Shown here: piece by piece, positions 1 to 64,000 of the stretch
Position numbering within the stretch: position 1 is the first letter of the stretch
Layout: each line of letters starts with the position of its first letter
Assembly (NCBI GenBank): GCA_043803815.1
Contig: JAZDJR010000029.1
Span: 7,979 to 71,978, forward strand
Reading direction: 5' to 3'
Source of the DNA: Candidatus Micrarchaeota archaeon
GTDB lineage: Archaea > Iainarchaeota > Iainarchaeia > Iainarchaeales > JAGVWC01
DNA length: 64,000 bases
Translations under genes and position numbers: made by a program
The notes under the pieces: model-generated
What the model saw: only the letters and a program-made list of their open reading frames with translations
What the model was told of the DNA's origin: nothing
The model's database searches: none

Positions 1-485
1 AACCGATGGCGGAATTGACGACTGTTCGTTCGTGATGCTTGGCAAATTTTTGTTCTTTGCGTTTCCGCATCAATAATTCGTGCTGCCGTTTTTTATTCAC
101 GGAAACCCCTTTATGCGATTTTGGAGCTGGATGCTGGCCGGACACAAGAATCAATTTCAAATGATTGTCTTTTGCTGCTTAAAAAACCTTGGACCAAACA
201 GTTTTTGAAAAAATCGCTATAGTTTTGGTAGTTTTGAAAACCTATTTAAACAGTTTTATCGAAAATTAAAGAATCGAATTGGGAGTTAAGGGGTAAGCTA
301 CACCGCCGTTCCGATTTTTGGGGGAAGTTTTTTGATAAAACTTTTTTCCAAAAAGTTTTTTGGACTGTTCTTGGCAAAGGAGAATAGAGACGGTTCCCTG
401 GCTTACCTTTTTTATTTATAGAATAAAAACCGGCGGCTGACCGACATTAAAAATTCCGCTTTTTTTTCGCCGAAAAACTCTTTGT

Positions 486-2015
486 TTAGGGTTTGATGTA
501 TTCTCGTATTACCCATGCTCCGAGCAGCAGGGTGATGATGGTTAGTATGGCGGCGGGTGTGTCGATGAGATTGGTGGGTTGGTTGATGATTTGGAGCTGT
601 TTTTGGGTGCAGGTTTTGTCAATGCATTCTTTTCCGAATCCGCAGGCGGTTCCGTTGAGTGCGGGTATTTGATAGCAGTTTTTGCTGATGCATCGTCCGA
701 TGATGCAGGTGTTGTCTGTGCATTCGTTGTTGTTTTTGCAGCCGAGTGTTTGGATTTCGCTGGCGGTGGTTTGGGTGAATTGGTTGATGATGGGAAATGA
801 GAATAGGCTGGCTTGTTCGGTGGTGAGTTGTTTGGGTAGGTAATAGATGATGGTGGTTCCTGTTTTTTCGAGGAAGGGTATTCTAAACTCAATTATTGGG
901 TCTGGGTTGATGATGTTGATGGGTGTTAAAGCGGTGATTTCGTTTGCGCTGCCGGCGATTTGTTTGTTTATTTGTTCAATTAGGGTAAGGTTTTTCCAGA
1001 CGTTTTCACTTGTGGGATTGCAGTTTTGGATGTGCAGGTAGATGGCGGTTCTGGTTTTTGTGGTAAAGCTTTGGCTGGGATAATATTGTTCGATAACAAC
1101 GGTTCTTGTGATGCAGAAGTTTTGAAGGCTTGCGGTAATGGTTTCGATGCTGCTTTCGTAGCCGGCTTGTTTTAGTTGTTCGAGAATTTGGCTGGGTGTA
1201 GGTTGATTAGTTGCTTTGGAATAATCTATTGTGAGCAGGTTGGTTTGGCCGGTGACTTGTTCTTCGGCTGAGCCGCAGTCGACTGGGCAGTTGAGCTGGT
1301 TTTCGTTGAGGTTGTTTTCGCAGATGTTGTTGCCGCAGCCGAGTACGCAGTCTTGGGAGCACGTGGTTTGGTTTTCGTTGTGGGTGCAGGCGTGGTCGCC
1401 GCAGGTTGAGGTGCAGTCGGTTGGGCAGAATGCGGCATCTTCGTTGGGGTTGCATTTGTGGTCTCCGCAGTAAGTGGTTTCGGTTGCGGGTCCGATGGGT
1501 CGGCAATCGGTTGGGCAGTTGCCGATGGTTTCGTTTCCTGTGCATTTGTTGTCGCCGCAAACGCTGCAGTCGTTCGGGCAGGATAACAACGTTTCACCCG
1601 GATTGCACACCCTGTTTCCGCACGTGCTTAAGCAGTCCGCGGGGCACGAAGAATAATTTTCGCTTCCCGTGCAGCACCCGTCTCCGCAACTGGGATTGCA
1701 ATCCTGGGCACAGGAGCAATCCGTTTCGCTTCCCGTGCAGCAATAATCGCCGCAGGAAGCAGGGCAGTCCTGAGGGCAAGTGCAGGCGCTTTCCCTGTCG
1801 CAATCTCCTGGCTGATTAGGATTCAGCTCAGTACCTGCCCCCCCGGGTGTAGAAAGCCCGCTGTCGCAGACTCCGTTTCCGCAACAGAGTCTTTCCGGGA
1901 TTGGAGAATTTTCCTCTATTTTTTGGCCGCCAACCGGCATTCCGGCGGCCAGCACCAAAATAATCAGTCCGATAAGAACCAAAGCCGGTTTTTCCATATT
2001 ATTTTGTTCGTCCAT
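486..2015 (-). CDS. Cys-rich repeat cell-surface protein (signal peptide, tandem CGD/NxxC...E...CPxDC repeats, C-terminal TM anchor)
   Basis: N-terminal hydrophobic stretch, about 9 CG(D/N)xxC-x3-E-x4-CPxDC repeats, C-terminal TM helix; start set at MDEQNN to avoid overlap with the upstream gene. Confidence 0.8.
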   Translation of the reverse strand: MDEQNNMEKPALVLIGLIILVLAAGMPVGGQKIEENSPIPERLCCGNGVCDSGLSTPGGAGTELNPNQPGDCDRESACTCPQDCPASCGDYCCTGSETDCSCAQDCNPSCGDGCCTGSENYSSCPADCLSTCGNRVCNPGETLLSCPNDCSVCGDNKCTGNETIGNCPTDCRPIGPATETTYCGDHKCNPNEDAAFCPTDCTSTCGDHACTHNENQTTCSQDCVLGCGNNICENNLNENQLNCPVDCGSAEEQVTGQTNLLTIDYSKATNQPTPSQILEQLKQAGYESSIETITASLQNFCITRTVVIEQYYPSQSFTTKTRTAIYLHIQNCNPTSENVWKNLTLIEQINKQIAGSANEITALTPINIINPDPIIEFRIPFLEKTGTTIIYYLPKQLTTEQASLFSFPIINQFTQTTASEIQTLGCKNNNECTDNTCIIGRCISKNCYQIPALNGTACGFGKECIDKTCTQKQLQIINQPTNLIDTPAAILTIITLLLGAWVIREYIKP

Positions 2016-2034
2016 TTTCGGTTCTCCTTGGAAT

Positions 2035-2739
2035 TTACGGTGCATAAATATTATCGTAAAAACTTAAATCAATATCCGCGTTTTCGTCCAGCGGTTCGGG
2101 TGTGAAAATGTTCTGGCAGTCGACTTTGTTGTCCGCATTCGTAATCTGGTCGCACAAGGCGGGATTATCCGTCATTTCGGCAACGATTGCAATGCAGTTG
2201 TCCGCGCCATCCGTCGAAGGCATTTGGCGGCAAATCTGGTAATCGCTTTTTCCAATCGCGACCGCACGAATGCACTCGTTTTGCATTTGCGAATCCGAAA
2301 TCTTTTGGCACGGATTCAACTCCAAAAACTTTTTTCCGATATCATAATAGCATTGGTTTTTCGGCGCTTGGCCAAGGCTCGCGCATTTTTGGGTATCGTG
2401 GCTTTGCACGAACAAATTGCTTTGGCACCATTGCTTGAGGTCGCCGACGGAATTGCAAACCGAAATATCATTGGTTTTTTTGGCGACTTCAAACAGGCAA
2501 TCCGTTTTGTCGCTTCCGCTTGCTTTCGCGCAATCGTCTAGCGTCTGGAACTGGTCCAAATACGGGTCCTGCGCAAAAATCTGGCCAAACACATACTCGG
2601 TATTCTCGTCAATCGGATTATTGTCCTTATTGGCATCTAAGGCAACAGCCGGAGCGGGCGGTTTAAACGGATTATACAGCCAAACAAAGCCGATAGCCAA
2701 AACCAGTATAACAACCGCGGCAATCATCCATTTTTTCAT
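2035..2739 (-). CDS. Membrane-anchored protein with paired-Cys helical repeats
   Basis: N-terminal signal/TM (MKKWMIAAVVILVLAIGFVW), repeated C-x9-10-C units. Confidence 0.75.
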   Translation of the reverse strand: MKKWMIAAVVILVLAIGFVWLYNPFKPPAPAVALDANKDNNPIDENTEYVFGQIFAQDPYLDQFQTLDDCAKASGSDKTDCLFEVAKKTNDISVCNSVGDLKQWCQSNLFVQSHDTQKCASLGQAPKNQCYYDIGKKFLELNPCQKISDSQMQNECIRAVAIGKSDYQICRQMPSTDGADNCIAIVAEMTDNPALCDQITNADNKVDCQNIFTPEPLDENADIDLSFYDNIYAP

Positions 2740-2829
2740 TTTTTAACCCAAAAACCCTTTTTTTTGGCCTTACTCGTGTTTATTTTAACGAAAGCGATGA
2801 ATAAAAGCATTTACCCCCTATTTTTTAGT

Positions 2830-3147
2830 AGCAGTAGTGGAAGGTTTGCTATCGCTTGGCCGAAAGGTTTCAAGTGAGGAAAGTCCGCCCACTTCAATTC
2901 AAAACCACTTCCGAAAGGATGTCCGCGAGAACAGAAACGGCACGGTTTCGACCGTGCGCACCGATATCGGGTACCTTCGGTACCCGTGGTGTGCATGACA
3001 AAACCGATGAAACGGCTTGCGGTTAAAATCCCGGTCACGCCGGGAGGAAGTGCAACACCCAAAGCCGGTGGCTTAGACGGATGCAAACAATCCCGTTTTT
3101 TACAAAAAACGGGACGAACAGAAGGCGGCTTACTCTCCACTGCTGCT
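2830..3147 (+). ncRNA. rnpB: RNase P RNA (archaeal)
   Basis: Universal motifs GAGGAAAGTCC and AACAGAAGGCGGCTTA; terminal helix AGCAGTAGTGGA/TCCACTGCTGCT. Confidence 0.93.
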
Positions 3148-3672
3148 CTTATTTTTTTGGCTATTTCTCCGCCGAGGCATTGGCGTAAAAGGGGTGAACT
3201 CGAATACAAGAACGAGCAAAAAGTACAGCACCGCCCAAATGGGATAAAAATTTTCTGGTTTGAAAATCAGGAAATATCCCATAGAAATAAACGCGCTCAG
3301 GACTAATGCAATCATGCAATTTATTGCCTGTTTTCCGCTGGCTAGGGTCGGTTTCGAGAATAATTTAATGACGCTTGTGGCGATTCCATATGCAAAAAGG
3401 CTGACGCTTCCGATGACACCCAGGCTAAAAATCGTGATAAATCCAAGCGGCACCACCGCCATGAGTGTCCCCTCCAGCCGGTTTCTTTCCATTCCCGCGC
3501 TTGCTAAAAAAACAAAAAAGGAAAAAAATTCAAATACCAGTATCCACTCGCCGTTTTCCAAGGCCCACTTGTCCTGAACCGCGAACAAATAAAGCATGAA
3601 GACATTGAAGAAAAAAAACGAGATTTTCGGGAAAAAAGGAATGACGGTTTCTATTTTGTCCCGGTTCTTCAC
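3130..3672 (-). CDS. Multi-pass membrane protein of unknown function
   Basis: About 5 hydrophobic segments; GTG start overlaps the alaS stop (GTGA). Confidence 0.65.
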   Translation of the reverse strand: MKNRDKIETVIPFFPKISFFFFNVFMLYLFAVQDKWALENGEWILVFEFFSFFVFLASAGMERNRLEGTLMAVVPLGFITIFSLGVIGSVSLFAYGIATSVIKLFSKPTLASGKQAINCMIALVLSAFISMGYFLIFKPENFYPIWAVLYFLLVLVFEFTPFTPMPRRRNSQKNKSSSGE

Positions 3673-5495
3673 GTTTTCGCTTCCAGAATCGCCTTGATTC
3701 TTCGGATTCCCGCGGCCGAGTTTTCTTCTTTTAAGATTTTGAAATGCCCGAGTTCTTTGGTATTGGAAACGTGGGGGCCTCCGCAGATTTCCCGCGAAAA
3801 CACTTCCTTGGTTTTCGGATTCCATACGCTGTACACCTTTACGGTATCGCCGTATTTTTCTCCGAACTCCGCCATGGCGCCAAGTTCTTTTGCTTTTTCA
3901 ATCGGCAAAATTTCCATTTTGACTTCAAGGCCGTCCGCGATTTTTTTGTTCACCAAATCTTCAACCGCTTTGACCTGCTCGAGGGTCATTTTGGACGGAT
4001 TGGGAAAATCAAATCGCAATCTTTCTTTGGTAATATTGCTTCCCCTTTGGTGTACGTGTTCTCCCAAAACTTTTCGCAAAGCCGCGTTCAAGAGATGCGT
4101 TGCGGTGTGCAGGCGGGTAACTTCGATGGAATGGTCCGCAAGTCCGCCGGAAAACCGCTGTTCCGCGCCTTTTTGCGAAAGCTTCTGATGTTTCTGTAAC
4201 CGTTTTTCAAAGTCCTGCGAATCCACTGATAGTCCCTGTTCTTCCGCGATTTCGACGGTCATTTCAAGCGGAAAGCCAAAGGACTGGTACAGGTCAAAAA
4301 CGATTTTCGAATCCAATCGCTTCAAATTATTTTTTTTGTGCAGTTCAATCTGCTGGTTCAGCAAAGCAGTCCCTTTTTCGAGCGTTTGCCGAAAGCGCGT
4401 TTCCTCTTTTTCGAGTTCTTCCAAAACGCGGCCTGAATTCTTTTTAAGTTCGGGATAAATTTTTGCAAAGCGTTTAAGAACGGTTTTGGCTATTGGACAG
4501 CAAAAATTGTTTTCGATTCCAAGCATCTTTCCGTGGCGAACCGCGCGGCGGATTAACCTTCGGAGAACGTATCCCTGGTCGGTGTTCGAGGGCAAAACCG
4601 CGTGCTCGTCCCCCAAAATGAACACCACGGAGCGGATGTGGTCTGTTACGATTCTTTGCGAGCGCAAGGCGGCGGAACCTTTGGTTTTGGAAATTTTTTG
4701 CACCATTTCAAAAGTCGGTTTCAAAAGGTCGGTTTCGTACACGGAATCCTTTTTCTCCAGAATCGCAACCGTGCGTTCCAGTCCCATTCCCGTGTCCACG
4801 TTTTTTTGCTTCAACAATTCATACTGTCCACCCGCGTTTTTGTTGTACTGCATGAACACGTCGTTCCAGATTTCAACCATTCTTTCCTTGGCGCAAGCGT
4901 CCAAAAATTTTTCAGTTGGGGACTTTCCTTTCAATTCTCCAACGTTTTTTCCAGAATCGTAGAACATTTCCGAATCCGGTCCGCAGGGACCGGTGTGGCC
5001 CGCGGGTCCCCACCAGTTGTCGGCCTTGGGCAAAAAATGAATCCGTTCTTTTGGGATTCCGACCGTTTCCCAAACCTTGGCGCTTTCCAAATCGCGCGGC
5101 GCGTCCGAATCCCCCGTAAAACAGGTCACGTGAATCCGGTTCTTGTCAAGGCCAAGCCATTTTTTGCCAGTCAAAAATTCAAAGCTCATTTCCACGGCTT
5201 CTTTTTTGAAATAATCCCCCAAACTCCAGTTCCCCAGCATTTCAAAAAAAGTCAGGTGCCATTGGTCGCCGACCGACTCGATATCTCCCGTGCGGATGCA
5301 TTTTTGGAAATTCGCCAGGCACTTTCCGGCCGGATGCGTTTCCCCCATCAGAAAAGGAATTAACGGATGCATGCCCGCGGTCGTGAACAAAACCGTAGGG
5401 TCGTTTTCCGGAATCAAAGACGCGCTTGGAATAATCGCGTGTTTTTTTTCGCGGAAAAAATCCAGGTATTTTTGCCGCAAATCGTTTGATTGCAT
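3669..5495 (-). CDS. alaS: Alanine--tRNA ligase (short form, no C-Ala domain)
   Basis: LFTTAGM, FFEMLGN, GPCGPDSE, DTGMGLER, editing HTATH...EICGGPH motifs. Confidence 0.97.
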   Translation of the reverse strand: MQSNDLRQKYLDFFREKKHAIIPSASLIPENDPTVLFTTAGMHPLIPFLMGETHPAGKCLANFQKCIRTGDIESVGDQWHLTFFEMLGNWSLGDYFKKEAVEMSFEFLTGKKWLGLDKNRIHVTCFTGDSDAPRDLESAKVWETVGIPKERIHFLPKADNWWGPAGHTGPCGPDSEMFYDSGKNVGELKGKSPTEKFLDACAKERMVEIWNDVFMQYNKNAGGQYELLKQKNVDTGMGLERTVAILEKKDSVYETDLLKPTFEMVQKISKTKGSAALRSQRIVTDHIRSVVFILGDEHAVLPSNTDQGYVLRRLIRRAVRHGKMLGIENNFCCPIAKTVLKRFAKIYPELKKNSGRVLEELEKEETRFRQTLEKGTALLNQQIELHKKNNLKRLDSKIVFDLYQSFGFPLEMTVEIAEEQGLSVDSQDFEKRLQKHQKLSQKGAEQRFSGGLADHSIEVTRLHTATHLLNAALRKVLGEHVHQRGSNITKERLRFDFPNPSKMTLEQVKAVEDLVNKKIADGLEVKMEILPIEKAKELGAMAEFGEKYGDTVKVYSVWNPKTKEVFSREICGGPHVSNTKELGHFKILKEENSAAGIRRIKAILEAKT

Positions 5496-5533
5496 AGGAA
5501 AAAAACCTTGAAAATGCCTTAAAAACAGGGGGG

Positions 5534-7219
5534 TTAGTTTTTCTGGATCTCGATTTTTTGGACACCGTCAATCTGATTTAAACGGTCCACCAGCTTTTGG
5601 ATTTTTTGGTTAGAATACGCGGGAATGTTGAACTGCAAAAGGCCCGTCCGGTGATTGGAAGGATTGCTTAAAAACGCCGCAAGATTGATTTTTTCTTTGG
5701 AAAACGCGCTTGTAGTCTGAAGCAGGCTTCCGATGCGGTCCGAAATCCATACTTTGACATCCACGCTGCGCTGCTTTTGAAACCGTTTTTTGCTCAAGAC
5801 CGCCTCGATGTGCTTTTTGGTTGCGATTGTTTTGGCGAGGGAAAGCCATTGATGGTTGGCCTGCACGATTTTGGAGGGAACAATTTCGACGATATCGCCC
5901 GACGACAAGAGGTGGTGCAATGGAACAAAATGGCCGTTGACTTTGGCGCGCCAGGTGTGCCTTCCCAAAATGGGGTTGATTTTAAACGCAAAATCAATCG
6001 GCGTCGAGCCATACTGCAATTCGATGATGTCTCCTTTCGGAGTGAACACAAACACATTGATGGGCAAAACATCCAATGTCAAAAGCTCCATAAATTCGTC
6101 TGTTTCGGAAACAAACTCGGGCAATTTGAACAGCTTGTTCAGTTTTTTGAGCTGCTTGTTAAAACCGCCGTATGATTTTTTTTCCGAGTCTGTTATCGCG
6201 ACAAATCCTTTTCTGTTGACTTCGCACATTTTGCGGGTGGCAATATACACTTTAATTGGCCTGCCGTTTTCGCCAAGAACCGTGGTGTGCAATGCGCGAT
6301 ACAGGTTCATGTTAGGCATGGCAATGTAATCCTTGAACTTGTTGGGAACCGGCGGATACGCCAGATGAATGTCCCCCAGCATGTCGTAGCATTCGCGGTT
6401 GGTATTCACTTCAACGTTTAAAACTGCGCAATCGTACAACTCCGAAATTGGCTTTCCCGTTCGCTTAAGCTTTGAATAAACCGAAAAAATGCTTTTTTTG
6501 TAAACAAAAAAATCGGCCTTGATTTTGGATTTGGAACGCAGGCGACGGATAACCTGTTCAATCGAACGAATCACGGGTTTTCGATGCTCTTCGATTTTTT
6601 GCCTGAGTTTGGAAAACTTTTTGGGGTCCACAAACCGAAACGCCAAATCCTCCAGTTCGTGCATGACATCGTGCATGCCGAGCTTGTGCGCCAAAGGAAC
6701 ATATACCTGCAATGTTTCCGCGGCGATTCGAATCCGCTTTTCTTTTGGAAGATGCTGCAAGGTGCGCAAATTATGCAGTTTGTCCGCAAGCTTAATCACC
6801 ATGACGCGCAAATCGTAGGAAGCCGCAAGCATCATTCGCTGAATGTTTTTGGCATGCTTAAAACTCTCGTGGCCTTTTCGGCTGACAATATCCAATTTTG
6901 TTACCCCCAAAACCAAATCGGTTATGGTCGGCCCGAATTCTTTTTTCAAATCGCTTTCCGTCACGTTCGTATCTTCAATCACGTCATGCAATAAAGCCGC
7001 GGCCACGCAATCCGGGTCTGCGCCCATTTCCGCCAAAATAAAAGCCACATTCGCGGGATGAATCCAATACGGCTCATCGGATGCGCGTTTTTGATTTCCA
7101 TGAGCCTTGATTCCAAAAGCAAGCGCTTTGGACACCTTTTCAATGCGGGCTTTCGGGTGCTTTTTTTTAAGCAATAAAACAAGCTTTTTTTTGAAAAACG
7201 ACGGCGATGCCTTGGACAT
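5534..7219 (-). CDS. RelA/SpoT homolog (HD hydrolase, degenerate synthetase, TGS, ACT-like C-terminus)
   Basis: QKRASDEPYWIHP, LLHDVIEDT, KLADKLHNLRTL, KDYIA..N.Y.ALHTTV, VFTPKGD/TPIDFAF TGS motifs. Confidence 0.9.
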   Translation of the reverse strand: MSKASPSFFKKKLVLLLKKKHPKARIEKVSKALAFGIKAHGNQKRASDEPYWIHPANVAFILAEMGADPDCVAAALLHDVIEDTNVTESDLKKEFGPTITDLVLGVTKLDIVSRKGHESFKHAKNIQRMMLAASYDLRVMVIKLADKLHNLRTLQHLPKEKRIRIAAETLQVYVPLAHKLGMHDVMHELEDLAFRFVDPKKFSKLRQKIEEHRKPVIRSIEQVIRRLRSKSKIKADFFVYKKSIFSVYSKLKRTGKPISELYDCAVLNVEVNTNRECYDMLGDIHLAYPPVPNKFKDYIAMPNMNLYRALHTTVLGENGRPIKVYIATRKMCEVNRKGFVAITDSEKKSYGGFNKQLKKLNKLFKLPEFVSETDEFMELLTLDVLPINVFVFTPKGDIIELQYGSTPIDFAFKINPILGRHTWRAKVNGHFVPLHHLLSSGDIVEIVPSKIVQANHQWLSLAKTIATKKHIEAVLSKKRFQKQRSVDVKVWISDRIGSLLQTTSAFSKEKINLAAFLSNPSNHRTGLLQFNIPAYSNQKIQKLVDRLNQIDGVQKIEIQKN

Positions 7220-7420
7220 TATTATTTCATTGTCGGAATCTGTATTTATTCATTTGCCAAAAAACGCGGTTTAATCGTGCGAATCGGGTTTTACATTTCT
7301 TCCAAAACCAAAAAATCCGGTTGCCAAACGGTCTAAACCGCGCTAAAATTATACCCGATTCAGCCCGCGAAGCTCCGTGGTGAGGGAACCGGCGGGAGTA
7401 GCGGACGGTTCCTATTTTTT

Positions 7421-8074
7421 TTATTCCGATAATTTTGCGTTTTGGTCTCCGACAACGACTTGGTTAATTTTGTTCCAATAAAGCAAGGGCAAAATATATT
7501 CCGCTTCGGGGGGTGCCGCGCTTCCCAAAAACTTTTTGATTTCCTCGTCAAAAACCGCTTTTGAACGCTGGTTCGCTTCCAAAGCAGTATTCCCGCTTAA
7601 CAAGGAATGAATCACCTGGTTGGATGCCTTAAAAAACGGCCTTGCAAACTTGTCATTTAACGGAATCGCACTATTGGCGTGGTCAATCCAAAACGCAAAA
7701 TCGTCCTCATAACCGATAAAAGCGCGACATCCGTTTTGAACGGCGCTCGGCCCAAGACCGTCCGCGGACCGGCACGAACGCGAAAAAACAATTTTGTTTT
7801 TTAATAATCCGTCGTTTCGGTCTTTTTCAACCAACACTTCATTATTATGCCCAAAAACCGCGTTTTCGCTTCCGTGACCATTGAACAGCACCAGTTCGGG
7901 CAAATGGTTTTTCAGCATAGCTTCAACGGTTTTAGCGCTGGCTTTTTCGCGATGGCAATCTAATACTTGAAACCCTTTTTGTACGGCTTTGTCCAGCAGT
8001 TCTTTGGACCAAACCGACAAATAAAAAACCGTATCCTCGTGTTCGGGACGCGAAACCAAAAAATGCATAATCAC
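7421..8074 (-). CDS. Caspase-hemoglobinase (CHAT/C25-like) fold protease
   Basis: LVLFNGHG ... FSRSCRSA His/Cys dyad pattern, AFIGY motif. Confidence 0.65.
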   Translation of the reverse strand: MIMHFLVSRPEHEDTVFYLSVWSKELLDKAVQKGFQVLDCHREKASAKTVEAMLKNHLPELVLFNGHGSENAVFGHNNEVLVEKDRNDGLLKNKIVFSRSCRSADGLGPSAVQNGCRAFIGYEDDFAFWIDHANSAIPLNDKFARPFFKASNQVIHSLLSGNTALEANQRSKAVFDEEIKKFLGSAAPPEAEYILPLLYWNKINQVVVGDQNAKLSE

Positions 8075-8271
8075 GAATACTCTTTTGCCAAATTCCGAAG
8101 GTACGCCATTTGAATCTCGACAAACTTTTCGCCTAACGCGCTTCCTTTTTTTATTCCATCCAGTAACTCTTCCTTTGAAACCGCGCCGCGGCTTCCCAGC
8201 GACAATTTCATGTTGGAAGGCATGGTTTGCAATCGCGCCAGCACCAGTTTTTTTTCCTCTTCACTGCTCAT
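8071..8271 (-). CDS. Small hypothetical protein (66 aa)
   Basis: Compact ORF overlapping the protease start. Confidence 0.75.
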   Translation of the reverse strand: MSSEEEKKLVLARLQTMPSNMKLSLGSRGAVSKEELLDGIKKGSALGEKFVEIQMAYLRNLAKEYS

Positions 8272-8280
8272 AACTTTTAC

Positions 8281-8466
8281 CTACAGAATTTTGAGTTCTT
8301 CCAATTTTTTCAAAATTTCGCCGCCTTTTTTTGTCCCAGCATTGATTTCCAAAAACGCGACATTCCACGAAACCGGCTCGTTTCCCAAAACCAAAATAAC
8401 CTCTTTTCGAATATTAAGCGGCAAATTCGCATACAACCCCAAAAAACGCGCCTTCAAATCAACCAT
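8281..8466 (-). CDS. Small hypothetical protein (61 aa)
   Basis: Compact ORF, first gene of a three-gene operon, TATA-like sequence upstream. Confidence 0.75.
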   Translation of the reverse strand: MVDLKARFLGLYANLPLNIRKEVILVLGNEPVSWNVAFLEINAGTKKGGEILKKLEELKIL

Positions 8467-8642
8467 ACCAATCTTAATGCAAAATCCAATATTTTAAACT
8501 ATTCAAACCCGAAAAACCTTAAAAACCGGTTCAGGCCCGATTGCCGGTGAAAAAACCAATTATACGAAAAACAGCCCGTGTTGCGGCGGAAGTACGGACG
8601 GTTGATTAACCGAAAAAAATCGGAAACCAAACTGCTGTTGAA

Positions 8643-9830
8643 TCAGTTTTCTTTTTCGCCGAGCAATAGTTTTCTTCCCCATTCGGGTAATGATTGGTTT
8701 GAGTCGTGTTCATTCAGGAGTCTCTGACCGAGTGGTGTTAGTTTGGCTACTGTGGTGTCGCGTGCGCCGCCGTGGCGTTTTGTCATTCCGCTGATTCTTT
8801 CTGTATGGATTTGCAGCAGGCCCTTTTCTTGCAGTTCCTTAAATGCGGGGTCAAGTGTTTTATGGTCATAGTGGGATTCGGGGTTTCCTGAATGATAACT
8901 TTTTCCACCCTTTTTAACAGTGAATTGTTTGTATAGTTGAGCGGCATGTTTTTCGCCGGTTCTTAAATTTGTCAGAATATACCATGCCGCGTTTGGGTAG
9001 TCCATGCGGGGATTTTTGTGTGCGGCGTGAGTCCAAACGCTGATAGCTCCGCCTTTTGGCCCGATAGATAGAGGCATTTTTTTTACTAAACCTGCAGTTT
9101 CCAATAATTGCAATGTCACATTAATGACGTTTTTGTGTTTTACATCTTCCCAGTTTAACCCAAGTTTTTTTACTAACTGCAAGCTGGTCATGGAAAATGG
9201 CACAAAGTGGTCTGTTTCCGGTTCCCAAACGGCGGATTCGAATAGCGTTCTTTCTAATTCGGGTAACAATAACTGCTTGTTGGGTAAGCGGAATTTGATT
9301 GCTTTGTAGACATCGGTTGGGTGACCAATAAGGGACATGATTCTTTTGGAATAATGATTTTGGAGCAGTATCCTGCTGTATTGCCGCAGTTTTTCAGAAC
9401 TCAATCCAGCTTCGAGAAGAATGGGGGCGAGTACATGGAATACGTGGGGGTCCCGTCCGCCTAATGCCTTTCTCAGGGTAATGCTAGTTTGTAGAACCTC
9501 TGCCTTAGCTTCCAAGCGTTGCAATTTTTTAGGCGAAGCGCGGGCACCTGAACTCATTTCAGCCAAGACTTTTTCTAATGCCCGTTCTTCCAATGGCGTT
9601 TCCGGAACGCTGCCGACTTGGTGCAATCTAATTCGGGGTCCAAAACGAGTTCGTCTCGTAACAATTTTTGCCAAGCGCTCTTCAGGACCCGCTAACCGGA
9701 CAAAATCAGGTCTTACTGAACCCTTGCCTTTCCGCCAGTCTCTTACTTGCCAGTGTTCAGCCTGTGATAAGGGGCGGGTTGGAACCCATTTTCGTTTGAC
9801 TTTGCCCACAATCGGTCTTGTCGAAACCAT
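8643..9830 (-). CDS. Basic hypothetical protein with probable winged-helix domains
   Basis: 395-aa ORF; LQLLETAGLVKK and FKELQEKGLL...AKLTPLGQ wHTH-like motifs. Confidence 0.6.
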   Translation of the reverse strand: MVSTRPIVGKVKRKWVPTRPLSQAEHWQVRDWRKGKGSVRPDFVRLAGPEERLAKIVTRRTRFGPRIRLHQVGSVPETPLEERALEKVLAEMSSGARASPKKLQRLEAKAEVLQTSITLRKALGGRDPHVFHVLAPILLEAGLSSEKLRQYSRILLQNHYSKRIMSLIGHPTDVYKAIKFRLPNKQLLLPELERTLFESAVWEPETDHFVPFSMTSLQLVKKLGLNWEDVKHKNVINVTLQLLETAGLVKKMPLSIGPKGGAISVWTHAAHKNPRMDYPNAAWYILTNLRTGEKHAAQLYKQFTVKKGGKSYHSGNPESHYDHKTLDPAFKELQEKGLLQIHTERISGMTKRHGGARDTTVAKLTPLGQRLLNEHDSNQSLPEWGRKLLLGEKEN

Positions 9831-9987
9831 ACAAATAGAAGTAGCGCCTTTCCGGTTATTTTACCCTTTGCTTTTCCAAATTCCACCAAAAAAATAGAGT
9901 AATCCATGAGCCAAACTATCCGTCTCGTCGGCCTGCGGCGGCTGCTTTTGGTATAACTTGTCAGCAATTGGGCTTCAAAAATTCGGC

Positions 9988-11715
9988 TTACATTTCTTCC
10001 AAAACGGCAATATCCAATAGTTCCAGTCCGTTGCAAAGCGCGATTCCGACGCTTTCCACCAAAGCCAGACGGCTCGCCGATAAGGCGGGATTTTTCTCGT
10101 CCAACACGGCCAATTCGTGATAAAACGAATTAAACGCTCCGGACAACTCAAGCAAAAACTGGCACAAAGAATGCGGGGACAGGCTTTTTCCGACCTGCTG
10201 AACGACCAAAGGAAAACGGCCCACCAAGGAAACCAATCTCTTTTCCGTTTCGGTTGAAAGCAATCCAAAATCGGGCTTGGCTTTTAATTTTCCCGCTTTT
10301 CTCAAAATGCTTTTGGAACGCGCGTACGCGTACAAAATGTACGGCCCGGTTTCGCCTTCAAAAGAAATGCTTTCTTCAGGATTAAACGTGAACTCTTTTT
10401 TGGCGTCCACTTTCAGCATAAAAAACTTGATGGCCGCCAAGGCAATCGAATTTGCGCGCTTTTCCACTTCCGCTTCGGATAATTTGTCGTACCGCTTTTC
10501 GATTTCTTTTTTTGCCACGGCTTTTACTTCGCTTAGCAAATCGTCCGCATCCACAACGGTTCCTTCGCGGCTCTTCATGCGGCCCGAAGGCAACTGCACC
10601 AATCCATAGCTCACGTGGCGGCATTTTCCGGACCAAGGTGCTTGCAGCAATTCGAAAATCTTGAACAATTGCCGGAAATAAAGGTCTTGTTCGGACGCGA
10701 CCACCCACAACGCTTCGTCGAAATGAAAATCCCTGTACTTTTGCTTGGTCAAGGCCAAATCCTGCGTCACATAAATGCTCGTTCCGTCCTGGCGGATTAC
10801 GGTTTTGTTCGGCAAGCCGTATTCTTCAAGCAGGGCAAATACCGAACCGTCGTCGCGTTTTTCAAAAACCCCTTTTTTCAGGCCCAGTTCGACCAAAGCA
10901 TCGGCCTTGTCGTAAATTTCGGATTCCAGATACCACTTTTCAAATTCGATTCCGTACGCTTCGTACGTTTGCTTCATTCCTTCAATCGCCCAGGCGTTCA
11001 TTTTTTTCCAGAGTTCGCGGACTTTTTTGTCGCCTTTTTCCCACTGCAAAAGCATTTCCTGCACTTCTTTTTCCAATTCCGGATTCGTCTTGGCCTCGTT
11101 CGCAAACTGAACATATAAATCCCCCAAAAAATGGTCGGATTTTTGGCCAAGCGCTTTTGGGGTTTTGTTTTCTCCCCATTTTTGGTAAGCCAGCATGGTT
11201 TTGCAGATATGCACGCCGCGGTCGTTCAACAAATTCGCGGGAATTACTTTGGAGCCGTTGGCCCGTAAAACCGCGGTCAAGCTCATGCCCAGACTGTTGT
11301 TGCGCACATGGCCGATGTGCAAGGGCTTGTTCGTGTTCGGAGCCGAAAACTCGATTAGGATTTTTTTGTTTTTCTGCGAATCGTTTTTCCCGAACGATTT
11401 TTTTTGCTTTAACACTTCGGCCAGCACGGATTCCGCCAGGTTTTTTTTTGCGATAAAAAAATTCAAATATCCGCCGGCGGCCTCGATTTTTTCAAACTCC
11501 AACAACTTTTTTTTATTCAAGGCTGTTACCAAGTCGCCTGCAATTTGGTTCGGGTTCTTTTTCAAGGTTTTGGCGAGGCGAAAACACGGCAAGGACCAGT
11601 CCCCCATTTCGGGTTTTGGGGGCCGCTCCAAAAACAAAGACAATTCGTTCAAGGATACTCCCTGCGTTTTGAGTTCAGAAAAAAGAATTTCCGCGGCTTT
11701 TTGCTTGAAATCCAT
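9988..11715 (-). CDS. argS: Arginine--tRNA ligase
   Basis: EFSAPNTNKPLHIGH (HIGH), RMKSREG, FEGETGPYILYAYAR. Confidence 0.97.
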   Translation of the reverse strand: MDFKQKAAEILFSELKTQGVSLNELSLFLERPPKPEMGDWSLPCFRLAKTLKKNPNQIAGDLVTALNKKKLLEFEKIEAAGGYLNFFIAKKNLAESVLAEVLKQKKSFGKNDSQKNKKILIEFSAPNTNKPLHIGHVRNNSLGMSLTAVLRANGSKVIPANLLNDRGVHICKTMLAYQKWGENKTPKALGQKSDHFLGDLYVQFANEAKTNPELEKEVQEMLLQWEKGDKKVRELWKKMNAWAIEGMKQTYEAYGIEFEKWYLESEIYDKADALVELGLKKGVFEKRDDGSVFALLEEYGLPNKTVIRQDGTSIYVTQDLALTKQKYRDFHFDEALWVVASEQDLYFRQLFKIFELLQAPWSGKCRHVSYGLVQLPSGRMKSREGTVVDADDLLSEVKAVAKKEIEKRYDKLSEAEVEKRANSIALAAIKFFMLKVDAKKEFTFNPEESISFEGETGPYILYAYARSKSILRKAGKLKAKPDFGLLSTETEKRLVSLVGRFPLVVQQVGKSLSPHSLCQFLLELSGAFNSFYHELAVLDEKNPALSASRLALVESVGIALCNGLELLDIAVLEEM

Positions 11716-11776
11716 GCTTTATTTACGATATAACTGCTTAAAAAATCTGTTTTGTTCCAATTGATTATGCAACCAA

Positions 11777-11905
11777 GGACCTGTAGCCTAGCCTGGATAG
11801 GGCACCTGCCTTCTAAGGCTTTTTCTTCAAAAGAAAAACCCTGGAAAAAGAACAGGGAACGTCAAGGCGAGCAGGGGGTCGTGGGTTCAAATCCCACCAG
11901 GTCCG
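11777..11905 (+). tRNA. tRNA-Arg(TCT) with a 54-nt intron at 37/38 (11816-11869)
   Basis: Acceptor GGACCTG/CAGGTCC, anticodon stem CCTGC/GCAGG, T arm GTGGG-TTCAAAT-CCCAC; relaxed BHB. Confidence 0.92.
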
Positions 11906-11962
11906 CTTTATTTTTCCACTAGTGCTGGTGAGCTGGCTGATTAAATTAGGAAAGCTTTGAAA

Positions 11963-12011
11963 AAATAAAAAAAGGGGAAACCGTTTTTTGGTTTCCCCCC
12001 TCCTTTTTTTT
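11963..12011. terminator. Probable bidirectional hairpin/oligo-T terminator
   Basis: GGGGAAACC/GGTTTCCCC stem flanked by A-run and T-run, between convergent tRNA-Arg and the ORF ending at 12025. Confidence 0.55.
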
Positions 12012-12024
12012 GTTGGAGTTTTTT

Positions 12025-13191
12025 TTAGGAGGATTGGTTTTCTATATACAGCGAATCTATGAGAGTCAAGGGCTGCGAAGCCGAAGAGGAGGTTTCGAGC
12101 TCCGCTTGGGTTACCGTTCCCTCGACCGTGCTGGTTGGAGTGAACCAGTTTAGGATGGGTGTCTTGTTGGGAACCTGGTATTTCACGGTGTAACCCACGC
12201 TTCCGTCCGCGTTCACCTTGGGATTGATTTCAAGTTCGTTTCCAAGATTGGACTTGGTGGCCCAGTCGATTCCCTGGTTTTTTACCATCTTATTGAAAAC
12301 CGCGTCCCGGATTTTTTCCACGGGAACGAATGATTTTTCCTGGGTACTCGTGTTTTTGACCATGGGCAATCCATTTTCAACCCCGATTTCGGTGTTGGTT
12401 GTGAATGGCTGGACCATGATTCTGGCCTGGTTCGTGACCACGGTGTCCGCTGAAACCGATTGGATGGCAATATTGCTTCCGCCGGTTACGGTTGGAGGGA
12501 TTACTCCTGGGTTGCTCGGGGTTGTTGAAATACCTTGGCTTGAGGTCGTTGGAATTGGCATTGGAAGCGCTTGGGGCGTTAATGCCAAGAGTTTTTCAAG
12601 GCGGCTAACCCGGTTTTCCAGAAAATTGGTTCGCTGTTCCAAATAATCTAGGCGCTCCACGAGTTTCGTGACGAGCTGCCTTAACCCCTCGCTATCGAGG
12701 TTCATGTTGCTGGGAATTTTTCGGAGAACCGCGGCTGTAGAGGTCGTGGATTGGACCTGTTCGGTTGTTGCGGAATTTCCGGCCTGGCATTCGTTGTATA
12801 CTTTGATGGATGCCAGGTGATTGCCTCCGCATTCCTTGCTTCCGGTTGGGTTTTGCGCGCAGAAATTGCTGCAGGCTTCTTCGCCGTACTGTTTCCACAA
12901 TTTCGTGGGCTTGCACGAGGATTCACTGCCGTCTTTTATAGCATCGCCGCTAGCGCAAATGTAATAGGCATAGCGGAAATTGCCGGGCAGGATTTGTTCG
13001 GTACCGGCGCCGTCGGTTTGCCCGCTTCCCGTTGCAATGGGGACGGCTATTCCGCCTCCCCCGCCTTGGGCGGTTTCGGGTGCATTATTGCCGGCCGCGC
13101 TGTTTGCGTTAGGACTGTCGGCAAAGGCAGCGATTCCAAGAGCTACCAGGCAAACAAGGATTGCCAGTGCTCCAAAAAGGTTTTTTTTCAT
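12025..13191 (-). CDS. Secreted protein with Cys domain and coiled coil
   Basis: Signal peptide MKKNLFGALAILVCLVALGIAAFA, heptad region LVERLDYLEQR; GGAGGTGA RBS. Confidence 0.8.
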   Translation of the reverse strand: MKKNLFGALAILVCLVALGIAAFADSPNANSAAGNNAPETAQGGGGGIAVPIATGSGQTDGAGTEQILPGNFRYAYYICASGDAIKDGSESSCKPTKLWKQYGEEACSNFCAQNPTGSKECGGNHLASIKVYNECQAGNSATTEQVQSTTSTAAVLRKIPSNMNLDSEGLRQLVTKLVERLDYLEQRTNFLENRVSRLEKLLALTPQALPMPIPTTSSQGISTTPSNPGVIPPTVTGGSNIAIQSVSADTVVTNQARIMVQPFTTNTEIGVENGLPMVKNTSTQEKSFVPVEKIRDAVFNKMVKNQGIDWATKSNLGNELEINPKVNADGSVGYTVKYQVPNKTPILNWFTPTSTVEGTVTQAELETSSSASQPLTLIDSLYIENQSS

Positions 13192-13297
13192 AGGCGGTTC
13201 ACCTCCAAGTGAACAAAAGAATTTGTTAGGGATTGCGTTGGAACGCTTTAAAAGGATTGGCTGGAACCAAATGAAACCAAACGAAAAAGAAGCCGAT

Positions 13298-14170
13298 TCA
13301 CTTGTTCTTGAACCATTCCGTCAAAAAAACCTTGTTGGAATAGCCGTCCTGCACCAGGCGGAGCAATTGCTTTTGCTCCAGGTTTTTTAGGGTGCGCGAC
13401 AAGGTGGCCTTGCTGTAACCTGTTTTCTGGTTCAATTGCTTTTGGGTCAAGCCGTCGGTTTCCAGCACAAGTTCCATTATTTTTTTTTCCTTTTCGCACA
13501 AGGTGCGGCAAATTTCGGTCTTGGCGTCCGAAACCGGTGTTGCTGAAGCCTGAACTTGGACGGTTTTTGGCGGAATTTTTTTCGCGCGCATCCAAAAAAA
13601 GCCCGCTGCCAAAACAAGTACAATGGCTACAGCTAAAAGCCAGGAAAAGTCAATCGCGGGTTTTTGAGGCAAAAGTTCGTATTCCAAAAGGACATGGCGG
13701 CTGGATAATGCGAATTGGTCCCATTCCGCCAAAAGGCCCTGGTTTTGGAGAGAAACATTGGCCAACGGTTCAAAACGCGTTATTTTGGATTCTCGCGGCA
13801 ATGCGACTTCGATTCTGGAAACAGTCGGAGAAATATTGGATAGGTCCAGTGTCCATTTTTCGCGGTTTTTTCCGGTCAAAGAAGGGGATAAATATCGAAG
13901 AAGAATTTCGGACGCGTTGTTTGGGTTTGCAATCGAAACCTCCTCGCCGTTTGTTTCAAACAAAATCGCCTGGCCGTCGGCCAGAATCGAAATTTCCGCG
14001 GCCTTGGAATCCAAAAGCGTTACGCGGATTTCTTCACCGCTTTGCGGCAGAATTTGGTGTTCCACCTGCGCAAAACCTGCGGAACTAATTTGGATATGAA
14101 TTTCCTGTGAAAAAGCCAAGGCGTTTGCCGCCAAAAAAAGAACCCCAAACGCAAAAAAGGCTTTTTTCAT
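13298..14170 (-). CDS. Membrane-anchored winged-helix transcriptional regulator (extracellular domain, TM, C-terminal HTH)
   Basis: Signal peptide at MKKAFF, TM helix, GLTQKQL..TGYSKATLSRTLKNLEQKQLL. Confidence 0.8.
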   Translation of the reverse strand: MKKAFFAFGVLFLAANALAFSQEIHIQISSAGFAQVEHQILPQSGEEIRVTLLDSKAAEISILADGQAILFETNGEEVSIANPNNASEILLRYLSPSLTGKNREKWTLDLSNISPTVSRIEVALPRESKITRFEPLANVSLQNQGLLAEWDQFALSSRHVLLEYELLPQKPAIDFSWLLAVAIVLVLAAGFFWMRAKKIPPKTVQVQASATPVSDAKTEICRTLCEKEKKIMELVLETDGLTQKQLNQKTGYSKATLSRTLKNLEQKQLLRLVQDGYSNKVFLTEWFKNK

Positions 14171-14338
14171 GGTAGCAAAGTGGTTGCTTTTTCTTAAAAG
14201 CGTTGGCATTTGCAAAGGCTCTCGCTTGGCTGCCCAAGGCCAAAGAAAATATTTTTTCTTCGTGTTGCGGATTTCGGAAAAATCGCCTTTGGCCAATCGC
14301 CTGGGTTTCGGGGTTCAAGAGTTGGACATTTAATTTTT

Positions 14339-15052
14339 TCAGCGGTTTCTCGGAGCCATGCGATTGATTCTTCGGGTTTTTTTTGGGGCGACACGGATTT
14401 GAGAATTGGCAAATGCCCGGAGCCGTTTCCACGCATTCAACACGGCCAAAGACGGAACTTTTTTGTAGACATCGGGAAAAGAAACCAGCGGCATTTTTCG
14501 AAACGCATGCAAAGCGGGCCGAAACCGTGGCGAAAGGCGATTTTTTCCAATGGTTTTTTTTTCAAGCGATTTTAAGAATTCTTCCTGCTTAAGCGACTCC
14601 GGAAACGGCAAAGCCGCGCTTTTTTGGTGCTGATTTCCGCTTTGCATTCTTCGAATCGCGTCCTCCAAAAAAAATCCTTTTTCCCGAATCAAATAGCCCG
14701 CAAGCATGGCTCCGACTCTGCCGTTCCCGTTGGTGCAATGCACCAAAACCCGCTGATTTTTTTGTTCCAATCGATTTAAAATCCCGCAAAAAAGCTCGAA
14801 TTCTTTTTTAGTCGGAACCCCGTGGTCGGCCACGGGAATTTGAAACCAGGCAAGCCCGTTTTTTTTCATTTCATTGCGGAACCCGCGGGCGCCAATGTCG
14901 ACGTTTTCCAATTCGTCGTCGGTCAAAAGCGTAATCACCGTTGAAATTTTGCGTTTTTTGATTTCGCGGATTTGTTCCGGAAAAAAAGGAATCGCGGAAG
15001 CGGCCACCAGGTTTCCCAGTTCGGGAATGAGCCTAAAATTGTTCAGTTCCAT
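14339..15052 (-). CDS. Dual-specificity/protein tyrosine phosphatase family protein
   Basis: IPVADHGVP and VHCTNGNGR (CX5R) motifs. Confidence 0.88.
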   Translation of the reverse strand: MELNNFRLIPELGNLVAASAIPFFPEQIREIKKRKISTVITLLTDDELENVDIGARGFRNEMKKNGLAWFQIPVADHGVPTKKEFELFCGILNRLEQKNQRVLVHCTNGNGRVGAMLAGYLIREKGFFLEDAIRRMQSGNQHQKSAALPFPESLKQEEFLKSLEKKTIGKNRLSPRFRPALHAFRKMPLVSFPDVYKKVPSLAVLNAWKRLRAFANSQIRVAPKKTRRINRMAPRNR

Positions 15053-15152
15053 ACTCTACTTTTAGGCCAAAAGGTAAAAAAATGGTTGGCTGGCCCGGCG
15101 GGTTTGGTTTTCGAACTCCGAATTCTTAAAAGCCGCCGAACCGTTTTGATGA

Positions 15153-15386
15153 TTGATGACTATGCAAGAACCCCTGTTAAAAGACTCGTTAAAAGAAATG
15201 GTGAACCGCCAAAACGACGTTAACCACTCGATGCGGCGCGTCGCGTTCCAGCTCGACCAGTTCCACATTCTGATGGAACACGCGCACAAGCACCTCGCGG
15301 TTCGCGGAGAAGGCGCGGAAATCCGAATCAAAGGAAGAACCTTCAAACGCCAGCAAAACAGCGTTCACCGCGTCAAAAACAACTGA
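15153..15386 (+). CDS. Small hypothetical protein
   Basis: Fills the gap between genes, host-like codon usage; exact start uncertain. Confidence 0.55.
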   Translation: MMTMQEPLLKDSLKEMVNRQNDVNHSMRRVAFQLDQFHILMEHAHKHLAVRGEGAEIRIKGRTFKRQQNSVHRVKNN

Positions 15387-15397
15387 TTTTCCTTATT

Positions 15398-16051
15398 TTA
15401 TTTTCTTTTCCGCAATTTCGTAACACTTTTGGCGACTAATCTGGCCTTTCTTTTCAAAAAATTCGGATTGAAAAGCTCGAGCGGAATCCGGCTTTGGCCA
15501 AGCTTTCTTTTCCGACCCGCCAACTGCATTCCAATCGTGCGAACCAGCCCGGCTTTTTTAAAAGCGTCGATGACTTTTTGCTCGTTGTTTTTGAATTCCT
15601 GATGCCGCGACTGAACGGCTTCTTTTGTTTCCGGCCTTCCCTCGCGCTGTTTTTGCCTTCTATCCGCAACCCAAATCGGAATTTTAAATTCCAATAATCC
15701 GCCAACCCGAAAGCCCCGTGCATCGACAAATTGCCGAAATTTTTCCAAGTCCTCCTTTTTTCTTGGAAAACCGTCGATAATAAAGCCGTTTTGGAAACGC
15801 TGCGGATTTTCGGCAATGGCTTTTTCCATGAACTGAAAACTATACTCGGCGGGAAAATAAACTCCCTTGGCCATCCAGTTGGAAACCACGTTTTCGGCAA
15901 CCGGGTCTTTTTTTTTGGCTTGTTCGCGGATGTATTGCCCAAGTTCAATGACCGGCAAACCCGTCAATTTGCTGACCAAAGGACCGGTTTCGGTTTTGCC
16001 GGCTCCGCCGCGACCTAAAAAAACAAAAACAGGCGGCTTTTTAGGATTCAT
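15398..16051 (-). CDS. Adenylate/nucleoside monophosphate kinase family protein
   Basis: P-loop GRGGAGKT, GFIIDGFPR motif. Confidence 0.85.
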   Translation of the reverse strand: MNPKKPPVFVFLGRGGAGKTETGPLVSKLTGLPVIELGQYIREQAKKKDPVAENVVSNWMAKGVYFPAEYSFQFMEKAIAENPQRFQNGFIIDGFPRKKEDLEKFRQFVDARGFRVGGLLEFKIPIWVADRRQKQREGRPETKEAVQSRHQEFKNNEQKVIDAFKKAGLVRTIGMQLAGRKRKLGQSRIPLELFNPNFLKRKARLVAKSVTKLRKRK

Positions 16052-16135
16052 ACTCAAATCTTGTTTCAACAAAACTTAAAACAATAGGCCGTTTGCTTTG
16101 CATCGGCCAAAAACCGCAAATGCGGCCTATTTTCG

Positions 16136-16696
16136 TTAAATCCTTTTGAACGTTGTTTTGGGCAATGTTTTTTTGAGGCTGGTTTGAAACTTTTTGAGCA
16201 CTGCGGAAGAGCCCTGCACAATCATCATGTTTGAAAACGGGTCCATAATGTCAATCAGCAATCGCTTGGACGAAAACTGGATATTGCAGAAAAAAACGTC
16301 AAACAGCAGGTTATAATCCTCCAAAACCGCGGAAACGTTTTTGGAATTAACCGTTCCATGAGCCGAGGTCTTTTGCTTTTTGTCATACGCCGAAGAATAC
16401 GATTTTAATCCGTGGCTCTTGCAAAACTGCCGAAAAATCGAATCCAAGACTTTTGGCGCAACGCTCAAATTGGAATACACCAGATTCAGCGGCTCTAACC
16501 GCTCCAGCACAACAGCCATGCGAAACTCGCCGGTCTTTTCCAGAACCGGTTTAAAATCCTGCAGCAAAAAATCGTACAACTGCGGCGTCGCATCCTTGGA
16601 AACCCCGAAATTAACCGCCAAAAAAGATTTTTCGGATTTTGGCGCAGCTTTTGGTTTTAAGCGTTTTATTCGGCGTTTTGTCCCCTTGTTTTTCAT
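16136..16696 (-). CDS. Hypothetical protein
   Basis: 186-aa ORF with ATG start, no recognisable motif. Confidence 0.65.
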   Translation of the reverse strand: MKNKGTKRRIKRLKPKAAPKSEKSFLAVNFGVSKDATPQLYDFLLQDFKPVLEKTGEFRMAVVLERLEPLNLVYSNLSVAPKVLDSIFRQFCKSHGLKSYSSAYDKKQKTSAHGTVNSKNVSAVLEDYNLLFDVFFCNIQFSSKRLLIDIMDPFSNMMIVQGSSAVLKKFQTSLKKTLPKTTFKRI

Positions 16697-16729
16697 ACGA
16701 AAGTATTTATTTTACGACTTAATATTAGT

Positions 16730-17494
16730 TTGGGTAAAACTTTGGCAAACGAAAAACCGGCAAATGAAAAGCCGGCAAAAGATTCCACGCACTTATTCTT
16801 GGCCGCGGTACTGGGCCTTGCCGGACTCGGGCTGATAGTCTCTTTTTTACTCTGGCAAAACGATTATGGCTGGGGACTTTTTCCCGGACTCGCCTTAGTT
16901 ATCGGCGCCGCCGTTCTTTGGTTCCAAACCCAAAAACCCGCACTTGACGGATTATTATCCGAACGCCGAAAACTATTATCCCAAATCGAAGAAGCCGAAA
17001 AACGCTTTTTGAACCGCCAATTAACCGACGACTCGTTCCAAAAATTCAAGGCCCAAAAACAAAAAGAACTCGTTGAAACCGAATCCAAAATCGCGGTTTT
17101 GACCAAACCCCAAGCCGAACCGTCTTCCGCTGACACCGCGGACGTCGCAAGCCGCGACAAGCACAAACTCAAGGAACTATTGGAAAAAAAACAGTTAATC
17201 AACCAGACTTTTGCGATTGCCGAGCAAAAATACTTAAAACGCGAACTATCCGAAGCGGAATTTTCAGAACTGCAGGAAAAAACCAACACCGACCTGCTCG
17301 AAACCGATTCCGAAATCAAGGCACTGACCCAAAACCCGCAAATCAAGCACGTGCAAGCCGAGCTTGAACGCGAATTAAAGCGCGCCAAATTCGAAAAACA
17401 CGCCAAGCGAAAACGCCGCGTATGGGCCGAAGGCGAAGTTCAGGACACGGACGAAATCGCCGAAGAACTATTCGACCAAAAAGCGGAAGATTAA
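16730..17494 (+). CDS. Two-TM membrane protein with duplicated coiled-coil (SHOCT-like) repeats
   Basis: Two TM helices; internal repeat AEKRFLNRQLTDDSF / AEQKYLKRELSEAEF. Confidence 0.75.
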   Translation: MGKTLANEKPANEKPAKDSTHLFLAAVLGLAGLGLIVSFLLWQNDYGWGLFPGLALVIGAAVLWFQTQKPALDGLLSERRKLLSQIEEAEKRFLNRQLTDDSFQKFKAQKQKELVETESKIAVLTKPQAEPSSADTADVASRDKHKLKELLEKKQLINQTFAIAEQKYLKRELSEAEFSELQEKTNTDLLETDSEIKALTQNPQIKHVQAELERELKRAKFEKHAKRKRRVWAEGEVQDTDEIAEELFDQKAED

Positions 17495-17631
17495 GCCGCT
17501 TGCGATCGCAACAAAAACCGCTGTTTTTGTGCGCATAAAATTCGCGGATTTTATTGCGGCTGCCCCGCGGACTTTGGGATTTCGCTTTTTCGAACCATTC
17601 GTCTCGTCGGCCTGCGGCGCTGATTCTCGAT

Positions 17632-18129
17632 TTACTTTTGCAGCGCGGTTGCGGTGAACGTCTTGATTTGTTCGAGTTGCGGAGCCGTAATATTGAGCAG
17701 GTAGGGCAGGACCAGGGTGTCTACGATGGTGACGTTGCGGGTTTGGAGCACGCTTTCCATTTTTTTGGCAACCGTTCCGGCAACGCCGAACGCGGGCAAA
17801 AACAAGGCGGCTTTTTTTCCTTCGATTCCTTTGCATTCGCGCAGATACGTCAGCATTTCGTCCGGGATTTTGCGCTTTGGCGACATTCCTTCAATCGTCG
17901 AGCCGAAAAAAACAAAGTCGAATCCCGACAAGTCGGTTTTGGTGGAAACCAGGGAAATTTTTTCCTGCGGATTCAAGTCCAAAAAACCTTTTTTTTGCTT
18001 TTCTTTGAGCGCTTTAATCGAAATAAGCTCTTTTTCGCTTGGCAAAGACGGAATCGCGGAAAAAAGCGTATTGGCCGCCAAAACCGTGTTTTTTTTGCTT
18101 CGGGAAAAAAAGACTACTGCAATTTGCAT
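17632..18129 (-). CDS. Flavodoxin-like protein
   Basis: VVFFSRSKKNT, FDFVFFGS, GKKAALF motifs. Confidence 0.7.
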   Translation of the reverse strand: MQIAVVFFSRSKKNTVLAANTLFSAIPSLPSEKELISIKALKEKQKKGFLDLNPQEKISLVSTKTDLSGFDFVFFGSTIEGMSPKRKIPDEMLTYLRECKGIEGKKAALFLPAFGVAGTVAKKMESVLQTRNVTIVDTLVLPYLLNITAPQLEQIKTFTATALQK

Positions 18130-18263
18130 AATATTATCGAATATTTCAAGGGGGTTGAATGGCTAAAAATGTTTCGATTACCGGTTAACGCTAAAAAGCC
18201 GTGTTTAAAAATTACAATACAAAAAATACCGTAAACTTGAAAAAAAATCAAAAATAGGGCGGT

Positions 18264-18653
18264 TTAGCGGCTGAAAGTTACAAAACCGTCTTTTTGAAAC
18301 GATTCTTTGGGCAAGCCGCGGACGGTTAAGCCGACGAGCATGCCTTTTTTGGCAATGCGGTTGCCCAGTTTGGATTCGAGTTCCACGATTTGAATCGAAC
18401 GACCGTTAATCGAGCCTTTCATATCGCTGGAAACCACGCCTGAAACGATTTCGGCAACCAAATAAACATCGGACAAGCCCAAAAACTGGCAGGATTTTTT
18501 GATTTTAACCCTGTTTTCTTCGTTCGGAATCTCCTGAATTAGGTCCTGCGGAGCCACAATTGGAACTTCAGATTCAGCCATAAAACTGCTTTTTTGACTG
18601 GTATGGCCTCCAAAAGTCAATGTTATCAAACTCATTTCTTCACCATTTTTCAT
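18264..18653 (-). CDS. EF-Tu domain II-like beta-barrel protein
   Basis: AEIVSGVV...IAKKGMLVGLTVRG pattern. Confidence 0.55.
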   Translation of the reverse strand: MKNGEEMSLITLTFGGHTSQKSSFMAESEVPIVAPQDLIQEIPNEENRVKIKKSCQFLGLSDVYLVAEIVSGVVSSDMKGSINGRSIQIVELESKLGNRIAKKGMLVGLTVRGLPKESFQKDGFVTFSR

Positions 18654-19199
18654 TTTTTTAATGCAACTATCAAATAAATACTGTTGCTTTTTTACTTATT
18701 GGTTAAGAAAAACAAACCAAAAAGAATGAAAAAAAACAAAAACCAAACCTTTTGGTGGTTTTTTCGAACCGGTTTGGGGTTTTTTTACCATAATTTTTGA
18801 CTTGGAACTTAACTCTATTAAAAACACCAAGGTAATATTTAAACCTATCGCCGTAGTTTGGGGTTTGTTCGTAAAAAAACCCCTTGCCCTGCCTTCAAAC
18901 TCCTTTTCTCTTGTTCACCGCCTTTGAAGGTTAAGACGGCTTAATTTTTGGCAGTTGTTTTGGTCCAAAACCGTTTAATCCGCTAAAAATTGGGCTTTGG
19001 AAGGAATTAACACTGTTTTTTCCAAAACCGGCTTGTTTTTGGAGTGGGAATTGCTCCCGCCGAAAAGGTTTCCTTTTTGGAAAAACCCAAACTTTTGGGC
19101 AATTAAGCCGGTTTTAGTTCTGTTAAGTTATGTAGTAGTTCAGGCGGATTGGATTGATGACAACCTAAAAAACAAATACTATGAGCTGAAAAGAAAAGG

Positions 19200-19322
19200 A
19201 TTGTAGGCGGGCGAATTCCCCCAAATAGTTCGAATCAGTTCCCTGTTTTTGGCTGGCGTTTTCTGCTGAAAAAGTATTACGCATAAAGTGGTATAAAGCG
19301 ATTTCGATGGGGTTCCTTAAAC
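19200..19322. repeat. Element-end repeat copy 1 (copy 2 at 21424-21546)
   Basis: About 120 bp imperfect direct repeat, roughly 80% identical by eye. Confidence 0.88.
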
Positions 19323-19328
19323 GGGCTA

Positions 19329-20357
19329 TTAAACCGTCAAATATTTCATTAACTGACGGTTGGATGCCAGCTGTACTAAACCCTTCGAAAGAAGCTGTTG
19401 GGTTTCTTCCTCGCTCAATCCAATGGAATGGGCAATATTGGCAACCGAGTTTTCTTCTAAAATGCGCTCCGATAAAACCCGTCGAATCAACGGGTTTTCC
19501 AATTGGGAAATAGCCCTCTTGGTTAGTTCGATTCGTTCCTTTTCCAGCACATAACCAGCAGGATCCGCGCGGGTAGTGGAAAGGTCAAATTTTTCTCCGG
19601 TTCTCTTGCGTGAATCTACGTCTCGATGCAGACCGCGGTTCCCAAATTCCCGAATCAGGCCCGAATAGATTTTTTCCCAATACCTTCTATTTGCCTCGGA
19701 GATTTTTCTTCTGGTTGCAGCAGATTGTCGTCGTTTTCTTCCGGCAGCCGCTATTTTGGCACGTGTCGCGTCCGAAAGCGTTTTGCCTGTTAGTGTAGCC
19801 GATATCTTGTCAATCGTCGATTGGGGCAATTTTCGCCCTCGCTGCCAAGCCCCCATCTTGGCTCGCGTTTCTGCACTCTTCTTTTTCCCCTTTCGAGCCA
19901 AAGACCACCTCCGTTTGGTCTCTTCGGAACGGAGTTTGCCTTTATTGCTTTCTCCAATCTTTCGTCTGGTTTCTGCGGAAAGCGGTTTGCCTTTTTTGCC
20001 GGCCCCGATTTTTCGTCTGGTTTCCGCTGAAACACTCTTTCCCGTTGCCGATTGGCTCATCCGCGCACGAACCCCTCCGGTTTTGGCCAACCATACGGCA
20101 TATGCGAGTTTGACTTGTTCGGGTTCTTTGCCTTCAAAAAGATTTTGAAAACCCGGTTTAAGCCCCGTCGGCCGACCAAATAGATACCGTTCCATTTCCT
20201 GCCGAGTTGAAATGCGAAATTGCGACCCGTATTTTTCCAAAAAATAATCCAAAACCTGCTGCCGGGTGGCCCCTCTTCGGAACAATGCCGCTGCCCGACC
20301 AACAGACCACTTGCCGAACCGTAATTGACGCCTTGCCATACCCATACACTGGTTCAC
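19329..20357 (-). CDS. NUMOD3-repeat DNA-binding protein with C-terminal sigma70 region 4-like HTH
   Basis: About 7 repeats of G+xxSxETRRKI with 17-aa period; C-terminal SVANIAHSIGLSEEETQQLLSKG. Confidence 0.75.
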   Translation of the reverse strand: MNQCMGMARRQLRFGKWSVGRAAALFRRGATRQQVLDYFLEKYGSQFRISTRQEMERYLFGRPTGLKPGFQNLFEGKEPEQVKLAYAVWLAKTGGVRARMSQSATGKSVSAETRRKIGAGKKGKPLSAETRRKIGESNKGKLRSEETKRRWSLARKGKKKSAETRAKMGAWQRGRKLPQSTIDKISATLTGKTLSDATRAKIAAAGRKRRQSAATRRKISEANRRYWEKIYSGLIREFGNRGLHRDVDSRKRTGEKFDLSTTRADPAGYVLEKERIELTKRAISQLENPLIRRVLSERILEENSVANIAHSIGLSEEETQQLLSKGLVQLASNRQLMKYLTV

Positions 20358-20818
20358 GAGCCTTTTTGTTTCGGTTTTTCCCCTTTTTTGATTATTTCCC
20401 GCACGCGGTCCAAAAAACCGGATACTTGGTCGAAAATTTCGTTCAAATCCTCTTCGAGTTCGGGGGTCTCCAGCGAGTACTGGATGTCGTTTCGTTTGGA
20501 GCGCAAGGAATCCAAAATAACCGCGTGCTGCATGGTAACCAGTTCCTGCATTTGGTATTTTTCCTCGATATATTTGCAGACGCAGTAATGGCTTCGTTCC
20601 TTGATGCCGTCGCGGAACAGCAAGGCCCGTGCGGCGTGAAAAGAAGCGTTGTAAAGCGCGATAAAAGTCATGTCCTTGATGTTGGAATTGATGAGGGTTT
20701 CGGCTTCGTCCAAAAAGTGCTCGGCTTGTTTCATGCTTTGCTCGGCAAAATTCAGGTTTGGCCGGATTTTCTTGAGGAGCCCCTCTTCAAAACAGCAATC
20801 AACTTTGCTTTTCGTCAA
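20354..20818 (-). CDS. HEPN domain toxin (HEPN-MNT pair)
   Basis: LYNASFHAARALL, ERSH, RNDIQY motifs; overlaps the MNT gene. Confidence 0.88.
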   Translation of the reverse strand: MTKSKVDCCFEEGLLKKIRPNLNFAEQSMKQAEHFLDEAETLINSNIKDMTFIALYNASFHAARALLFRDGIKERSHYCVCKYIEEKYQMQELVTMQHAVILDSLRSKRNDIQYSLETPELEEDLNEIFDQVSGFLDRVREIIKKGEKPKQKGS

Positions 20819-21369
20819 AACCCTTCACCATGCAGTATTTTTGACTTATATTCGAGTTCATTGTAAAAAATAGTATCGTTTTTTTTGAACTGTTCAATGT
20901 CTTCCTTGGTGAAAAACTTAATGCTGACTTCGCGCCCCAGTTCATTGGTGAACTGCTGTTTAATCTTTCCCGCTTCAACCAAACCGGGCTTTTTGTCGGA
21001 CAGAGCCCACAAGTCAATGTCGCTTTGTTTGTCCACGGTTCCATCGACAACGCTTCCGTAAACACCGATGGAGTCCGAAAGCTTTTGGATGATTGAAAAT
21101 GTTTTTGAGTTCAGGATTTTGGTTGTGAAAACCAGGGCAATCATTTCGCGGACAAGCGGGTTTTTTTTGTTGAGCCCAATCACTTTTCGGTTCTTGTCAT
21201 TTGAAACCGTCACAAGCCTGTTTTTCGAATAGGGCACAAGGAACTGCGTTACCTTGGCTGGGGAACAATTGGCTTTTTTGGCCAAGTCCCGCACGGAAGT
21301 GTTTTCCTCGATAAGCAGCTCGAACAATTGGAGATTAAACGGCCCGAGCAGTTTTGAAAGTTCAATCAT
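20815..21369 (-). CDS. HTH-MNT minimal nucleotidyltransferase antitoxin
   Basis: N-terminal HTH (SVRDLAKKANCS), YGS-x10-DID motif. Confidence 0.88.
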   Translation of the reverse strand: MIELSKLLGPFNLQLFELLIEENTSVRDLAKKANCSPAKVTQFLVPYSKNRLVTVSNDKNRKVIGLNKKNPLVREMIALVFTTKILNSKTFSIIQKLSDSIGVYGSVVDGTVDKQSDIDLWALSDKKPGLVEAGKIKQQFTNELGREVSIKFFTKEDIEQFKKNDTIFYNELEYKSKILHGEGF

Positions 21370-21383
21370 GCAACAAATTAGAG

Positions 21384-21424
21384 TGTTTACAATTTATAAA
21401 CATAATGTTTACAAAAAGTAAACA
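21384..21424. promoter_or_regulatory. Two tandem palindromic operators overlapping the TATA box of the MNT-HEPN operon
   Basis: TGTTTACAATTTATAAACA (21384-21402) and TGTTTACAAAAAGTAAACA (21406-21424). Confidence 0.7.
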
Positions 21425-21441
21425 TTGCAGGCGGGCAGATT
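21424..21441 (-). repeat. att site (duplicated tRNA-Leu 3' end)
   Basis: Exact match to 51206-51223. Confidence 0.93.
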
Positions 21442-21579
21442 TACCCCAATAGTTTGAATCAGTTTCCGGTTTTGGTTGACTTTTTCTGCTGAAACACCAT
21501 TATGCATAAAGTAGTATAAAGCGTTTTCGATGGTGTTCCCTAAAACTATTTTTGCCCGTGATCCGGTTCTCTGTTTTTT

Positions 21580-22116
21580 TTAGTGGGCAAGGATTTTTGT
21601 TTGTCCGTATTCGGTTTTTTTGGTTGGGGCGTCTGCCGCGAGTTCGTCAATGAGCTGTTTTAGTGGCAGGATTTCTTCCCTGAATTTTAGCTCTTTTTTT
21701 GTGATGGAGTGGATTAGTTTTGTTTGTTCTCCCTGACCGATTTTGATGATTATGGAGTCGGTTTTGGGGGTGTCTTCCTCAATGAGATTGGCCAGTTCTT
21801 TTTTGCTGTTTTCGACCTCTTTGCTGCGTTTTCGTTGTATGGTGTCGAGTGTTTTAAGGGGGTCTTGGGTGTAGTAAACCGTGGGTGTGGTGTTGTTGGC
21901 TTGGATTAGTTCCCAGGCCAGTAGTTCGCGTAGGACGGTGTAGGTGGTGGCTTGGTTTACGCCTGTTTCGACAATTAGGTCGCTTGCGGTTTTGGTGTCG
22001 CTGGTTAGCAAGGCGTTGTATATTCGTGCGTGGTTGATGCCAAAGCCGGGAACGAGGTCCGTGAAAATGGCTTTTAGCTTCAAGGCGCTTTCAGGTGTCT
22101 GTATGGTTTCGAGCAT
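21580..22116 (-). CDS. TrmB-family HTH transcriptional regulator
   Basis: ARIYNALL...TASDLIVETGVNQATTYTVLRELLAWELI. Confidence 0.8.
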   Translation of the reverse strand: MLETIQTPESALKLKAIFTDLVPGFGINHARIYNALLTSDTKTASDLIVETGVNQATTYTVLRELLAWELIQANNTTPTVYYTQDPLKTLDTIQRKRSKEVENSKKELANLIEEDTPKTDSIIIKIGQGEQTKLIHSITKKELKFREEILPLKQLIDELAADAPTKKTEYGQTKILAH

Positions 22117-22236
22117 ACATATTGCCTCTCTAGGAGCCTAATATGGCTGCGGTTTAAATTTGTTCAACCTGCTGGTTGATTGGCGATTGTCGTAAAATTT
22201 GTGTATTATTAGGGTTTTCGGGCTCCAAAAAACACC

Positions 22237-22497
22237 ATGTTTCAACCATCCGATTTCTGGGACCAAACAACCGTGGGACAGATTATTGTCCTGCTCAAAC
22301 AAAAGCCCGGTCTGTACTCGAAAGAAGTTTTTTTAGCACTTGCCGAAAAAGGAAATAAGTCGAGCATGCAAAATGTCCACAAAATGCTTAAGCGGCTTGT
22401 AAAAAAATCCGTTGTAACAAAAAAGGACTTGAAATATTCCCTCTCGCCCGAATGGATAAAACAGTTCAACCAGTTTGCCGATTTTTTGCAAAAATAA
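22237..22497 (+). CDS. Small winged-helix protein
   Basis: SMQNVHKMLKRLVKKSVV...YSLSPEW; divergent from the TrmB gene. Confidence 0.7.
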   Translation: MFQPSDFWDQTTVGQIIVLLKQKPGLYSKEVFLALAEKGNKSSMQNVHKMLKRLVKKSVVTKKDLKYSLSPEWIKQFNQFADFLQK

Positions 22498-22529
22498 TCT
22501 TATATATACAAAAAACACTAGCAGTTGCT

Positions 22530-22964
22530 ATGGTCAGTATGGATGCGATTTTACGTTCTAGCGAACCTTCACAAGAATTCAAGCATTTAGATGAACGGTT
22601 TCAAAAAAATGATATTGAACATCGAGTCCGATATTCTGTGCTCATTGGACACCTTTATTTAGAAAATAGAATTAATATTTTACTAGAAAAAATCGCTGCG
22701 AAAAACAGCAATCATGCACTTGGCTGGGCAACTGATTTGAGCTTTTACAATAAAAGTACTCTTTTACTTTTCAATGGTTTAATAAAACCGAACTTGCACG
22801 CAGAATTAAAGAAAATTAACGATGCACGGAATGCGTTTGTTCATAAACTTTGGCCGGCTGAAGCGAAATTTGACGAAATAAGTTTGTTAGAGGAAAGCGG
22901 AATAGAAAAAATAAGAGTTGCGATTATAGCCGCCAACGAAGAACTTAAGAATATCCGCATTTGA
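22530..22964 (+). CDS. HEPN-like (MtlR-like) protein
   Basis: GHLYLE ... INDARNAFVH (Rx4H); TATA-like TATATATA about 25 bp upstream of ATG 22530. Confidence 0.65.
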   Translation: MVSMDAILRSSEPSQEFKHLDERFQKNDIEHRVRYSVLIGHLYLENRINILLEKIAAKNSNHALGWATDLSFYNKSTLLLFNGLIKPNLHAELKKINDARNAFVHKLWPAEAKFDEISLLEESGIEKIRVAIIAANEELKNIRI

Positions 22965-22995
22965 TGTCAAATTGGCTAAGCGCGCTAACAATATA

Positions 22996-25212
22996 TTAAG
23001 CGCTAAATAATTCCTCTATTTTTTGTTTTGCTTCGAATCTGCCGAGTGTGGGGCCGTGTTGTTTGTAGGCGTTTCTTAGGCTGTTTTGGGTTACGATGAA
23101 GTACCATTCTTTGTATTTTTTGAGTCGTTCGATTTTTTCCTGTAATTCTTGGGGGTTGTGGAAACTGTTTCCGGTTTCGATTTCAAAGGCAATTGTTTTT
23201 TCTTTGGCGACAAAGACGAGGTCGGCCTGTTGGACTGCGTTTCGCGCTACTTTGTCCGTGTGTTTTTGGATTTCTTCGTATAGTAATTGGGCTAGGAATT
23301 TGTGGTCAATGGATTCGTTTTCTGGGTGGGGGTTTATCAGGTATGCTCTGGGTCCGCCTTGTTCCAAGCCCATTTGCTTTGTTTCCAGGTATCCTGCGCT
23401 TTTGAGGAATTCGATTTGTTTGTCGTTTAATTCCGAAACGGGGTAGTGCTTTTTGCTTAGCGTGTAGACTTCTTCGCTTAGGTCCTCATTTTCCAATAGT
23501 TTTTCGCGTAGGATTTCTCTTTTTCGTAGTTCTTCTGGGTTTGTGGTGATGATGTCGTATTCTTTTTCCGATGCAAGGACTTTGATGGGCAATCGGTCGT
23601 TCATGGCGAATAATAGTCCTTCTCCTTTTTCTGCGGTCAGGATGAAGTTTTTTTCTTCTTTGTTTAATCCGAATTTTTCGGTTATTTCGATTGAAACCGC
23701 TGGGTCCTGCCGGAGTAACAGTTTCCATGCTGTGTTGGCGAGAATTGTGTTTCCGGCGGGGCTGTTGAGCAGGTCGTTTACTTCTTGGGTGATGATGACG
23801 AGGCCTGCGCCGAATTTTCGGGCTGTTTTGCATATTTTGAATAGGTATTCGGCGTGTTCTCCGTGTCGCAGTAATTGCCATGCTTCGTCCACGACGATGA
23901 TTTTTCTTTCGCGGTCTTTTTGGGTTTTTTCATAAATAAAATCCAAAACCAAAAACATTAATGCCGGTTTTACCTGGTTAGGCATTTCCTTGATGTTAAA
24001 AGAAATCAGTTTCTTTTCCAGATTCAGGCTGGTTTGCTTGTTCATGAACGAGAAGCTGCCGTGTGCGTAAATTTGCAAGCGATTGAGCAGGGCGTCGTAG
24101 GTCATTTTTTCGATTTGGCTGGCTTTTCGCGCGTTTTGCTCTAATACTTCGAATAGGTCGCTTAGGACGGGTGGTTTTTGTTTCCATGTTTCCGGGCTAT
24201 TGGGGTGAATTCCCTTGTTTTTGTAGGTTTGAATCAGAGCCTTGTCTAATGTGTTTTTTTGTACTTCGGTCAGTTCGCCGAACATTATCCGGAACAAATC
24301 CATAAGGGACAACAGTTTGTCGCCGAAGTCGCGTCCCATCAAGTCCAATGGATTGATGATTGTGTCGGAATCGCGGGAAATATTTACGAGTTGGCCGTCA
24401 TATTTTTGGCACAAGTCGGAATATTCGCCTTGCGGGTCGATGATGTAACTTTGCGTGTTTTTCAACAAGTTCCGGATTAGGTATAGTTTGACAAAAAAGC
24501 TTTTTCCGCCGCCGCTTGAACCAAGGACTAACCCGTTGTAGTTGGCGAAGTCGTATTGGTTCAAAATGATTGGGATATTGTTGTTGATGTTTACGCCGAA
24601 CATTACGCCGTCTTCTTTCAAATCCAAAAATGAGGAAGTAAACGGAAAACAGGCCGCCAATGGACTGCTTGGAATGTTTCTTTGGATGCGGAGCTTGTCC
24701 TGTGCGATTGGAATAATGGATTGCAAGGCCTGTTGCATGCGAAAATAGGGTGTTTTTGGGATTATCATCATCGAGTTTAATTCGGATTCGATTTTTCGGG
24801 TTGCCAAATCCAATTCCGGCTTGTCAAAGGCGCGCGCGTTAACGTAAAAACTCAAATTGAACAGTTTTTCCTCGCCGGTCTGCAGGGATTGCAGGGTTTT
24901 GTAGGTGTCGTCATACTGGACCTTCAAGGAAGGATTGACGATTCCGCGGGTTTCCGAGGCTAATATGTCTGATTTTTGCTTGACAAGCTCTTGGTTCAGT
25001 TTTCCCAAAATCAATTCGATTGATGCGGGTTCCACGTGCAGGGATAAGTCAAAGTTTCCTTCGCTTGAAACGATTCGGTCCAGCCATCCTTCTTGTATTG
25101 TGCGCGGGTAGCCTACTGCCATGACTATTCGGTTATACGTGTCATTTATCTGAATCGAATCCGGCTCGTTGTTGACATAGGACGGTTTCAACAATTTTTC
25201 TAAACAGAACAT
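22996..25212 (-). CDS. VirB4/TraC-like conjugative ATPase with C-terminal PD-(D/E)XK-like extension
   Basis: GSSGGGKS Walker A, IIDPQGEY, IVVDEAW Walker B, RKFGAGLVIITQ, GEGLL. Confidence 0.9.
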   Translation of the reverse strand: MFCLEKLLKPSYVNNEPDSIQINDTYNRIVMAVGYPRTIQEGWLDRIVSSEGNFDLSLHVEPASIELILGKLNQELVKQKSDILASETRGIVNPSLKVQYDDTYKTLQSLQTGEEKLFNLSFYVNARAFDKPELDLATRKIESELNSMMIIPKTPYFRMQQALQSIIPIAQDKLRIQRNIPSSPLAACFPFTSSFLDLKEDGVMFGVNINNNIPIILNQYDFANYNGLVLGSSGGGKSFFVKLYLIRNLLKNTQSYIIDPQGEYSDLCQKYDGQLVNISRDSDTIINPLDLMGRDFGDKLLSLMDLFRIMFGELTEVQKNTLDKALIQTYKNKGIHPNSPETWKQKPPVLSDLFEVLEQNARKASQIEKMTYDALLNRLQIYAHGSFSFMNKQTSLNLEKKLISFNIKEMPNQVKPALMFLVLDFIYEKTQKDRERKIIVVDEAWQLLRHGEHAEYLFKICKTARKFGAGLVIITQEVNDLLNSPAGNTILANTAWKLLLRQDPAVSIEITEKFGLNKEEKNFILTAEKGEGLLFAMNDRLPIKVLASEKEYDIITTNPEELRKREILREKLLENEDLSEEVYTLSKKHYPVSELNDKQIEFLKSAGYLETKQMGLEQGGPRAYLINPHPENESIDHKFLAQLLYEEIQKHTDKVARNAVQQADLVFVAKEKTIAFEIETGNSFHNPQELQEKIERLKKYKEWYFIVTQNSLRNAYKQHGPTLGRFEAKQKIEELFSA

Positions 25213-25276
25213 AAATTGAGTAAAACCAACCGAAAACGCTTAAAAGCAGGCAGTGAAAGAATTCAGCAGAATGCGA

Positions 25277-25606
25277 TTATTTGCCGCGTGGGAGTTGTTG
25301 CGACCAAACCATGCCGGTCTTGGTATCTTTGTTAATTTCGCCCAACCAGCGTCCGTTCGCGTTGTAAAAATCCTGCCGAACAACTGGCCCATCTTTGGAC
25401 ATAACCGAAATGTTTCCATCATCTAAAACGCTTGCGGTTCGATACTTACTCTTAAAGGTTCCCGCTTTAATCATTCGGAGCGTTTTCTGCGTTAGCTGCT
25501 GTCCGCGTGCAACATTGACTCCGCGCACAGTTGCTTTCCCGGCTCTTAGAAGACCTCTTCCAAATGCGTTAATCCCGCGTCGAATTTTTCCAGCTGGCTT
25601 TGCCAT
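25277..25606 (-). CDS. Basic hypothetical protein
   Basis: 109-aa ORF inside the transfer operon. Confidence 0.6.
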   Translation of the reverse strand: MAKPAGKIRRGINAFGRGLLRAGKATVRGVNVARGQQLTQKTLRMIKAGTFKSKYRTASVLDDGNISVMSKDGPVVRQDFYNANGRWLGEINKDTKTGMVWSQQLPRGK

Positions 25607-25641
25607 TCAATTACCTAGTTATATTGCGGTTTTTCCCCTTT

Positions 25642-26568
25642 TTATTTCTTTGTTTTGGCGTTTTGAATAAGCGTCAATTCTCCGAGGTATTGGTTTTTTG
25701 TTTCCAAAAATTCGTCAAAAAAAGCCGCCATTAAACTCAGTAATTCGTCGTTTTCGAGCCGTGCGCTTAGCAAATTGCTTTTTTTGAGTTTTTGCTGGCA
25801 GAGCTTGACGCGGATTTCCAATTGCTGTAACGAGTTTTGCTGGTTTATTTCGTAACTGGTTTTCTTTTTTTGTTTTGAAAAGAGGTTTTGCAATCCGATG
25901 ATGCAGTCTTGCAGGGCCTTGGTTTTGCTGGTCGGCGAATAGGGGATTACAACGTAGAATTGCCTGTTTTTAACTTTTTTTTCGCCGATGTGGTTTTGGA
26001 CGAATTCTTCAAAAGAGCCGAATTGCTCCAAAATCTTGGGGTCTTTGGTTTCCAATGCCTGCAATTCAAGTTTTTTCAAATAGTCCGACAGATTCAGGTT
26101 GATGGTTCGCATGACTATTTGGACGGAAAAGTCCAGGGAGTTCAAAAATTCCTTGTAGGCTTGGATGATTGCTTCCTGTTCGGTCTTGGATAGCATGTGG
26201 AAATTCAATGGCATTATTTGCAGGATTGCCCGGATTGAACCTTCTTTCAGGTAGACCACGTTTTTTTCGATTTTTTTGATTCCAACCAATTGCTCAAGTT
26301 TTGGGTCAAAGTAGCCTGCTCTTTTGATGCTTTTGTGAAAAACCCAAATCTCTTTCACACGGTCAAATAACCCAAAGAACGCGAATCCTGTTCCAATGCC
26401 CATGAATGGCAGGGCAATCAGGAAGCGGACGGTCAAATCGAATGGTGCGCGGATAAGGATAATCGCGCTGATGATTCCAAACACGCCAATCCACAGTAAT
26501 TGTTCAAACGTCAGGTTGAACATGATTTTTTCCTTATACTGCAAGTTGGACGGGATTTCGTAGGCCAT
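25642..26568 (-). CDS. PrgI/VirB3-like membrane protein fused to a VirB4 N-terminal-like domain
   Basis: MAYEIPSNLQYKEKIMFNLTFEQL + 2 TM; PLNFHMLS..EQEAII..YKEFLNSL..VQI. Confidence 0.75.
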   Translation of the reverse strand: MAYEIPSNLQYKEKIMFNLTFEQLLWIGVFGIISAIILIRAPFDLTVRFLIALPFMGIGTGFAFFGLFDRVKEIWVFHKSIKRAGYFDPKLEQLVGIKKIEKNVVYLKEGSIRAILQIMPLNFHMLSKTEQEAIIQAYKEFLNSLDFSVQIVMRTINLNLSDYLKKLELQALETKDPKILEQFGSFEEFVQNHIGEKKVKNRQFYVVIPYSPTSKTKALQDCIIGLQNLFSKQKKKTSYEINQQNSLQQLEIRVKLCQQKLKKSNLLSARLENDELLSLMAAFFDEFLETKNQYLGELTLIQNAKTKK

Positions 26569-26618
26569 TGTTTTTCCTCCTTTTCATTGGTCGATAGGGT
26601 AAACTGCACATTTTGTTT

Positions 26619-27446
26619 TCACGCTGCCAGGGCCATTGCTGATTTTGCAACGGTTGCCAAGTCAATTTTTAATCCAACGGAATGCATTGCTTTTTCGATG
26701 GCAATTTTCAAGCACAAAACATTGGCGATGAAGATTAGCAGGAAGGCTGTGGCTGGCGCCAAGGTGCTCATCAAGACCATGCCGGCAAATTCTCCTTCGA
26801 AAGCCTGAACCGCGATTAAAATAATTACGTCCAAGACCTGCATGAAAATTGTGATGCCCAAAATGTTGAGAATGATTTTTCCGTACGATTCTAGTGGCGG
26901 GATAAAGTACAGGAACAGGCCGACGGGGAACAGCATTATACCGATTATCAAAATTATTTGCCGCAGTATCAGGGTAATCGTGGTTAGTGCGATGAACAGG
27001 CTTAGTATTCCGGTCCAGATGAAGTCCAGTCCTGCGAATCCGGGGCTGAACAGGGTTTCGAACTGGGTGTCCCATAAATAAGTTGTCATTCCGCTTGAAG
27101 CCTGCAAAATCAACGAATAAATCAACAGGCTCGCGTTTACGACCACGAGCATGAAAACCGCTTTTTTCAGCCATTGCTTTGACTGTTCCCGTTCAACCGC
27201 GTCAATGCTGCCGACAATGAACTTTAACCCGATTCCCATGAACAAAAGTAAGTAGAACGCGTTGATGATGGCAATGAAAACAAGCCATAAACTCTCGAAG
27301 TGCATGGGTTCGATATTGCTGGTTATGAGTGTCTTTGCAACGTCCAGCATGGGCTGGCTAAAACCGAAAAATGACTGTTTCAATGATTCAAATAAGGCCC
27401 CAGAAATAGCTTGGGGCAGGTTTCCCATTATTTCCCACAAACCCAT
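26619..27446 (-). CDS. VirB6-like polytopic membrane protein
   Basis: 6-7 TM helices, ILRQIILIIGIMLFP motif, position in the transfer operon. Confidence 0.7.
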   Translation of the reverse strand: MGLWEIMGNLPQAISGALFESLKQSFFGFSQPMLDVAKTLITSNIEPMHFESLWLVFIAIINAFYLLLFMGIGLKFIVGSIDAVEREQSKQWLKKAVFMLVVVNASLLIYSLILQASSGMTTYLWDTQFETLFSPGFAGLDFIWTGILSLFIALTTITLILRQIILIIGIMLFPVGLFLYFIPPLESYGKIILNILGITIFMQVLDVIILIAVQAFEGEFAGMVLMSTLAPATAFLLIFIANVLCLKIAIEKAMHSVGLKIDLATVAKSAMALAA

Positions 27447-28898
27447 TCAGATTGCCCCCGCTTTTTTCTTTGCAAACAAAAAAAGACCGTAGTAGGCCCC
27501 GAAGAAAAGCAATACAGATAATCCTGTTTGCTGGGTTTCGCCGTTAAAAATCGGGAACCGTTCAATTTGCGAGCTGGACGCGAACTCGTTGTCCCCTTGG
27601 AAAACGGCTTGAATGTTTCCCTTGGTTTCACTCGCGGGAACGCTTGCCTCGGCGATGCCGTTTTGGTTCGTTTCAAGCTCGATTTGCCGGATGGGTGTTT
27701 GCAAGAAAACGGTTTTGCTTGCTAACGGTTCTTGGTTTTCGTCCGTCAGTTTTAGGGTTGCTTGGATGTTTTCGTTTTGGTCAAAACTGTTCTTGTCCAG
27801 GGATAAATCCAAGAAAACCGGTTTTAGTTCAATTAATCCGCAGTCTTGGGTTTTTTCGTCAAAATCCGAGGTAATCATCAAAGTGCAGGGCGCAAGCTCT
27901 TGGACCGCAAAAATAAACTTTTTGGTTGAACCGTTTTGGTCGAACCCAATCCAATCGAGGCCCGCGGTGCGATTAATATCCTTTTGTGTCCGGGTAATGC
28001 TGATTATTCCGTTTGGTTCCGCGTTCAGGTCAAAGGCGGTTTGCGAATATTCAAACGTCCCGCCCCCAATTTCGATTTTTAAGCGGTTGATGGGTTGATT
28101 GGAATCGGTCTGGAAGAACGCTTGATAGTAGCCGTTTTTTGGCTCAAACTTGGCGTTCACAACAAGGTCTGGAACGATTGTTTTGGCTTGCAGGGTATCT
28201 TGGGCGAGTACCTGGTCTTCTTGGTTGTCCGTGTGATGGTAATCGCAGGTGTTCCAGCAATGCCAGTAACCGTCATAGTAAACGCAGTGCTGCTGAGTTT
28301 GAAAATGGTCGATTTGCAAGCGCGTGTGGACGCGCAGCTCGGCCTTGAACTCTGCGGTTAAGTCGTCCTCGTTTGGCAGGGAATAGGTTGTTTCGGGTTG
28401 GCTTCCGAGCGAGTTTTCGTTCAAGAGGATTCTTTTTTGGTTTTCAAGAATTGTGTAGGAGTAATTGGTTTGGCAGTCCTCTGGCATTGTTCCGCTTGGG
28501 ATTTGCAGGGAATAATTGCTTTGGAATAAGACTTTTCCAACGGGTGCGACGAACCATTGGTTGGTTTCTTGGTCGTAGAATCCTTTTTCGAATCCCGTTA
28601 TTTTGGCCCAAGCGTTTTGAATGATTCCTTGGGATTGGGTTTGCGTGGGCGGGTTTGTGAATTGCAGGTTTTTGTTCCAGTTGTAAGCAAAATTGAATGA
28701 AGCCAATTCGGACTGGTTTTCCAACAGGTTCAGGTACAAATCTTCTTTTTGCTGAACCGTCAAACTCGAATCCGTCAAAATGTTTTGGCAGTCTTGTAAT
28801 TGGTCGCCTTGGAAAGCGTTGCAGTTTGTTGGGAGTATGCTGGCGCTTATTCCTGTAAAAAAGAAAAAGGAAGCGAGAACAAGGAGGGTTGTTTTCAT
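27447..28898 (-). CDS. Secreted/surface protein with Ig-like domain and C-terminal TM anchor
   Basis: Signal peptide, TLKLTDENQEPL...ETNQNGIA Ig-like motif, C-terminal TM plus KKK. Confidence 0.75.
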   Translation of the reverse strand: MKTTLLVLASFFFFTGISASILPTNCNAFQGDQLQDCQNILTDSSLTVQQKEDLYLNLLENQSELASFNFAYNWNKNLQFTNPPTQTQSQGIIQNAWAKITGFEKGFYDQETNQWFVAPVGKVLFQSNYSLQIPSGTMPEDCQTNYSYTILENQKRILLNENSLGSQPETTYSLPNEDDLTAEFKAELRVHTRLQIDHFQTQQHCVYYDGYWHCWNTCDYHHTDNQEDQVLAQDTLQAKTIVPDLVVNAKFEPKNGYYQAFFQTDSNQPINRLKIEIGGGTFEYSQTAFDLNAEPNGIISITRTQKDINRTAGLDWIGFDQNGSTKKFIFAVQELAPCTLMITSDFDEKTQDCGLIELKPVFLDLSLDKNSFDQNENIQATLKLTDENQEPLASKTVFLQTPIRQIELETNQNGIAEASVPASETKGNIQAVFQGDNEFASSSQIERFPIFNGETQQTGLSVLLFFGAYYGLFLFAKKKAGAI

Positions 28899-28907
28899 GT
28901 TCTCGCC

Positions 28908-29207
28908 TCACGGTGCCGCCGGTGTCAAGAAGCTGACAACGAGGGGGGCTACCCAGACCATGACGAGCCCTGCGATACAGTAGGTTATCATGGATTTGGC
29001 TCCTTCGCGGGCCTGGATGTTGTCGCCTGATGTTGCCAAGCGGCCACCAGCATACGTCAAAGCAATCAATGCCACAAGGGTTACGATTGCCTTGATTAGG
29101 TCATAGATTTTGTTCAATGGCTCGGTTATCTCTTCCACGCCGGTTGCAAAAGCAAACGGGGAAACAGTCGCCAATGCCACGAGCAAAGCAAGGATTTTTT
29201 GTTTCAA
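28908..29207 (-). CDS. VirB2/TrbC-like pilin
   Basis: TTG start after GGAGGTGG RBS, signal peptide, two hydrophobic helices around SGDNIQAREGAK. Confidence 0.8.
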   Translation of the reverse strand: MKQKILALLVALATVSPFAFATGVEEITEPLNKIYDLIKAIVTLVALIALTYAGGRLATSGDNIQAREGAKSMITYCIAGLVMVWVAPLVVSFLTPAAP

Positions 29208-29391
29208 AATTGAACCACCTCCAAAAAAGTAGTTATAATTCGCCAATCGCAGTCCTTTAAAGCCGGCCAGTGAAAACATTAAGCAGAAACAAAAACAAAC
29301 CCCAAACTAACCATTGATTGGTTAGAAAAGACCGAAAATAACCCCAAACAGGCAAAAGGAGGGCGCTGTACTAACCAAGGCTCCCAAGGAA

Positions 29392-29955
29392 CTATAGTGT
29401 CTTTTCTGTGTCCTTGTTAGCTGGTTGTGCGTTTTTTATTTTTTTATAGAGTGTTTTGAATTCGTTGTAGTATTTGGGATTGGTTTTTTCTTCTTCGGTG
29501 GCATGTTTTAGAAATATTCCTTCATACCAATCAATTATTGCATCGTTGAAAAACTCCGTGTATTCTTCGTGAAGGTGTCCTCGGTTGATAAGGAATGCAA
29601 AGAATTCAATGCGGTTAAATAATCTCGAATCAAGTCGTCTGGCTTTTAATTGGGTTTTTCCATCAGCAGCGCCATTTGCTTCAAGGTCAAAGAGTTGCTG
29701 GCTTAGGTTGTCGATGTCGTCGGAGAATTTTGATATTGCTTGAATTTCGCTTATTTTTGCGTTTTGTTTTAGTTCGTATCCGCTAAAAAGGAGTGCAATA
29801 ATTGCGATGAAAATACTTATTTCAGTTAGTCCAAGCGTTAATCCGGTCAATCCGGGAATCATTCCGGTGTGTATTGCTGCAAGTATAGCGAGAATTAGGA
29901 TAATGGATAGTATCGGCCAGTTTTCTCTTATTTTTCTGCGTAACTGGAGTTTCAT
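29392..29955 (-). CDS. Membrane-anchored hypothetical protein (DUF4760-like)
   Basis: Two N-terminal TMs, LFNRIEFFAFLINRG, YNEFKTLY. Confidence 0.6.
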   Translation of the reverse strand: MKLQLRRKIRENWPILSIILILAILAAIHTGMIPGLTGLTLGLTEISIFIAIIALLFSGYELKQNAKISEIQAISKFSDDIDNLSQQLFDLEANGAADGKTQLKARRLDSRLFNRIEFFAFLINRGHLHEEYTEFFNDAIIDWYEGIFLKHATEEEKTNPKYYNEFKTLYKKIKNAQPANKDTEKTL

Positions 29956-30182
29956 TGTTTTTTCTCCAAATTAGCGGGCGGGGTTTCGATTGTTTTTTGG
30001 TTTTCAGCAATCGCTTGCCGGGACCGAAGCAATCCTTGACCGTTAAAGTTTTTGAGTTCAATTCCTTGTCGTGATGCTACTTGGGGTGCCGCGTTATGCG
30101 AATCGCCTATTGCCTCCCTGACATCGACGAATGGTTTTGCCACATATGCTTTTCCTACCTCTACTCTTTTTTCACCAGTCAT
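29952..30182 (-). CDS. Small hypothetical protein
   Basis: GGAGG RBS, ATGA overlap with the next gene. Confidence 0.6.
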   Translation of the reverse strand: MTGEKRVEVGKAYVAKPFVDVREAIGDSHNAAPQVASRQGIELKNFNGQGLLRSRQAIAENQKTIETPPANLEKKQ

Positions 30183-30323
30183 TTTTCTTCCTCCTATTAC
30201 TTTGCCTGCATAAACATCGTTTTTCTCTGTTTAACCCTTTTTGGAGGTTCATTTCCGCTTAAAACTCATTTAATCCACCGCTTTTCTCGTTTTTTCTTTA
30301 TTCGGCTGCGGCGTTTTGTCCAT

Positions 30324-30788
30324 TTAAACCCTTCCCCCTTTCGGGGGTCGGCTGGCGCTTAAAATGGCTCCTTTAATGAACTCATCCGTGTTTTCAATTT
30401 TGAATCCTCGCATTTTTTCTTTAATGCATCCACAAAAGATTAGCGCTTGTTTGTGAATAATTTCGATTGGTATGCGGTGAGGGGATTCCCGGTTAAACTG
30501 GTGTTGTTGCTTTTTGAATTCTTTATCTGACTTTCCGTTGTCAACGAATCGGTCCACATCAACACACTCAAATTTGAACCGGTTTGCCCATTCTAATCTA
30601 AGCACAAACTTTTCTTTGGTTTTTTTTGATTTGATTTCAGCAATCGCAAACCAACCCGTTTTGTTATATTTTGTTTTTCCATTTTTTCCTTTCAGGTCAA
30701 TAAAGAAATAGTTTGGGTTAATACAAAAAATTTCATATTCTAGCCACAGGCTGGAAATTTGGGTTGGTATTTTTTCAGGGTCGTCCAT
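30324..30788 (-). CDS. Hypothetical protein
   Basis: 154-aa AT-rich ORF. Confidence 0.6.
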   Translation of the reverse strand: MDDPEKIPTQISSLWLEYEIFCINPNYFFIDLKGKNGKTKYNKTGWFAIAEIKSKKTKEKFVLRLEWANRFKFECVDVDRFVDNGKSDKEFKKQQHQFNRESPHRIPIEIIHKQALIFCGCIKEKMRGFKIENTDEFIKGAILSASRPPKGGRV

Positions 30789-30926
30789 AAGTGCACGAAA
30801 TTATGCGTTGAAAGTTATTTAGGTTTACCTCTTTTATAAAAAACCGCCAAATATGCCCAAAAGATTCTTTAAACCTTTGTAGGCATTTTTTTAATAGATT
30901 ATTCCGCACAAGGGCGGGGTGGATTT

Positions 30927-31367
30927 ATGGGTAAATGTATTTTGTGTGATGGGCAAACAAATTGGGCGGGGGTTTGTGCATCCTGTGACTTGAATAATAA
31001 CTTGACTAAGCGGAAGGGGGATTTTTATGAATTTGTTTTCTCGGATAGGTCAAATAAAATTCCTGTTGAAGATAACCTTTCTATCGGAGAATTCATTCAT
31101 AAAAAAGGAAGAGAAAAAATTTTGGAGCTAATTAATGAGACTGCCATGGAAGAAAGTGGGTACTACAAGGGAGAAATGTGTCCTTTTACCCAGGTTGAAG
31201 TTGGTGGAACTCGGGCAGCAACTTTGGCTTTCACGGGGGCTTCACTGAATGAATTTGTTTGGACACATTCGAAATGCATGCAAGAATACTGCGCAATATG
31301 GGACAATGAAAATAAACAGTGCTCCATAAAAACAATTGCCCAACGGTTCATGAGTAAAGAAAAATAA
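30927..31367 (+). CDS. Cys-rich (Zn-binding) hypothetical protein
   Basis: CxxC-x7-CxxC N-terminus, CPF...CxxxxCAIW...C C-terminus; GGTGG RBS. Confidence 0.7.
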   Translation: MGKCILCDGQTNWAGVCASCDLNNNLTKRKGDFYEFVFSDRSNKIPVEDNLSIGEFIHKKGREKILELINETAMEESGYYKGEMCPFTQVEVGGTRAATLAFTGASLNEFVWTHSKCMQEYCAIWDNENKQCSIKTIAQRFMSKEK

Positions 31368-31397
31368 CCCAGCCGTGGTTTGTAGTTTCACAAGAAC

Positions 31398-32018
31398 CTA
31401 GTTTTTTTCCATTTCGCTTTCAACGAAGTGATAAAGTTCTTCCATAGTTTCGGGGATGGCATGCATCCAACCTTCTTCGGACGGTGTTTCTATTTCATAC
31501 ATTGTGTCGGGGAAGAGTTCGAATGAATGAACCGCAGTGTTCCTATTTTCATGTATTCTATCTAAAATATCTTTCTCTAATGGGGGGGTTATTCCCAATA
31601 AATCGACTTTTCTGATTAGTTTTTGGAGACTGATAGTTTTTCTTTTATTCAAAATGGCTTTTTCGTTGAGGTCTGCCACTTTTTTTATCTCAATGTCTTT
31701 TTCCCCAGCAACCTGAAATATGTTAAATTCTTTCAGTAGAAATGCTGACTTTAGCAGATATTCCAATGCGATTCCAGCAGCAATTTTGTATTTTTTTGAT
31801 TGGGCTATCATTTCTGCTTCAAATTCATCAGCAGAATATTTATATTGCCAATCCAACCACTTTCCTTCTTCATCTTCTAATTCTTGTTTGGCGTTTAAAA
31901 AGTCATCAAAAAAAATTTTAGCTTGGTTAAAAAATCTTCGCGCATATTCTTGGTGTAGTTCCTTTAATTCAGCAACAGTAACCGTCAAAAATTCTTCCGG
32001 TAATCGAATTTCAGGCAT
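31398..32018 (-). CDS. HEPN-like protein
   Basis: GIALEYLLKS ... HENRNTAVH (Rx4H). Confidence 0.65.
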   Translation of the reverse strand: MPEIRLPEEFLTVTVAELKELHQEYARRFFNQAKIFFDDFLNAKQELEDEEGKWLDWQYKYSADEFEAEMIAQSKKYKIAAGIALEYLLKSAFLLKEFNIFQVAGEKDIEIKKVADLNEKAILNKRKTISLQKLIRKVDLLGITPPLEKDILDRIHENRNTAVHSFELFPDTMYEIETPSEEGWMHAIPETMEELYHFVESEMEKN

Positions 32019-32059
32019 AATACAATTTTTTGTTGCCGCACATTTTTTAACCCATTTCA

Positions 32060-32207
32060 ACCTCCAGCGCTGACTCGTTTTTTCTTTCTGGCTCGGGTCT
32101 TGCCCGTTTAAACCCTTTCCCGTGGGTCGGCTTGTGCCTAAAGGGATTTAATACGTTCAAGCCCCGCGAGACGCCTTCAGAAAAAACTCGTTTTTCGCGC
32201 TGGAGGT
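32060..32207. repeat. 148-bp imperfect palindrome (mirror-image divergent promoters); half copy at about 30286-30352
   Basis: ACCTCCAGCGC/GCGCTGGAGGT, GTTTTTTCT/AGAAAAAAC, CTCG/CGAG, CCCTTT/AAAGGG nested pairs. Confidence 0.7.
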
Positions 32208-32215
32208 GATTAAAA

Positions 32216-32320
32216 ATGAGTTTCGAATTAATTGAACGTAAACGGGAGAACCCGTTTGGCGATGGTTTTACCTTCGACCAACTTCTTTCAAACATGAAAA
32301 AACAGGACGGTGGTCGCTAA
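32216..32320 (+). CDS. Micro-ORF, 34 aa (MSFELIERKRENPF...)
   Basis: Strong GGAGGTGA RBS; stop overlaps the next ATG. Confidence 0.55.
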   Translation: MSFELIERKRENPFGDGFTFDQLLSNMKKQDGGR

Positions 32321-32430
32321 TGATCTACTTTTCCGACAAACAAGTGGCTCGTGCCCTTGGAAAGGTCGTGACGGGCAAACGCCTAACCAGCTTAGACCAG
32401 GCTATTTTGGATTGGGAAGTGGAACAATGA
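32320..32430 (+). CDS. Micro-ORF, 36 aa (MIYFSDKQVARALGK...)
   Basis: TAATG and ATGA overlaps couple it to both neighbours. Confidence 0.55.
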   Translation: MIYFSDKQVARALGKVVTGKRLTSLDQAILDWEVEQ

Positions 32431-33290
32431 CCGCTACCCAAACCATTCAACAATACAAACCGGTAACGGCTGTTGACCTTGAAAAAAAGGTCGAAGAATA
32501 CATCAAACAGTTAGCCGAAGAAACCGGCGCGGTCCAGCAATCCGCATGGTTCAAAGAATACCTCGATACTATGGCGAAATTTTGGCGCTACTCCCTGAAC
32601 AACCAAATCCTTATCCACATCCAAAAACGCGATGCTACCCGCGTGGCCGGATTCCGAACCTGGAACGAAACAGGCCGTCGAATTAAGGCCGGTCAAAAAG
32701 CAATCAAAATCCTCGCGCCATTTACCAAAAAAGTGGTTCAAAAAGACGTGCAAACCGGCGAAGAAAAAGAGGTTGAATTCACTTACTTTTGTCCGGTAAG
32801 CGTTTTTGACGTTTCCCAAACCGAAGGGCGCGACCTGCCGCGCCTCGACATTGATATTGAGGGGAACAGCCACCAAGCCTTGTTGGAGAAACTCGTCGAA
32901 TTCTGCAAAACCCGCCAAATCGAAGTCGAGTTCAAACCGCTTGGCATAAACGGTCTGTACGGTTACAGTCAAGGCGGCAAAATCGTGGTTGGAACCAACC
33001 AAAGCCCCAACATGCAGGTTAATACTCTCGTTCACGAAATCGCGCATGAATTAATGCACTCCGAATCAACTGGTCAGCAGTTTACTAAGAACGAACAAGA
33101 GATTCAGGCCGAAAGCGTGGCTTATGTAGTATGTAAAGTTTTTGGGCTGGAGACAAAAAGCTCGATGTATATAACTCTTTACGAAAATGATTCTGATAAA
33201 ATTCAAGAACAACTAAAAGAAATCGCAGAAGTCACAAAAGTTATCCTTAAACATCTGGTTAATAGTAAAGAAAGCAATTTAAGCGCTTAA
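32427..33290 (+). CDS. ArdC-like ssDNA-binding antirestriction protein with zincin (HExxH) domain
   Basis: YSLNNQILI, VAGFRTW..GRRIKAGQKAIKILAP, VFDVSQTEG, TLVHEIAH, EIQAESVAY. Confidence 0.9.
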   Translation: MTATQTIQQYKPVTAVDLEKKVEEYIKQLAEETGAVQQSAWFKEYLDTMAKFWRYSLNNQILIHIQKRDATRVAGFRTWNETGRRIKAGQKAIKILAPFTKKVVQKDVQTGEEKEVEFTYFCPVSVFDVSQTEGRDLPRLDIDIEGNSHQALLEKLVEFCKTRQIEVEFKPLGINGLYGYSQGGKIVVGTNQSPNMQVNTLVHEIAHELMHSESTGQQFTKNEQEIQAESVAYVVCKVFGLETKSSMYITLYENDSDKIQEQLKEIAEVTKVILKHLVNSKESNLSA

Positions 33291-33304
33291 GCTATCCTTT
33301 TATC

Positions 33305-36043
33305 ATGGTTTTAAGTCCAAATGAAGTTAGAAGAAGAGCAATTGCGTTTGTTCATGAATGGAAAGATGAAACGCGGGAAAGGGCAGAAGCTCAGACTTTT
33401 TGGAATGAATTTTTTGATATTTTTGGAATTACCCGAAGAAGAGTTGCAACTTTTGAAAAACCAAGCGTTTCAATGCAGGGTGGAAAGGGTTTTATTGACC
33501 TGTTTTGGAAGGGTAAACTAGTTGTAGAACATAAATCGGCGGGACAAAATTTAGACAAAGCTTATTCGCAAGCGTTGGGTTATTTTAGCTCTCTTGAAGA
33601 ATCAGAGTTGCCGGAGTTTGTCATTGTAACGGACTTTAAAAAAATTCGACTTTATGATTTGGATGAGGATTCCCATGTTGAGTTTGAATTAGGTGATTTA
33701 CCTAAAAAAATTAACTTATTTGATTTTATACCTGAAAATCGGCGAGTTATTTATACGGTTGAGGACCCAGTCAACATAAAAGCCGCGGAATTAATGGGTC
33801 GACTGCATGATTCTTTAAAGAAAAATGGTTATCAAGGGCATGATTTGGAAATATTGTTAGTCCGATTAGTCTTTTGCCTTTTTGCGGATGATACTGGGAT
33901 TTTTGAAAAAGATAAATTTCATTTTTTAATTGATAAGAAAACAAATCCTGATGGAAGCGATACTGGCTCAAAGATTATTGAATTGTTTGACATTTTAAAC
34001 ACGTCCGAACTAGAAAGACAACAATCACTTGATGAAGATTTAGGGGTCTTTCCATACATTGATGGGAGTCTGTTTGAAGAACGCATTAAAATCCCATCAT
34101 TCAATAATGAAACAAGGAAAATACTGTTAGACTGTTGCTCATTCAATTGGGAGCTGGTTTCTCCTGCTATATTCGGGTCAATGTTTCAGTCAGTAATGGA
34201 CCAAGAAGAAAGACACAGTCTTGGGGCACATTATACTTCCGAAAAAAATATTTTGAAAACCATTAATGGTCTATTTTTAGAGAATTTGACCAAAGAATTT
34301 GAAAATCACAAAAAAAATAAGCAATATCTAAAGGAAATGCTTATACGAGTCGGTAAAATAAAAGTTTTAGACTCCGCCTGTGGGTGTGGAAACTTCCTGA
34401 TAATTGCATATCGCGAGCTAAGAAGACTTCAAATAAAAATTAGAAAACAACTTGTAAAACTTGAAGGGCGAGAAGGCCAGCAATTAATGAATATTAGCTT
34501 TGACGAAGACTTAAATGTTGATTCAATGTATGGCATTGAATTATTAGAATTTCCGGCAAGAATTGCACAGGTTGGTCTGTGGTTAATGGACCATTTAATC
34601 AATATGGAACTCTCAAAAGAATTTGGTCTTTATTACAAAAGACTTCCTTTAAGAAAGACAGCCAATGTTAAGATTGGAAATGCATTAAGATTGGATTGGC
34701 AAGACTTTGTCCGAAAAGAAGAACTCTCATACATTATTGGCAATCCCCCCTTCGTTTCAAAGCAGGACCGAGACACACCCCAACAGGAAGATATGGACCT
34801 AGTCTGCAAAAATATCGACAATTATGGGCTTTTGGATTATGTTTGCTGTTGGTATATAAAAGCCGCGGAATATATTCAAGGAACAAACATCGGTGTTGCA
34901 CTCGTTTCAACCAATTCAATAGCTCAAGGGGAACAAGCGGGCATCATTTGGTTTTATTTACTAAAACAAAAACAGATTAAAATAAATTTTGCACATCGGA
35001 CATTCAGATGGCATAATGATGCAAGAGGAAAAGCTCAAGTATTTGTAGTCATAATCGGATTTTCACTAAACGATGCTGAAGAAAAATTCTTATTCGAATA
35101 TGAAACTCCAAACTCTGAGCCAATACCCATCAAAGCTAAACACATAAATTCACAACTAATTGACTTTGACGACGTTTTCATTTTTAACAGAAATGAACCC
35201 CTTTGCAGTGTTCCAAAAATATCCTTCGGAAGTATGCCAAACGATGATGGAAACCTCTTATTTACTGCTGAAGAAATGAAAGAATTTATCAAGAAGGAAC
35301 CTGACGCAAAGAAGTTCATTAAGCCATTAATCAGTGCAAAGGAATTCTTGCATGGTGAACAACGATGGTGTTTGTGGCTAAAAGATGCCTCGCCATCGGA
35401 ACTAAACAGATTAACCTTCGTAAAAGAAAGAATTGAAAAAGTCAAGCAATATAGAAAGTCAAGTAAAAGAGAGGCAACGATAAAATTGGCCGAACAACCC
35501 GCCTTATTCGGTGAAATAAGACAACCCAATAGTGATTATATTTTTATTCCGTTGACGACGAGCGAAGGAAGGCACTACATTCCAATGGCATTTTTAACGA
35601 AAAACTACATAGTAAACAACACCTGCAGCATAATACCAAATGCAGAATTGTATCATTTTGGGATTTTAATGTCATCAATGCACATGGCCTGGGTTAGTGC
35701 TGTTTGTGGACGAATGAAAGGAGATTATCGTTATTCTAATAACTTAGTTTACAACAATTTTCCTTGGCCAAAGGAAATTACAACTGCACAAAAGCTACTA
35801 ATTTCTAGGCGCGCAAAAGAAGTTTTAACGGCAAGAGAAAGCTTCAAAGGTTCGACTCTTGCAGATCTTTACAATCCCTTGGCTATGCCAAAAAAACTTT
35901 TAGTGGCCCATAAAAAATTAGATTTAGCGGTCGAAAAATTGTATTCGAAAAAAAAGCTTAAGACTCAATTGGAAAAATTGACTGTTATTTTTGGCAAGTA
36001 TTTGGAATATGAAAAACCTCAGACAAAACTGACTATTTATTAA
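33305..36043 (+). CDS. MmeI-like type IIL restriction-modification enzyme
   Basis: ERAEAQTFW, FIDLFWKG..VEHKS, GAHYTS, LDSACGCGNFL, IIGNPPF, YNNFPWP, TLADLY. Confidence 0.93.
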   Translation: MVLSPNEVRRRAIAFVHEWKDETRERAEAQTFWNEFFDIFGITRRRVATFEKPSVSMQGGKGFIDLFWKGKLVVEHKSAGQNLDKAYSQALGYFSSLEESELPEFVIVTDFKKIRLYDLDEDSHVEFELGDLPKKINLFDFIPENRRVIYTVEDPVNIKAAELMGRLHDSLKKNGYQGHDLEILLVRLVFCLFADDTGIFEKDKFHFLIDKKTNPDGSDTGSKIIELFDILNTSELERQQSLDEDLGVFPYIDGSLFEERIKIPSFNNETRKILLDCCSFNWELVSPAIFGSMFQSVMDQEERHSLGAHYTSEKNILKTINGLFLENLTKEFENHKKNKQYLKEMLIRVGKIKVLDSACGCGNFLIIAYRELRRLQIKIRKQLVKLEGREGQQLMNISFDEDLNVDSMYGIELLEFPARIAQVGLWLMDHLINMELSKEFGLYYKRLPLRKTANVKIGNALRLDWQDFVRKEELSYIIGNPPFVSKQDRDTPQQEDMDLVCKNIDNYGLLDYVCCWYIKAAEYIQGTNIGVALVSTNSIAQGEQAGIIWFYLLKQKQIKINFAHRTFRWHNDARGKAQVFVVIIGFSLNDAEEKFLFEYETPNSEPIPIKAKHINSQLIDFDDVFIFNRNEPLCSVPKISFGSMPNDDGNLLFTAEEMKEFIKKEPDAKKFIKPLISAKEFLHGEQRWCLWLKDASPSELNRLTFVKERIEKVKQYRKSSKREATIKLAEQPALFGEIRQPNSDYIFIPLTTSEGRHYIPMAFLTKNYIVNNTCSIIPNAELYHFGILMSSMHMAWVSAVCGRMKGDYRYSNNLVYNNFPWPKEITTAQKLLISRRAKEVLTARESFKGSTLADLYNPLAMPKKLLVAHKKLDLAVEKLYSKKKLKTQLEKLTVIFGKYLEYEKPQTKLTIY

Positions 36044-36118
36044 AATTTTTAAAATAGTGCCGGTTTGGTGTTATCCGGTTCGCTTAACCTGGTTCAACTA
36101 TTTTTTTATTTCTTTAAT

Positions 36119-37837
36119 TTAAACCTGAATGACATTGTCTGCGTATTTTGCATATTTTTCGTCGTGGGACACGAGAATTATTTGCTGCTTTTTTGATATT
36201 TGTTTTAGTAAATTCATCGTGTTTTCGAGCCGGTCTTTGTCAAAAGAGTGAAACGGGTCGTCGAATATGAGTGGAATTGGCTTCCCGGCAAGTTCTTTTG
36301 CCACAATTATCCTGATAGCAATATAAATCTGGTCTTTGGTTCCTTGGCTTAACTGGCTTATTGGGATTGAATTTTTTGTTTTTGGGTCAATTATTTGAAT
36401 ATCGGTAATATCATTGTAGCTTACTTGGGTATACTTGTTTGAAGTAATTTGCTGGAGCAACTCGCCTATTTCTTTGTTTATTTTTGGGGTAAGCTGACTT
36501 TGAAGTTCAGTATACGCTGCTTGGAGGTATTCTGTTGCGGTTTCATACGCCTGGATTTTTGTATTTAAGTCGTTAAGCTGGGCGTCAAATTGTTCTTGCT
36601 TTTCTTTTAATTCAACGGGGTCAGCGTTCATTTCGGCGATGGTTTCGACTTGGCCGCATAGTTTGGAATATTTTTTTTCGAGTGAGGGGATTTCGGTGTT
36701 AAGGGTTTCGAGTTCGTAGAAATGCTCGTCATTGAATGGCTTTGCCGAAAATTGTTCGTTTTGAGTTTTGGCTATTGCGAACTCGTTTCGCGCGTTCGTC
36801 TCTTCCGCGTTGAGTTCTATTATCTTGTTTTTTTTATTTTGAATAAACTGTGTCGGGACGTTCGTTTGGTTAGGTTGGGGTTTTTTGTGTTTTCTGTATA
36901 AATGAATCGCAAGGGGTATCGCGACTATTAACCCGATTATGGTAACCGCGAGTATTAGCGCAAGGATTGCCAGTAAAATATCCATATTGGAAAATTTGGC
37001 TTTTTGCTGGATTATTGGCTGGCTTTCTAATTCTTTTATTTCTTTTTCGAGTTCTTCCTTCTGAGTGGTGATTCCTTTGTATTTTTTTTCAAGCTCTTGC
37101 GCTTTTTCTTCGAGCGCTTTTTTTGTTTTATTTTCTTCGAATGCCGCTTGTAGTTGTTTCTGGCGGGGCTTTTTTTCATTGAGTTGTTTGTCTAAGTATT
37201 CAAGCTCAGCTTGGTGGCCTTTTTTCTTTTCGTGATATTGCTCTACTTGGGGGATTTTTTCGTTTAAGTCATCGAGTTTTTCTTCCAATTCTTGTTTTTC
37301 TTGTTCAAAGCTCTTTGTTTTTTTTGCTATCTTTCGGTCTATTTTTGAAAAAGACTCTTCTTCGGTCGGGGTTTGGTTTAGAAATGCATCGTAAAATTTT
37401 GTTTGCGTATTTTGGTCGTCGATAATTCCGATTTGGTTTTGGGCCACAAAGGTGGTATTTTTGAAGACTTTTTCATCGACTATTCCAAAATGCTTTGCGA
37501 CCATTTGATTTATTTGGTCTTTTTTTTGGGTTACTTTTTTTGTCTTTAATTCAGTAAGTTTATCCGCTTGACTGATATAATCGCGCTCTATGGAAAACTG
37601 TTTTCCATCTAGCAAATATGTCAGTTTGGTTTCACAGGTGGTTTCTTGACCCCAGGATATTAGCGGTTCTATAACTGGGGTTCTTCTGTGAAATACTGCT
37701 GATAACAATGCTTCTAACGTGGTTGATTTTCCGGCTTCGTTTTTTCCAATTATCACATTAAAGCCCGGTTTGAGCAAAATGGTTTTTTTCTTGTCAAATT
37801 GCCGAAAACCTTGGAATTCAAGTTTTTGAAACTGCAT
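36119..37837 (-). CDS. Rad50/SMC-like ABC ATPase with central TM segment (YhaN-like)
   Basis: GKNEAGKST, coiled coil, hydrophobic apex, LSQGT signature, LIFDDPF, VSH. Confidence 0.88.
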   Translation of the reverse strand: MQFQKLEFQGFRQFDKKKTILLKPGFNVIIGKNEAGKSTTLEALLSAVFHRRTPVIEPLISWGQETTCETKLTYLLDGKQFSIERDYISQADKLTELKTKKVTQKKDQINQMVAKHFGIVDEKVFKNTTFVAQNQIGIIDDQNTQTKFYDAFLNQTPTEEESFSKIDRKIAKKTKSFEQEKQELEEKLDDLNEKIPQVEQYHEKKKGHQAELEYLDKQLNEKKPRQKQLQAAFEENKTKKALEEKAQELEKKYKGITTQKEELEKEIKELESQPIIQQKAKFSNMDILLAILALILAVTIIGLIVAIPLAIHLYRKHKKPQPNQTNVPTQFIQNKKNKIIELNAEETNARNEFAIAKTQNEQFSAKPFNDEHFYELETLNTEIPSLEKKYSKLCGQVETIAEMNADPVELKEKQEQFDAQLNDLNTKIQAYETATEYLQAAYTELQSQLTPKINKEIGELLQQITSNKYTQVSYNDITDIQIIDPKTKNSIPISQLSQGTKDQIYIAIRIIVAKELAGKPIPLIFDDPFHSFDKDRLENTMNLLKQISKKQQIILVSHDEKYAKYADNVIQV

Positions 37838-37845
37838 TTTGTCAC

Positions 37846-38931
37846 CTATAGTTTTCCGTCTAGTGCACGTAATCCGATTCGATAGGCCAGTTCTTTAACT
37901 TTCATTTCTTGGCCATTTTTTTCATTTTTTATTGATTCTTGCATTAATCGAATAAATCTGCCGCGAAGGCTTGCGTCCGGAATTTCGTTCATTGGAATGT
38001 GGGTTTGGTCGTTAATTTCCAGGTAAAAATAGTCGTCTTGAAAGTGTTCTACAAGTGAGTCTGCATCAATTTCGGTTGGATTGGCTGGGGTTCCTTTGAG
38101 GGTGAGCCGTAAACTTGTGTTTATGTCCGCATTTTGTTTTAAAATTTCAAATGCGCGGTTTTGATTTTGGGTCAGGTCAATTTCTTCTAGTTTGTACGTC
38201 GTTTCGTTTGTTTTTTGTTTTTGAACTTTTACCGTCTCTTCGGTAGTTTCAACTAGTAAAATATTTGATTCGCCGGCTTGTGAAAAACTTAATGGTTCGG
38301 GAGTGCCGGCGTACCATGCGGGTATTTTTGTGTCTAATTGGCTTGTTTTGTGGAAATGTCCCAATGCGAGGTATGTGAGTCCGCTGTTTTCAATGTCTTT
38401 TTTGTCTATTGGCGCATAGGCTTTTTCTTCTTCTTCAGCCCAGTTAAATTTTGTGTAAGAGCCGTGAACTATCCCGACATTTATTTTTTCCGGTTTTTTT
38501 ACTTCAAAAGCTTTCAGTGGATCCGCATCCGGATTTTGATAATTAAATGCACAGCCATGAATAATCCATTCGCCTAAATCGAAACTTTCCATTTTGCTGT
38601 TGGTAAAAATTTTAACATTGGATGGAAACAAAGAGCAGTCGTATGGATTTTTATCCCCAAAATCGTGATTTCCTGGAACAATAAAGACTGGGATATTCTC
38701 TTTGCGCAATTTATTGAATTCGCTAATTACTGTGTCTATTGTGACTGGGTTTGGAAAACAGGAATCAAATAAATCTCCGCAAATTAACAATGCATCTGCA
38801 TTTTCCTTAATTGAAAAATTTATAATCGTAGAAAAAGTTGTCAATAGTCGTTTTCGTTGTTTATTTGCTTTATTGCCAAGTTTGGAAAATCTGGCGCCTA
38901 AATGCAAATCTCCCGTTTGTACAAAACGCAT
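37846..38931 (-). CDS. Mre11/SbcD-family metallophosphoesterase nuclease
   Basis: DLHLG, GDLFD, GNHD, HG, LGHFH, YAGTPE motifs. Confidence 0.92.
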   Translation of the reverse strand: MRFVQTGDLHLGARFSKLGNKANKQRKRLLTTFSTIINFSIKENADALLICGDLFDSCFPNPVTIDTVISEFNKLRKENIPVFIVPGNHDFGDKNPYDCSLFPSNVKIFTNSKMESFDLGEWIIHGCAFNYQNPDADPLKAFEVKKPEKINVGIVHGSYTKFNWAEEEEKAYAPIDKKDIENSGLTYLALGHFHKTSQLDTKIPAWYAGTPEPLSFSQAGESNILLVETTEETVKVQKQKTNETTYKLEEIDLTQNQNRAFEILKQNADINTSLRLTLKGTPANPTEIDADSLVEHFQDDYFYLEINDQTHIPMNEIPDASLRGRFIRLMQESIKNEKNGQEMKVKELAYRIGLRALDGKL

Positions 38932-39024
38932 ATCGGTCTACCTTCACAGTATACTCCATTTAGAATATCTTAAAAACCAACAAAACTACTCTTCATCGTT
39001 TTCACATTGATTGTATGCCGCTTT

Positions 39025-42000
39025 TTAGTCTCCTTTTGGGCAGTATAATTTGTAGCCGCATTTTTCGCATGTTTTGTCGTCTTGGCTGGGTTCAAAATGG
39101 CTTTTTTGATAGTCTTGGCTGGCTTTTTGGGCGATTTCAAGCAATTCGGCTTGTATTTCTTGGAGCTTTGCAGGGTCTGTGCGGCCGCCGATTTCGGTCA
39201 TGTCGCCTTCAGGGCTTAGGTTATACGTGCGGGGTTTTTCCTGTTCCAGTAGCTCATAGGTTAGGTGTTTGACGGTGTATCCTTTGGCTTTTAGGGTTTG
39301 GTCGTTTTGGACTGCTAGTGCATAGAGCAAGAGTTGGCGTGCGCGCTTTGTTTTGTCGGGTTCTTGGCCGGTTTTGTAGTCGATGATTTCAATTTCATTG
39401 GTTTGCGGGTTTAATTTGTCAATGCGGTCGATTTTTCCTTTGAAGTAATAACCGTCGAGTTTGAATTGGAATCCTTGTTCGACTGAAATGTTATTTTGTA
39501 ATCTGTCGGCTTGTCGGGCCCAGAATGTATCAAATATAAGTTTGGCCCGTGCGTGGTCGATGCGTGAGTAGTCTGGGTGTTGGGCGGTTTGGTGGGCAAT
39601 TGTTTGGAGTTGTTCGCGGCTGGTTATTTTTTGTTGGACTGCAATTTCTAGTGCGCGGTGGATATATTCGCCGAATTTGAGGGCACCGTCTCCTTGGTTG
39701 TCGTTTTGGCGGGTTGGCATTCGTAGGATGTGGGCGAGTTCGTATTTTTTGGGACATTCATCGTAGGTGGATAATGCGGTGAAAGAGAAGGGCGTGTCGG
39801 CGGGGTTAAAGGTTTGGCTGTTAGTGTTTTCATTTTTGGTTTTTTCGAGGATTTGCTGGGCTTCTTGGTTGGCTTTTTGGATTTGGTCTGAATTGGGGTT
39901 GATGGGCTTGCCGGTCAGGGTTGTGTAGGTTAATAAGTGGTGGAATGCTTGGTCTGGGTCAGTGTCGATGTTGGCAATTAAGAGTTTTTTGATTTGGGCT
40001 TTTTGGCGTTCGAGGTCGGTGTCTTTGAGGATGTCGCGGGCTTTGACCTCATTGTCGGTTATGAGTTCAAGGTCGGCGTGGGTTTCGGTTAGACCGTAGC
40101 CGGCTTCGCGTAGGAAAATGGATGGTTCGCGCTCATTATCGGAGTAGGTTTTAGCAAAGCACAGGTTAAGATTTTTTTTCGCGCGCGTGCAGGCAACGTA
40201 AGCTAATCGTCTTTCTTCTTTTTGTTTTTCAGTTTTTTTGAGTTCTTTGATTTCCTCTTTGGCTTCTTTTGGTGATTTCTCTTTGAGAATGGGCGCATAG
40301 CGTTCGTCCAGGGCGTCTGGAATAAGGGGTTCTCGACCACCTCTGGTGAGTGGGAATTTATCTTTTACAAGGTCAAGGATGAATACATGATCGAATTCGA
40401 GGCCTTTGGCGGCGTGACAGGACAAAAGGATGATTCCTTCGTCAGTCGCGAGCTGTTGTGCTTCAAGTTCTTCGCCCATTTCGCCGAGGGTTTCCAAATA
40501 TTCAATGAATTCGAATAATTCTGAGCCGTGAATGTCTTGGAATTTAATAGTCAAGTCGTGTAAGTATCGTAGGTTGAGCAAGGATTGTCGGTTTTCATGA
40601 GTGGATTCGTACGAGAACCAACGTGATAGTCCTGTGCTTTCATAAATATCAAGCAAGAGATTGGAAATGGTTTTGTTTTTGTTTTTTCGTAGCTCCTCAA
40701 TTTTGGCGCTTAAGCGGGCGAGCTTTTCTTGGCCGTCGGAGGATAGTCCAGTTGGGGGTTTGCTGAACAAAACATGTTGAATGCTGTCGTATTTAGCTGC
40801 GTGGGCTAGTATATGGGAGTCAGCATTGCTCAAGCCATATTTGTAGTGCAGTAACTTCCACCAGGCAGGGTCTGCTGCAAAGGTGGGTTTTTCCATATTA
40901 GCAATGACGTAAAGATACGCGAGGCTTGTTCGGATTTCTGGGCATCGAAAAAAGCTGGTGCCGCCTATACTTTGGTATGGGATTCCACGTCGATCTAACG
41001 TATTTTGGATTTCTTGGGCAGATGAATATGAGCGGAATAATATGGCAATTTCATTATATGGCGTGCTGTTCGAATGTACTGTTTCGATTTCCTCGAGAAC
41101 CCGGCGGGCCTGTTCTTTGGGGTCAATCGTTTGCAATAATTTGACTTTGGTGCCTTCGGTTTGAAATGCGGATTCAAGTTGTATGGCTCTGGTCGGGTCC
41201 GAATAATTGTTTTGTACGAGTCGGTGGGCGGTCCGTAGAATTGTGTTCGTCGAGCGATAATTTTGCTTTAAAGCTAGTGTTTGGGCATTGAACTCTTTTT
41301 CAAATGCCTCCAAATTATTGGCATACGCTCCGCGAAATGCGTAAATTGCCTGATTAGGGTCGCCGACAACCGTGATTTTTTTTTGTTCGCCACACAATAC
41401 TTTCAACAAATCGAATTGTTGTCGGTTCGTGTCCTGGAATTCGTCCACAATCACATAATCAAACATTTTGGCCAGTTCTTCTTCGCCGCCTTCGGCTGCC
41501 CAATCAAGTACGCGCTTGTTGAGGTCCGCATAATCCAACAAATTCTTCTCCTCTTTGATTTGTTCATAGGCCGTCCATGCATTCAAAAAATTCGAATAAT
41601 CTTCATATTCCGCAAATAAGTCCAAAAAGTCCCGGAGTTCCTTCTTTTCCAGTTTAGTTTCTCCAGTCGCCCGCTCTAAATGTAATGTTTGAAGCCGAAG
41701 TCTCGCTCTATGAACATATTCTGCCAAATCCGAACCATCTGTCAACTCGTCCACTTGTCTTTTTAAGTCTGTTAAAAACGATTCATACTGTGCGGGCGTC
41801 AAATTCAGGTCTTTGGCTTTTTCTATGCTTGACACATAAAACTTGGCATTGTAAGCGGGAATCCCAAGCCTTCGATGCAACAGAATGGCGGCATCAATTT
41901 CATCCACAATCTGGGCTCCTTCAGTCACGCCCGTTTGCGTTGAATGTGAAACTAGTAAATCGTAACAAAATGCATGAAATGTGCTAGCTGTACTCTCCTG

Positions 42001-42258
42001 TGCTGAAGGTAAAACCTTCTCGACATCTTCCTTCATTTTGCGCGCAGCCTCGCGAGAAAAAGTAAGCATTAATAAACGTCCAGGTATAATCCCTTTTTCC
42101 TTTATCAAAAATGCAGCCTTGGCAGTAATCATCATCGTCTTACCCGTGCCTGCGCCAGCAATGACTAAAACAGAGCCGTTAGTCGATTCAACAGCTTGGC
42201 ATTGTTCGGGATTTAGCTGTTTGCCGGTTTCCGTTTGGAACCATTCAAAAAAAGTCAT
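39025..42258 (-). CDS. UvrD/SF1 helicase fused to a C-terminal PD-(D/E)XK nuclease with Fe-S-type cysteines (AdnB/AddA-like)
   Basis: AGAGTGKT, VDEFQD, VGDPNQAIY, NYRS, HAAKGLEF, YVACTRA; CPKKY...GKIDRID...IIDYKTG...CEKCGYKLYC. Confidence 0.92.
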   Translation of the reverse strand: MTFFEWFQTETGKQLNPEQCQAVESTNGSVLVIAGAGTGKTMMITAKAAFLIKEKGIIPGRLLMLTFSREAARKMKEDVEKVLPSAQESTASTFHAFCYDLLVSHSTQTGVTEGAQIVDEIDAAILLHRRLGIPAYNAKFYVSSIEKAKDLNLTPAQYESFLTDLKRQVDELTDGSDLAEYVHRARLRLQTLHLERATGETKLEKKELRDFLDLFAEYEDYSNFLNAWTAYEQIKEEKNLLDYADLNKRVLDWAAEGGEEELAKMFDYVIVDEFQDTNRQQFDLLKVLCGEQKKITVVGDPNQAIYAFRGAYANNLEAFEKEFNAQTLALKQNYRSTNTILRTAHRLVQNNYSDPTRAIQLESAFQTEGTKVKLLQTIDPKEQARRVLEEIETVHSNSTPYNEIAILFRSYSSAQEIQNTLDRRGIPYQSIGGTSFFRCPEIRTSLAYLYVIANMEKPTFAADPAWWKLLHYKYGLSNADSHILAHAAKYDSIQHVLFSKPPTGLSSDGQEKLARLSAKIEELRKNKNKTISNLLLDIYESTGLSRWFSYESTHENRQSLLNLRYLHDLTIKFQDIHGSELFEFIEYLETLGEMGEELEAQQLATDEGIILLSCHAAKGLEFDHVFILDLVKDKFPLTRGGREPLIPDALDERYAPILKEKSPKEAKEEIKELKKTEKQKEERRLAYVACTRAKKNLNLCFAKTYSDNEREPSIFLREAGYGLTETHADLELITDNEVKARDILKDTDLERQKAQIKKLLIANIDTDPDQAFHHLLTYTTLTGKPINPNSDQIQKANQEAQQILEKTKNENTNSQTFNPADTPFSFTALSTYDECPKKYELAHILRMPTRQNDNQGDGALKFGEYIHRALEIAVQQKITSREQLQTIAHQTAQHPDYSRIDHARAKLIFDTFWARQADRLQNNISVEQGFQFKLDGYYFKGKIDRIDKLNPQTNEIEIIDYKTGQEPDKTKRARQLLLYALAVQNDQTLKAKGYTVKHLTYELLEQEKPRTYNLSPEGDMTEIGGRTDPAKLQEIQAELLEIAQKASQDYQKSHFEPSQDDKTCEKCGYKLYCPKGD

Positions 42259-42989
42259 ACGGTCCCTCTAAAATAATTTTCTAACTTTTTAATTGTTCCA
42301 TATTTTTTGTAGTTATTATTGAACCAAATATCTGAATCTTTGATACTTTTCGCGTAGTCCCATTTTTTCGTGTGAGTTTGCTGGATTATTTTTGCTTCTT
42401 TTGGAAATTCAAAAAAAGATATACCTCTTTTGACGTTTGTAAATCGTTTATAGATTTTTTTATTTAATCTCAAGACCGATGCTGGAACCCAAAAAATACG
42501 CTTTATTTTCCAGCTCGACTTTTTAAACTCGGGATAATCTTCTCTTCCATGAAGAGTAATCAAAGCGGCAAAATCAAATTTTTCATCCCCTTTTTTATTT
42601 TTTGTACCAAACCTCCAACCCCATTGATAAATTCTGCGTTTGAATTTCCACTTTTTATTTCTCTTGATATGCATAAAGTCCTGGTTTGGATAGACTCCCT
42701 CATTTTTCAAAGTTGAAGTTTTTACTTCAATTCTGACTTCCTTTCCTTGGAACTGCAATAGTAAGTCATATCTGTGATGGCCACTTTTGTAATACACTTT
42801 GGCTTTTGGAAATTCACGCAAAAGGAGCTGTGCCACTTGGAATTCCCCATATGTGCCGATAATCGAATTGGCAATTTTTAGACCGGTTTTATCAGAATAA
42901 TTCCTGATTTGGCTAATCAATTTGAGCCCTTTTTTAATTATCTGTTTATTCAGCGGTTTGGGTGCTTCCTTTCTGTTCTTTCTACGCAT
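42255..42989 (-). CDS. PD-(D/E)XK nuclease (restriction endonuclease-like)
   Basis: GTYGE ... YDLL ... IEVKTS. Confidence 0.7.
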   Translation of the reverse strand: MRRKNRKEAPKPLNKQIIKKGLKLISQIRNYSDKTGLKIANSIIGTYGEFQVAQLLLREFPKAKVYYKSGHHRYDLLLQFQGKEVRIEVKTSTLKNEGVYPNQDFMHIKRNKKWKFKRRIYQWGWRFGTKNKKGDEKFDFAALITLHGREDYPEFKKSSWKIKRIFWVPASVLRLNKKIYKRFTNVKRGISFFEFPKEAKIIQQTHTKKWDYAKSIKDSDIWFNNNYKKYGTIKKLENYFRGTV

Positions 42990-43062
42990 CGCTGTTTTCC
43001 CACCTGTAATTTATCAAGTTCAGTATCATTTTTCTTCATTCGTTGGTATTTTTTTCACTTTG

Positions 43063-44448
43063 TTACATCTCAAGTGTTTGTAAAGCTATTTTTCCAATTA
43101 TTTCTGTTAAAGCGTCTTCGAATTCCCGTGATACATCGGATGTCCCGCTTGTGGCGTGGGTTGCTTCGTGCAATAGCACGCCCGCGTATGTTTGCAGGTC
43201 TTTTAGTTGGTCGCGTTGGATTATTATGTTTGGGTAGTCCCATAGTCCGGCTGGTTGGAATCCGTTTGCTTCCAGCCGCATGGTTTCGGTTATTAGGATT
43301 TTTTTTACGCTAGCGGGTTTTCCGCCGATTAGGTCAAGTAATTGCTTCGTTTTTGAAAATATTTCTTGTTCTTTTTGGTTAAGTTGTTTTTCGTCGATGA
43401 ATTTGAATTCGAAGCTTTCGTTGAAGTTTTGGACATATTGGCCCAGATCAATCATTGGGTTGCCTTGGATGTCCTTGACTCCTTGAATTTTTTCTTTAAC
43501 ATTGTCCGGTATCACAATTACCTTGTAACCGTCTTTTTTTGCTTGGTCGATTAGTTCTTTTTTTTCAATGAGTTCGAACGAGGTTGCGAATACAACTTTT
43601 TCAAAGCTGTTAAGCAGTTTGCAGGCGTGGACGGAAACTTCAACTCTGCTTACTTCATCGTGCATTTCCCCTGCTCCGAACTGTTGGAGGTCTTTGACCA
43701 ACTGTTCCGCGACGGGCTTGGTTTGGGATTGTAGCAGTATTTCCATGATGCGGTCGGAATAAGCGGTGCGGCCTACGTTTGAGCGTTCTCGGTTTAATGC
43801 TTTTCGCAATTTTGCAGTCATTGATGTAATATTGTATGAAAAAAGGTAATTTTCTTCAGTCGCTACTTTGAGGCCCGTAATGTAAATGATTGCTTGTTTG
43901 TCTGTTTTTTCGTAAATTTCGCCTAGTTTTGTTTTTTCGAGGATTTTGGATTGGGAAAATTTGAGAAAATTGCTTTTGGCAGCATCCATGTCTTTTTTAC
44001 TGCAGCCTTTTAGGATGATTTCTGTTCCTTGAAAGTTTTTGTCAGCGCTGGATTCGTCGATGATAGCATGGAGTGTTTTGACGTCTTTAAACCCGTGTTT
44101 TTCGAATTTTTGCGTTGTGATGCTTCCATGGCGGGAAATGATTTTGATTTGGATTCCATAGCGGTCAAATGTTGCAAATGCATCTTTGAGGCCGACTCCG
44201 AATTTACCGATGACTTTTTCCGGGTTATTTAGCTTTTCTTGGTTTTCGTTTTGGGTTAAGTGTTTGTAATGAACGCCGCGTCCATAGTCTCGGATATGCC
44301 AACCGTCTTTGTTTTCAAAGATGTCGATTTCTTTAGTATTGGATAGTATTTGTTCATCCATAGCGTTGGAAATGACTTCTCGTATTCCGTCAGCTACGGT
44401 CCAGTTTTCAAGGACCTTTTCAATGTTTAAATCGAATTTATTTTCCAT
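43063..44448 (-). CDS. GHKL ATPase (MPN635-like) fused to a C-terminal HExxH metallopeptidase-like domain
   Basis: REVISNAMDE, IRDYGRG, GKFGVGLK, GT motifs; LLHEATH near the C-terminus. Confidence 0.8.
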   Translation of the reverse strand: MENKFDLNIEKVLENWTVADGIREVISNAMDEQILSNTKEIDIFENKDGWHIRDYGRGVHYKHLTQNENQEKLNNPEKVIGKFGVGLKDAFATFDRYGIQIKIISRHGSITTQKFEKHGFKDVKTLHAIIDESSADKNFQGTEIILKGCSKKDMDAAKSNFLKFSQSKILEKTKLGEIYEKTDKQAIIYITGLKVATEENYLFSYNITSMTAKLRKALNRERSNVGRTAYSDRIMEILLQSQTKPVAEQLVKDLQQFGAGEMHDEVSRVEVSVHACKLLNSFEKVVFATSFELIEKKELIDQAKKDGYKVIVIPDNVKEKIQGVKDIQGNPMIDLGQYVQNFNESFEFKFIDEKQLNQKEQEIFSKTKQLLDLIGGKPASVKKILITETMRLEANGFQPAGLWDYPNIIIQRDQLKDLQTYAGVLLHEATHATSGTSDVSREFEDALTEIIGKIALQTLEM

Positions 44449-44459
44449 GGGGTGTCTCG

Positions 44460-45053
44460 CTATAATCGTGCTATTTTTCCGGCATCGGTTAATTTGTGTC
44501 CGTTTTCGGTTTCCTCGATGAATCCTTTGTCTTTGAGTTCTTTGATTGCGCGGTAGACCATGGCGGGGCTCAATTTAGTCTCGTCTGCGAGTTTGGCGAT
44601 TTGGGTGGAATCTTCGATTCGTTCCAATACCTTTTGTTGGCTGTCGGTCAAGTCGAATGATAATATGGGGATTGTAATTATTTCATTTTTTTCTTCGGTC
44701 ACGTATATTATTTTTTTTATTTTTGTACTTCGTTGATAGCCGGCAAAAAGGACTCCAAAGCTTTGAGTGCGGCGACCGGTTGATACATTTAGGTAAATTT
44801 CGTCCCCGTTCGGAACCATATCAATCATATCTGTTACCGCGTGTGCAACGGAAACGATTTCGTATACGGGTACTTTTTTTTCTTTTATTTCGATTATTTT
44901 TTCATAGTGTTCTTTAATTGTTTTTATTGCGGCTTGCTGTTTGTCGTCGGTTTCAGTGCTTGAGAGCAGGTAAACCCGATCAATGGAAAAGCGATTGATG
45001 GCCAAAACAATTGAATCAGTCCGGTATACGGGAGTAATTAGCACTCTTGCCAT
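44460..45053 (-). CDS. CARF-HTH transcriptional regulator (Csa3/DUF6293-like)
   Basis: RVYLL, IYLNVSTGRR CARF motif; C-terminal wHTH ...LKDKGFIE...LTDAGKI. Confidence 0.85.
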   Translation of the reverse strand: MARVLITPVYRTDSIVLAINRFSIDRVYLLSSTETDDKQQAAIKTIKEHYEKIIEIKEKKVPVYEIVSVAHAVTDMIDMVPNGDEIYLNVSTGRRTQSFGVLFAGYQRSTKIKKIIYVTEEKNEIITIPILSFDLTDSQQKVLERIEDSTQIAKLADETKLSPAMVYRAIKELKDKGFIEETENGHKLTDAGKIARL

Positions 45054-45097
45054 GATGAACTAGTAACTGTAACCGTTTATAAATATTTGGAATTGTA

Positions 45098-45128
45098 TAC
45101 TGAAAAAGAGGTTTTCTACTGAAAAAGA
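45098..45128. promoter_or_regulatory. 12-bp direct repeats in the divergent promoter region
   Basis: TACTGAAAAAGA at 45098-45109 and 45117-45128, between oppositely oriented TATA-like boxes. Confidence 0.5.
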
Positions 45129-45182
45129 TACTTTTTTAATGATTTTGATACTCCTTCTTGCTAAAATCAAGGGGTTGAATGG

Positions 45183-45458
45183 ATGAGCACCTATAGTAGA
45201 GGTATTGCAGCGGAAAATAAAATCAAAGCAAAGCTTCAGAATAAAGGCTGGCTGGTGCGCCAATCGCCTGGGAGCAGGGGTCCGTTTGACCTTTATGCCT
45301 TGAAAGGTGGACGTAAAATGCTGGTCCAGGTTAAGTCTGGGACAGCCCATTTGACTACTCAAGGTCGTTCGGATTTACGTTGGGTAGCCAAAAGAAAAGG
45401 GGCCACGGCGGTAAGCATGCACGTGCGGGGTCGACAAATCCGTTCAAGGTTTGTTTAA
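45183..45458 (+). CDS. Hjc-like small PD-(D/E)XK nuclease
   Basis: RGIAAE...GWLVRQSPGSRGPFDLYA...LVQVKS. Confidence 0.8.
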   Translation: MSTYSRGIAAENKIKAKLQNKGWLVRQSPGSRGPFDLYALKGGRKMLVQVKSGTAHLTTQGRSDLRWVAKRKGATAVSMHVRGRQIRSRFV

Positions 45459-45471
45459 GTGGTGATATTAA

Positions 45472-45855
45472 ATGCCAAATCGAAATGAGCATATTGTCCT
45501 TGGTTGCCTTCTTGCTGGCGGCGCTTATTTGCTATTTAAACGAGTTGTTAATGAAAAACCGACTTGGGGCGGATTGATAACCTCGGTGGCTGCCGGTGGT
45601 GCAATTGGACTTCTTCCAGACTTATTAGAGCCTGCTACTAACCCAACTCACAGAAATTTTTTTCATAGCGCTCTTGCTCTTGGAACCGGGACGTATGGCA
45701 CTTATAAAGTTCTTCAAAACCCGCTCTTAAATCAAAATCAAAAGCAGTTTCTCTTGGCATTGTTTGCGGGATATGCCAGTCATTTACTAGCTGATGCAAC
45801 AACCGCGCGCAGTATTCCACTCCTTGGAGTTGGTGAAGGATATGGGGAATACTAG
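45472..45855 (+). CDS. YdjM-like membrane metal-dependent hydrolase
   Basis: MPNRNEH, LLPDLLE, HRNFFHS, GYASHLLAD. Confidence 0.85.
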   Translation: MPNRNEHIVLGCLLAGGAYLLFKRVVNEKPTWGGLITSVAAGGAIGLLPDLLEPATNPTHRNFFHSALALGTGTYGTYKVLQNPLLNQNQKQFLLALFAGYASHLLADATTARSIPLLGVGEGYGEY

Positions 45856-46318
45856 TCGCGGAGAGTCCCGAAGCGGGAGTTCGTATAGTCGAACAAGTGG
45901 CTTTGGCTTGTCAGGACAAACAATTGCCATTACTCGAAGAACACTTAAAAATGAAACGCCTACCGAAGCGGGGACTTTTGTTGCAGGCGTAATTCTCCAG
46001 GGAACCGGAATTGACCTTCTTTTATCAGTTTATCAGGCCGTGGTTTATTCTTATGATAAATACCAAAAGTTCGAAAATCGGTCCTGGGTAGTTGGGGAAG
46101 AACAAGCGCTTCAAGAGATTTCAGTCGAAGTTGGAAAAGATGCCTTAAAAAGCACAGTAAAAAAAATGGCTTCTCAAGCTATCGTTAATGCGGTTGTAAC
46201 TGAGTTGGAGGAAAAAAAGATTATTCCGCCTGAATTGAAAAACCGGACAGAAGAAATAGTCGATGACCTCATTGATTTGGGCATTGATAAATTGGAGAAA
46301 CAATTTTTAGAGGAGTGA
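45842..46318 (+). CDS. Hypothetical protein with Gly/Ser-rich N-terminus (MGNTSRG...), candidate QatB-like partner
   Basis: GGTGA RBS before ATG 45842; low-complexity N-terminal tail followed by helical body. Confidence 0.7.
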   Translation: MGNTSRGESRSGSSYSRTSGFGLSGQTIAITRRTLKNETPTEAGTFVAGVILQGTGIDLLLSVYQAVVYSYDKYQKFENRSWVVGEEQALQEISVEVGKDALKSTVKKMASQAIVNAVVTELEEKKIIPPELKNRTEEIVDDLIDLGIDKLEKQFLEE

Positions 46319-46322
46319 AAAA

Positions 46323-46607
46323 ATGGGTCAAATAAACACGGATGATTTATTGTTCAAGGCCACGTATGCCACTCTTATCAAACAAGCGCAGCATATGTTG
46401 AACACTAAAGAGTTTGCTGAACGATTCAAGCTAAAAACCCGTGAAGAAAAAATTGAAATAAAAAAGAAAATGCTTGAAAAGCTAAAAGGGTACGCCGTTG
46501 AAATCGTGCAACAGTTGCCTGAAAATGTTGAAGGGGGCCAGGATATCCAAAAGCTGAAGCCAAAGCTGATAAAAATAATGCAAGGGTGTCTTGATGGCCA
46601 AGCTTGA
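46323..46607 (+). CDS. Small helical hypothetical protein (MGQIN...)
   Basis: GGAGTGA RBS, overlaps the QueC-like gene. Confidence 0.7.
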   Translation: MGQINTDDLLFKATYATLIKQAQHMLNTKEFAERFKLKTREEKIEIKKKMLEKLKGYAVEIVQQLPENVEGGQDIQKLKPKLIKIMQGCLDGQA

Positions 46608-47808
46608 ACACTATTTTACCCGTTTTTCGGAGATAAGCAAGTTTTACAAAGAAAGGAAAGGAAAATACGCGGCTGAAAAAGTTATTCCGCCGAGGCAACG
46701 GGACCTCACTAAATTTGTAGAAAGGGTAAACTTTCTGGAAAGGGACGATTTTCAAAATGAAATGGAATTTGAGTGTATTGATTATGATTTTTGGGAAAAA
46801 CAAAAACCATTACTAAAGAGCTTAATTGAAGATATTGTTGAACGGCCCGTCGAGTTAAACCTTAAAAAAATCCAAGATCCTTTTAAAAAATCAAAATGGG
46901 GCGTCCAACCTGCCGGAAAAGCACCCCTCGTTCTTTTTTCCGGCGGACTGGACAGCTTTCTTTCAGCGTATGAAAATCCAAACGCAGTCCTGGTGCATGT
47001 AAATATTGCCAAGGGAATGCACCCGTATGCAAAAAAATCAAGAGAATTTTTACCTTTAACCCAACCCTACTTTGAGATATCATTTACAGCTTACAAGCCG
47101 CCAGCAAAGGCGGGCGGTGTGTCCAGTTGTCGCGGTCTAACCTTCATCTGCCTAACTTCACTGCTAATTCCTGCATTTAATGCCGACCGAATAATAATCG
47201 GGGAAAATGGAATCCTAATCCATAACCCGCCGTTATTCGAAGGCGCCAAAATGACACGAGGGCTGCGTCCAACAATTACCTCAAAAATTGAACAACTGCT
47301 TTGCCAAGTCTATGAAAAAAAGATTAATTTGGAGTTTCCTAATAACAGCCTCACAAAAACCCAAGTAATCGAAAAAATCATGAAAACCCCCCCTTGGCCA
47401 GAAATACTGCCAAAAACAAGCTCCTGCTTTCATCAGCAACCGCATAGGGGAATAAAGAAAAAAATTCCCATGTGTGGCGTATGTTACGCCTGTATTGTTC
47501 GTCAACTCGGAACCCTTGCGCTCGGAGTAGACGAGTCAAAAAACTATTTAAAAAATCCTTTCAAAGAATGGGATTCAAAAGGAAACGGGCTAATGTTTGT
47601 GATTGACTTATGCCGCCTAATTAAACTCTACAAAAAAGGGCTGCTTTCAGTAAACCAAGCCAATATCATCCTGCAGAACAAGGCTCTTTTTGAGCGCTAT
47701 TTTGACGAAGTCCTTAAGGGTCTCAAGGAGGCACAAGCGCGAAAACTAACAGGAGACTTCGTTGATAATGAAATTGCAGAACTTGCGAAGCTTAGTCCTT
47801 TCTGCTGA
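46594..47808 (+). CDS. QueC-family PP-loop protein, QatC-like
   Basis: LFSGGLDS, IGENGILIHNPP, TR..RP, LTKTQV, TSSC, CGVCYACIVR; ~404 aa, much longer than tRNA-pathway QueC. Confidence 0.85.
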   Translation: MAKLEHYFTRFSEISKFYKERKGKYAAEKVIPPRQRDLTKFVERVNFLERDDFQNEMEFECIDYDFWEKQKPLLKSLIEDIVERPVELNLKKIQDPFKKSKWGVQPAGKAPLVLFSGGLDSFLSAYENPNAVLVHVNIAKGMHPYAKKSREFLPLTQPYFEISFTAYKPPAKAGGVSSCRGLTFICLTSLLIPAFNADRIIIGENGILIHNPPLFEGAKMTRGLRPTITSKIEQLLCQVYEKKINLEFPNNSLTKTQVIEKIMKTPPWPEILPKTSSCFHQQPHRGIKKKIPMCGVCYACIVRQLGTLALGVDESKNYLKNPFKEWDSKGNGLMFVIDLCRLIKLYKKGLLSVNQANIILQNKALFERYFDEVLKGLKEAQARKLTGDFVDNEIAELAKLSPFC

Positions 47809-47847
47809 ATTTTTTCACTGTTTTGGTTTAAAGCCTATTTTTGGGGT

Positions 47848-48075
47848 TTGTTTTGTATGCAGACTGTTTTGCAGTGGGGAAAGAAGCGTTCTTTGGATTC
47901 TCGTCAGGCCGAGGTAGTGGTTCCTTTTTCGTATTATTTGGAGCAGTTTGGCGAGTGGAAGGAGCTGCGCGGGGACCCGGGGCGGAATGCGGAGCGGTTG
48001 AAGCATTTTGAGTCCTTGCACGGAAAGGCGTTTATTGAATCTTTGTTTTTGTTTGAGAAAGTGGTGGGTGACTAA
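47848..48075 (+). CDS. Small hypothetical protein
   Basis: Short ORF continuing the operon; start uncertain. Confidence 0.45.
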   Translation: MFCMQTVLQWGKKRSLDSRQAEVVVPFSYYLEQFGEWKELRGDPGRNAERLKHFESLHGKAFIESLFLFEKVVGD

Positions 48076-48076
48076 A

Positions 48077-48232
48077 ATGCGGGATTTGGATAAAGTGGGT
48101 TTTAATTCGAATTCGCCGCTGCGGAACTACATTAAGCTGTCCGAGCGGATTGATGAATTGAATGATAAGATTCGGGAATTGGAGCAGTTGACGTTGGATG
48201 CTGTTGTCCGATTGAATGAGCGTAAACAGTGA
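48077..48232 (+). CDS. Small coiled-coil protein
   Basis: GGTGA RBS; LSERIDELNDKIRELE heptads. Confidence 0.5.
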   Translation: MRDLDKVGFNSNSPLRNYIKLSERIDELNDKIRELEQLTLDAVVRLNERKQ

Positions 48233-48414
48233 ATAAAGCCGTTTTTGTCCTATTTAATAGGGGTCTTTTTGGCTTGTTGGGCCTGTCGTTAACGGTTGAC
48301 GCGTTAACGCGCTATTTGGGAAAGTTTTAAATCGGTGCGTAGGAATAGTATGTTAGAACCTTTTCTGACCCATAGGGACTGGTTTGCTGTGGCGAAAGCC
48401 CAGAAGTAGTATTT

Positions 48415-49773
48415 TTATTTTTTATTTTTTTGTTTGATTGTTTTTTTGGGCGGGGTTTTCCAGTAGCCGCCTTTGTCTGGGCCAATTCTTTTGAGACTGC
48501 CTTGTTTTTTTAGGTTATTGATTTGCCATTCTATTCCTTTGGGGCTTATTCCTGTTTTTTTTGCCAGTTCATCGGTCGTTATTCTTGGCTGTTCGATTAT
48601 TAGGTCCACTATTTTCTCCCTAGTTTTCTCCCTAGTTTTCTCCCTAGTTTTCTCTTTGGGGTTTTCTTTGATTTTTGGTCTTTGAAAGGTCACGGTAAAA
48701 AATGTGGTGAATTCGAATTTTGGTTCTGGCAGTCCCGCTTCTTGCATTGCTTTTCGTATTCGGGCGATGCCGGAGCCGGCGTGTTCGACTAGATTGCTTT
48801 GTTGCAATAGTCCGAATAGGAGCGGGTTTCGGGATAGGCTTCTTTTTCCGAAGTCGCTTTGTTTGATGATGAGGCCGCCGGGATTTGATATTTCGACGCG
48901 GTTGTCGAAAACGTCTATTTGGGTTACGGCTCCTTTTTCGCTGTAGTCGCGGTGGCAGAGCGCGTTGATAATGGCTTCTTTGAGGGCTTCTTCGGGAATT
49001 TCGAGTATTTCTTTTCGGGGTCCAAATCCCTTTATTTCGTAGCGAAGTTTTAGGGTTCGGTACAAAAACTTGGATGTTTCGTTGTAATTGGAAACCGTGT
49101 CGTTTTTGAAGTCTTTTTTGTCAATGATGAGTGCTTTGTCGGTTCCTTTGTAGGTAATGCAGGTGATGATGCTTTGGGGGATGAACTTGGAAGGGTTTTT
49201 TCCAAAGAAAAGGATGGCTGCGTTTTTGAATTGGTTTTTTTGGTTTGTCAAACCCAAATTGTAGAATAGGTCTTTTTTTGGAATGGTTTTGGATATGCCA
49301 GCTTTTTTTAAAAACTCGTTGAATCGCTTTGTGTCAAAATCCTTCAAGGCAAAATCGGGGTTTATCATTTCTTCATACAGTATTTTTCCCTGTCGGTTAA
49401 AAAGTTCCCGTATTTCTTCGACTTCAAGTTTTTGGGAAGTGGAACCAATTCGCAAATAGAATCCTTGCGTGCAACGGTGCGGTTTTCGGTCGCTTTCCGG
49501 GACTGTGATAATAAGGACTTTTTTGAATTCTGAAATCTTGATGGAAATTGGCGGGTCGCAACTTCGAGCAATACTGTGGGCATCGGCCTTCAACCGGTTG
49601 GTAATATTGATTCCTTTGATTTTGTTGTCATCACTTACTCCGACCAGAATATCGCCGCCTTCGGCATTGGCAAAAGCCACGAGGTCTTTTTCAATTCCGT
49701 TCAGGTTTTCCTTGAACTCGCTTCGATAATCCTCGCCCTTTTTCAGGATAAAATCAAAGGTCTTTTTTTCCAT
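48415..49773 (-). CDS. Schlafen/AlbA_2 + HATPase-like + wHTH protein
   Basis: EFKE...LVAFANAEGG, EAIINALCHRDY, ISNPGG, RNP, GSGI, RIGPDKGGYW. Confidence 0.88.
   Translation of the reverse strand: MEKKTFDFILKKGEDYRSEFKENLNGIEKDLVAFANAEGGDILVGVSDDNKIKGINITNRLKADAHSIARSCDPPISIKISEFKKVLIITVPESDRKPHRCTQGFYLRIGSTSQKLEVEEIRELFNRQGKILYEEMINPDFALKDFDTKRFNEFLKKAGISKTIPKKDLFYNLGLTNQKNQFKNAAILFFGKNPSKFIPQSIITCITYKGTDKALIIDKKDFKNDTVSNYNETSKFLYRTLKLRYEIKGFGPRKEILEIPEEALKEAIINALCHRDYSEKGAVTQIDVFDNRVEISNPGGLIIKQSDFGKRSLSRNPLLFGLLQQSNLVEHAGSGIARIRKAMQEAGLPEPKFEFTTFFTVTFQRPKIKENPKEKTREKTREKTREKIVDLIIEQPRITTDELAKKTGISPKGIEWQINNLKKQGSLKRIGPDKGGYWKTPPKKTIKQKNKK
48612..48654. repeat. 12-bp tandem repeat encoding (KTRE)n
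   Basis: TTTTCTCCCTAG repeated about 3.5 times, in frame. Confidence 0.85.
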
Positions 49774-49813
49774 ACAAAATCAACTGTCCAAAAACCATTA
49801 TGCCCGCTTGGCT

Positions 49814-49939
49814 TTAAAAACGCTTTTCCAGCAACACCTTGATTTCTGCCAATAGCTTGTTTTGCTGGGCAAGCAGGCGGTTGGTTTCTGCTACCTCGTT
49901 TTTTGTTTTGACGAGTTGGATTACTTCTCCGAAACCCAT
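49814..49939 (-). CDS. 41-aa coiled-coil micro-protein downstream of the integrase
   Basis: GAGGTGG RBS; MGFGEVIQLVKTKNEVAETNRLLAQQNKLLAEIKVLLEKRF. Confidence 0.55.
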   Translation of the reverse strand: MGFGEVIQLVKTKNEVAETNRLLAQQNKLLAEIKVLLEKRF

Positions 49940-49940
49940 T

Positions 49941-51140
49941 TCAAACCACCTCTTTTTTCAGTTGCGTGGCTTGGGTAATGGCTTCTTGGATGATGTTGGG
50001 GTTGGTTTTAGCCATTTCAAGCAATTTCATTACTGCGACCATGGCTTCTTGGTCTTTTTGGCGCGTCATTTCCACTGAATTGATAGCCTGGGGGGTCAAC
50101 GGTAGCCAGCATTGTTTACAGTATTGGCTGTTTACGTCGTTGGGTGTTTTGCAGCGGGGACAGTTTTGTTGTAGTAAAATGATTTCTTTTTTTTCGGGTT
50201 TTTTTAAACCGTTTAGCTCCAAAATTGCGTTGTCGACTTGTTTTCCGGACAGGTGGACGTAGCGTGAGGCCATGTCGCTTCCTTGGGTCCAGCCGAAGTA
50301 TTCTTTCATTTGGGCTTCAGTCAGGAATTGCGCCATGTAGGTTGCGCGTGAGTGTCGGAAGTGGTGGGGGTTGACTGGTTTTTTTATTCCCGCGCGTTTG
50401 GCGGCGCCGCGGATTACTTTGATGATGTAGGCGTAGACGACTTGCTGGGTTTTTTTTCGGGTAAGCGTTACCCACAAGGGCGCGTTGGGGTCGTGGTTTT
50501 GGGGGTGCTCATTTATCCATTCCAATAAATAGGGTGCGCTGGATACTAGTCGGATGCGGCGCATTCCGGTTTTGCCGTCGACCATTACTTGACACCCGAA
50601 TTCGTCGAATTGCACGTTTTTGAGTTGTAGGCCTCCAATCTCTCCTATTCGGGCCCCGGATTCCCAGATGCACGAGATAAGTGCTTTGTCGCGTTTGGTG
50701 TGTGTGTTTTGGAGCAGGGTTTTTACTTCTTCTTGGTTTAATAGGTCGTCCGGCAGTCGTTTGTATTTGGATTTGGAACCGCTTTTTATCCAGGCCACGC
50801 ATTCGGGGTAGGTTCCTTTGTTGAACCACTTGTAAAACACTTTTAGGGTGGCTCGAAAAGTGGCAATGGATTCTTCGGCATAGTCGCTGGTTTTCATCCA
50901 GACCAAGAAGGTTTCCACGTCTTTGGCGGTAATCGTGTCAAAGGGTTTGGGGATTTTTTGGCTGAAAAGGCGCAAACAGGATGCTATGCGTAGGATTCGG
51001 GGGGTTGAAATGCCGTTTACGGTTTCAAAGTTGTGGAAATCCGTCATCCATTGCTTGTTTTGGCTTGGAATGTCGGCTTTTTCAATTCGTTCCTGTTCCT
51101 TGACTAGGTAGTGGTCGTAGTCGTGTAGGTATTTTCTCAT
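49941..51140 (-). CDS. Tyrosine recombinase/integrase with C-terminal zinc ribbon
   Basis: ESGARIGE, GKTG, HHFRHSRAT, GW, RYVH; CPRC...CKQC; adjacent to att/tRNA. Confidence 0.95.
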   Translation of the reverse strand: MRKYLHDYDHYLVKEQERIEKADIPSQNKQWMTDFHNFETVNGISTPRILRIASCLRLFSQKIPKPFDTITAKDVETFLVWMKTSDYAEESIATFRATLKVFYKWFNKGTYPECVAWIKSGSKSKYKRLPDDLLNQEEVKTLLQNTHTKRDKALISCIWESGARIGEIGGLQLKNVQFDEFGCQVMVDGKTGMRRIRLVSSAPYLLEWINEHPQNHDPNAPLWVTLTRKKTQQVVYAYIIKVIRGAAKRAGIKKPVNPHHFRHSRATYMAQFLTEAQMKEYFGWTQGSDMASRYVHLSGKQVDNAILELNGLKKPEKKEIILLQQNCPRCKTPNDVNSQYCKQCWLPLTPQAINSVEMTRQKDQEAMVAVMKLLEMAKTNPNIIQEAITQATQLKKEVV

Positions 51141-51207
51141 CAAATCACGTCTCCTTTTACCCAACCGAAAACCAATTAAAAGAGACGGATTCAAACAATT
51201 TGGTAAT

Positions 51208-51311
51208 TGCAGGCGGGCAGATTCGAACTGCCGAAAGCCACTAAGGCACAAGCCCATTGACCGTTGATACGGGCCTCAAGCTTGCGAAATTGACCGCTAT
51301 TCGACGCCTGC
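51208..51311 (-). tRNA. tRNA-Leu(GAG) with a 19-nt intron (51255-51273); integration target
   Basis: GCAGGCG/CGCCTGC acceptor, CAAGC/GCTTG stem, long variable arm, canonical BHB (TTGA/TCAA, CCGT/ACGG). Confidence 0.93.
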
Positions 51312-51416
51312 ACTATTGTAAAAGGGTTCAATAGTCCTTTTAAAATCTGTTCTCCCTGCTTGCCGATTCTTGCCGAATTTAATAGTACTGCTTGCGCACT
51401 AAAAAAAATAATGATA

Positions 51417-52250
51417 TTAATTGGGCTCATTTTTCAGGCTGGCGTTGAAGCAGACATGGTTAAATGTGACATTATCCGTGGTCACTTCGATTTCAAGCTG
51501 TTGAACATCAATTGCAATTTCGGCGGACTGCTTGTCCGCGCTTAGAACAACGGTTTGGTTCCCGTTAATCCGAAAAGCCGGCTTTCCGGCGGGGTTTTGG
51601 CTTGCGGCGTCGTCCAAAAAACCGAAGAACAAGGTTCCTTTCACGGGTTTGGAATATTTTAGCACTAAGGTTTTGTCCGAGAACGGGTGGGAAAAAACGC
51701 ACAGCATTTTTTTGTATTCAATCGGACTGTAAACGGTTGTTATTTTTTCCCAATAATTGGATCCGCAGATGAATGCATTGCCAAAAAAAGGACACGTTTT
51801 TTTTTCTTTGTTTTGCAGGGTAAACACTTCAAACTCTTTCAAATGTTCGCTTAGCAAAAAAACCTTTTTTTTGAACTGCAAAAAAGACGTTCGATAGGCG
51901 CAAATCGTTCCGACTTTGATTTCTTGGCTGCTCGAAAAAACGGTTCCGCAAAACGCCACTTTCCAATACGTTTCATACAATGATTCATCCGGATTGGCAT
52001 TTGGTCGCGCGTCAAAACTCGTGAACCGGCCCATATGCGCGTCCAATGCAAAAAACCGCAGGTAATCGGGCTCAAAAACAATCTGCTGGCCAATCATTCC
52101 CTGTTTTTCCAAGGCCGCGTTCAGATTGTCCCATGCGCTTCCCAGCGGAATTTCGGAGTAAACCACGCTTCCCCATAACGCGATAAATGCCCACATTAAA
52201 AAAATTGCGAGCCGAATCCGCTTTGCTTTTTTTTCGGTTTTTGTATCCAT
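51417..52250 (-). CDS. Membrane-anchored extracellular protein
   Basis: N-terminal TM, beta-rich C-terminus. Confidence 0.65.
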   Translation of the reverse strand: MDTKTEKKAKRIRLAIFLMWAFIALWGSVVYSEIPLGSAWDNLNAALEKQGMIGQQIVFEPDYLRFFALDAHMGRFTSFDARPNANPDESLYETYWKVAFCGTVFSSSQEIKVGTICAYRTSFLQFKKKVFLLSEHLKEFEVFTLQNKEKKTCPFFGNAFICGSNYWEKITTVYSPIEYKKMLCVFSHPFSDKTLVLKYSKPVKGTLFFGFLDDAASQNPAGKPAFRINGNQTVVLSADKQSAEIAIDVQQLEIEVTTDNVTFNHVCFNASLKNEPN

Positions 52251-52259
52251 TTTTTTTCC

Positions 52260-53390
52260 TCACATTGACAAAAGATAGATTGCTCCAAGAGCGACGGGAA
52301 CCAGTTTAAAGAAAATGTTTGGCCGGTCAAAATAATGGGCAATAATTGCAAAGCAGCCGATGCTAAGAACATAGGTATAGCGAATGGTTTCGGGCAACGG
52401 GCGCAGGTTCACCGCAACTGCCATAATGCCGATGCAAACAATCCAAAAAACCCAAAATTTGGGCATTTTTTGTTTTTCCAAGGCCAGAACGGCAAGACCC
52501 AGCAAAAAAACCGCGAAAATAAGAATTGCCTTGAATAAAAAATCCGAAACCAGAAACGGCCAAAAAATTTCCTTTATAAAGTCCCCCAAACGGAAAAAAA
52601 CAACCGGCGTCAATGGAAGGCCGCCATTAAAGCGCGCAATGAGGCTTTCCCCGAACCGGACCGCATTTAGCAGGAAGAAAAAAATGCCCGCGAGTACAAA
52701 CGGGACATATTTTTTCAGGTTTTTCCAGTCCGGTTTTTTGGATTCGCTGTTTTCTTTGAAAATCCAAAATTCGTACACCATAAGAATTACAAACAAGTAA
52801 AACGCCTCGATAAAAAGCGAGCCCAAAACAAAAAGCAAAAATGTCAGCAGGTAATAGCGCAGTTTTTTTTTGGACAGGAAATTCAGGAAAAAAAACAAGG
52901 TAAGCAATAAAAAAATAGCCGCCAATGGATGCCTTGTGCCTGACGCGATCCAATTAAGGGTGTTGATGTGCAATGGAAAAATAAAAAACAGCACCGAACC
53001 GACGTAGGCTGCCCATCGGCCGTACTCCATTTTTCGCAAGACAAAAAACAAGAGTACTGCCGCGGCAATATGAAACAAAAAAATGACGACGTGATATCCA
53101 AAGGCACCCGTGCCGAAAAATCTTGCAAACAACCCCCATTCCATGATGTCTAATGGCATGTAATGGGTCTGAGTATGAATCGTGGCTTGCTTAAAAAACG
53201 GGTCAAAGATTTTTTCAAGGCTGTTCCGCGTCTGGGCTTCGTTGTACATGGCCAAGTCATCTCCCCCTGAAATCGCGCCGTCCCACGAAAGCCTGGAAAA
53301 CCCCGCCAAAAAAACCAGTATTGCAATCAGGGTAAATGAAATAATGGCAACTTTTTCGCCTTCAGAAGAAAACGTCCAATTTAGCTTCAT
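52260..53390 (-). CDS. GT-C fold (PMT/ArnT-like) polytopic glycosyltransferase
   Basis: GDD loop after TM1, HYMPL, GYH, FPLH...WIASG, RYTY motifs; many TMs. Confidence 0.75.
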   Translation of the reverse strand: MKLNWTFSSEGEKVAIISFTLIAILVFLAGFSRLSWDGAISGGDDLAMYNEAQTRNSLEKIFDPFFKQATIHTQTHYMPLDIMEWGLFARFFGTGAFGYHVVIFLFHIAAAVLLFFVLRKMEYGRWAAYVGSVLFFIFPLHINTLNWIASGTRHPLAAIFLLLTLFFFLNFLSKKKLRYYLLTFLLFVLGSLFIEAFYLFVILMVYEFWIFKENSESKKPDWKNLKKYVPFVLAGIFFFLLNAVRFGESLIARFNGGLPLTPVVFFRLGDFIKEIFWPFLVSDFLFKAILIFAVFLLGLAVLALEKQKMPKFWVFWIVCIGIMAVAVNLRPLPETIRYTYVLSIGCFAIIAHYFDRPNIFFKLVPVALGAIYLLSM

Positions 53391-53478
53391 CCGATTGGTA
53401 AAATTACCAAAAATCAGTTAAAACGACCATTTTTGGTAACCGCATCGGTTTTTTAACTTTGAAAGCAAACTATGTAAC

Positions 53479-54270
53479 ATGATTTCAAAACAAGGAATCC
53501 TGACTTTGGTCCTTTTATTGCTGGTTGCGACTTCCTGCCAGGCGGTCACGATCCAGGCATCCGACAAAATCGTAACCGGTTCGAACTGGAGCTTTTCCGT
53601 AAAGCTAGATTCAACAGACTTGTATTACACCTTAAACGTTTTACTCGACAGCCAAAAAATCGGTTCATTGTATTCCACAAACCCGCCGACGTTTGTTCCC
53701 GACCCGTTTAACGGCTCAATGATTAATTCTTCCCGCTTTGCAAACCAGACTCTTTTTGTTTCCCTGACCGGACTTTCCGCGGGAAACCATGAACTCCGCG
53801 TGGAAACCTTTAATCAGGAAAATGTGTCCCTGCAAAGCCAAACCAAGCCTTTTTTGGCAATCGAACCCGTGGACACGCAAATCCAAACCTCGATGAATCA
53901 AAGCGTTTTGACCCTTCAAACCCAAAACACCGCGCTTGTCCAGTCGATTGAAGAATTAAAGCAGACCAATGCGGGACTCAACAACCGTTTGGAACAGCAA
54001 AACGAATTGCTTGCAGAGTTCCAGCAAAAAATAAAAAACCTCACGAGTTCCTTGCAGTCATTACAGGACAACCAGTCTGCGGACAAGACCGTTATTCAAA
54101 ACCTGCAAACCCAATTGGAATCGGTTCTGGCGGAGCAGCAATCCGCAAAAGCAAATACTGTAACGGGATTTGTTGGACTCAGAAACGCGACGCTCCTCGG
54201 AATCGGAGTTTTGGTTGTGATTGCCGTCGGATTTTTTGTTTACCGGCAACGCAAAAAAAGCGCGTATTAG
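53479..54270 (+). CDS. Secreted coiled-coil protein with C-terminal TM anchor
   Basis: Signal peptide, long heptad region, TGF + TM + RQRKK. Confidence 0.8.
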   Translation: MISKQGILTLVLLLLVATSCQAVTIQASDKIVTGSNWSFSVKLDSTDLYYTLNVLLDSQKIGSLYSTNPPTFVPDPFNGSMINSSRFANQTLFVSLTGLSAGNHELRVETFNQENVSLQSQTKPFLAIEPVDTQIQTSMNQSVLTLQTQNTALVQSIEELKQTNAGLNNRLEQQNELLAEFQQKIKNLTSSLQSLQDNQSADKTVIQNLQTQLESVLAEQQSAKANTVTGFVGLRNATLLGIGVLVVIAVGFFVYRQRKKSAY

Positions 54271-54398
54271 GACTGCAAAAAACACCGCTAATTTTTTGTT
54301 CTTTCAAAGAATGACTGCTCCCCGTTCTAAATAGGGAAATATCCGAAGCTTGACCTGGAAAATACCTTAAAAAACCGATTCAACCCAATTCTTGCATT

Positions 54399-54451
54399 GC
54401 GGAGATGGCTAAACCTCAGCTTTTTGCTTTGGGCAAAAACCTGGGAAAAAG
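54399..54451 (+). repeat. Duplicated tRNA-Ser 5' fragment (17 nt) followed by a hairpin repeat copy
   Basis: GCGGAGATGGCTAAACC (16/17 match to the tRNA 5' end) + CAGCTTTTTGCTTTGGGCAAAAACCTGGGAAAAA. Confidence 0.85.
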
Positions 54452-54470
54452 CAGCTCTGAAAAATTTGAT

Positions 54471-54609
54471 GCGGAGATGGCTGAACCTGGTTAAGGCGCA
54501 CGCCTGGAAACTCAGCTTTTTTGCTTTCAGCAAAAAACCTGGGAAAAAATTGTTTAGCCCGTGAGCGTGTGGGCGAAAGCCCTTGTGGGTTCAAATCCCA
54601 CTCTCCGCG
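54471..54609 (+). tRNA. tRNA-Ser(GGA) with a 54-nt intron (54510-54563)
   Basis: GCGGAGA/TCTCCGC acceptor, CACGC/GCGTG stem, variable arm GGGC-GAAA-GCCC, T arm GTGGG-TTCAAAT-CCCAC. Confidence 0.92.
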
Positions 54610-54651
54610 CTTTCCTCAAAATAGTCTTAAAAAAAAGCATTGGTGTTTTGA

Positions 54652-54783
54652 ATGAATCCCGACTGCCCCTGCCCCAAAACAACCTGCCCAAACCACGGCA
54701 ACTGCGACAAATGCAAGGCGTATCACCTCAAGGTGGGCGGGTTGTCGTACTGCAAGAGAAACCCGCAAAGAACGGGTTTGTGA
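54652..54783 (+). CDS. 43-aa Cys/His-rich metal-binding micro-protein
   Basis: MNPDCPCPKTTCPNHGNCDKCKAYH...YC; GGTG upstream. Confidence 0.7.
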   Translation: MNPDCPCPKTTCPNHGNCDKCKAYHLKVGGLSYCKRNPQRTGL

Positions 54784-54820
54784 ACAGGCGAATCCTTAAA
54801 ATGAGAAACCCCCTGTTGAA

Positions 54821-55135
54821 TTGGAAACGCATTTTTGGATGATGATTATGAGTACTTTGGATTGGGTTTGCGACCGCGCCCTGGACGTGGACAGTTTTTT
54901 GCTCGGACTGGCTATTTTTGACAAAGTGTTCAGGATGGATTTGTCCGCGCCGACGATTGAGGGGCGCATGGTGGCGGCTTTCGAGTTCGCGGTCATTATC
55001 CTGTTCGTGCAATGGGTCGTTAAAAAATACATTCAAAGCCATGTTCATTACAAGCGAAAGCTCTGGCAACTCGTAGCTCTCCTCATTTTGGGGGTTGGGC
55101 TTTCTTTTCTTACTGTTCTCGAATTTCACGCGTAA
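54821..55135 (+). CDS. Small membrane protein
   Basis: Three hydrophobic segments; start uncertain. Confidence 0.55.
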   Translation: METHFWMMIMSTLDWVCDRALDVDSFLLGLAIFDKVFRMDLSAPTIEGRMVAAFEFAVIILFVQWVVKKYIQSHVHYKRKLWQLVALLILGVGLSFLTVLEFHA

Positions 55136-55263
55136 ACCAAAGCGTTTTTCCGGTTTTTTTGGATTGGTGAATTTTTCCTCTTCCGCACCAAAATCATTTT
55201 AAAGCTTTAAATGCACGTTTTTAAGACATTTGAAGCACTTTTCATTCGTAAAATGGGGTCTTT

Positions 55264-56709
55264 ATGCGCGTTTTAATGCTTAATCCGCCTTTTTTCAAGG
55301 GGTTTTCTCGCTCCAGCCGCAGCCCGGGCGTTTCCAAAGGCGGGTGCGTATATTACCCGTTATGGCTGGGCGCAGCAACAGGCTGGCTTGAAAAACACGG
55401 CCACGAAGTCAAATTATTAGACTGTCCTGTTGAAGAAATTACGACTGAAGATGTCGCCAAAATTTTGGACGAATGGAAACCCGAACTGGTGGTGTTTGAT
55501 TCGGTTACCGCGTCCGCGACAAACGATTTTGAAGTGGCCAGGCAATTGCGCTCCCATTCCAAGGCAAAATTCGTGTTTGTCGGAACCAGCCCCAGCGCTT
55601 TGCCAGAAAAAACTCTCAAAGAGTGCGATGCAATCGATTTGGTTACGCAGGCGGAATACGACAAGCAATTGCTGAACCTGGCCAACAATGTTCCGCTTGA
55701 AAAAATAAAAGGAATCAGCTATCGGCTAAAAGACGGCAGCATCAGGCATAATCCGTCCGAAGAATTATTGACCGGAAAAGAACTCGACGAGTTTCCGTTC
55801 ATGTCCGAGGTTTTTGCGCGCCACTTAAAAATCAAAAATTATTTTTATCCGTCGGTTTTGTATCCCGAGACAACCATTGTGACGGGAAGAGGCTGCCCGT
55901 TTCACTGCACGTTTTGCGTCTTGCCGCAGGTCATGAACGACCACCAGTACCGCGCGCGCTCTCCCGAAAGCGTTTTTGCGGAAATGAAATGGATTCACGA
56001 CAATTTGCCAGAAGTAAAAGACGTCATGATTGAAGACGATACGTTTACCGCGGACCGCGAACGCGTTAAAAACGTCTGCCGCCTGATTATCGAAAACGGG
56101 TTAAAAATCGCATGGACGGTAAATGCGCGCGCGGATGTCGATTTGGAAACTTTGCAACTGATGAAGCAAGCCGGCTGCCGGCTCTTGTGCGTGGGATTTG
56201 AAAGCGCGGACCAGACCATTTTGAATAATATCAAAAAAGGAACCACTATTCCAAAAATTGAGCAATTCATGAAAGACACCAAAACCGCGGGTTTGTTGGT
56301 TCACGGCTGCTTTATGATTGGAAACAAAGGCGAAACCCGCGAAACCATCCGCAAAACACTGGATATGGCTATCCGCTTGGAACCCGACACCGTCCAATTT
56401 TTTCCCATTATGGTTTATCCCGGAACCGAAGCGTACGAATACGCGGCCAAGCAAGGCCATTTGACCACCAACAATTTTTCGCATTGGCTGCTGCCCGACG
56501 GCACGCACAATTCCATCATTTCAACCCCTGATTTAAGCGCTCAGGATTTGGTGCGGGAATGCGACCGCAGCCGCGTCAAATTTTACGGCAGGCCCAAATT
56601 CATGCTTAAAAAATTCTGGCAGGTTTTGCAGCACCCGTCCGATTTGCCGCGCACCATCAAAAGCGGAATCACTTTTTCAAAATATTTTATCAAAGAATTC
56701 CGCGGCTGA
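55264..56709 (+). CDS. B12-binding radical SAM protein (HpnJ-like)
   Basis: LNPP, YPLWL, GRGCPFHCTFC (CxxxCxxC), DDTF, GFES, YPGT. Confidence 0.9.
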   Translation: MRVLMLNPPFFKGFSRSSRSPGVSKGGCVYYPLWLGAATGWLEKHGHEVKLLDCPVEEITTEDVAKILDEWKPELVVFDSVTASATNDFEVARQLRSHSKAKFVFVGTSPSALPEKTLKECDAIDLVTQAEYDKQLLNLANNVPLEKIKGISYRLKDGSIRHNPSEELLTGKELDEFPFMSEVFARHLKIKNYFYPSVLYPETTIVTGRGCPFHCTFCVLPQVMNDHQYRARSPESVFAEMKWIHDNLPEVKDVMIEDDTFTADRERVKNVCRLIIENGLKIAWTVNARADVDLETLQLMKQAGCRLLCVGFESADQTILNNIKKGTTIPKIEQFMKDTKTAGLLVHGCFMIGNKGETRETIRKTLDMAIRLEPDTVQFFPIMVYPGTEAYEYAAKQGHLTTNNFSHWLLPDGTHNSIISTPDLSAQDLVRECDRSRVKFYGRPKFMLKKFWQVLQHPSDLPRTIKSGITFSKYFIKEFRG

Positions 56710-56750
56710 ACAGCTGAAAACTTTTTTTAGGCCGCTTTAACCGGTTCGAT

Positions 56751-57740
56751 TCAGGAAGCCGTATGGCAAATGTCATTTCGGCATTCCAGCGGCACAAAAC
56801 AGTAAGGCAGGTATCCGGCTTTTTGGCAGCAGGGGCCGTTTTGGAATCCGCAATCCGCGCGTTTGATGAGTACCTGCGTCATAATCAGGTAATCGTTGAC
56901 TTCGCTTATTCCGGTTCCCGCTTCGTCGTATTCCCCGTTCAAAATGTTTTGCCTGTGGCTTGGAGAATTCATCCATTGGCTGACGCATCCTTGCACGATT
57001 TGGCCGGTCGTTTCCCAGTCCACTTTTTTCCAGGCGGTTTTGGGAACGGTTTGGATGCGTTCCTGTTTTTGGTTTAAATATTGGCGAAGATTTTGCAGGG
57101 TTTGAGTTTGCGATTCATCCGGCAGAGTCGGCGGCAGTTCGATGATGGGCGGTTCGACGGCAGGTTCCAGACCTGGATAGGTTTTGTCCTTGGAAAACGG
57201 GTGAGCCAGAATGTTTTCCGCGCTGGCCGAAAAATAGTAAATGTTCATCGAATGGAGGCGGTCGGAGTGATGAAAGCCGAACGAAAATCCCTCATGTGAA
57301 ATATACGGATCGGGAAAAACCAGGTTAAAATCTGTAAGGTCCGTGTTTTCCAAGGCCAAATCGTTGGAATGGCGCCTGGCGACATTGGCAAGGCCCGAAT
57401 TCCATTTAAGCAGGGATAATTGATTTTGAATGCGTTCCCGGTTAATGGCGTCATGCATTAAAAATTCGAGTTCGCTTAGGTTCAAATCTGGTTTTGCAAA
57501 AACATTGAAATCGGAAGAATTCAATGTCTGGCTTGGAACCGCCGGAACCGTGTTCGGCAAGGCATACGTTCCGGATGAAGGGTTTGTTTCGGATGGGTTG
57601 GAATATTGATTCGGGTTAGTTGAAAAATTATTAAAAAATTCGGGGCGATATTGGATTTCAAATGCCAGCAGTCCGACGGCACCGATAAAAGCCAGGATGC
57701 CGATGATTCCAAACCAATTCAGATTTTTCATGCGCATCAA
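56751..57740 (-). CDS. CAP/SCP domain protein
   Basis: INRER, ARRHS, AENI, WMNSPSHRQNIL, GTG motifs; N-terminal TM. Confidence 0.85.
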   Translation of the reverse strand: MMRMKNLNWFGIIGILAFIGAVGLLAFEIQYRPEFFNNFSTNPNQYSNPSETNPSSGTYALPNTVPAVPSQTLNSSDFNVFAKPDLNLSELEFLMHDAINRERIQNQLSLLKWNSGLANVARRHSNDLALENTDLTDFNLVFPDPYISHEGFSFGFHHSDRLHSMNIYYFSASAENILAHPFSKDKTYPGLEPAVEPPIIELPPTLPDESQTQTLQNLRQYLNQKQERIQTVPKTAWKKVDWETTGQIVQGCVSQWMNSPSHRQNILNGEYDEAGTGISEVNDYLIMTQVLIKRADCGFQNGPCCQKAGYLPYCFVPLECRNDICHTAS

Positions 57741-57813
57741 TCAATCAGTAATGTGCTATCCTGCTTTTTTATCGTTAACCAACTTTTTATTCAATAACCA
57801 AAAAAATCCAAAA

Positions 57814-58263
57814 TTAATCTTCGGCTTTATATTGCCCGCCCGGCGGATAATACTCGTTGTATTTTCGAATCGTGGCAAACGCCTCTTCCAATAAGTCATT
57901 GCCATGCAGGGCTTTCCAGACGGCATCAAACGCATTTTGGCCCGCAAAAGCCTGCTTTTTGGCCAAGCCCATTTCATCGGCTATCCGTTCAGAAGTCCAG
58001 TTTTCGATTTCATTTAATGGCTTTCCTTCCAGTTCCGAACAAAGAAACGACAGGCAGGCAATGGTTTGGGGGGACGCGCCGGATACGAATTGGATGAACA
58101 GGACCAGATTTTTTTCGGTTTGGCAATACACTTCGATTTTGGCTTCTTTTCCGTTTTCAATCGGATTAAGTTCCGCATAATGCGTCGGATTTTTAAGCGG
58201 CCCCTGATGCATGGGCTGTTTTAGGTGTTTTTCAAAAGCCGAATTGGACTGGTTTTTGGGCAT
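57814..58263 (-). CDS. IscU/NifU N-terminal-like protein lacking the canonical Cys ligands
   Basis: HLKQPMHQG.L, S.L.SELEGK.L.E pattern; NPxCGD and GC motifs absent. Confidence 0.55.
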   Translation of the reverse strand: MPKNQSNSAFEKHLKQPMHQGPLKNPTHYAELNPIENGKEAKIEVYCQTEKNLVLFIQFVSGASPQTIACLSFLCSELEGKPLNEIENWTSERIADEMGLAKKQAFAGQNAFDAVWKALHGNDLLEEAFATIRKYNEYYPPGGQYKAED

Positions 58264-58316
58264 GAATGGAGAAAACTGCGAACGCTTTAAAAAAAGGGGT
58301 TTTCTTTGTTGATTAC

Positions 58317-59276
58317 ATGGCTAAAAAATGGAGGTCGGAACTGGACTATATCGGCAATACCCCGCTCCAAAACGTGGATGGCATTTTGGTCAAACTGGAA
58401 TACCTGAATCCGTCGGGTTCCATCAAGGACCGCATCGCCAAATATATCGTTGAAAAAGCGGAACAAAAAAAAGAGCTTAAAAAAGGATATTCGATTGTAG
58501 AAGCGACTTCCGGAAATACGGGAATCGCGTTTTCCATGGTTGCCGCGGCCAAAGGATACAATTGCACGATTGTCCTGCCCAAAGGCCTAAGCGTCGAGCG
58601 CCAAGAGCTGATTTTGGCGTACGGCTCCAAAATAATTTTTGTCCGCAAAAACTGCGTCAAATGCGCGGTTGAAAAAACCCGCGAAATCGCCCGAAAAAAC
58701 AAAAATGTTTTTTTGCCAAAACAGTTTGAAAACCCGTGGAACGCCGAAGAAAACGAAAAAATACTCGGAAAAGAAATTTTAAGGCAATTTGCGGAACAAT
58801 TCCAAAAAAATAAAAAAAAATCCAGTGAATCGATTGATGCCGTTGTGGCGGGAGTCGGGACCGGCGGAACCCTAATCGGCGTCGGAAAAGCGGTTCGAAA
58901 AAAATTTCCCCGCGTCCAAATTATCGCGGTCGAGCCCGCGGAATGCCCGCTGCTTAGTGAAAACCGGTACGGCCGTCACCGCATTTTCGGCCTGCACAAG
59001 GGCTACACCTGCAAAGCGCACGGAATCGAAGGAATCGGGGACGGGTTCATTCCCAAAATCGTGCAGGAAAACCGGAACCTAATCGACGAAGTGATTGCGG
59101 TTAAAACAGCGGACGCGGTCCAAACCGCCCGGCTGCTTGCCAAAAAAGGATTTTTTGTCGGCCCGAGCTCGGGAGCCAACTTTTGGGCCGCCCAAAAAGC
59201 AAGAAAGAAATTCCAAAACGTGCTGACTTTTTTTTGCGACCGGGGAGAACGCTACCTGAGCGAAAAACTGTTTTGA
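58317..59276 (+). CDS. Cysteine synthase family PLP-dependent enzyme
   Basis: IGNTPL, KLEYLNPSGSIKDR, EATSGNTG, GVGTGGT, GIGDG, GPSSGAN. Confidence 0.92.
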   Translation: MAKKWRSELDYIGNTPLQNVDGILVKLEYLNPSGSIKDRIAKYIVEKAEQKKELKKGYSIVEATSGNTGIAFSMVAAAKGYNCTIVLPKGLSVERQELILAYGSKIIFVRKNCVKCAVEKTREIARKNKNVFLPKQFENPWNAEENEKILGKEILRQFAEQFQKNKKKSSESIDAVVAGVGTGGTLIGVGKAVRKKFPRVQIIAVEPAECPLLSENRYGRHRIFGLHKGYTCKAHGIEGIGDGFIPKIVQENRNLIDEVIAVKTADAVQTARLLAKKGFFVGPSSGANFWAAQKARKKFQNVLTFFCDRGERYLSEKLF

Positions 59277-59331
59277 CCCGATTCGCTTGTCCGCGCCAAA
59301 AATGCCAAAACCGATTTTGTTTTCAAAGCGG

Positions 59332-59577
59332 TTAAACCAGTTTTTTTCCTGTGGCGTCGACCAGATGAATGACGTTAACCGGGCAGCTTTTGGCGGCTTC
59401 CACATTCTTGGGTTTTTGGCTGTCGGAAATGCCGCGTTCTTCGCTTCCATCGGGGTTTTCCTTGGAATCCTTGACGTGGCTTTTGTCGCCTTGCATTTCC
59501 CAAAATTCGGGGGCAACCGCAGCGCAGGCTCCGCAGCCGATGCAATTGGGCTTGTCAAACTTTATTTTATATGGCAT
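59332..59577 (-). CDS. Ferredoxin (single cluster)
   Basis: CIGCGACAAVAP ... AAKSCPVNVI. Confidence 0.92.
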   Translation of the reverse strand: MPYKIKFDKPNCIGCGACAAVAPEFWEMQGDKSHVKDSKENPDGSEERGISDSQKPKNVEAAKSCPVNVIHLVDATGKKLV

Positions 59578-59614
59578 ATTTTTTTCCTTTTTTCCTGAAA
59601 AAGATTCCTTTTTC

Positions 59615-60529
59615 TTATTTATCGCTTTTTTGGTTCGCCGGACTTGCAGCCGGAATTGTTTTTTGCCGCAACCGCTCGTAATTCTCGTCGGCCTTTTTTT
59701 GGATTTGGATTATCATTTCCGGCGTCAAATGCGAAAAGCGCTTTTGGCCGTTTAAATAATCCGAAACCGGCTGTCCGCTTTTCGGGTCAAAGTTCAGTTT
59801 GAAATTTCCGTTTTCGATTTCAAACAAAAACCACATGCGCGACTGAACCGCGGCTTTGGCGATTTGCATCGAGCGGCTTCCGTCAAAGCCCGCTCCGAGG
59901 CAGCACGGCGCATGAATCACAATAAAGCGGGCTCCTGTCATAGCTTGGGCTTTTTTTAATTTGAAACGCAAATCCGCAGGATACGCGACCGAAGCGCTTG
60001 CCGAGTATGCAATGTTGTGTGCGGCGGCAATTTCCGCAATCGGCTTGCGCTGTTTTTCGTTTCCATTATGAACAGAACCTGCTTGGGACGTGGTGGTAAC
60101 CGCCCCAAATGGGGTTGCGCCGCTTTTTTGGACTCCGGTATTCGCGTATTGCTCGTTGTCATAGCAAATGTACAGGACATCGTCGTTGCGGTCAAACATT
60201 CCAGATAACGCCGCAAAACCGATGTCATAGGTCGAACCGTCTCCCGCAATGCAGACCACGGTCGTGTGGTCGTTTCCCTTGGCTCGCAAGGCGGTACTGA
60301 CTCCGCTTGCAACCGCGGGAACGTTTTCAAACAAAGTGTGAATATACGGAACGCGCCAGGCGCTTTGGGGAAACTGCGTGGACGTGATTTCCATGCAACC
60401 TGTGGCATTCACGATGATAATGTCGTTTCCCAAAGCATCCAGAATCTGGATTAACGCGTTGGACGGCGCGCAACCGGGACAGCCCGCGTGGCCGGGAGCA
60501 TATAAGTGCATGTCGCTTTGCTGGCTCAT
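59615..60529 (-). CDS. porB: Pyruvate/2-oxoacid:ferredoxin oxidoreductase beta subunit
   Basis: GHAGCPGC, ATGC, GDG...YDNEQYANTG TPP motif. Confidence 0.93.
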   Translation of the reverse strand: MSQQSDMHLYAPGHAGCPGCAPSNALIQILDALGNDIIIVNATGCMEITSTQFPQSAWRVPYIHTLFENVPAVASGVSTALRAKGNDHTTVVCIAGDGSTYDIGFAALSGMFDRNDDVLYICYDNEQYANTGVQKSGATPFGAVTTTSQAGSVHNGNEKQRKPIAEIAAAHNIAYSASASVAYPADLRFKLKKAQAMTGARFIVIHAPCCLGAGFDGSRSMQIAKAAVQSRMWFLFEIENGNFKLNFDPKSGQPVSDYLNGQKRFSHLTPEMIIQIQKKADENYERLRQKTIPAASPANQKSDK

Positions 60530-61674
60530 TTTTTTGCCTCGGTTTTCTTGCCAATCCATTCGGAGATTGGTTCTTTGGTTTTGAGTTTGTCAAACAATAC
60601 TGCAATGTCTTTGCGCTTGAGATTTCTTCCGCCGAGGCAACCATAAAAACTGGAAACAATTGTCCCTGTGCCTTGCAATGCTTCCGCAACTTCAACGTAC
60701 AACGGCGCTTGGGCTCCGAGTGATAACGCGCGGTCAATCACTCCGACTTTTTTTCCTTTCAAAACTCGCGCAAGTTCTTCGCTTGGAAACGGGCGATAGC
60801 ATCGCAAGTGCAAACACCCGACTTTTTTTCCTTTTTTGCGGAGTTCTTCAACGGTTGCCTTGGCATTATCCATGGCGCTTCCAAGTCCAATCAAAACGAT
60901 TTTCGCGTCCTTGACATGGAATTCCTCGAACAATCCGTAGGAACGCTTGAATTGTTTTCCGAATAGTTTTCCAACTTCGAAAATCGTTTTTTTGGATGCA
61001 ATCAAATCGTTGTGCAGGTCTTCGCGGAATTCCTGGTAATATTGCGGAGCGGTATAGGCTCCCAATGTAATTGGGTTTTCAGGGTCGAGTTTAAAGGCGG
61101 GCTTAAACGCCGGCAAAAACGATTGGGTTTCTTTTTGGCTGGGAACATCCACTTGTCCGACCGCGTGCGTCAAATAATGGCCGTCCAGGCACACCATTAC
61201 GGGCAGATTGGTTTTTTCCGCGATTTCAAAGGCTTGAATGGTGTTGTCCACGGCTTCTTGATTGTTTTTGCAGTATAATTGTATCCAGCCGGTGTCTCGC
61301 TGGCTGATGGAATCCTGTTCGTCGTTCCAAATGGATAATGGCGCGGAAACCGCGCGGTTAGCAACCGCCATGACAACGGGCAATCTCAGTCCCGCAACCG
61401 CAAACAGCGCTTCGTGCATTAATAAGAGTCCCTGCGAGGAAGTCGCGGTAAAGCTTCGGGCACCTGCCGCGCTTGCGCCCATGACCGCGCTGATGGCTGA
61501 AAATTCGGATTCAACTGCGATAAAATTCTTGATTTCGCCGTTGGCAAAAAACCGGTCCATTTCTTCCACAATCTGCGTGGCAGGAGTAATGGGATAGCAG
61601 GCCACGACTTCGGGCCGGCAGTTTTTCGCGGCTTCGGCAACCGCTTCGTTTCCACTAATCGTTTTGACGACCAT
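60526..61674 (-). CDS. porA: Pyruvate/2-oxoacid:ferredoxin oxidoreductase alpha subunit
   Basis: GNEAVA, YPITP, VESE, TATSSQGL. Confidence 0.94.
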   Translation of the reverse strand: MVVKTISGNEAVAEAAKNCRPEVVACYPITPATQIVEEMDRFFANGEIKNFIAVESEFSAISAVMGASAAGARSFTATSSQGLLLMHEALFAVAGLRLPVVMAVANRAVSAPLSIWNDEQDSISQRDTGWIQLYCKNNQEAVDNTIQAFEIAEKTNLPVMVCLDGHYLTHAVGQVDVPSQKETQSFLPAFKPAFKLDPENPITLGAYTAPQYYQEFREDLHNDLIASKKTIFEVGKLFGKQFKRSYGLFEEFHVKDAKIVLIGLGSAMDNAKATVEELRKKGKKVGCLHLRCYRPFPSEELARVLKGKKVGVIDRALSLGAQAPLYVEVAEALQGTGTIVSSFYGCLGGRNLKRKDIAVLFDKLKTKEPISEWIGKKTEAKK

Positions 61675-61676
61675 TT

Positions 61677-61889
61677 TCAGTTCCCCTTTTTTGCAACCAG
61701 CGAACCGAGCAGGTAGCCAAATAACGCAAAAAGTGCAAAAGAAATAACTAAAATAGATAATGCCTTTAGCGCGTAATCGGAAGGCGGTCCTAATAGCATT
61801 AACAATTCGTTCAATATTCCAAATATTCCTCCGACAACCAGTCCGTATAACGCGAATTTTTTATTAGTTTCATTAAGTTTGAAATTCAT
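61677..61889 (-). CDS. Small two-TM membrane protein inside the por operon
   Basis: AGGTGA RBS, two hydrophobic helices. Confidence 0.65.
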   Translation of the reverse strand: MNFKLNETNKKFALYGLVVGGIFGILNELLMLLGPPSDYALKALSILVISFALFALFGYLLGSLVAKKGN

Positions 61890-61893
61890 CTTT

Positions 61894-62148
61894 TCACCTT
61901 TTTTCTGCTTCTCGTTCCATCTTGATGCATTTTACGGGGCATTCGACCGCGCAAATCCCGCAGCCCTTGCAATAATCCAAATCAATAACCGGAATTTCTT
62001 TTGGGGTTCCCATGATTCCTTCGGGGCAAAAATTTTGGCAGATTCCGCATTTAATGCATTCTTTAGCATCCACTTTAGGCTTGTCAACACTCCATTTTCC
62101 GGTCTTGTTGACAACGGTTGTTCCCGGCTTTGCAATCGCGAATTTCAT
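61894..62148 (-). CDS. porD: Pyruvate/2-oxoacid:ferredoxin oxidoreductase delta subunit
   Basis: KTGKW, CIKCGICQNFCP, YCKGCGICAVECP. Confidence 0.94.
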   Translation of the reverse strand: MKFAIAKPGTTVVNKTGKWSVDKPKVDAKECIKCGICQNFCPEGIMGTPKEIPVIDLDYCKGCGICAVECPVKCIKMEREAEKR

Positions 62149-62690
62149 TTTTTTTCACCGCTTGTTTTTTCAAAGCATTCCTGAACGGCTAAAATGTTTT
62201 GGGACGCGATTGTTGAGGGAAAGCGGCTTGAAATCGCTTTTTTAATGCTCTCGATTTTTACGATTCCGGTTATTTTGCACAACGCCCCGAGCATTACGGT
62301 GTTGGTAATCGGTTTTTTTAGATATTTAACCGCGATTTGAGTTCCATCCACGATGAAAACAAAATTGCTCTGCAGATTCAATTCTTTTTTAGGCTGATTT
62401 GAGTTCACAATCAGTTTTCCGGTTTTTTTCAGCCCAGCTTCGACTGAAACTTCCTGCAAAACCGACGGCTCGGCAACTACTATGATATCCGGCTCGTTTA
62501 TTTCCTCATGAATCGCAATCGGCTTGGAATCGATTCGGCAATAACTGGTAACCGGCGGCCCGCGTTTTTCCGAGCCGAAAAAAGGCATGGCCTGGCTAAA
62601 TTTTCCTTCCAAAGCCGCGGCTTCGGCCAAAAGTTCGGCAGCGGTAACGATTCCCTGTCCCGCCCGTCCATGAAAACGAATTTCAATCAT
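62145..62690 (-). CDS. porG: Pyruvate/2-oxoacid:ferredoxin oxidoreductase gamma subunit
   Basis: MIEIRFHGRAGQG, FGSEKRG, NTVMLGA. Confidence 0.94.
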   Translation of the reverse strand: MIEIRFHGRAGQGIVTAAELLAEAAALEGKFSQAMPFFGSEKRGPPVTSYCRIDSKPIAIHEEINEPDIIVVAEPSVLQEVSVEAGLKKTGKLIVNSNQPKKELNLQSNFVFIVDGTQIAVKYLKKPITNTVMLGALCKITGIVKIESIKKAISSRFPSTIASQNILAVQECFEKTSGEKK

Positions 62691-62711
62691 TGCATTTCCT
62701 CTTGGAACTTT

Positions 62712-62797
62712 CTTTTTCTCGAGCTTTTTTGCACGACGCAAAAAAGGCTGCTGGAAGCATTTTTTTTCCCAGGCTTTTTTCCGCAGAAAAAAGGCTG
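62712..62797 (-). repeat. Two tandem copies of the T-run/A-run hairpin repeat
   Basis: CAGCCTTTTTTCTGCGGAAAAAAGCCTGGGAAAAAA and CAGCCTTTTTTGCGTCGTGCAAAAAAGCTCGAGAAAAAG on the minus strand. Confidence 0.85.
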
Positions 62798-62823
62798 CGG
62801 CCATGAAAACGAATTTCTAGCAT
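62797..62823 (-). pseudogene. Duplicated 5' fragment of porG (MLEIRFHGR)
   Basis: ATGCTAGAAATTCGTTTTCATGGCCGC vs ATGATTGAAATTCGTTTTCATGGACGG, 23/27 identical. Confidence 0.85.
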
Positions 62824-62956
62824 AATTTTATTTAATCTTAAAAATTTTACAGTGCAATTCTCACTGCAATTCTATGACCATTGCCAAAAGCACTATTTAA
62901 ACATATTGACAATTGTCAAAGGAAATGACGGCGATTAACGTAAACCTGTTTTTGGG

Positions 62957-64000
62957 TTAATTTCCGAACCGGATGGCGTCTACGGGGTCCAATTCGGCTG
63001 CGGTTTTGGCGGGCAAAATGCCGGACAATAATCCGACCAGCATGGAAAAGCCGACGGCAAATAAAATCGTGGCCAAAGATACCGTGACGGGCAATTCGAA
63101 TCCTGCCAAAGTTGCTATGATAGATGCCAATTTTGCCAATCCGATTCCAAGAACGGTTCCGATGACTCCGCCGACTAATCCCAAAAGGATTGCTTCGGTA
63201 ATGAAAATGGAAAGAATTCTGGAATCGGTTGCGCCAATCGCTTTCATGATTCCGATTTCTTTGGTGCGCTCCGACACCGACATAAACATGGTGTTCATGA
63301 TTCCTACCGCGCCGACCAAAAGCGAAATCAGGGCAATGCCGACCAAAACGACCTGAACAAGGCCGATGACGCTTCCCGCGGTTTCGCCGACCTGCTTTGC
63401 GCTTAACACCTGAAAATCTTCCTTGCTATGGCTGCGTTTTAAAATGCGCGAAATGCGGTCTTTGGCGTCATCCAATCCGACGCCGGGAAATAATTTGACA
63501 AAAACCCGGTTGGGCAATACTTTTTGGCCGGTAACGGTTTCCAATGTTCCGATGTTCATGATAACCGCTTCATCAAACATGCCGCCGACAAACGTGTTCG
63601 CGGATTCTTTGGTGGTTCCGACCACCTTGAGTTTTTTTCCGTTGACTCCAAGCGAACTGGTCACATGAATAGGCCGCTTGAATTTTTCTTCGGAAAGTTT
63701 CGGTCCGATCATAATGCCGGTTTTATCCTGACTGTTCAAATAGCGCCCTTCTCCGAGAGAAACGATTCCCGAACCGCCCAGTTTGAGCATCTTGTCGGCA
63801 TCCAGACCGATAGCCATAATGGTTTTTTTTTCGCCCTTAAATTCCACAAAAACCGTTTGGATAGCCAGTTCCGCGGCAAAGTCGACTCCGCGGACGCTTT
63901 GAATCGTTGCAACATCGCCGCTTTGAAGCTTGACAAAAGCGGAATCCGTAAAGTTTTTTCCCGGCAAAACAATCAAGGTGTCGGTTCCGAGCGATTCAAA
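62957..64000 (-). CDS. MacB/FtsX-family ABC transporter permease (5' end beyond the window)
   Basis: ISLLVGAVGIMNTMFMSVSERTKEIGIMKAIGA, PAKTAAELDPVDAIR. Confidence 0.92.
   Translation of the reverse strand, partial: FESLGTDTLIVLPGKNFTDSAFVKLQSGDVATIQSVRGVDFAAELAIQTVFVEFKGEKKTIMAIGLDADKMLKLGGSGIVSLGEGRYLNSQDKTGIMIGPKLSEEKFKRPIHVTSSLGVNGKKLKVVGTTKESANTFVGGMFDEAVIMNIGTLETVTGQKVLPNRVFVKLFPGVGLDDAKDRISRILKRSHSKEDFQVLSAKQVGETAGSVIGLVQVVLVGIALISLLVGAVGIMNTMFMSVSERTKEIGIMKAIGATDSRILSIFITEAILLGLVGGVIGTVLGIGLAKLASIIATLAGFELPVTVSLATILFAVGFSMLVGLLSGILPAKTAAELDPVDAIRFGN

Follow-up and report, generated by a model that had tools for sequence, protein, structure and literature searches.

REP/BIME elements with RAYT, and the end hairpins of IS200/IS605 elements, are short, extragenic imperfect palindromes with conserved unpaired bases. 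REP/BIME elements often lie at the 3' ends of genes, sometimes in pairs or arrays, and reach hundreds of copies. In Thermoproteales, introns of different tRNA genes reportedly have related sequences, which Fujishima and colleagues are said to have called tRNA "intron transposition" in 2010. Larger elements are inserted by recombination at gene ends; the att duplications of archaeal plasmids and viruses (SSV-type, pNOB8-type) show the order truncated tRNA end, insert, complete tRNA gene. One study, on tRNA-Thr fragments in Caldiarchaeum, proposes that tRNA fragments arise and introns are gained through this arrangement, and adds that mismatches between att copies can be inherited from different lineages, one copy coming from another lineage's gene (PMC3293823). 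The closing part of a 2026 preprint on archaeal tRNA introns leaves their arrival as an open question.

The window examined here (the whole stretch of DNA analysed, 64,000 nt) belongs to a genome of 1.08 Mb in 36 contigs and contains a hairpin module, which we name R1, common to tRNA introns and to non-intronic sites. Like REP/BIME elements, R1 is a short imperfect palindrome with a conserved 5' tetranucleotide, but unlike them it has no linked Y1 gene, is present in about 26 copies, is bordered by long repeats and occurs also in tRNA introns. It differs from IS200/IS605-derived palindromes in that its ends do not resemble those of the IS elements of the genome, which are GC-rich hairpins. As in the Thermoproteales case, a sequence is common to different tRNA introns, pointing to spread between genes, but it is a module and not the whole intron that is shared, the intron position is canonical in this genome, and R1 is also common outside introns, with repeats of gene ends. 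The layout of these repeats is that of att duplications, except that the insert of about 40–120 nt encodes nothing, that a fixed hairpin edge forms the junction, and that the targets are dozens of different sites, protein-gene starts among them. R1 further shares with MITEs, as characterized in PMC11602168, its small size, its non-coding, palindromic, multi-copy and intergenic nature and its patchy occurrence among relatives, but its repeats are variable (9–99 nt, not 2–10 bp) and no parent insertion sequence was seen. A literature search, with supplementary files outside its reach, found no description of the motif, and Rfam searches at E ≤ 1 on 16 R1 loci returned tRNA and chance matches only, with no family for R1. 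The module looks like an undescribed mini-insertion with a built-in mismatch.

ARAGORN in default mode finds no tRNA in the window, because introns are disallowed in that mode. With introns allowed, and with the Rfam tRNA family, the tRNA-Arg and tRNA-Ser genes of table 1 are recovered, both interrupted one base 3' of the anticodon; because A residues are repeated at the intron boundaries, these are ambiguous by 1–2 nt. The original prediction had described 54-nt hairpin introns in these two genes, non-intronic hairpins near 54417–54451 and 62712–62797, and a tRNA-Leu intron of 19 nt without the motif. The coordinates and sequences of the introns are as it described, a covariance model (CM) recovers the non-intronic copies, the pair near porG lying on the minus strand, and ARAGORN agrees on the tRNA-Leu intron. 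The truncated tRNA-Ser copy abuts the R1 upstream of the complete gene and is itself preceded by a TTAAAAAA box at 54367–54374. At porG, which encodes the gamma-subunit of pyruvate oxidoreductase, the first about 25–26 nt of the gene are repeated upstream of the hairpins; this truncated start abuts the R1 5' edge and has a native-looking TATA region upstream of it. Elsewhere in the window, an archaeal RNase P RNA was matched at 2833–3144, with 86 bits, barely over the gathering score of the family; together with the small size of the genome it suggests an archaeon of DPANN type.

Table 1. R1 copies and neighbouring genes in the 64,000-nt window
Feature	Position	Strand	Evidence and remarks
tRNA-Arg(TCT) gene, 54-nt intron 11816–11869	11777..11905	+	Rfam tRNA 54.3 bits; intron-aware ARAGORN
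R1 in tRNA-Arg intron	11815..11852	+	CM 49 bits; 5' edge is first intron base
tRNA-Ser(GGA) gene, 54-nt intron ~54510–54563	54471..54609	+	Rfam tRNA 42 bits; ARAGORN
R1 in tRNA-Ser intron	54512..54551	+	CM 53.5 bits; CAGC from intron base 4
Truncated second copy of tRNA-Ser (first 18 nt)	54398..54416	+	1 mismatch; direct-repeat score 16
Non-intronic R1 between tRNA-Ser 5' fragment and complete gene	54416..54453	+	CM 51.7 bits
R1 upstream of porG, subfamily with extra C-G pair	62760..62798	-	CM 53 bits
Second R1 upstream of porG, in tandem, more diverged	62710..62751	-	CM 30.7 bits
Truncated, diverged copy of porG start (ATGCTAGAAATTCGTTTTCATGGCC)	62799..62823	-	Direct-repeat score 17
porG-like gene	62145..62690	-	ORF; orthologues at 42–74% identity
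tRNA-Leu(GAG), 19-nt intron without R1 (comparison case)	51207..51312	-	ARAGORN

Read 5' to 3', R1 consists of N-C-R-G, a C.C mismatch, a T4-8/A4-8 stem that encloses a variable inner stem-loop, C-Y-G, and then GG and an A-run. It measures 35–45 nt, to which a second hairpin of 25–40 nt is added in some lineages; a subfamily with an additional C-G pair, placed after the mismatch and ahead of the T-run, still keeps the mismatch. In an alignment of 15 clear copies from the genome of the window, checked by hand, 98.6% of the helix cells are paired and 5 of the 10 pairs show compensatory changes, values that none of 500 shuffles reached and that no slid register came near. The CM was built from this alignment and then run on loci of this genome and seven relatives, giving 88 matches, 86 of them distinct. 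The alignment of these 86 copies is model-fitted and so leans towards the model; in it the mismatch is C/C in 85 copies, the two bases that follow the stem are almost always G (82 and 83 copies), and the pairs flanking the mismatch covary (CG 72/AU 12, AU 61/GC 16 and UA 52/CG 33). At the 5' edge, C-R-G-C, the C at the mismatch position is found in 86/86 copies and the preceding G in 85/86. The conservation of the C.C mismatch, first proposed from a handful of copies, has thus held in a larger set, in which the adjoining stem pairs covary.

Chance similarity between low-complexity T/A runs has to be considered. Hairpins of the form T5...A5 are indeed very common, a simple and unspecific scan for them giving 1026 matches over both strands of the genome. 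The degenerate core pattern of R1 (GCTTTTT, a gap of 3–30, AAAAACCYKGGRAAAA) matches three times in the window, as against not even one match in any of 100 dinucleotide-preserving shuffles; CM E-values in the genome search reach 7e-11; and compensatory changes surround an invariant mismatch. Homopolymer content thus fails to explain R1, and the shuffles and the covariation refute a chance origin, to which we give practically no weight.

Searching the whole genome with the CM yielded 46 matches at E ≤ 1 and 26 at E < 0.01, so that the five copies noticed originally are all real but belong to a far larger family. Five of the 26 lie in tRNA introns, those of tRNA-Arg-TCT, Ser-GGA, Leu-TAA, Glu-TTC and a Ser(TGA)-like gene, the last in antisense; the intron of tRNA-Glu-CTC holds a sixth intronic R1, with a large internal insertion and a weak match (E = 0.115). 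Nine further copies are within 120 nt of tRNA genes and one more abuts the 3' end of a tRNA-Ala, which brings to 15 of 26 the copies in or adjoining tRNA genes. Under the 120-nt rule, which scores all of these except the tRNA-Ala case, 14 of the 26 fall inside the 1.09% of the genome made up of tRNA genes and their 120-nt flanks (binomial P about 3e-21). The remaining copies are found at the starts of protein genes or, once, at a gene 3' end. Other metagenome-assembled genomes (MAGs) show the same preference, 33 of 119 R1 instances being in or near the 59 tRNAs that ARAGORN finds within 710 kb.

Within introns, R1 occupies a defined place relative to the splice sites. Sense copies have CAGC at intron base 1–4 in 8 of 10 distinct introns (one of the eight being a loose composite match), and in all 6 introns with an antisense copy the GCTG end lies 2–10 nt ahead of the 3' splice site. 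Of the bulge-helix-bulge (BHB) motif, with its two 3-nt bulges around a 4-bp helix, a reading by hand gives 3 of 4 central pairs in both window introns; the intron-side helix of such a relaxed motif would use the R1 5' edge. The bases just past the 5' splice site, GGC in Arg, CUCAGC in Ser and CAGC plus U6 in Leu-TAA, can, again by hand reading, pair with a segment that immediately precedes the anticodon-loop-pairing part of the intron; in Leu-TAA the partner of CAGC plus U6 is a perfect AAAAAAGCUG. Minimum-free-energy folds of the whole pre-tRNAs show no cloverleaf for the window introns. On sequence grounds, the 5' strand of R1 may have two alternative partners, and the C.C mismatch would weaken the module's own closing stem.

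Runs of 5–8 T lie on the sense strand inside introns of presumably essential tRNA genes (in the window at 11820–11824 and 54517–54522). Such runs are terminator-like for archaeal RNA polymerase, and read-through would therefore have to occur there. We rejected the idea of a split tRNA, with a terminator and an internal promoter, because in the 54-nt introns the A-run is only 14–20 nt from exon 2; a promoter role of the GGAAAAA tail was rejected because its spacing to gene starts is inconsistent.

Orthologous genes in relatives, denoted below by working numbers, differ widely in what their introns contain. That of tRNA-Arg(TCT) has a 54-nt intron with a diverged R1 in G002, introns of 96 and 216 nt with other T/A-rich hairpins in G007 and G004, introns of 17 and 14 nt without a hairpin in G018 and G015, and no intron in G014, G009 and G017. 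In the sister genus (G003), tRNA-Ser(GGA) has at the same site a 115-nt intron with R1 in antisense at its 3' end, and no upstream tRNA fragment. In view of this variation at both genes, intron content turns over at a stable site, which fits a "landing pad or safe haven". The original prediction, that a mobile hairpin either uses tRNA introns as safe havens or creates them, thus fits, in its first half, the tRNA-Ser(GGA) site, occupied in sense here and in antisense in the sister genus. The comparison with relatives did bring out short or absent introns in some of them; the second half stays unproven, since tRNA-Arg(TCT) orthologues have hairpin-less introns of 14–17 nt or none, and a founding of introns by R1 is not demonstrated by them. 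Outside introns, all four relatives examined have a TATA-like box ahead of porG, with neither R1 nor a duplication there.

The usual order at non-intronic copies is a truncated copy of a gene end, R1, a spacer and the complete gene. The truncated copies are tRNA 5' or 3' ends or protein-gene starts, 9–99 nt long, and they abut the CAGC edge of R1. Beyond the window, the same layout occurs in this genome at tRNA-Trp, tRNA-Pro(GGG) and tRNA-His, with reverse-complemented 3' ends of tRNA-Pro and tRNA-Arg, and at the starts of an E2 lipoyl protein, an adenylate-kinase-like gene, a PIN gene and an overlapping gene pair. Direct repeats with a score of at least 10 flank 12 of the 26 R1 copies, compared with control rates of 4.5% (650 mismatched flank pairs) and 4.1% (2000 random sites); in this genome none was found at intronic R1 or at copies directly 3' of a same-strand tRNA. 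Among 100 instances from other MAGs, 36 have a repeat score of at least 12 (control 1.6%) and 23 a score of at least 20 (control 0.13%); the median distance is 5 nt from the end of the upstream repeat to the CAGC edge and 44 nt from the A-run to the start of the downstream repeat. An uncontrolled count of 44 further copies from relatives gave 15 with a score of at least 12, about eight of them edge-adjacent. The 99-nt repeat spans the entire 3' portion of a tRNA-Leu, T-loop intron included, and arrays of repeat-R1-spacer units occur. The inserts, about 40–120 nt long, have no ORF, integrase or cargo, and a gene-end direct repeat is present on both of their sides. The tRNA promoters of this genome have TTTAAAA-type boxes at about −30 to −40. 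For tRNA-Ser and tRNA-Pro(GGG) this box is upstream of the truncated copy, and transcription of the pre-tRNA therefore probably passes through the insert.

How the repeats relate to the genes bears on their origin. Their similarity starts at the gene boundary or 0–16 nt from it and extends much further into the gene. The spacer between R1 and the gene is locus-specific and, where one is needed, has its own ribosome-binding site, unlike that of the truncated copy; in cases read by hand, the coding starts of the two copies match and their ribosome-binding regions differ. An unfiltered automatic count placed 22 of 41 differences between repeat copies at third codon positions and found 16 of 35 codon changes synonymous; it includes a few tRNA-derived repeats misread as ORFs and misses some clear hand-read cases. 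The lean to third positions is a modest, suggestive signal: P is 0.006 when equal use of positions is the null model, but 0.17 when free decay is confined to the dead copy. Because of their length, their extent from the gene boundary, the locus-specific spacer and this lean, the repeats resemble duplications of diverged gene ends of the att type more closely than target duplications made by a transposase. Repeats that are both short and perfect exist as well (11 nt in G011); these would suit a true target duplication, and both processes may occur.

The CM detects R1 in 16 of the 41 genomes of the order, among them all four from the family of the window, and not in the other 25, many of which are fairly complete. 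An exact 25-base core matched 101 stretches in a collection of species-representative genomes; the 80 titles listed among them are all archaeal MAGs, mostly labelled as DPANN, for the most part as Iainarchaeum, Woesearchaeota, Micrarchaeota, Undinarchaeota and Nanoarchaeota, while some are labelled Methanosarcinales (label as given). The inner stem-loop is often identical among the copies of one genome and different between genomes, and near-identical copies are found within G011 and within other MAGs. Thus the proposal of a dispersed, structured repeat strongly tied to tRNA introns agrees with the insertion-like footprints, the arrays and the patchy distribution.

Several of these genomes show further arrangements. 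A tandem array in G011 (L017, G011:C4:9100-9800) has at least three identical R1 copies with an identical 32-nt spacer between them; part of it is N-masked, and it is flanked by a repeat of roughly 23 nt, which contains a gene start on the other strand. In one Nanoarchaeia-labelled MAG, four contigs (L068, L123, L124 and L126) end about 100 nt past an identical R1, which there belongs to a longer repeat, with flanks conserved on both sides, that breaks the assembly. A second family of T/A hairpins, perfectly palindromic, is seen in G002 and G003 (L024, L027, L028, L034 and L035); it has the form ...GCCAGCCTTTTT-loop-AAAAAGGCTG, often with TTTTCGCC in front, and is placed directly at tRNA 5' ends and inside introns.

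We searched this genome for four enzyme families, Y1_Tnp, RVT_1, Cas1 and phage-integrase. Neither RVT_1 (reverse transcriptase) nor Cas1 was found in the genome, which is 85.6% complete, and ideas of retro-insertion or of a casposase-like process are weakened thereby. Two tyrosine recombinases are present, as in most genomes. There is one complete gene for a Y1 transposase of the IS200/IS605 type and a fragment of another. The Y1_Tnp match (C21:1431-1790) falls in a gene of 164 aa with an HxH motif (L138, G000:C21:1362-1856), and the fragment sits at a contig end (C8).

An analogy with HUH nucleases had been drawn at the outset, and R1 could on that basis be a hairpin of the REP or IS200/IS605 type, whose mismatch a Y1 HUH transposase recognizes while processing it as single-stranded DNA. 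Like such hairpins, R1 is imperfect, has unpaired bases that are conserved and keeps a constant 4-nt 5' edge, and the complete Y1 gene sits on the same 4.8-kb contig as two R1 copies. The search for a linked nuclease did not bear the analogy out: the sole full Y1 gene is bracketed by GC-rich hairpins unlike R1, the nearest copies of which are 2.2 kb away, and Y1_Tnp, although present in 11 of the 41 genomes of the order, occurs in only 4 of the 16 that are R1-positive and was not found in the R1-rich G002 (14 copies), G003 (18), G011 (11) and G024 (9), which are 83–91% complete. Flanking repeats are also frequent at R1, and IS200/IS605 elements are not known to make any. We consider this origin very improbable. 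A classical MITE, moved by a DDE-type transposase encoded elsewhere, would account for the repeats as long, decaying target-site duplications; the hairpin arms can serve as terminal inverted repeats, some of the flanking repeats are short and perfect, and several genomes contain near-identical copies. Yet the repeats vary over 9–99 nt where a MITE would have fixed, short target-site duplications, typically of 2–10 bp (PMC11602168), the downstream repeat begins tens of nucleotides after the module with locus-specific sequence in between, similarity follows gene boundaries with differences leaning to third codon positions, and no autonomous partner with R1 ends was seen among the four enzyme families searched. 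This explanation, too, is unlikely.

The main rival is a selected cellular role, R1 being a terminator, a 3'-end-forming or RNA-stabilising hairpin, or a protein-binding site near tRNA and operon genes, with the neighbouring duplications as by-products of replication or repair errors induced by the hairpin. A T5-8 run lies 1–2 nt past the discriminator of tRNA-His, of two tRNA-Ala and of tRNA-Pro(TGG), and the copies placed directly 3' of same-strand tRNAs, which are repeat-free, could simply be terminators; between operon genes of G002, R1 is followed by a ribosome-binding site and ATG. That the mismatch (85/86), the GG and the A-run are near-invariant, with an exact core common, among the listed matches, to MAGs labelled as several DPANN phyla, also fits a selected function and counts against an insertion. 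On the other side stand the presence of R1 inside introns in both orientations, where a terminator in an essential tRNA would be harmful, its absence from the searches of 25 of 41 genomes of the order, the tandem arrays and near-identical copies within genomes, and the gene-end repeats that abut one fixed edge far above controls. A selected role as the whole explanation is therefore doubtful in our view, and it could coexist with mobility.

The reading that we favour, and hold to be somewhat more probable than its negation, is that R1 is a non-autonomous insertion module, spread by recombination and persisting in spliced introns. It draws on the family structure, the tRNA bias, the flanking repeats, gain and loss, the position in introns and the diverged gene ends. 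R1 would spread in this way among small-genome archaea, with the CAGC edge at the hairpin base as its fixed end. In introns this edge lies 0–3 nt from the 5' splice site (sense) or 2–10 nt from the 3' splice site (antisense), where CAGC and the U-run could pair with the 3' part of the intron and form an intron-side helix beside the BHB motif; splicing would then remove R1 from the tRNA, so that the insertion does no damage. At non-intronic sites it is again this edge that abuts a truncated second copy of the neighbouring gene's end, and these second copies would arise by homology-anchored recombination, Campbell-type or integrase-like, at conserved sequence, and not from staggered transposase cuts. 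Homology-anchored, att-like recombination with the hairpin edge as fixed junction is suggested by the anatomy of the loci alone. Under the insertion-module reading, tRNA genes would be the commonest sites because they are the best-conserved anchors, and the C.C mismatch may either destabilize the closing stem, to the benefit of the splice helix, or serve as a feature that a protein recognizes.

A more specific reading, which taken as a whole is possible but rather less than probable, makes R1 the fixed end of a self-propagating mini-cassette composed of the hairpin, the native spacer and the start of the next gene. Such a cassette might pop out of tandem arrays or be copied from the hairpin edge, pass between DPANN lineages and re-enter by a single crossover in conserved gene ends, so that a transposase of its own would be unneeded and tRNA genes would be the main landing sites. 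In an intron, its CAGC/U-run edge would provide the splice helix, and introns would be expanded, reshuffled and maybe founded anew.

R1 is a concrete, sequence-defined module common to introns of different tRNAs and situated exactly at the splice junction. It turns over between sister genera, and in many DPANN lineages tRNA ends and gene starts bear its insertion-type footprints. It may help explain the growth and change of archaeal tRNA introns, and it is relevant to the dynamics of introns, to recombination among very small symbiotic archaea and to the attraction of insertions to tRNA genes. The covariance model, a conserved mismatch that can be mutated, and predicted filled and empty sites offer handles for such work. 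For annotators, the truncated gene starts and tRNA fragments of these genomes are a warning, as they are systematic and not assembly noise.

ARAGORN also called two extra intron-bearing "tRNA-Trp" genes (G000:C15:7184-7347 and G000:C9:189-285); the C15 call, absent among the 25 Rfam tRNA matches listed, is probably false. Lastly, the tRNA-Leu(GAG) gene of the window is adjoined on the same strand by a tyrosine-recombinase gene of the phage-integrase family (50247–50741), and an exact 18-nt copy of its 3' end lies at 21424–21441, 29.8 kb away; the ensemble looks like a classical integrated element with att repeats.

Follow-up and report, generated by a model that had tools for sequence, protein, structure and literature searches.

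The MutL-MutH-UvrD excision machinery combines a GHL ATPase clamp, a restriction-enzyme-like PD-(D/E)XK nuclease, and a UvrD-type helicase. Tiamat-type GHL ATPases work with PD-(D/E)XK nucleases or with neighbouring helicase-nucleases (10.64898/2026.09.30.754977). UvrD-Cas4 fusions are proposed to be ancillary parts of several defence systems, and adjoin RM, Schlafen-HTH, and MORC genes (PMC5704561). In Sulfolobus, Csa3a is a direct activator of the nurA-mre11-rad50-herA and SMC-like promoters (PMC5587795). SbcE of Bacillus subtilis, for which a hydrophobic apex was described in 2009, forms with SbcF the only tested relative of the Mre11- and Rad50-type pair discussed below; SbcEF serves the repair of double-strand breaks and competence rather than defence (PMC2811018). 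A literature search returned no described defence system joining SbcCD-like and UvrD genes.

In the window (the whole 64,000-nucleotide stretch analysed), ORF calling places six minus-strand genes at 36119–45053, with inter-gene distances of 11, 73, −4, 93, and 8 bp, confirming the co-orientation and the gaps below 100 bp reported in a preliminary description. Its family assignments (AddA/AdnAB-like, YhaO/YhaN, MPN635, CARF-HTH, and PD-(D/E)XK) each agree with domain, motif, or precomputed-annotation matches, and the catalytic motifs are intact in all enzymes of the run on inspection of sequences and alignments. The combination had been said to match no named system; consistently, PADLOC 2.0.0 gives no system match, only generic GajB, LmuB, and mad3 component hits. 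The run is read here, with a probability of about one half, as a mosaic operon in which DNA-targeting modules that move independently of one another follow a Csa3-like CARF-wHTH regulator, and whose net effect would be the destruction of incoming foreign DNA, in defence or in competition between elements. Such regulated degradation is the most likely role, with DNA repair as the main rival.

The first gene (44460–45053, minus strand) encodes a 197-aa CARF and winged-helix regulator, which matches the PADLOC CARF3 model PDLC01849 over its full length (E = 1.5e-60) and carries HFX_2341_N (1.5e-14) and wHTH matches in Pfam. Its score of 85 bits against NCBIfam TIGR01884 (cut-off 60.2) places it in the Csa3 family. 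The association with CRISPR-Cas or a cOA synthase that also marks Csa3 is not seen, as searches of the genome, which is 85.6% complete, revealed neither Cas10 nor Cas1, no SMODS cyclase, and no CRISPR-like array; the CARF ligand is thus without a visible source. Two to three direct repeats of approximately 19–20 nt each, with the core CTTTTTCAGTA present twice, 19 nt apart, are located at 45093–45151 (minus strand), just upstream of a TATA-like stretch, TTTATAAA (45076–45083), centred approximately 27 nt ahead of the CARF start codon. These elements form a candidate operator and promoter, from which a leaderless transcript would be expected. The exact 11-mer core occurs only at these two sites in the whole window, where five matches are found against 2.66 expected when one mismatch is allowed.

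CARF relatives are present in 18 of the 214 other genomes of the phylum; as these loci are related to one another, the CARF counts do not represent independent observations. Within the same archaeal order, the CARF relatives head or flank nuclease cassettes of varied content, and 6 of the 16 loci include a UvrD-nuclease close by. Loci L215 and L219 share the order CARF, GmrSD_N, and UvrD-PDDEXK, followed by OLD in L215 only, and loci L190 and L225 combine the CARF relative with an M16 peptidase, a Schlafen protein, and a UvrD-nuclease. Cas10 adjoins the CARF relative at L218, one locus of the 16. Meanwhile, the window itself contains a Schlafen/AlbA_2 protein with HATPase_c_4 and HTH domain matches (48415–49773, minus strand), relatives of which are situated near CARF relatives in L158, L190, and L225.

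The second gene (43063–44448, minus strand) encodes a 461-aa protein, probably of the MPN635 family, consisting of a GHL ATPase with a transducer domain (approximately residues 8–261), a linker, and a Wss1/SPRTN-like zincin (residues 350–461). PF25856 is listed for it and its relatives in precomputed annotation, and MPN635_N is carried by 75–97% of the members in the Atlas clusters at a score of 0.99. In the predicted structure, residues 8–261 match GHL ATPases and residues 350–461 match Wss1/SPRTN structures, the latter with Z scores of 8.8, 7.8, and 7.8. The motifs E24xxxN28xxD31, D54xGxG, G81xxGxG, and HEATH (residues 427–431) are invariant among 29 relatives. The terminal HEATH zincin motif of this GHKL ATPase, flagged earlier as odd, is therefore present as described and, judging from the invariance across the 29 aligned relatives, is a trait of the family. 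Sequence searches find little else: the Pfam scan gives a weak HATPase_c_3 match only, NF047352 a weak sacsin-like match, and a PDB sequence search with the family profile weak gyrase B N-box matches only. PADLOC 2.0.0, which presumably includes a Tiamat model, has no family for this protein or for the 244-aa protein encoded next. Assignment to Tiamat, in which a GHL ATPase, DUF3684, and NOV_C/PD-(D/E)XK are joined in one protein, was rejected.

The MPN635 family comprises at least 4644 relatives in archaea and bacteria, with thousands of members at 50–60% identity across both prokaryotic domains and also on viral contigs (15 in IMG/VR); the literature has left it nearly unstudied, a single open paper mentioning its name. 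The closest relative (P0089, 89% identical) lies on a 14.2-kb contig. Among 81 loci of the family, Mre11 and Rad50-type genes stand beside the MPN635-family gene in seven (Nanoarchaeota, Aenigmatarchaeota, Nitrosopumilus, Bathyarchaeota, Anaerolineae, and Solirubrobacterales), and it follows paired Holliday-resolvase-like nucleases in seven, RmuC in three, and a DUF559-type nuclease in one; it is also found among RM, AIPR, OLD, and Schlafen genes. None of the 81 loci contains a relative of the CARF protein or of the 244-aa protein, and at L002 the neighbours show no similarity to either protein of the window. When the Mre11-like and MPN635-family proteins were co-folded, the score was 0.31 against a mark of 0.32, without controls, and weighs neither way.

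The third gene (42255–42989, minus strand) encodes the rare 244-aa protein, for which an exhaustive HMMER search found only 10 relatives among 1.84 billion representatives and a word-based homologue search found no match. D75, E88, and K95 are invariant and V89 nearly so, while residue 90 is lysine in 8 of the 10 relatives and arginine in the other 2. Foldseek aligns the predicted fold weakly with EcoRV, I-Ssp6803I, and NhoI (E = 2e-4 to 3e-3, TM 0.3–0.55). The catalytic residues and this weakly matching restriction-endonuclease-like fold place the protein in the PD-(D/E)XK superfamily.

The stop of the 244-aa gene overlaps by 4 bp with the start of the fourth gene (39025–42258, minus strand), whose 1077-aa product joins a UvrD-type SF1 helicase to a Cas4/AddB-type PD-(D/E)XK nuclease. 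The Pfam matches are UvrD-helicase (2e-60), UvrD_C (1.9e-49), and PDDEXK_1 (1.7e-31), and the motifs include Walker A at 35, IDRID at 943, DYKTG at 960, and a cluster of four cysteines (Cys 835 and C1064xxC1067x5C1073). Full-length relatives occur in 5 of the 214 other genomes of the phylum. An AddA or RecB assignment was rejected on scores of 161 bits for addA_Gpos (cut-off 707.65) and 129.3 bits for recB (cut-off 696.05), with no AddB-like gene in the run. Gabija was likewise rejected: GajB models match the helicase (1.3e-68), but no TOPRIM domain was found, and GajA models align with the Rad50-like protein only over its P-loop, approximately the first 45 residues.

The last two genes, separated by 8 bp, encode a 361-aa Mre11/SbcD/SbcF(YhaO)-like phosphoesterase (37846–38931, minus strand) and a 572-aa SbcE/YhaN-type Rad50-like ATPase (36119–37837, minus strand). 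The former retains every metal-binding motif (DLH at 8, GDLF at 52, GNHD at 87, and GHFH at 191; Pfam Metallophos, 1.8e-15). The latter matches AAA_23, SMC_N, and AAA_27 in Pfam, with 31 bits for AAA_27 (PF13514; cut-off 22) indicating an SbcE/YhaN-type head, and possesses a Walker A motif (GKNEAGKS at 31) and, towards its C-terminus, a signature motif (LSQG at 496), Walker B (LIFDDP at 523), and an H-loop (SHD at 557). Its apex (approximately residues 283–310) contains a hydrophobic stretch (287–305), and cysteines occur only at 68 and 394, which leaves no CxxC. The replacement of the zinc hook by a hydrophobic segment, the second feature noted as odd, is thus real, and it is a known family trait: of the relatives drawn from the database, 83 of 86 have a hydrophobic apex without CxxC, as do all 19 of those from the compared loci. 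Mre11 adjoins YhaN in 21 of 25 loci, and the other four end at contig edges. Canonical archaeal Rad50 was rejected on the missing CxxC and a best equivalog score of 86.1 bits against a cut-off of 700, and Lamassu on an LmuB match (4.6e-21) with no LmuA or LmuC match among the six genes. Among 5.8 billion database proteins, the closest to the Rad50-like protein shares 29% identity with it; identity to the archaeal subfamily is 32–34%. Close relatives are present in none of the 214 other genomes of the phylum, four of which give distant matches only; a contig scan of genomes with the Rad50-like protein alone gave a single distant match.

The six genes are cargo of an integrase- and T4SS-like element of approximately 30 kb in a small-genome (DPANN-type) archaeon, situated between a convergent MmeI-type IIG restriction-modification enzyme (33305–36043, plus strand; Pfam and PADLOC matches) and the Schlafen-like gene. 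The element carries VirB4, PrgI, and pilin genes. Its tyrosine integrase (49941–51257, minus strand) adjoins the Schlafen-like gene, and the operon lies in the integrase-proximal cargo region. The G+C content is lower at 30–50 kb of the window. In addition, an 18-nt exact direct repeat (21424–21441 and 51206–51223, the latter inside the 5′ end of the integrase gene) brackets the VirB4, PrgI, and pilin genes together with the operon.

The full six-gene set was sought in 81 loci of the GHKL family, 25 of the Mre11/YhaN subfamily, 62 of the 244-aa family, and 16 CARF loci, and in the 214 other genomes of the phylum, and was found in none; joint function is thus not backed by conservation. The preliminary description had proposed chance assembly of cargo should the genes never co-occur elsewhere. 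The full set was indeed not found again, yet sub-blocks recur (Mre11 with YhaN always, the GHKL protein with Mre11/Rad50-type genes in 7 of 81 loci, CARF with the UvrD-nuclease in 6 of 16), so that the assembly is not one of pure chance. What seemed a new six-gene system becomes a readable mosaic of known module types, from which two apparent oddities have been removed.

In the regulated-degradation reading, the CARF regulator would bind the direct repeats ahead of its own gene and tune transcription of the operon to a small ligand. The MPN635-family protein would close on DNA as a GHL ATPase clamp, its Wss1/SPRTN-like zincin acting on DNA-bound proteins, and the small PD-(D/E)XK enzyme would cut the DNA. 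The UvrD-Cas4-like enzyme may unwind and degrade from nicks or ends, and the membrane-anchored SbcF/SbcE-like complex may open blocked or hairpin ends near the membrane. Incoming foreign DNA would thereby be destroyed, for defence or for competition between mobile elements. Ligand-regulated defence by DNA degradation, as suggested earlier, is favoured by context as a putative function; the accompanying suggestion of DNA processing for transfer in place of a relaxase gained no specific support.

The strongest rival, which is possible although clearly less probable, is a DNA repair or processing toolkit, with which the element would provide its reduced-genome host, or itself during transfer, with break resection (UvrD-nuclease and Mre11/SbcE-like proteins) and removal of DNA–protein crosslinks (the Wss1-like domain), the membrane anchor siting the work by a T4SS-like DNA channel. 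SbcE and SbcF serve break repair and transformation in B. subtilis, gathering at the competence pole (PMC2811018), and Wss1 and SPRTN, both matched by the zincin domain, are crosslink-repair proteases. At L050, the MPN635-family gene comes directly behind a canonical repair operon (NurA-HerA-Mre11-Rad50), which counts against a defence function, and L107 (Bacillota) joins Mre11, YhaN-like, and AddA-like genes. In the host genome, tblastn found no other Mre11, Rad50, NurA, or HerA, and the operon shares its element with the VirB4, PrgI, and pilin genes. However, the parts all have a very patchy distribution among relatives, a pattern uncommon for housekeeping repair genes, and their neighbours elsewhere are mostly RM, GmrSD, OLD, AIPR, Schlafen, and Cas10 genes. 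None of 10 loci of the approximately 570-aa archaeal Mre11/YhaN subfamily contains VirB4 or pilin relatives, and a T4SS link is seen only at the CARF locus L222, without these nucleases.

Somewhat less likely still, the genes would have no joint function, having arrived by successive independent insertions at one hot spot and being co-oriented by chance, with each gene or pair working alone. Besides the failure of the full set to recur, the MPN635-family gene is usually alone: of 81 loci, 39 show no gene in the same orientation within 150 bp upstream of it, and 54 show none on the downstream side. Across the 62 loci of the 244-aa family, no neighbouring gene is conserved. The 93-bp spacer before Mre11 contains a T-rich tract followed by a TATA-like stretch, and the Mre11/YhaN cassette may therefore have its own promoter. 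Against such independence stand the tight spacing (gaps of 11, 73, and 8 bp and the 4-bp overlap), the DNA-acting or regulatory nature of all six genes, and the independent recurrence of pairings elsewhere, with at least five lineages placing the GHL-zincin beside Mre11/Rad50-type genes and 6 of 16 loci joining CARF to a UvrD-nuclease.

A more speculative extension of regulated degradation, offered tentatively, is that the MPN635-family protein is an unrecognised, widespread nuclease-licensing factor, a MutL-like ATP-driven DNA clamp whose active Wss1/SPRTN-type protease would clear DNA ends or adducts of bound proteins, for example terminal proteins or inhibitors that protect the ends, and so let partner nucleases act. 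Here it would team with the membrane-anchored SbcEF-like complex, the UvrD-Cas4 enzyme, and the small endonuclease under the ligand-sensing Csa3 regulator, destroying protein-capped incoming DNA at the membrane. This family is the part of the locus that reaches beyond this genome, a topoisomerase/MutL-type ATPase joined to an intact crosslink-protease-like domain and found repeatedly beside unrelated nucleases; if its link with nucleases is functional, proteolysis on DNA coupled to nuclease action could be a common step in microbial DNA defence or repair. Finally, a six-gene system of a new type, dedicated and invariant, with its parts forming one complex, has only gene packing and complementary activities in its favour and is highly improbable given that the combination recurs in none of the loci and genomes searched.

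Compared with known systems, the terminal pair resembles SbcF/SbcE (YhaO/YhaN) of B. subtilis, where an Mre11/SbcD-like phosphoesterase also adjoins an SMC/Rad50-like ATPase whose head is of the AAA_27 type and whose central domain is hydrophobic and lacks a CxxC hook; SbcE has approximately 960 residues, whereas the protein here has 572, is archaeal, and is borne on a mobile element (PMC2811018). The 1077-aa protein resembles the UvrD-Cas4-like fusions of the pfam12705 branch (Hudaiberdiev et al. 2017, PMC5704561), which join an SF1 UvrD helicase to a Cas4-type nuclease with a Cys cluster. Those fusions occur in mesophilic archaea beside RM, Schlafen-HTH, and GHKL/MORC-type genes, as here, but with a WYL in place of a CARF regulator; here the fusion also stands between a small PD-(D/E)XK gene upstream and an Mre11/Rad50-like pair downstream. 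The 461-aa protein shares with Tiamat and Tiamat-like proteins a GHL ATPase with some resemblance to sacsin and a Wss1-like metalloprotease fold, but is far smaller and lacks DUF3684, the TPR-like region, and the fused nuclease; it has an intact, invariant HExxH, whereas the fold in Tiamat is described as inactive (10.64898/2026.09.30.754977). By analogy only, the locus contains the trio of MutL-MutH-UvrD, without the MutL C-terminal domain or MutS and without sequence kinship beyond the fold (Z 10.9–11.0). The Csa3a regulon of Sulfolobus islandicus likewise couples a CARF-wHTH regulator to helicase-nuclease, Mre11/Rad50, and SMC-like genes, but it belongs to a CRISPR locus from which Csa3a acts in trans, whereas here the regulator is the first gene of the operon and searches of the genome gave no cas gene or array (PMC5587795). 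The locus also illustrates a linkage in cis between Csa3-type regulators and nuclease cassettes, in archaea of the DPANN type in which no CRISPR system is seen.

Six ORFs lie on the minus strand of the window (36119–45053) and encode, in transcription order, proteins of 197, 461, 244, 1077, 361 and 572 aa, with spacings of 11, 73, −4, 93 and 8 bp. Profile searches and motif checks confirmed every domain call that the preliminary description had made for these genes. Gene 1 encodes a Csa3-like CARF protein with a winged helix (PADLOC PDLC01849, 1.5e-60; TIGR01884, 85 bits, over the cut-off), and gene 2 a GHKL-type ATPase with a C-terminal HEATH motif at residues 427–431 of 461. Gene 3 encodes a small PD-(D/E)XK-like protein of 244 aa, followed by a fusion of UvrD helicase and PDDEXK_1 nuclease (gene 4) that carries the motifs IDRID and DYKTG and four cysteines (835, 1064, 1067 and 1073). 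Gene 5 specifies an Mre11/SbcD-type phosphoesterase with the complete set of metal motifs, and gene 6 a Rad50/SMC-like ATPase with a hydrophobic stretch at residues 287–305. The latter lacks a CxxC hook, because its only two cysteines are located at residues 68 and 394. The parts of the run are of known kinds, and the data fit a mosaic operon: a Csa3-like regulator gene stands ahead of three DNA-targeting modules that can be separated from one another, and the whole sits at an integrated element's cargo hot spot, where other defence-type genes also lie.

The source assembly comprises 1.08 Mb in 36 contigs and is 85.6% complete. Its SSU rRNA, on a different contig, scores 1408.8 bits with the archaeal model versus 1091 with the bacterial one, and the CARF, helicase-nuclease and VirB4 genes have relatives in genomes of the same order; the contig therefore fits a small-genome archaeal lineage. 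The surroundings of the run include VirB4-like, PrgI-like and T4SS-pilin genes (22996–29279), an ArdC-N/M78 gene, an MmeI-type restriction-modification gene (33305–36043), a Schlafen/AlbA_2-HATPase_c_4-HTH gene (48415–49773) and a tyrosine integrase (49941–51257). An exact 18-nt direct repeat, ATTGCAGGCGGGCAGATT, occurs at 21424–21441 and 51206–51223, with a chance expectation of about 7e-4 matches between the two zones searched, and one copy falls inside the integrase gene at its 5' end. The two copies enclose approximately 29.8 kb, including the T4SS-like genes, the restriction-modification gene and the six-gene operon, and probably represent the attachment sites of an integrated element. 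The G+C content is lower at 30–50 kb. From the neighbouring genes, the repeat and the drop in G+C, the run is therefore read as cargo of an integrated element of about 30 kb.

Other genes lie around the operon. In the divergent direction from the operon, a gene for a 405-aa protein (46591–47808) with a weak QueC-like match (8.3e-6) comes after a YdjM-like membrane protein gene and two small ORFs (45472–46607); it may be a further cargo module, perhaps related to 7-deazaguanine. A toxin–antitoxin-like MNT/HEPN pair, consisting of a HEPN and a nucleotidyltransferase gene (20354–21369), is located immediately outside the left repeat, and an ORF containing NUMOD3 occupies 19329–20357. The archaeal contig also carries a long RelA/SpoT-type protein (HD_4, RelA_SpoT and TGS; 5534–7219). 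In another genome from the order of this DPANN-type archaeon, VirB4 (54% identical) and PrgI (40%) relatives (G140, L222 11591–14673) lie about 7 kb from a CARF relative.

The gene 6 ATPase belongs to the YhaN/SbcE type (AAA_27). The hydrophobic segment of this protein and the HExxH end of gene 2 had been presented as oddities; both are present, but they are family traits. One or two central hydrophobic segments exist in 83 of 86 database relatives of gene 6 and in all 19 full-length relatives from the fetched loci, none of which contains CxxC. In the report on Bacillus subtilis, SbcE/YhaN, the partner of SbcF/YhaO, has a hydrophobic and insoluble central domain without CxxC, and the pair shows polar localisation and plays a role in break repair and competence (PMC2811018). 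An alignment-based scan for Mre11/YhaN relatives yielded 25 loci, with the Mre11-like gene immediately upstream of the ATPase in 21 and the other four ending at contig edges. Archaea have a compact version of the pair, a subfamily of about 365 + 575 aa that is 38–42% (Mre11) and 32–34% (ATPase) identical to the window genes and is found in varying contexts in Nanoarchaeota, Aenigmatarchaeota, Pace- and Woesearchaeota, Methanoperedens and Methanobacteriaceae. The pair is a two-gene cassette that is mobile and self-contained. Upstream of the window Mre11 gene, the 93-bp spacer contains a T-rich tract and then a TATA-like stretch, which suggests that the cassette may keep its own candidate promoter. 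An unannotated protein of about 490–530 aa, possibly a further partner, comes after the archaeal cassette in three loci (L092 4555–6039, L093 11699–13303 and L097 11740–13332); the L092 copy stands behind an MPN635-family gene and has no Pfam match. In L111 (8894–15163), Mre11/YhaN-like and UvrD-nuclease genes are broken into several ORFs and look decayed.

Gene 2 is assigned to the MPN635 family by annotation and has at least 4644 relatives, many of about 460 aa and 55–61% identical, with one, P0089, at 89%; their named sources are Nanoarchaeota, Aenigmatarchaeota, Bathyarchaeia, Nitrososphaerales, Clostridia and Anaerolineae. PF25856 (Atlas name MPN635_N) is the annotation given to all of them; the family is present on 15 IMG/VR contigs, matches no PADLOC model, and surfaced in the open literature as a single mention in one paper. 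All 29 aligned members share the Bergerat motifs and residues H427, E428 and H431 without exception. In the AlphaFold model (mean pLDDT 88.5), residues 8–261 resemble the ATPase-plus-transducer modules of GHL proteins (T6 topoisomerase II, Z 12.0; ParE, MutL and MORC2, about 11), with Hsp90 as the top Foldseek match (E 8e-11). For residues 350–461 the matches are to Wss1 (5xbn, Z 8.8, rmsd 3.1 over 104 residues; 5ln5, Z 7.8) and SPRTN (6mdx, Z 7.8), both of them crosslink proteases, and more weakly to YbeY and abylysin.

The 81 family neighbourhoods compared, namely L003 and the best 80 out of at least 533 loci detected in species-representative genomes, are for the most part mutually unrelated, with nucleases as the recurrent neighbours. 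Relatives of the window CARF or 244-aa protein occur in none of the 81. Mre11-like and Rad50/SMC-like genes lie beside the MPN635-family gene in seven of the 81 loci: five have the order Mre11, ATPase, GHKL (L014, L018, L024, L039 and L050; tightest gap, a 4-bp overlap), the pair is downstream of the GHKL gene in L045, and an SbcC-like gene overlaps the GHKL start in L035. The L050 pair belongs to a NurA-HerA-Mre11-Rad50 set. Holliday-resolvase-like endonucleases, two paralogues together, occur nearby in seven loci, RmuC in three and a DUF559-type nuclease in one; restriction-modification enzymes, AIPR, OLD-type, Schlafen and RAMP genes are further neighbours. Two copies look decayed, one split into two ORFs (L003 1439–2837) and one fragmented (L050, about 10001–11374).

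The 244-aa protein gave no relatives by word-based search and 10 by HMMER among 1.84 billion representatives. D75, E88, T91, S92 and K95 are invariant in the alignment, E49 and V89 are nearly so, and position 90 is lysine in 8 of 10. Its model (pLDDT 80.8) gives weak matches to EcoRV, I-Ssp6803I and NhoI (E 2e-4 to 3e-3, TM 0.3–0.55). A metagenome scan yielded 62 loci of the family, which share no conserved neighbour; they include one distant UvrD-like gene and a single CARF-like one, and lack Mre11, YhaN and MPN635-family genes. The 4-bp overlap with the helicase-nuclease gene is thus a feature of the window locus alone.

Among 214 other genomes of the phylum, 5 have full-length relatives of the 1077-aa helicase-nuclease (35–39% identical) and 18, all of the same order, have CARF relatives (34–69%). 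A UvrD-PDDEXK gene lies within about 10 kb of CARF in 6 of the 16 CARF loci inspected, counts that are not independent because the genomes are related. L215 and L219 contain tight operons of CARF, a GmrSD_N protein and UvrD-PDDEXK, followed in L215 by an OLD-type gene. The closest CARF (69%), in L212/L189, is the leading gene before GmrSD_N, a large methyltransferase and an SNF2-PLD gene, and lies about 9.4 kb from the helicase-nuclease; in L190 and L225 an M16 peptidase, a Schlafen/HATPase_c_4 gene and the helicase-nuclease lie facing CARF; and in L191 a fragmented CARF-like gene is situated about 7 kb upstream of UvrD-PDDEXK. The only CRISPR link among the loci inspected is in G051, where a 50%-identical CARF-wHTH gene is divergent from, and 210 bp away from, a Cas10 with HD, Csm1_B and palm2 (L218 6891–10105). 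No Cas10, Cas1, SMODS cyclase or CRISPR-like array was found in the source genome (85.6% complete). Upstream of the window CARF gene, two to three direct repeats of 19–20 nt (45093–45151) and a TATA-like TTTATAAA centred about 27 nt ahead of the start codon form a plausible candidate operator and leaderless promoter, judged from sequence. The Schlafen/AlbA_2-HATPase_c_4(-HTH) gene recurs beside or near Csa3-like CARF genes (the window; L158 2643–4333, directly behind a CARF-like gene; L225 7177–8547; L190 6758–8251), and L190 also has a short RelA_SpoT-domain gene (3033–4154), about 570 bp away from its CARF relative.

We put the probability that the run serves regulated destruction of foreign DNA at about one half. 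This reading is favoured because the distribution is patchy and the context mobile, because each module elsewhere keeps the company of defence islands, and because of how the UvrD-Cas4 and Tiamat-like classes have been interpreted in print. The main rival, with perhaps half that weight, is a toolkit for break and crosslink repair or DNA processing; what SbcEF was shown to do in tests, the fold shared with Wss1/SPRTN and the L050 context speak for it, as does the finding of no second Mre11 or Rad50, nor any NurA or HerA, in the source genome at 85.6% completeness. Independent cargo with no joint function is slightly less probable still. A fixed six-gene system is very unlikely.

What is new is the particular combination of six genes, the link in cis between a Csa3-type regulator and nuclease cassettes within an archaeal order, and the repeated occurrence of the MPN635 family, which has hardly been studied, next to unrelated nucleases, a pairing for which no describing paper was found in the literature searched. 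The published accounts agree with the picture of the helicase-nuclease and CARF genes. UvrD-Cas4-like fusions form one clade adjoining restriction-modification, Schlafen-HTH and MORC genes and are proposed as ancillary components of several defence systems (PMC5704561), and Sulfolobus Csa3a is a direct activator of the nurA-mre11-rad50-herA and SMC-like promoters (PMC5587795). The Tiamat preprint describes GHL ATPases with an inactive Wss1-like fold, which act with PD-(D/E)XK domains or adjacent helicase-nucleases (10.64898/2026.09.30.754977). Compared with Tiamat as described there, the MPN635 family looks like a relative of the same design, but much smaller and with the metal site intact.

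Follow-up and report, generated by a model that had tools for sequence, protein, structure and literature searches.

Does a QueC-superfamily enzyme encoded directly behind two small Met-Gly proteins modify one of them, as has been proposed for the Qat anti-phage system and type IV CBASS? The question is raised by positions 45183-48232 of the window (the whole 64,000-nucleotide stretch of DNA analyzed here), which the first-pass annotation had read as a protein-deazaguanylation defense system. Four 2026 papers identify QatB and QatC as the minimal Qat defense unit, and leave open both the group that QatC attaches to QatB and how the phage is stopped (PMC13279940, PMC13376578, PMC13639016). In type IV CBASS, a short QueC-like enzyme is encoded next to the Cap10 TGT and a CD-NTase that begins MGGS. 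Libby et al. explicitly leave three archaeal QueC-family clusters (7, 8, and 10) unanalyzed (PMC13329287). The answer favored here, held at even odds, is that the two small proteins and the enzyme of this locus act like the QatB-QatC core.

Gene order and start codons

The ORF listing and translations place five tightly packed genes on the plus strand at 45183-47808, followed by two micro-ORFs. In order, the genes encode a minimal PD-(D/E)XK nuclease-fold protein of 91 aa (45183..45458), a YdjM/DUF457-type membrane-bound metal-dependent hydrolase of 127 aa (45472..45855), a protein of 158 aa beginning MGNTSRGESRSGSS (p158; 45842..46318), a second small protein of 94 aa beginning MGQ (p94; 46323..46607), and a QatC-like PP-loop enzyme (46594..47808) that has 404 aa counted from ATG 46594 or 405 aa counted from TTG 46591. 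The first and third junctions are gaps of 13 and 4 nt and the second and fourth are overlaps of 14 nt each, an operon-like spacing that bears out the tight operon described at first.

Strings fitting the 16S rRNA 3' end (...GGATCACCTCCT) lie 5-8 nt ahead of the starts of the second to fifth genes: GGTGAT for the YdjM-like gene, GAGGAGTGA for the MGQ start of p94 (the best such string in the operon), and AGGGTG for ATG 46594 of the enzyme. For p158, GGTGA lies 5 nt ahead of ATG 45842, which gives an MGNTS start; no comparable string precedes another possible ATG, at 45794. In the database gene call, p158 begins at TTG 45908, has 136 aa, and loses Gly2. Judged from the sequence, the Met-Gly start at ATG 45842 is supported but not proven.

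Identity of the enzyme

QatC is the sole family matching the enzyme in NCBIfam and PADLOC (PADLOC QatC, E 2.8e-13), and the separate PADLOC QueC model does not match it at E <= 0.1. Residues 59-381 align with positions 46-394 of 398 in the NCBIfam QatC model NF041925 (E 8.6e-20), although at 71 bits the score is far below the curated equivalog cut-off of 280. The AF2 model (pLDDT 90, pTM 0.91) has QatC structures 9y02_B (408 columns, TM 0.64) and 9y01_B (398 columns) as its top Foldseek matches, and QatC 9vlk and 9zee are the best solved-structure sequences. QueC structures 3bl5 and 2pg3 match over about 210-226 columns (211 for 3bl5), and Cap9 9nto_B matches significantly over 212 columns of the core only. 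Because the QatC alignment covers 408 columns and those with QueC and Cap9 about 211, the enzyme has the N- and C-terminal extensions specific to QatC.

All of the QatC-type motifs named earlier were found in the translation (LFSGGLDSF, IIGENGILIHNPP, MTRGLRP, SLTKTQ, TSSCF, and MCGVCYACIVRQ), corresponding to SGGLDS, ENG..NPP, T221-R-G223..P226, T254-K255, and a Cys4 zinc site of C278, C294, C297, and C300. The SGGxDS PP-loop and C...CGxCxxC zinc site of QatC are both present, with S116, G117, G118, D120, S121, and the four cysteines invariant in the clade of the enzyme and invariant or nearly so in a 60-sequence alignment. The pair of threonines that is invariant in QatC, at the place of the QueC Tyr/Asp, is only half present: Pseudomonas aeruginosa T278 aligns with T221, which is kept, but T280 aligns with G223, a glycine in 6/6 clade members. 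A T278A/T280A double mutant of QatC is dead in Qat (PMC13279940).

Canonical QueC has the PP-loop Rossmann core and zinc site in common with the enzyme, but is half as long, and the Pfam QueC model (PF06508) matches only the C-terminal part of the enzyme (E 8.3e-6; model positions 138-205, the zinc-site part). The motifs YxQxHxxE, VPxRN, and YPDC, listed for canonical QueC in PMC13329287, are absent from the translation, whereas Cap9, at about 185 aa, carries the canonical substrate motifs according to the same source. A tree with 101 rows, two canonical QueC sequences as its root, and no Cap9 places the enzyme in a clade of 7 rows (support 99, starred) outside the starred 65-row group in which the QatB-associated enzymes and those with MGH partners are placed; a branch of the same support (99, starred) sets off the canonical QueC outgroup (n=2). 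The relationship of the 404-aa protein to QatC is real but remote, and the protein is neither a tRNA- or DNA-type QueC nor a Cap9; calling it a QatC-like QueC, as had been done from the motifs, agrees with the family models, the fold, and the tree. The five closest homologues have 47-51% identity, and the closest one with a name is annotated as 7-cyano-7-deazaguanine synthase. Genome, metagenome, and two viral scans contain relatives at 20-31% identity among the matches listed, and a phage collection search gave no match.

The two small proteins and their recurrence

Neighborhoods were compared for 201 QatC-like loci, which were not de-replicated and did not include the five closest homologues. 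The upstream gene on the same strand starts with MGH in 121 of these and with MGTS, as in QatB, in 31; the MGTS-type partner profile matches PDB QatB at 2e-41. Long QatC-like proteins of about 600-700 aa, mostly from alphaproteobacterial genomes and viral-collection contigs (one, at locus L004, matches PADLOC QatC at E 2.5e-55), form a two-gene pair with a Met-Gly partner encoded directly upstream, and resemble the present locus in this. They differ in their greater length and in having a single large partner of another family, the 260-aa "MGHxRLGxLP" protein, and the tree places them in its other main group.

A third arrangement, a Met-Gly protein of 120-159 aa followed by a second small protein of 90-141 aa and the QatC-like enzyme, recurs in six loci besides the window (L005, L013, L069, L081, L128, and L240). 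The tree groups the clade of the window enzyme with clades holding 5/6 of them; the other clade of this split type retains T-x-T-T. The literature searched yielded no description of this order, and the window and six loci define a rarer QatC-like layout with two small proteins as the substrate side. The hosts are archaea (a small-genome lineage, Bathyarchaeia, and Natrinema, the last a haloarchaeal plasmid) and a bacterial Eubacteriales genome, and a genome from the window's own taxonomic order carries a classical QatA-QatB-QatC set; the initial description of an undescribed archaeal system is not supported.

The first small protein starts with Met-Gly in 5/5 loci where its N-terminus can be read (the window, L005, L013, L069, and L240; it is cut in L081 and runs off the contig in L128). 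The second starts with Met-Gly in 1/7, the window alone, the other six beginning MID, MSV, MSV, MNK, MSR, and MSE. From these starts, p158 is likelier than p94 to be the substrate, as a candidate for modification at Gly2, in line with the original choice of the Gly/Ser-tailed protein. That p94 is modified instead, or that both are, is improbable: p94 has a Met-Gly start, the best Shine-Dalgarno string, a 14-nt overlap with the enzyme gene, and, like QatB, a place directly upstream of it, but the protein in its position has Met-Gly in 0/6 other loci, and p94 does not have the long flexible tail that first-position proteins, rich in Gly, Ser, and Ala there, carry. In p158 this tail comprises about 39 unstructured Gly/Ser/Arg-rich residues followed by five helices in the AF2 prediction.

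With p158 as the better substrate candidate, p94 could serve as an adaptor or supply the second half of a QatB equivalent. The Met-Gly-x-Thr-Ser start of p158 and the position of both genes upstream of the enzyme resemble QatB, while alignment with hhalign to a 29-sequence QatB profile shows no similarity (probability 5% for the p158 group and 1% for the p94 group). Neither protein has a match in Pfam or PADLOC, or one above chance level in the ESM Atlas; p94 has none in NCBIfam either, and a word-based search for p158 homologues returned only the window's own protein. The p158 model, from a 5-row alignment, has a pLDDT of 42 and no structure in residues 1-39, too poor for a fold search. Co-folding of the enzyme with p94 and p158 gave 0.55, 0.66, and 0.00 in separate runs, alongside controls of 0.00, 0.41, and 0.32, and so weighs neither way on binding.

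The positional analogues in other loci have only 12-22% identity to p158 and p94, at which homology of the small proteins cannot be demonstrated. This would suit an enzyme with a small-molecule or nucleic-acid target, like those of QueC or Dpd-type pathways, beside small ORFs that are unrelated or unexpressed, and both the Pfam QueC match and the synthase annotation of the closest named homologue would fit. Such an activity is nevertheless very improbable, given the restricted extent of that Pfam match, the missing canonical motifs, the absence of an adjacent TGT or DpdA, a QatC fold match that takes in the partner-binding extensions, and a recurrent, tightly coupled pair of small genes that is hard to explain otherwise.

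The window locus combines likenesses to QatB-QatC, namely an enzyme some 400 aa long in which extensions flank a QueC core, a partner gene immediately upstream with Ser/Thr-rich residues after Met-Gly and a flexible tail, and a place in a defense island, with a substrate side divided into 158 and 94 aa and no QatA (KAP NTPase) or QatD (TatD) in the operon. The likeness to Cap9-CdnD is a QueC-fold enzyme acting, in the window as a proposal, on Gly2 of a partner; however, the operon has no CD-NTase or Cap10/TGT.

Neighboring genes and the proposed chemistry

The island around the operon contains an MmeI-type restriction-modification enzyme, an SMC-like ATPase with a phosphoesterase, a UvrD-nuclease, a CARF regulator, an SLFN/AlbA_2 protein, and a XerA-type integrase; a search of 28000-53000 for direct repeats as attachment sites of the integrase found nothing convincing. 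These surroundings suggest a role in defense for the three-gene module.

The first two genes of the operon are candidate effectors special to this locus, outside the conserved core. The 91-aa protein has a nuclease fold (Pfam PDDEXK_5, E 7.2e-6, 26.5 bits, cut-off 26.1) with E11, D36, and Q49-x-K51 as candidate catalytic residues read from the translation, while its earlier label as Hjc-like is weak (16.6 bits, below the Pfam cut-off of 21.1). The YdjM-like assignment of the 127-aa protein was confirmed (Pfam YdjM, E 3.7e-11; NCBIfam metal-dependent hydrolase, E 4.7e-6), and this protein is found in 1/215 genomes of the phylum, the window's own. Neither family was seen next to the module at the six further loci, in four of which (L005, L013, L069, and L240) the neighbors were scanned with Pfam, so the effector role assigned to them at the outset now depends on co-transcription alone. 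That they are instead an independent cassette or mere island neighbors, and not effectors of the module, is held at even odds. The closest YdjM-like homologues (40-47% identity) are on contigs of 4899, 1313, 23636, 3049, and 65113 bases and the closest QatC-like homologues on contigs of 43768, 4037, 18021, 3316, 3985, and 2668 bases, with no size shared, and QatBC alone can defend (PMC13279940); but contig size is an indirect test of co-location, the 14-nt overlap of the YdjM-like gene with the start of p158 leaves no room for a promoter, and classical Qat also has a nuclease, QatD.

If the module does act like QatB-QatC, methionine aminopeptidase, which removes methionine before a small second residue, would expose Gly2 of p158. 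The flexible Gly/Ser-rich tail would then enter the active site of the enzyme, where a carboxylate would be adenylated with ATP at the SGGLDS loop and the alpha-amine of Gly2 would attack the intermediate to form an N-terminal amide adduct. If Cap9 and QatC are a guide, this carboxylate may be 7-carboxy-7-deazaguanine, which is the least secure step, and p94 may be a second subunit replacing part of the single QatB of 190-300 aa. In Qat, defense is lost with QatB G2D, and QatBC by itself is enough to defend against lambda-vir (PMC13279940). The first substrate of QatC is disputed in print: LC-MS/MS detected a GTSKAY peptide of QatB in NDG-modified form for E. coli Qat (PMC13639016), while another group found no CDG-stimulated activity of QatC (PMC13376578).

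All absences from the genome given here apply to an assembly that is 85.6% complete. It has no KAP NTPase, no SMODS/CD-NTase, no canonical QueC, and no PTPS/QueD, and its sole QueE-like match is NrdG; canonical QueC is found at E <= 1e-10 in 0/61 genomes of the phylum, the window's own among them. TatD occurs on contig C23 only and an archaeosine-type TGT on contig C17 only, and PADLOC matched neither QatA nor QatD among 10 neighbors scanned, in agreement with the first-pass annotation that QatA, QatD, CD-NTase, QueE, and TGT are missing at the locus. With no QueC, QueD, or QueE detected as the source of a deazaguanine, the deazaguanylation first proposed is so far unsupported.

The same ligase logic might attach another cellular carboxylate to Gly2, because the host, as assembled, does not make 7-carboxy-7-deazaguanine. 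This is somewhat unlikely. It gains from the absent pathway genes, from G223 in place of the second substrate-pocket threonine, and from QatC itself, which does not have the deazaguanine-reading Tyr/Asp and showed no CDG-dependent activity in vitro (PMC13279940 and PMC13376578); it loses from the NDG-modified peptide, the incomplete genome, and the TGT, whose presence implies a supply of some 7-deazaguanine precursor to the cell. Viruses, archaeal ones included, encode 7-deazaguanine pathways. As 7-carboxy-7-deazaguanine seems to be beyond the synthetic reach of the host lineage, the enzyme could perhaps be idle until an infecting virus that makes 7-deazaguanines for its own DNA supplies the compound; infection would then be sensed through the modified Gly2 of p158 itself, the two-subunit substrate would replace QatB, and the nuclease or membrane hydrolase would be the output. 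This is a long shot, but if true, defense would be triggered by a viral anti-restriction metabolite. If the chemistry is that of Qat, the module extends a known system only incrementally. A natural QatC-like system in a host with no detectable deazaguanine pathway is useful for testing the disputed identity of the first substrate, and a minimal three-gene version may be easier to reconstitute.

The intergenic region at 45054..45182 probably contains the operon promoter, judged by sequence, and separates the operon from a divergent gene on the minus strand (44460..45053) for a Csa3-like CARF protein that includes a winged-helix domain (PADLOC CARF3, E 1.5e-60, full length; Pfam HFX_2341_N, Csa3_N, and HTH_24), from context a possible regulator of the operon. 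A promoter and terminator scan of bacterial type gave counts not above shuffles, and Rfam found no family over 40000-52000. A 13-nt direct repeat, (A/C)TACTGAAAAAGA, occurs in the intergenic region at 45097-45109 and 45116-45128; as the window has 7 matches at <=2 mismatches against 2.8 expected, and 5/100 shuffles reach 7, only the adjacency of the two copies is notable. The two micro-ORFs are present as first listed but are better read as putative ATG-initiated frames of 72 aa (47857..48075, plus strand), 48 nt past the enzyme gene, and 51 aa (48077..48232, plus strand), 1 nt past the stop of the former. Neither has a family match (for the 72-aa frame, in Pfam, PADLOC, and NCBIfam), and GGTGGGTGA precedes the ATG of the 51-aa frame.

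The operon and its QatC-like enzyme

The locus is real and coherent. It is a module of QatBC type from a rare lineage, lies in an archaeal defence island, and has two proteins on its substrate side. The window (C29:7979-71978) belongs to a 1.08-Mb genome of 36 contigs that is 85.6% complete and whose SSU rRNA gives a full-length match to the archaeal model (1409 bits); the genomes of relatives have 0.5-1.5 Mb. Seven tightly spaced + strand ORFs occupy 45183-48232. The first, p91 (45183-45458), has a PDDEXK_5 match barely over the cut-off (E 7.2e-6), with Hjc under its cut-off, and p127 (45472-45855) matches YdjM (E 3.7e-11). Neither p158 (45842-46318), which begins MGNTSRGESRSGSS, nor p94 (46323-46607), which begins MGQ, has a family. 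The 404-aa QatC-like enzyme (46594-47808) is followed by micro-ORFs of 72 aa (47857-48075) and 51 aa (48077-48232), both without a family match. A gap of 13 nt separates p91 from p127, which overlaps p158 by 14 nt; p94 starts after a further 4 nt and overlaps the enzyme gene by 14 nt, and the two micro-ORFs follow after gaps of 48 nt and 1 nt.

QatC is the sole family matched by the enzyme in NCBIfam (E 8.6e-20; 71 bits for a cut-off of 280; residues 59-381 aligned with model positions 46-394 of 398) and in PADLOC (E 2.8e-13), while the Pfam QueC match is limited to the zinc-site part. The closest sequences of solved structure are QatC 9vlk and 9zee (E about 0.01-0.02), and these alignments span SGGLDS, ENG, TR..P, TK, SC, and CGxCxxC of the enzyme. 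The AF2 model, built from a 60-sequence alignment (pLDDT 90, pTM 0.91), has as its top Foldseek match QatC 9y02_B from the QatB-QatC crystal structure (E 3e-12, TM 0.64) over 408 columns, followed by QueC over 211-226 columns and Cap9 over 212, so the enzyme has the QatC-specific extensions. It differs from Pseudomonas aeruginosa QatC in having T221-R-G223 where the latter has T278-R-T280, and all six clade members share G223. Close relatives number only five among 5.8 billion proteins, all metagenomic and with 47-51% identity. Among 1.84 billion representatives, a profile found five proteins at E <= 1e-30, including WP_084385885.1 from Methanoculleus horonobensis, and then a continuum of 883 proteins at E <= 1e-10. 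A QatC-like gene is found in three of the 215 genomes of the phylum (the window's own, G056, and G102).

Strings complementary to the 3' end of the 16S rRNA (...GGATCACCTCCT) precede the starts of p127 (GGTGAT), p158 (GGTGA, before ATG 45842), p94 (GAGGAGTGA), the enzyme (AGGGTG, before ATG 46594), and the 51-aa ORF (GGTGGGTGA). No such string precedes the other candidate start of p158, ATG 45794, and the database gene call begins at TTG 45908, so a Met-Gly start of p158 at ATG 45842 is well supported but not proven.

Upstream partners and the split layout

The partner survey covers 201 loci that contain a QatC-like ORF, without de-replication and with the window's own copies excluded. The upstream same-strand gene begins MGH and encodes about 260 aa in 121 loci, begins MGTS in 31, and is other or cut by the contig end in 44; the remaining five have the split layout. 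A 29-sequence profile of the MGTS group matches PDB QatB 9zee_A at 2e-41, and by this sequence match the group is QatB.

In the split layout, a Met-Gly protein, a second small protein, and the enzyme follow in that order with 4-19-nt overlaps. The three have 151 aa (beginning MGSQSRKTDKGGAGRSGGGGG), 106 aa, and 437 aa in Bathyarchaeia (L005); 121 aa (MGGRRAY), 90 aa, and 423 aa in Eubacteriales (L013); and 120 aa (MGGRKSA), 99 aa, and 401 aa in Woesearchaeota (L069). In the relative G056 (L128) the first frame is open to the contig end, before proteins of 103 and 423 aa, and on a metagenome contig (L081) the first protein is cut, before proteins of 93 and 422 aa. A RefSeq-annotated Natrinema plasmid (L240) has 159 aa (beginning MGSASASSSAASN), 141 aa, and 479 aa. 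A Shine-Dalgarno string stands before the Met-Gly start of the first protein in each of L005, L013, and L069. With the window included, all five readable first proteins start Met-Gly, whereas only one of seven second proteins does, the window's p94; the comparative data thus point to p158 rather than p94 as the probable modified partner. The core idea of the first-pass annotation, a QatC-like operon as a candidate protein-deazaguanylation defence system, holds for the enzyme, as QatC-like, and for p158, as candidate substrate.

Identities among the positional analogues of p158 and p94 are only 12-22%, so their putative homology is argued from position and size alone. The p158 model (pLDDT 42) has residues 1-39 without structure and then five helices. 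Together p158 and p94 are a candidate split QatB, which their summed length of 252 aa and their position fit; profile comparison of p158 and p94 with QatB gave no similarity (probabilities 5% and 1%).

The enzyme tree (101 rows, IQ-TREE quick, LG+G4) was built without Cap9 and takes two canonical QueC of a Mesorhizobium genome as outgroup. The window's clade has seven rows (99, starred) and, with two clades holding five split-layout loci, forms a group of 34 rows (SH-aLRT 84, unstarred). A 65-row group (96, starred) contains every MGTS-QatB and MGH type. The Natrinema enzyme, once added, joins this 65-row group at its base through a long branch, so the split layout is present on more than one side of the tree.

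The MGH group (L002-L004, L007-L012, and many more) has longer QatC-like proteins of about 600-700 aa, always preceded by a 256-269-aa protein beginning MGHxRLGxLP that has no Pfam or PADLOC family. An example is L004:8767-11404, where the enzyme matches PADLOC QatC at E 2.5e-55 and genes for a serine recombinase and Toprim/DUF7146 are close by; mobile elements often carry such pairs. The group appears to be a second, more frequent pairing of QatC with a Met-Gly partner, and no description of it was found in the cited literature. A 3-kb contig of G102, from the same order as the window (L222, G102:C19:1-3034), encodes classical QatA (KAP NTPase-like), QatB (MGTSQSSSGPGG, 253 aa), and QatC, the last nearest in the tree to MGTS-type QatC of viral-contig collection loci (59% identity to L174). 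In a further layout, seen in a Rhizobium leguminosarum plasmid locus (L241) and in L028, the partner has about 180-190 aa and the QatC-like enzyme about 457 aa, and a 395-aa XRE-type regulator lies downstream.

Deazaguanine supply and proposed effectors

Cap9 is reported to ligate 7-carboxy-7-deazaguanine (CDG) to Gly2 of its CD-NTase (10.1101/2025.04.06.647259). For QatC, one report gives an NDG-modified QatB peptide (PMC13639016), another found no CDG-dependent activity (PMC13376578), and a third termed the reaction unresolved (PMC13279940). The window's genome, at 85.6% completeness, has no PF06508 match besides the QatC-like gene itself, no PTPS/QueD, and no QueE, the sole QueE-like match being NrdG, which adjoins NrdD. 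Canonical QueC at E <= 1e-10 is found in none of 61 genomes of the phylum, the window's included. These results weaken the deazaguanine chemistry proposed at first pass: either the precursor is taken up, or the pathway is hidden in the missing 14% of the genome, or a different group is attached. The window's genome also has an archaeosine-type TGT (G000:C17); a TGT without QueC (61 genomes) and without QueD or QueE (the window's genome) points to either a salvaged 7-deazaguanine precursor or an unmodified tRNA position 15.

The nuclease or membrane hydrolase had been proposed as the effector, and this claim is likewise weakened. In the other six split-layout loci, neither a PD-(D/E)XK nor a YdjM-like gene was seen next to the module; the immediate neighbours there vary and mostly have no family. 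The closest YdjM-like homologues have 40-47% identity and lie on contigs that match in size none holding close QatC-like homologues, and p127 is present in one of 215 genomes of the phylum. What ties p91 and p127 to the module is thus co-transcription at the window's locus alone.

The surrounding defence island

The operon sits in a defence island whose other members include an ArdC-N/M78 peptidase protein (32310-33290), an MmeI-type restriction-modification enzyme (33305-36043), an SMC-like AAA_23 ATPase (36119-37837) with a calcineurin-like phosphoesterase (37846-38931), and a 1077-aa UvrD/AddA-like helicase-nuclease (39025-42258). The stretch 32310-44448 also holds a weak PD-(D/E)XK protein of 244 aa and, after the helicase-nuclease, a HATPase_c_3 protein of 461 aa. 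A CARF (Csa3-like) winged-helix regulator (within 44460-45182; PADLOC CARF3, E 1.5e-60) is divergent from the operon, and may place it under cyclic-oligoadenylate control. The 129-nt spacer between them has (A/C)TACTGAAAAAGA in two adjacent copies (45097-45128). Beyond the operon, and convergent with it, is a SLFN/AlbA_2-HATPase_c_4-wHTH protein (48415-49773), and the island ends in a 438-aa XerA-type integrase (49941-51257), around which no flanking attachment repeat was found. Inside the SLFN/AlbA_2 gene, a 12-nt tandem repeat (48612-48659) encodes a repeated peptide.
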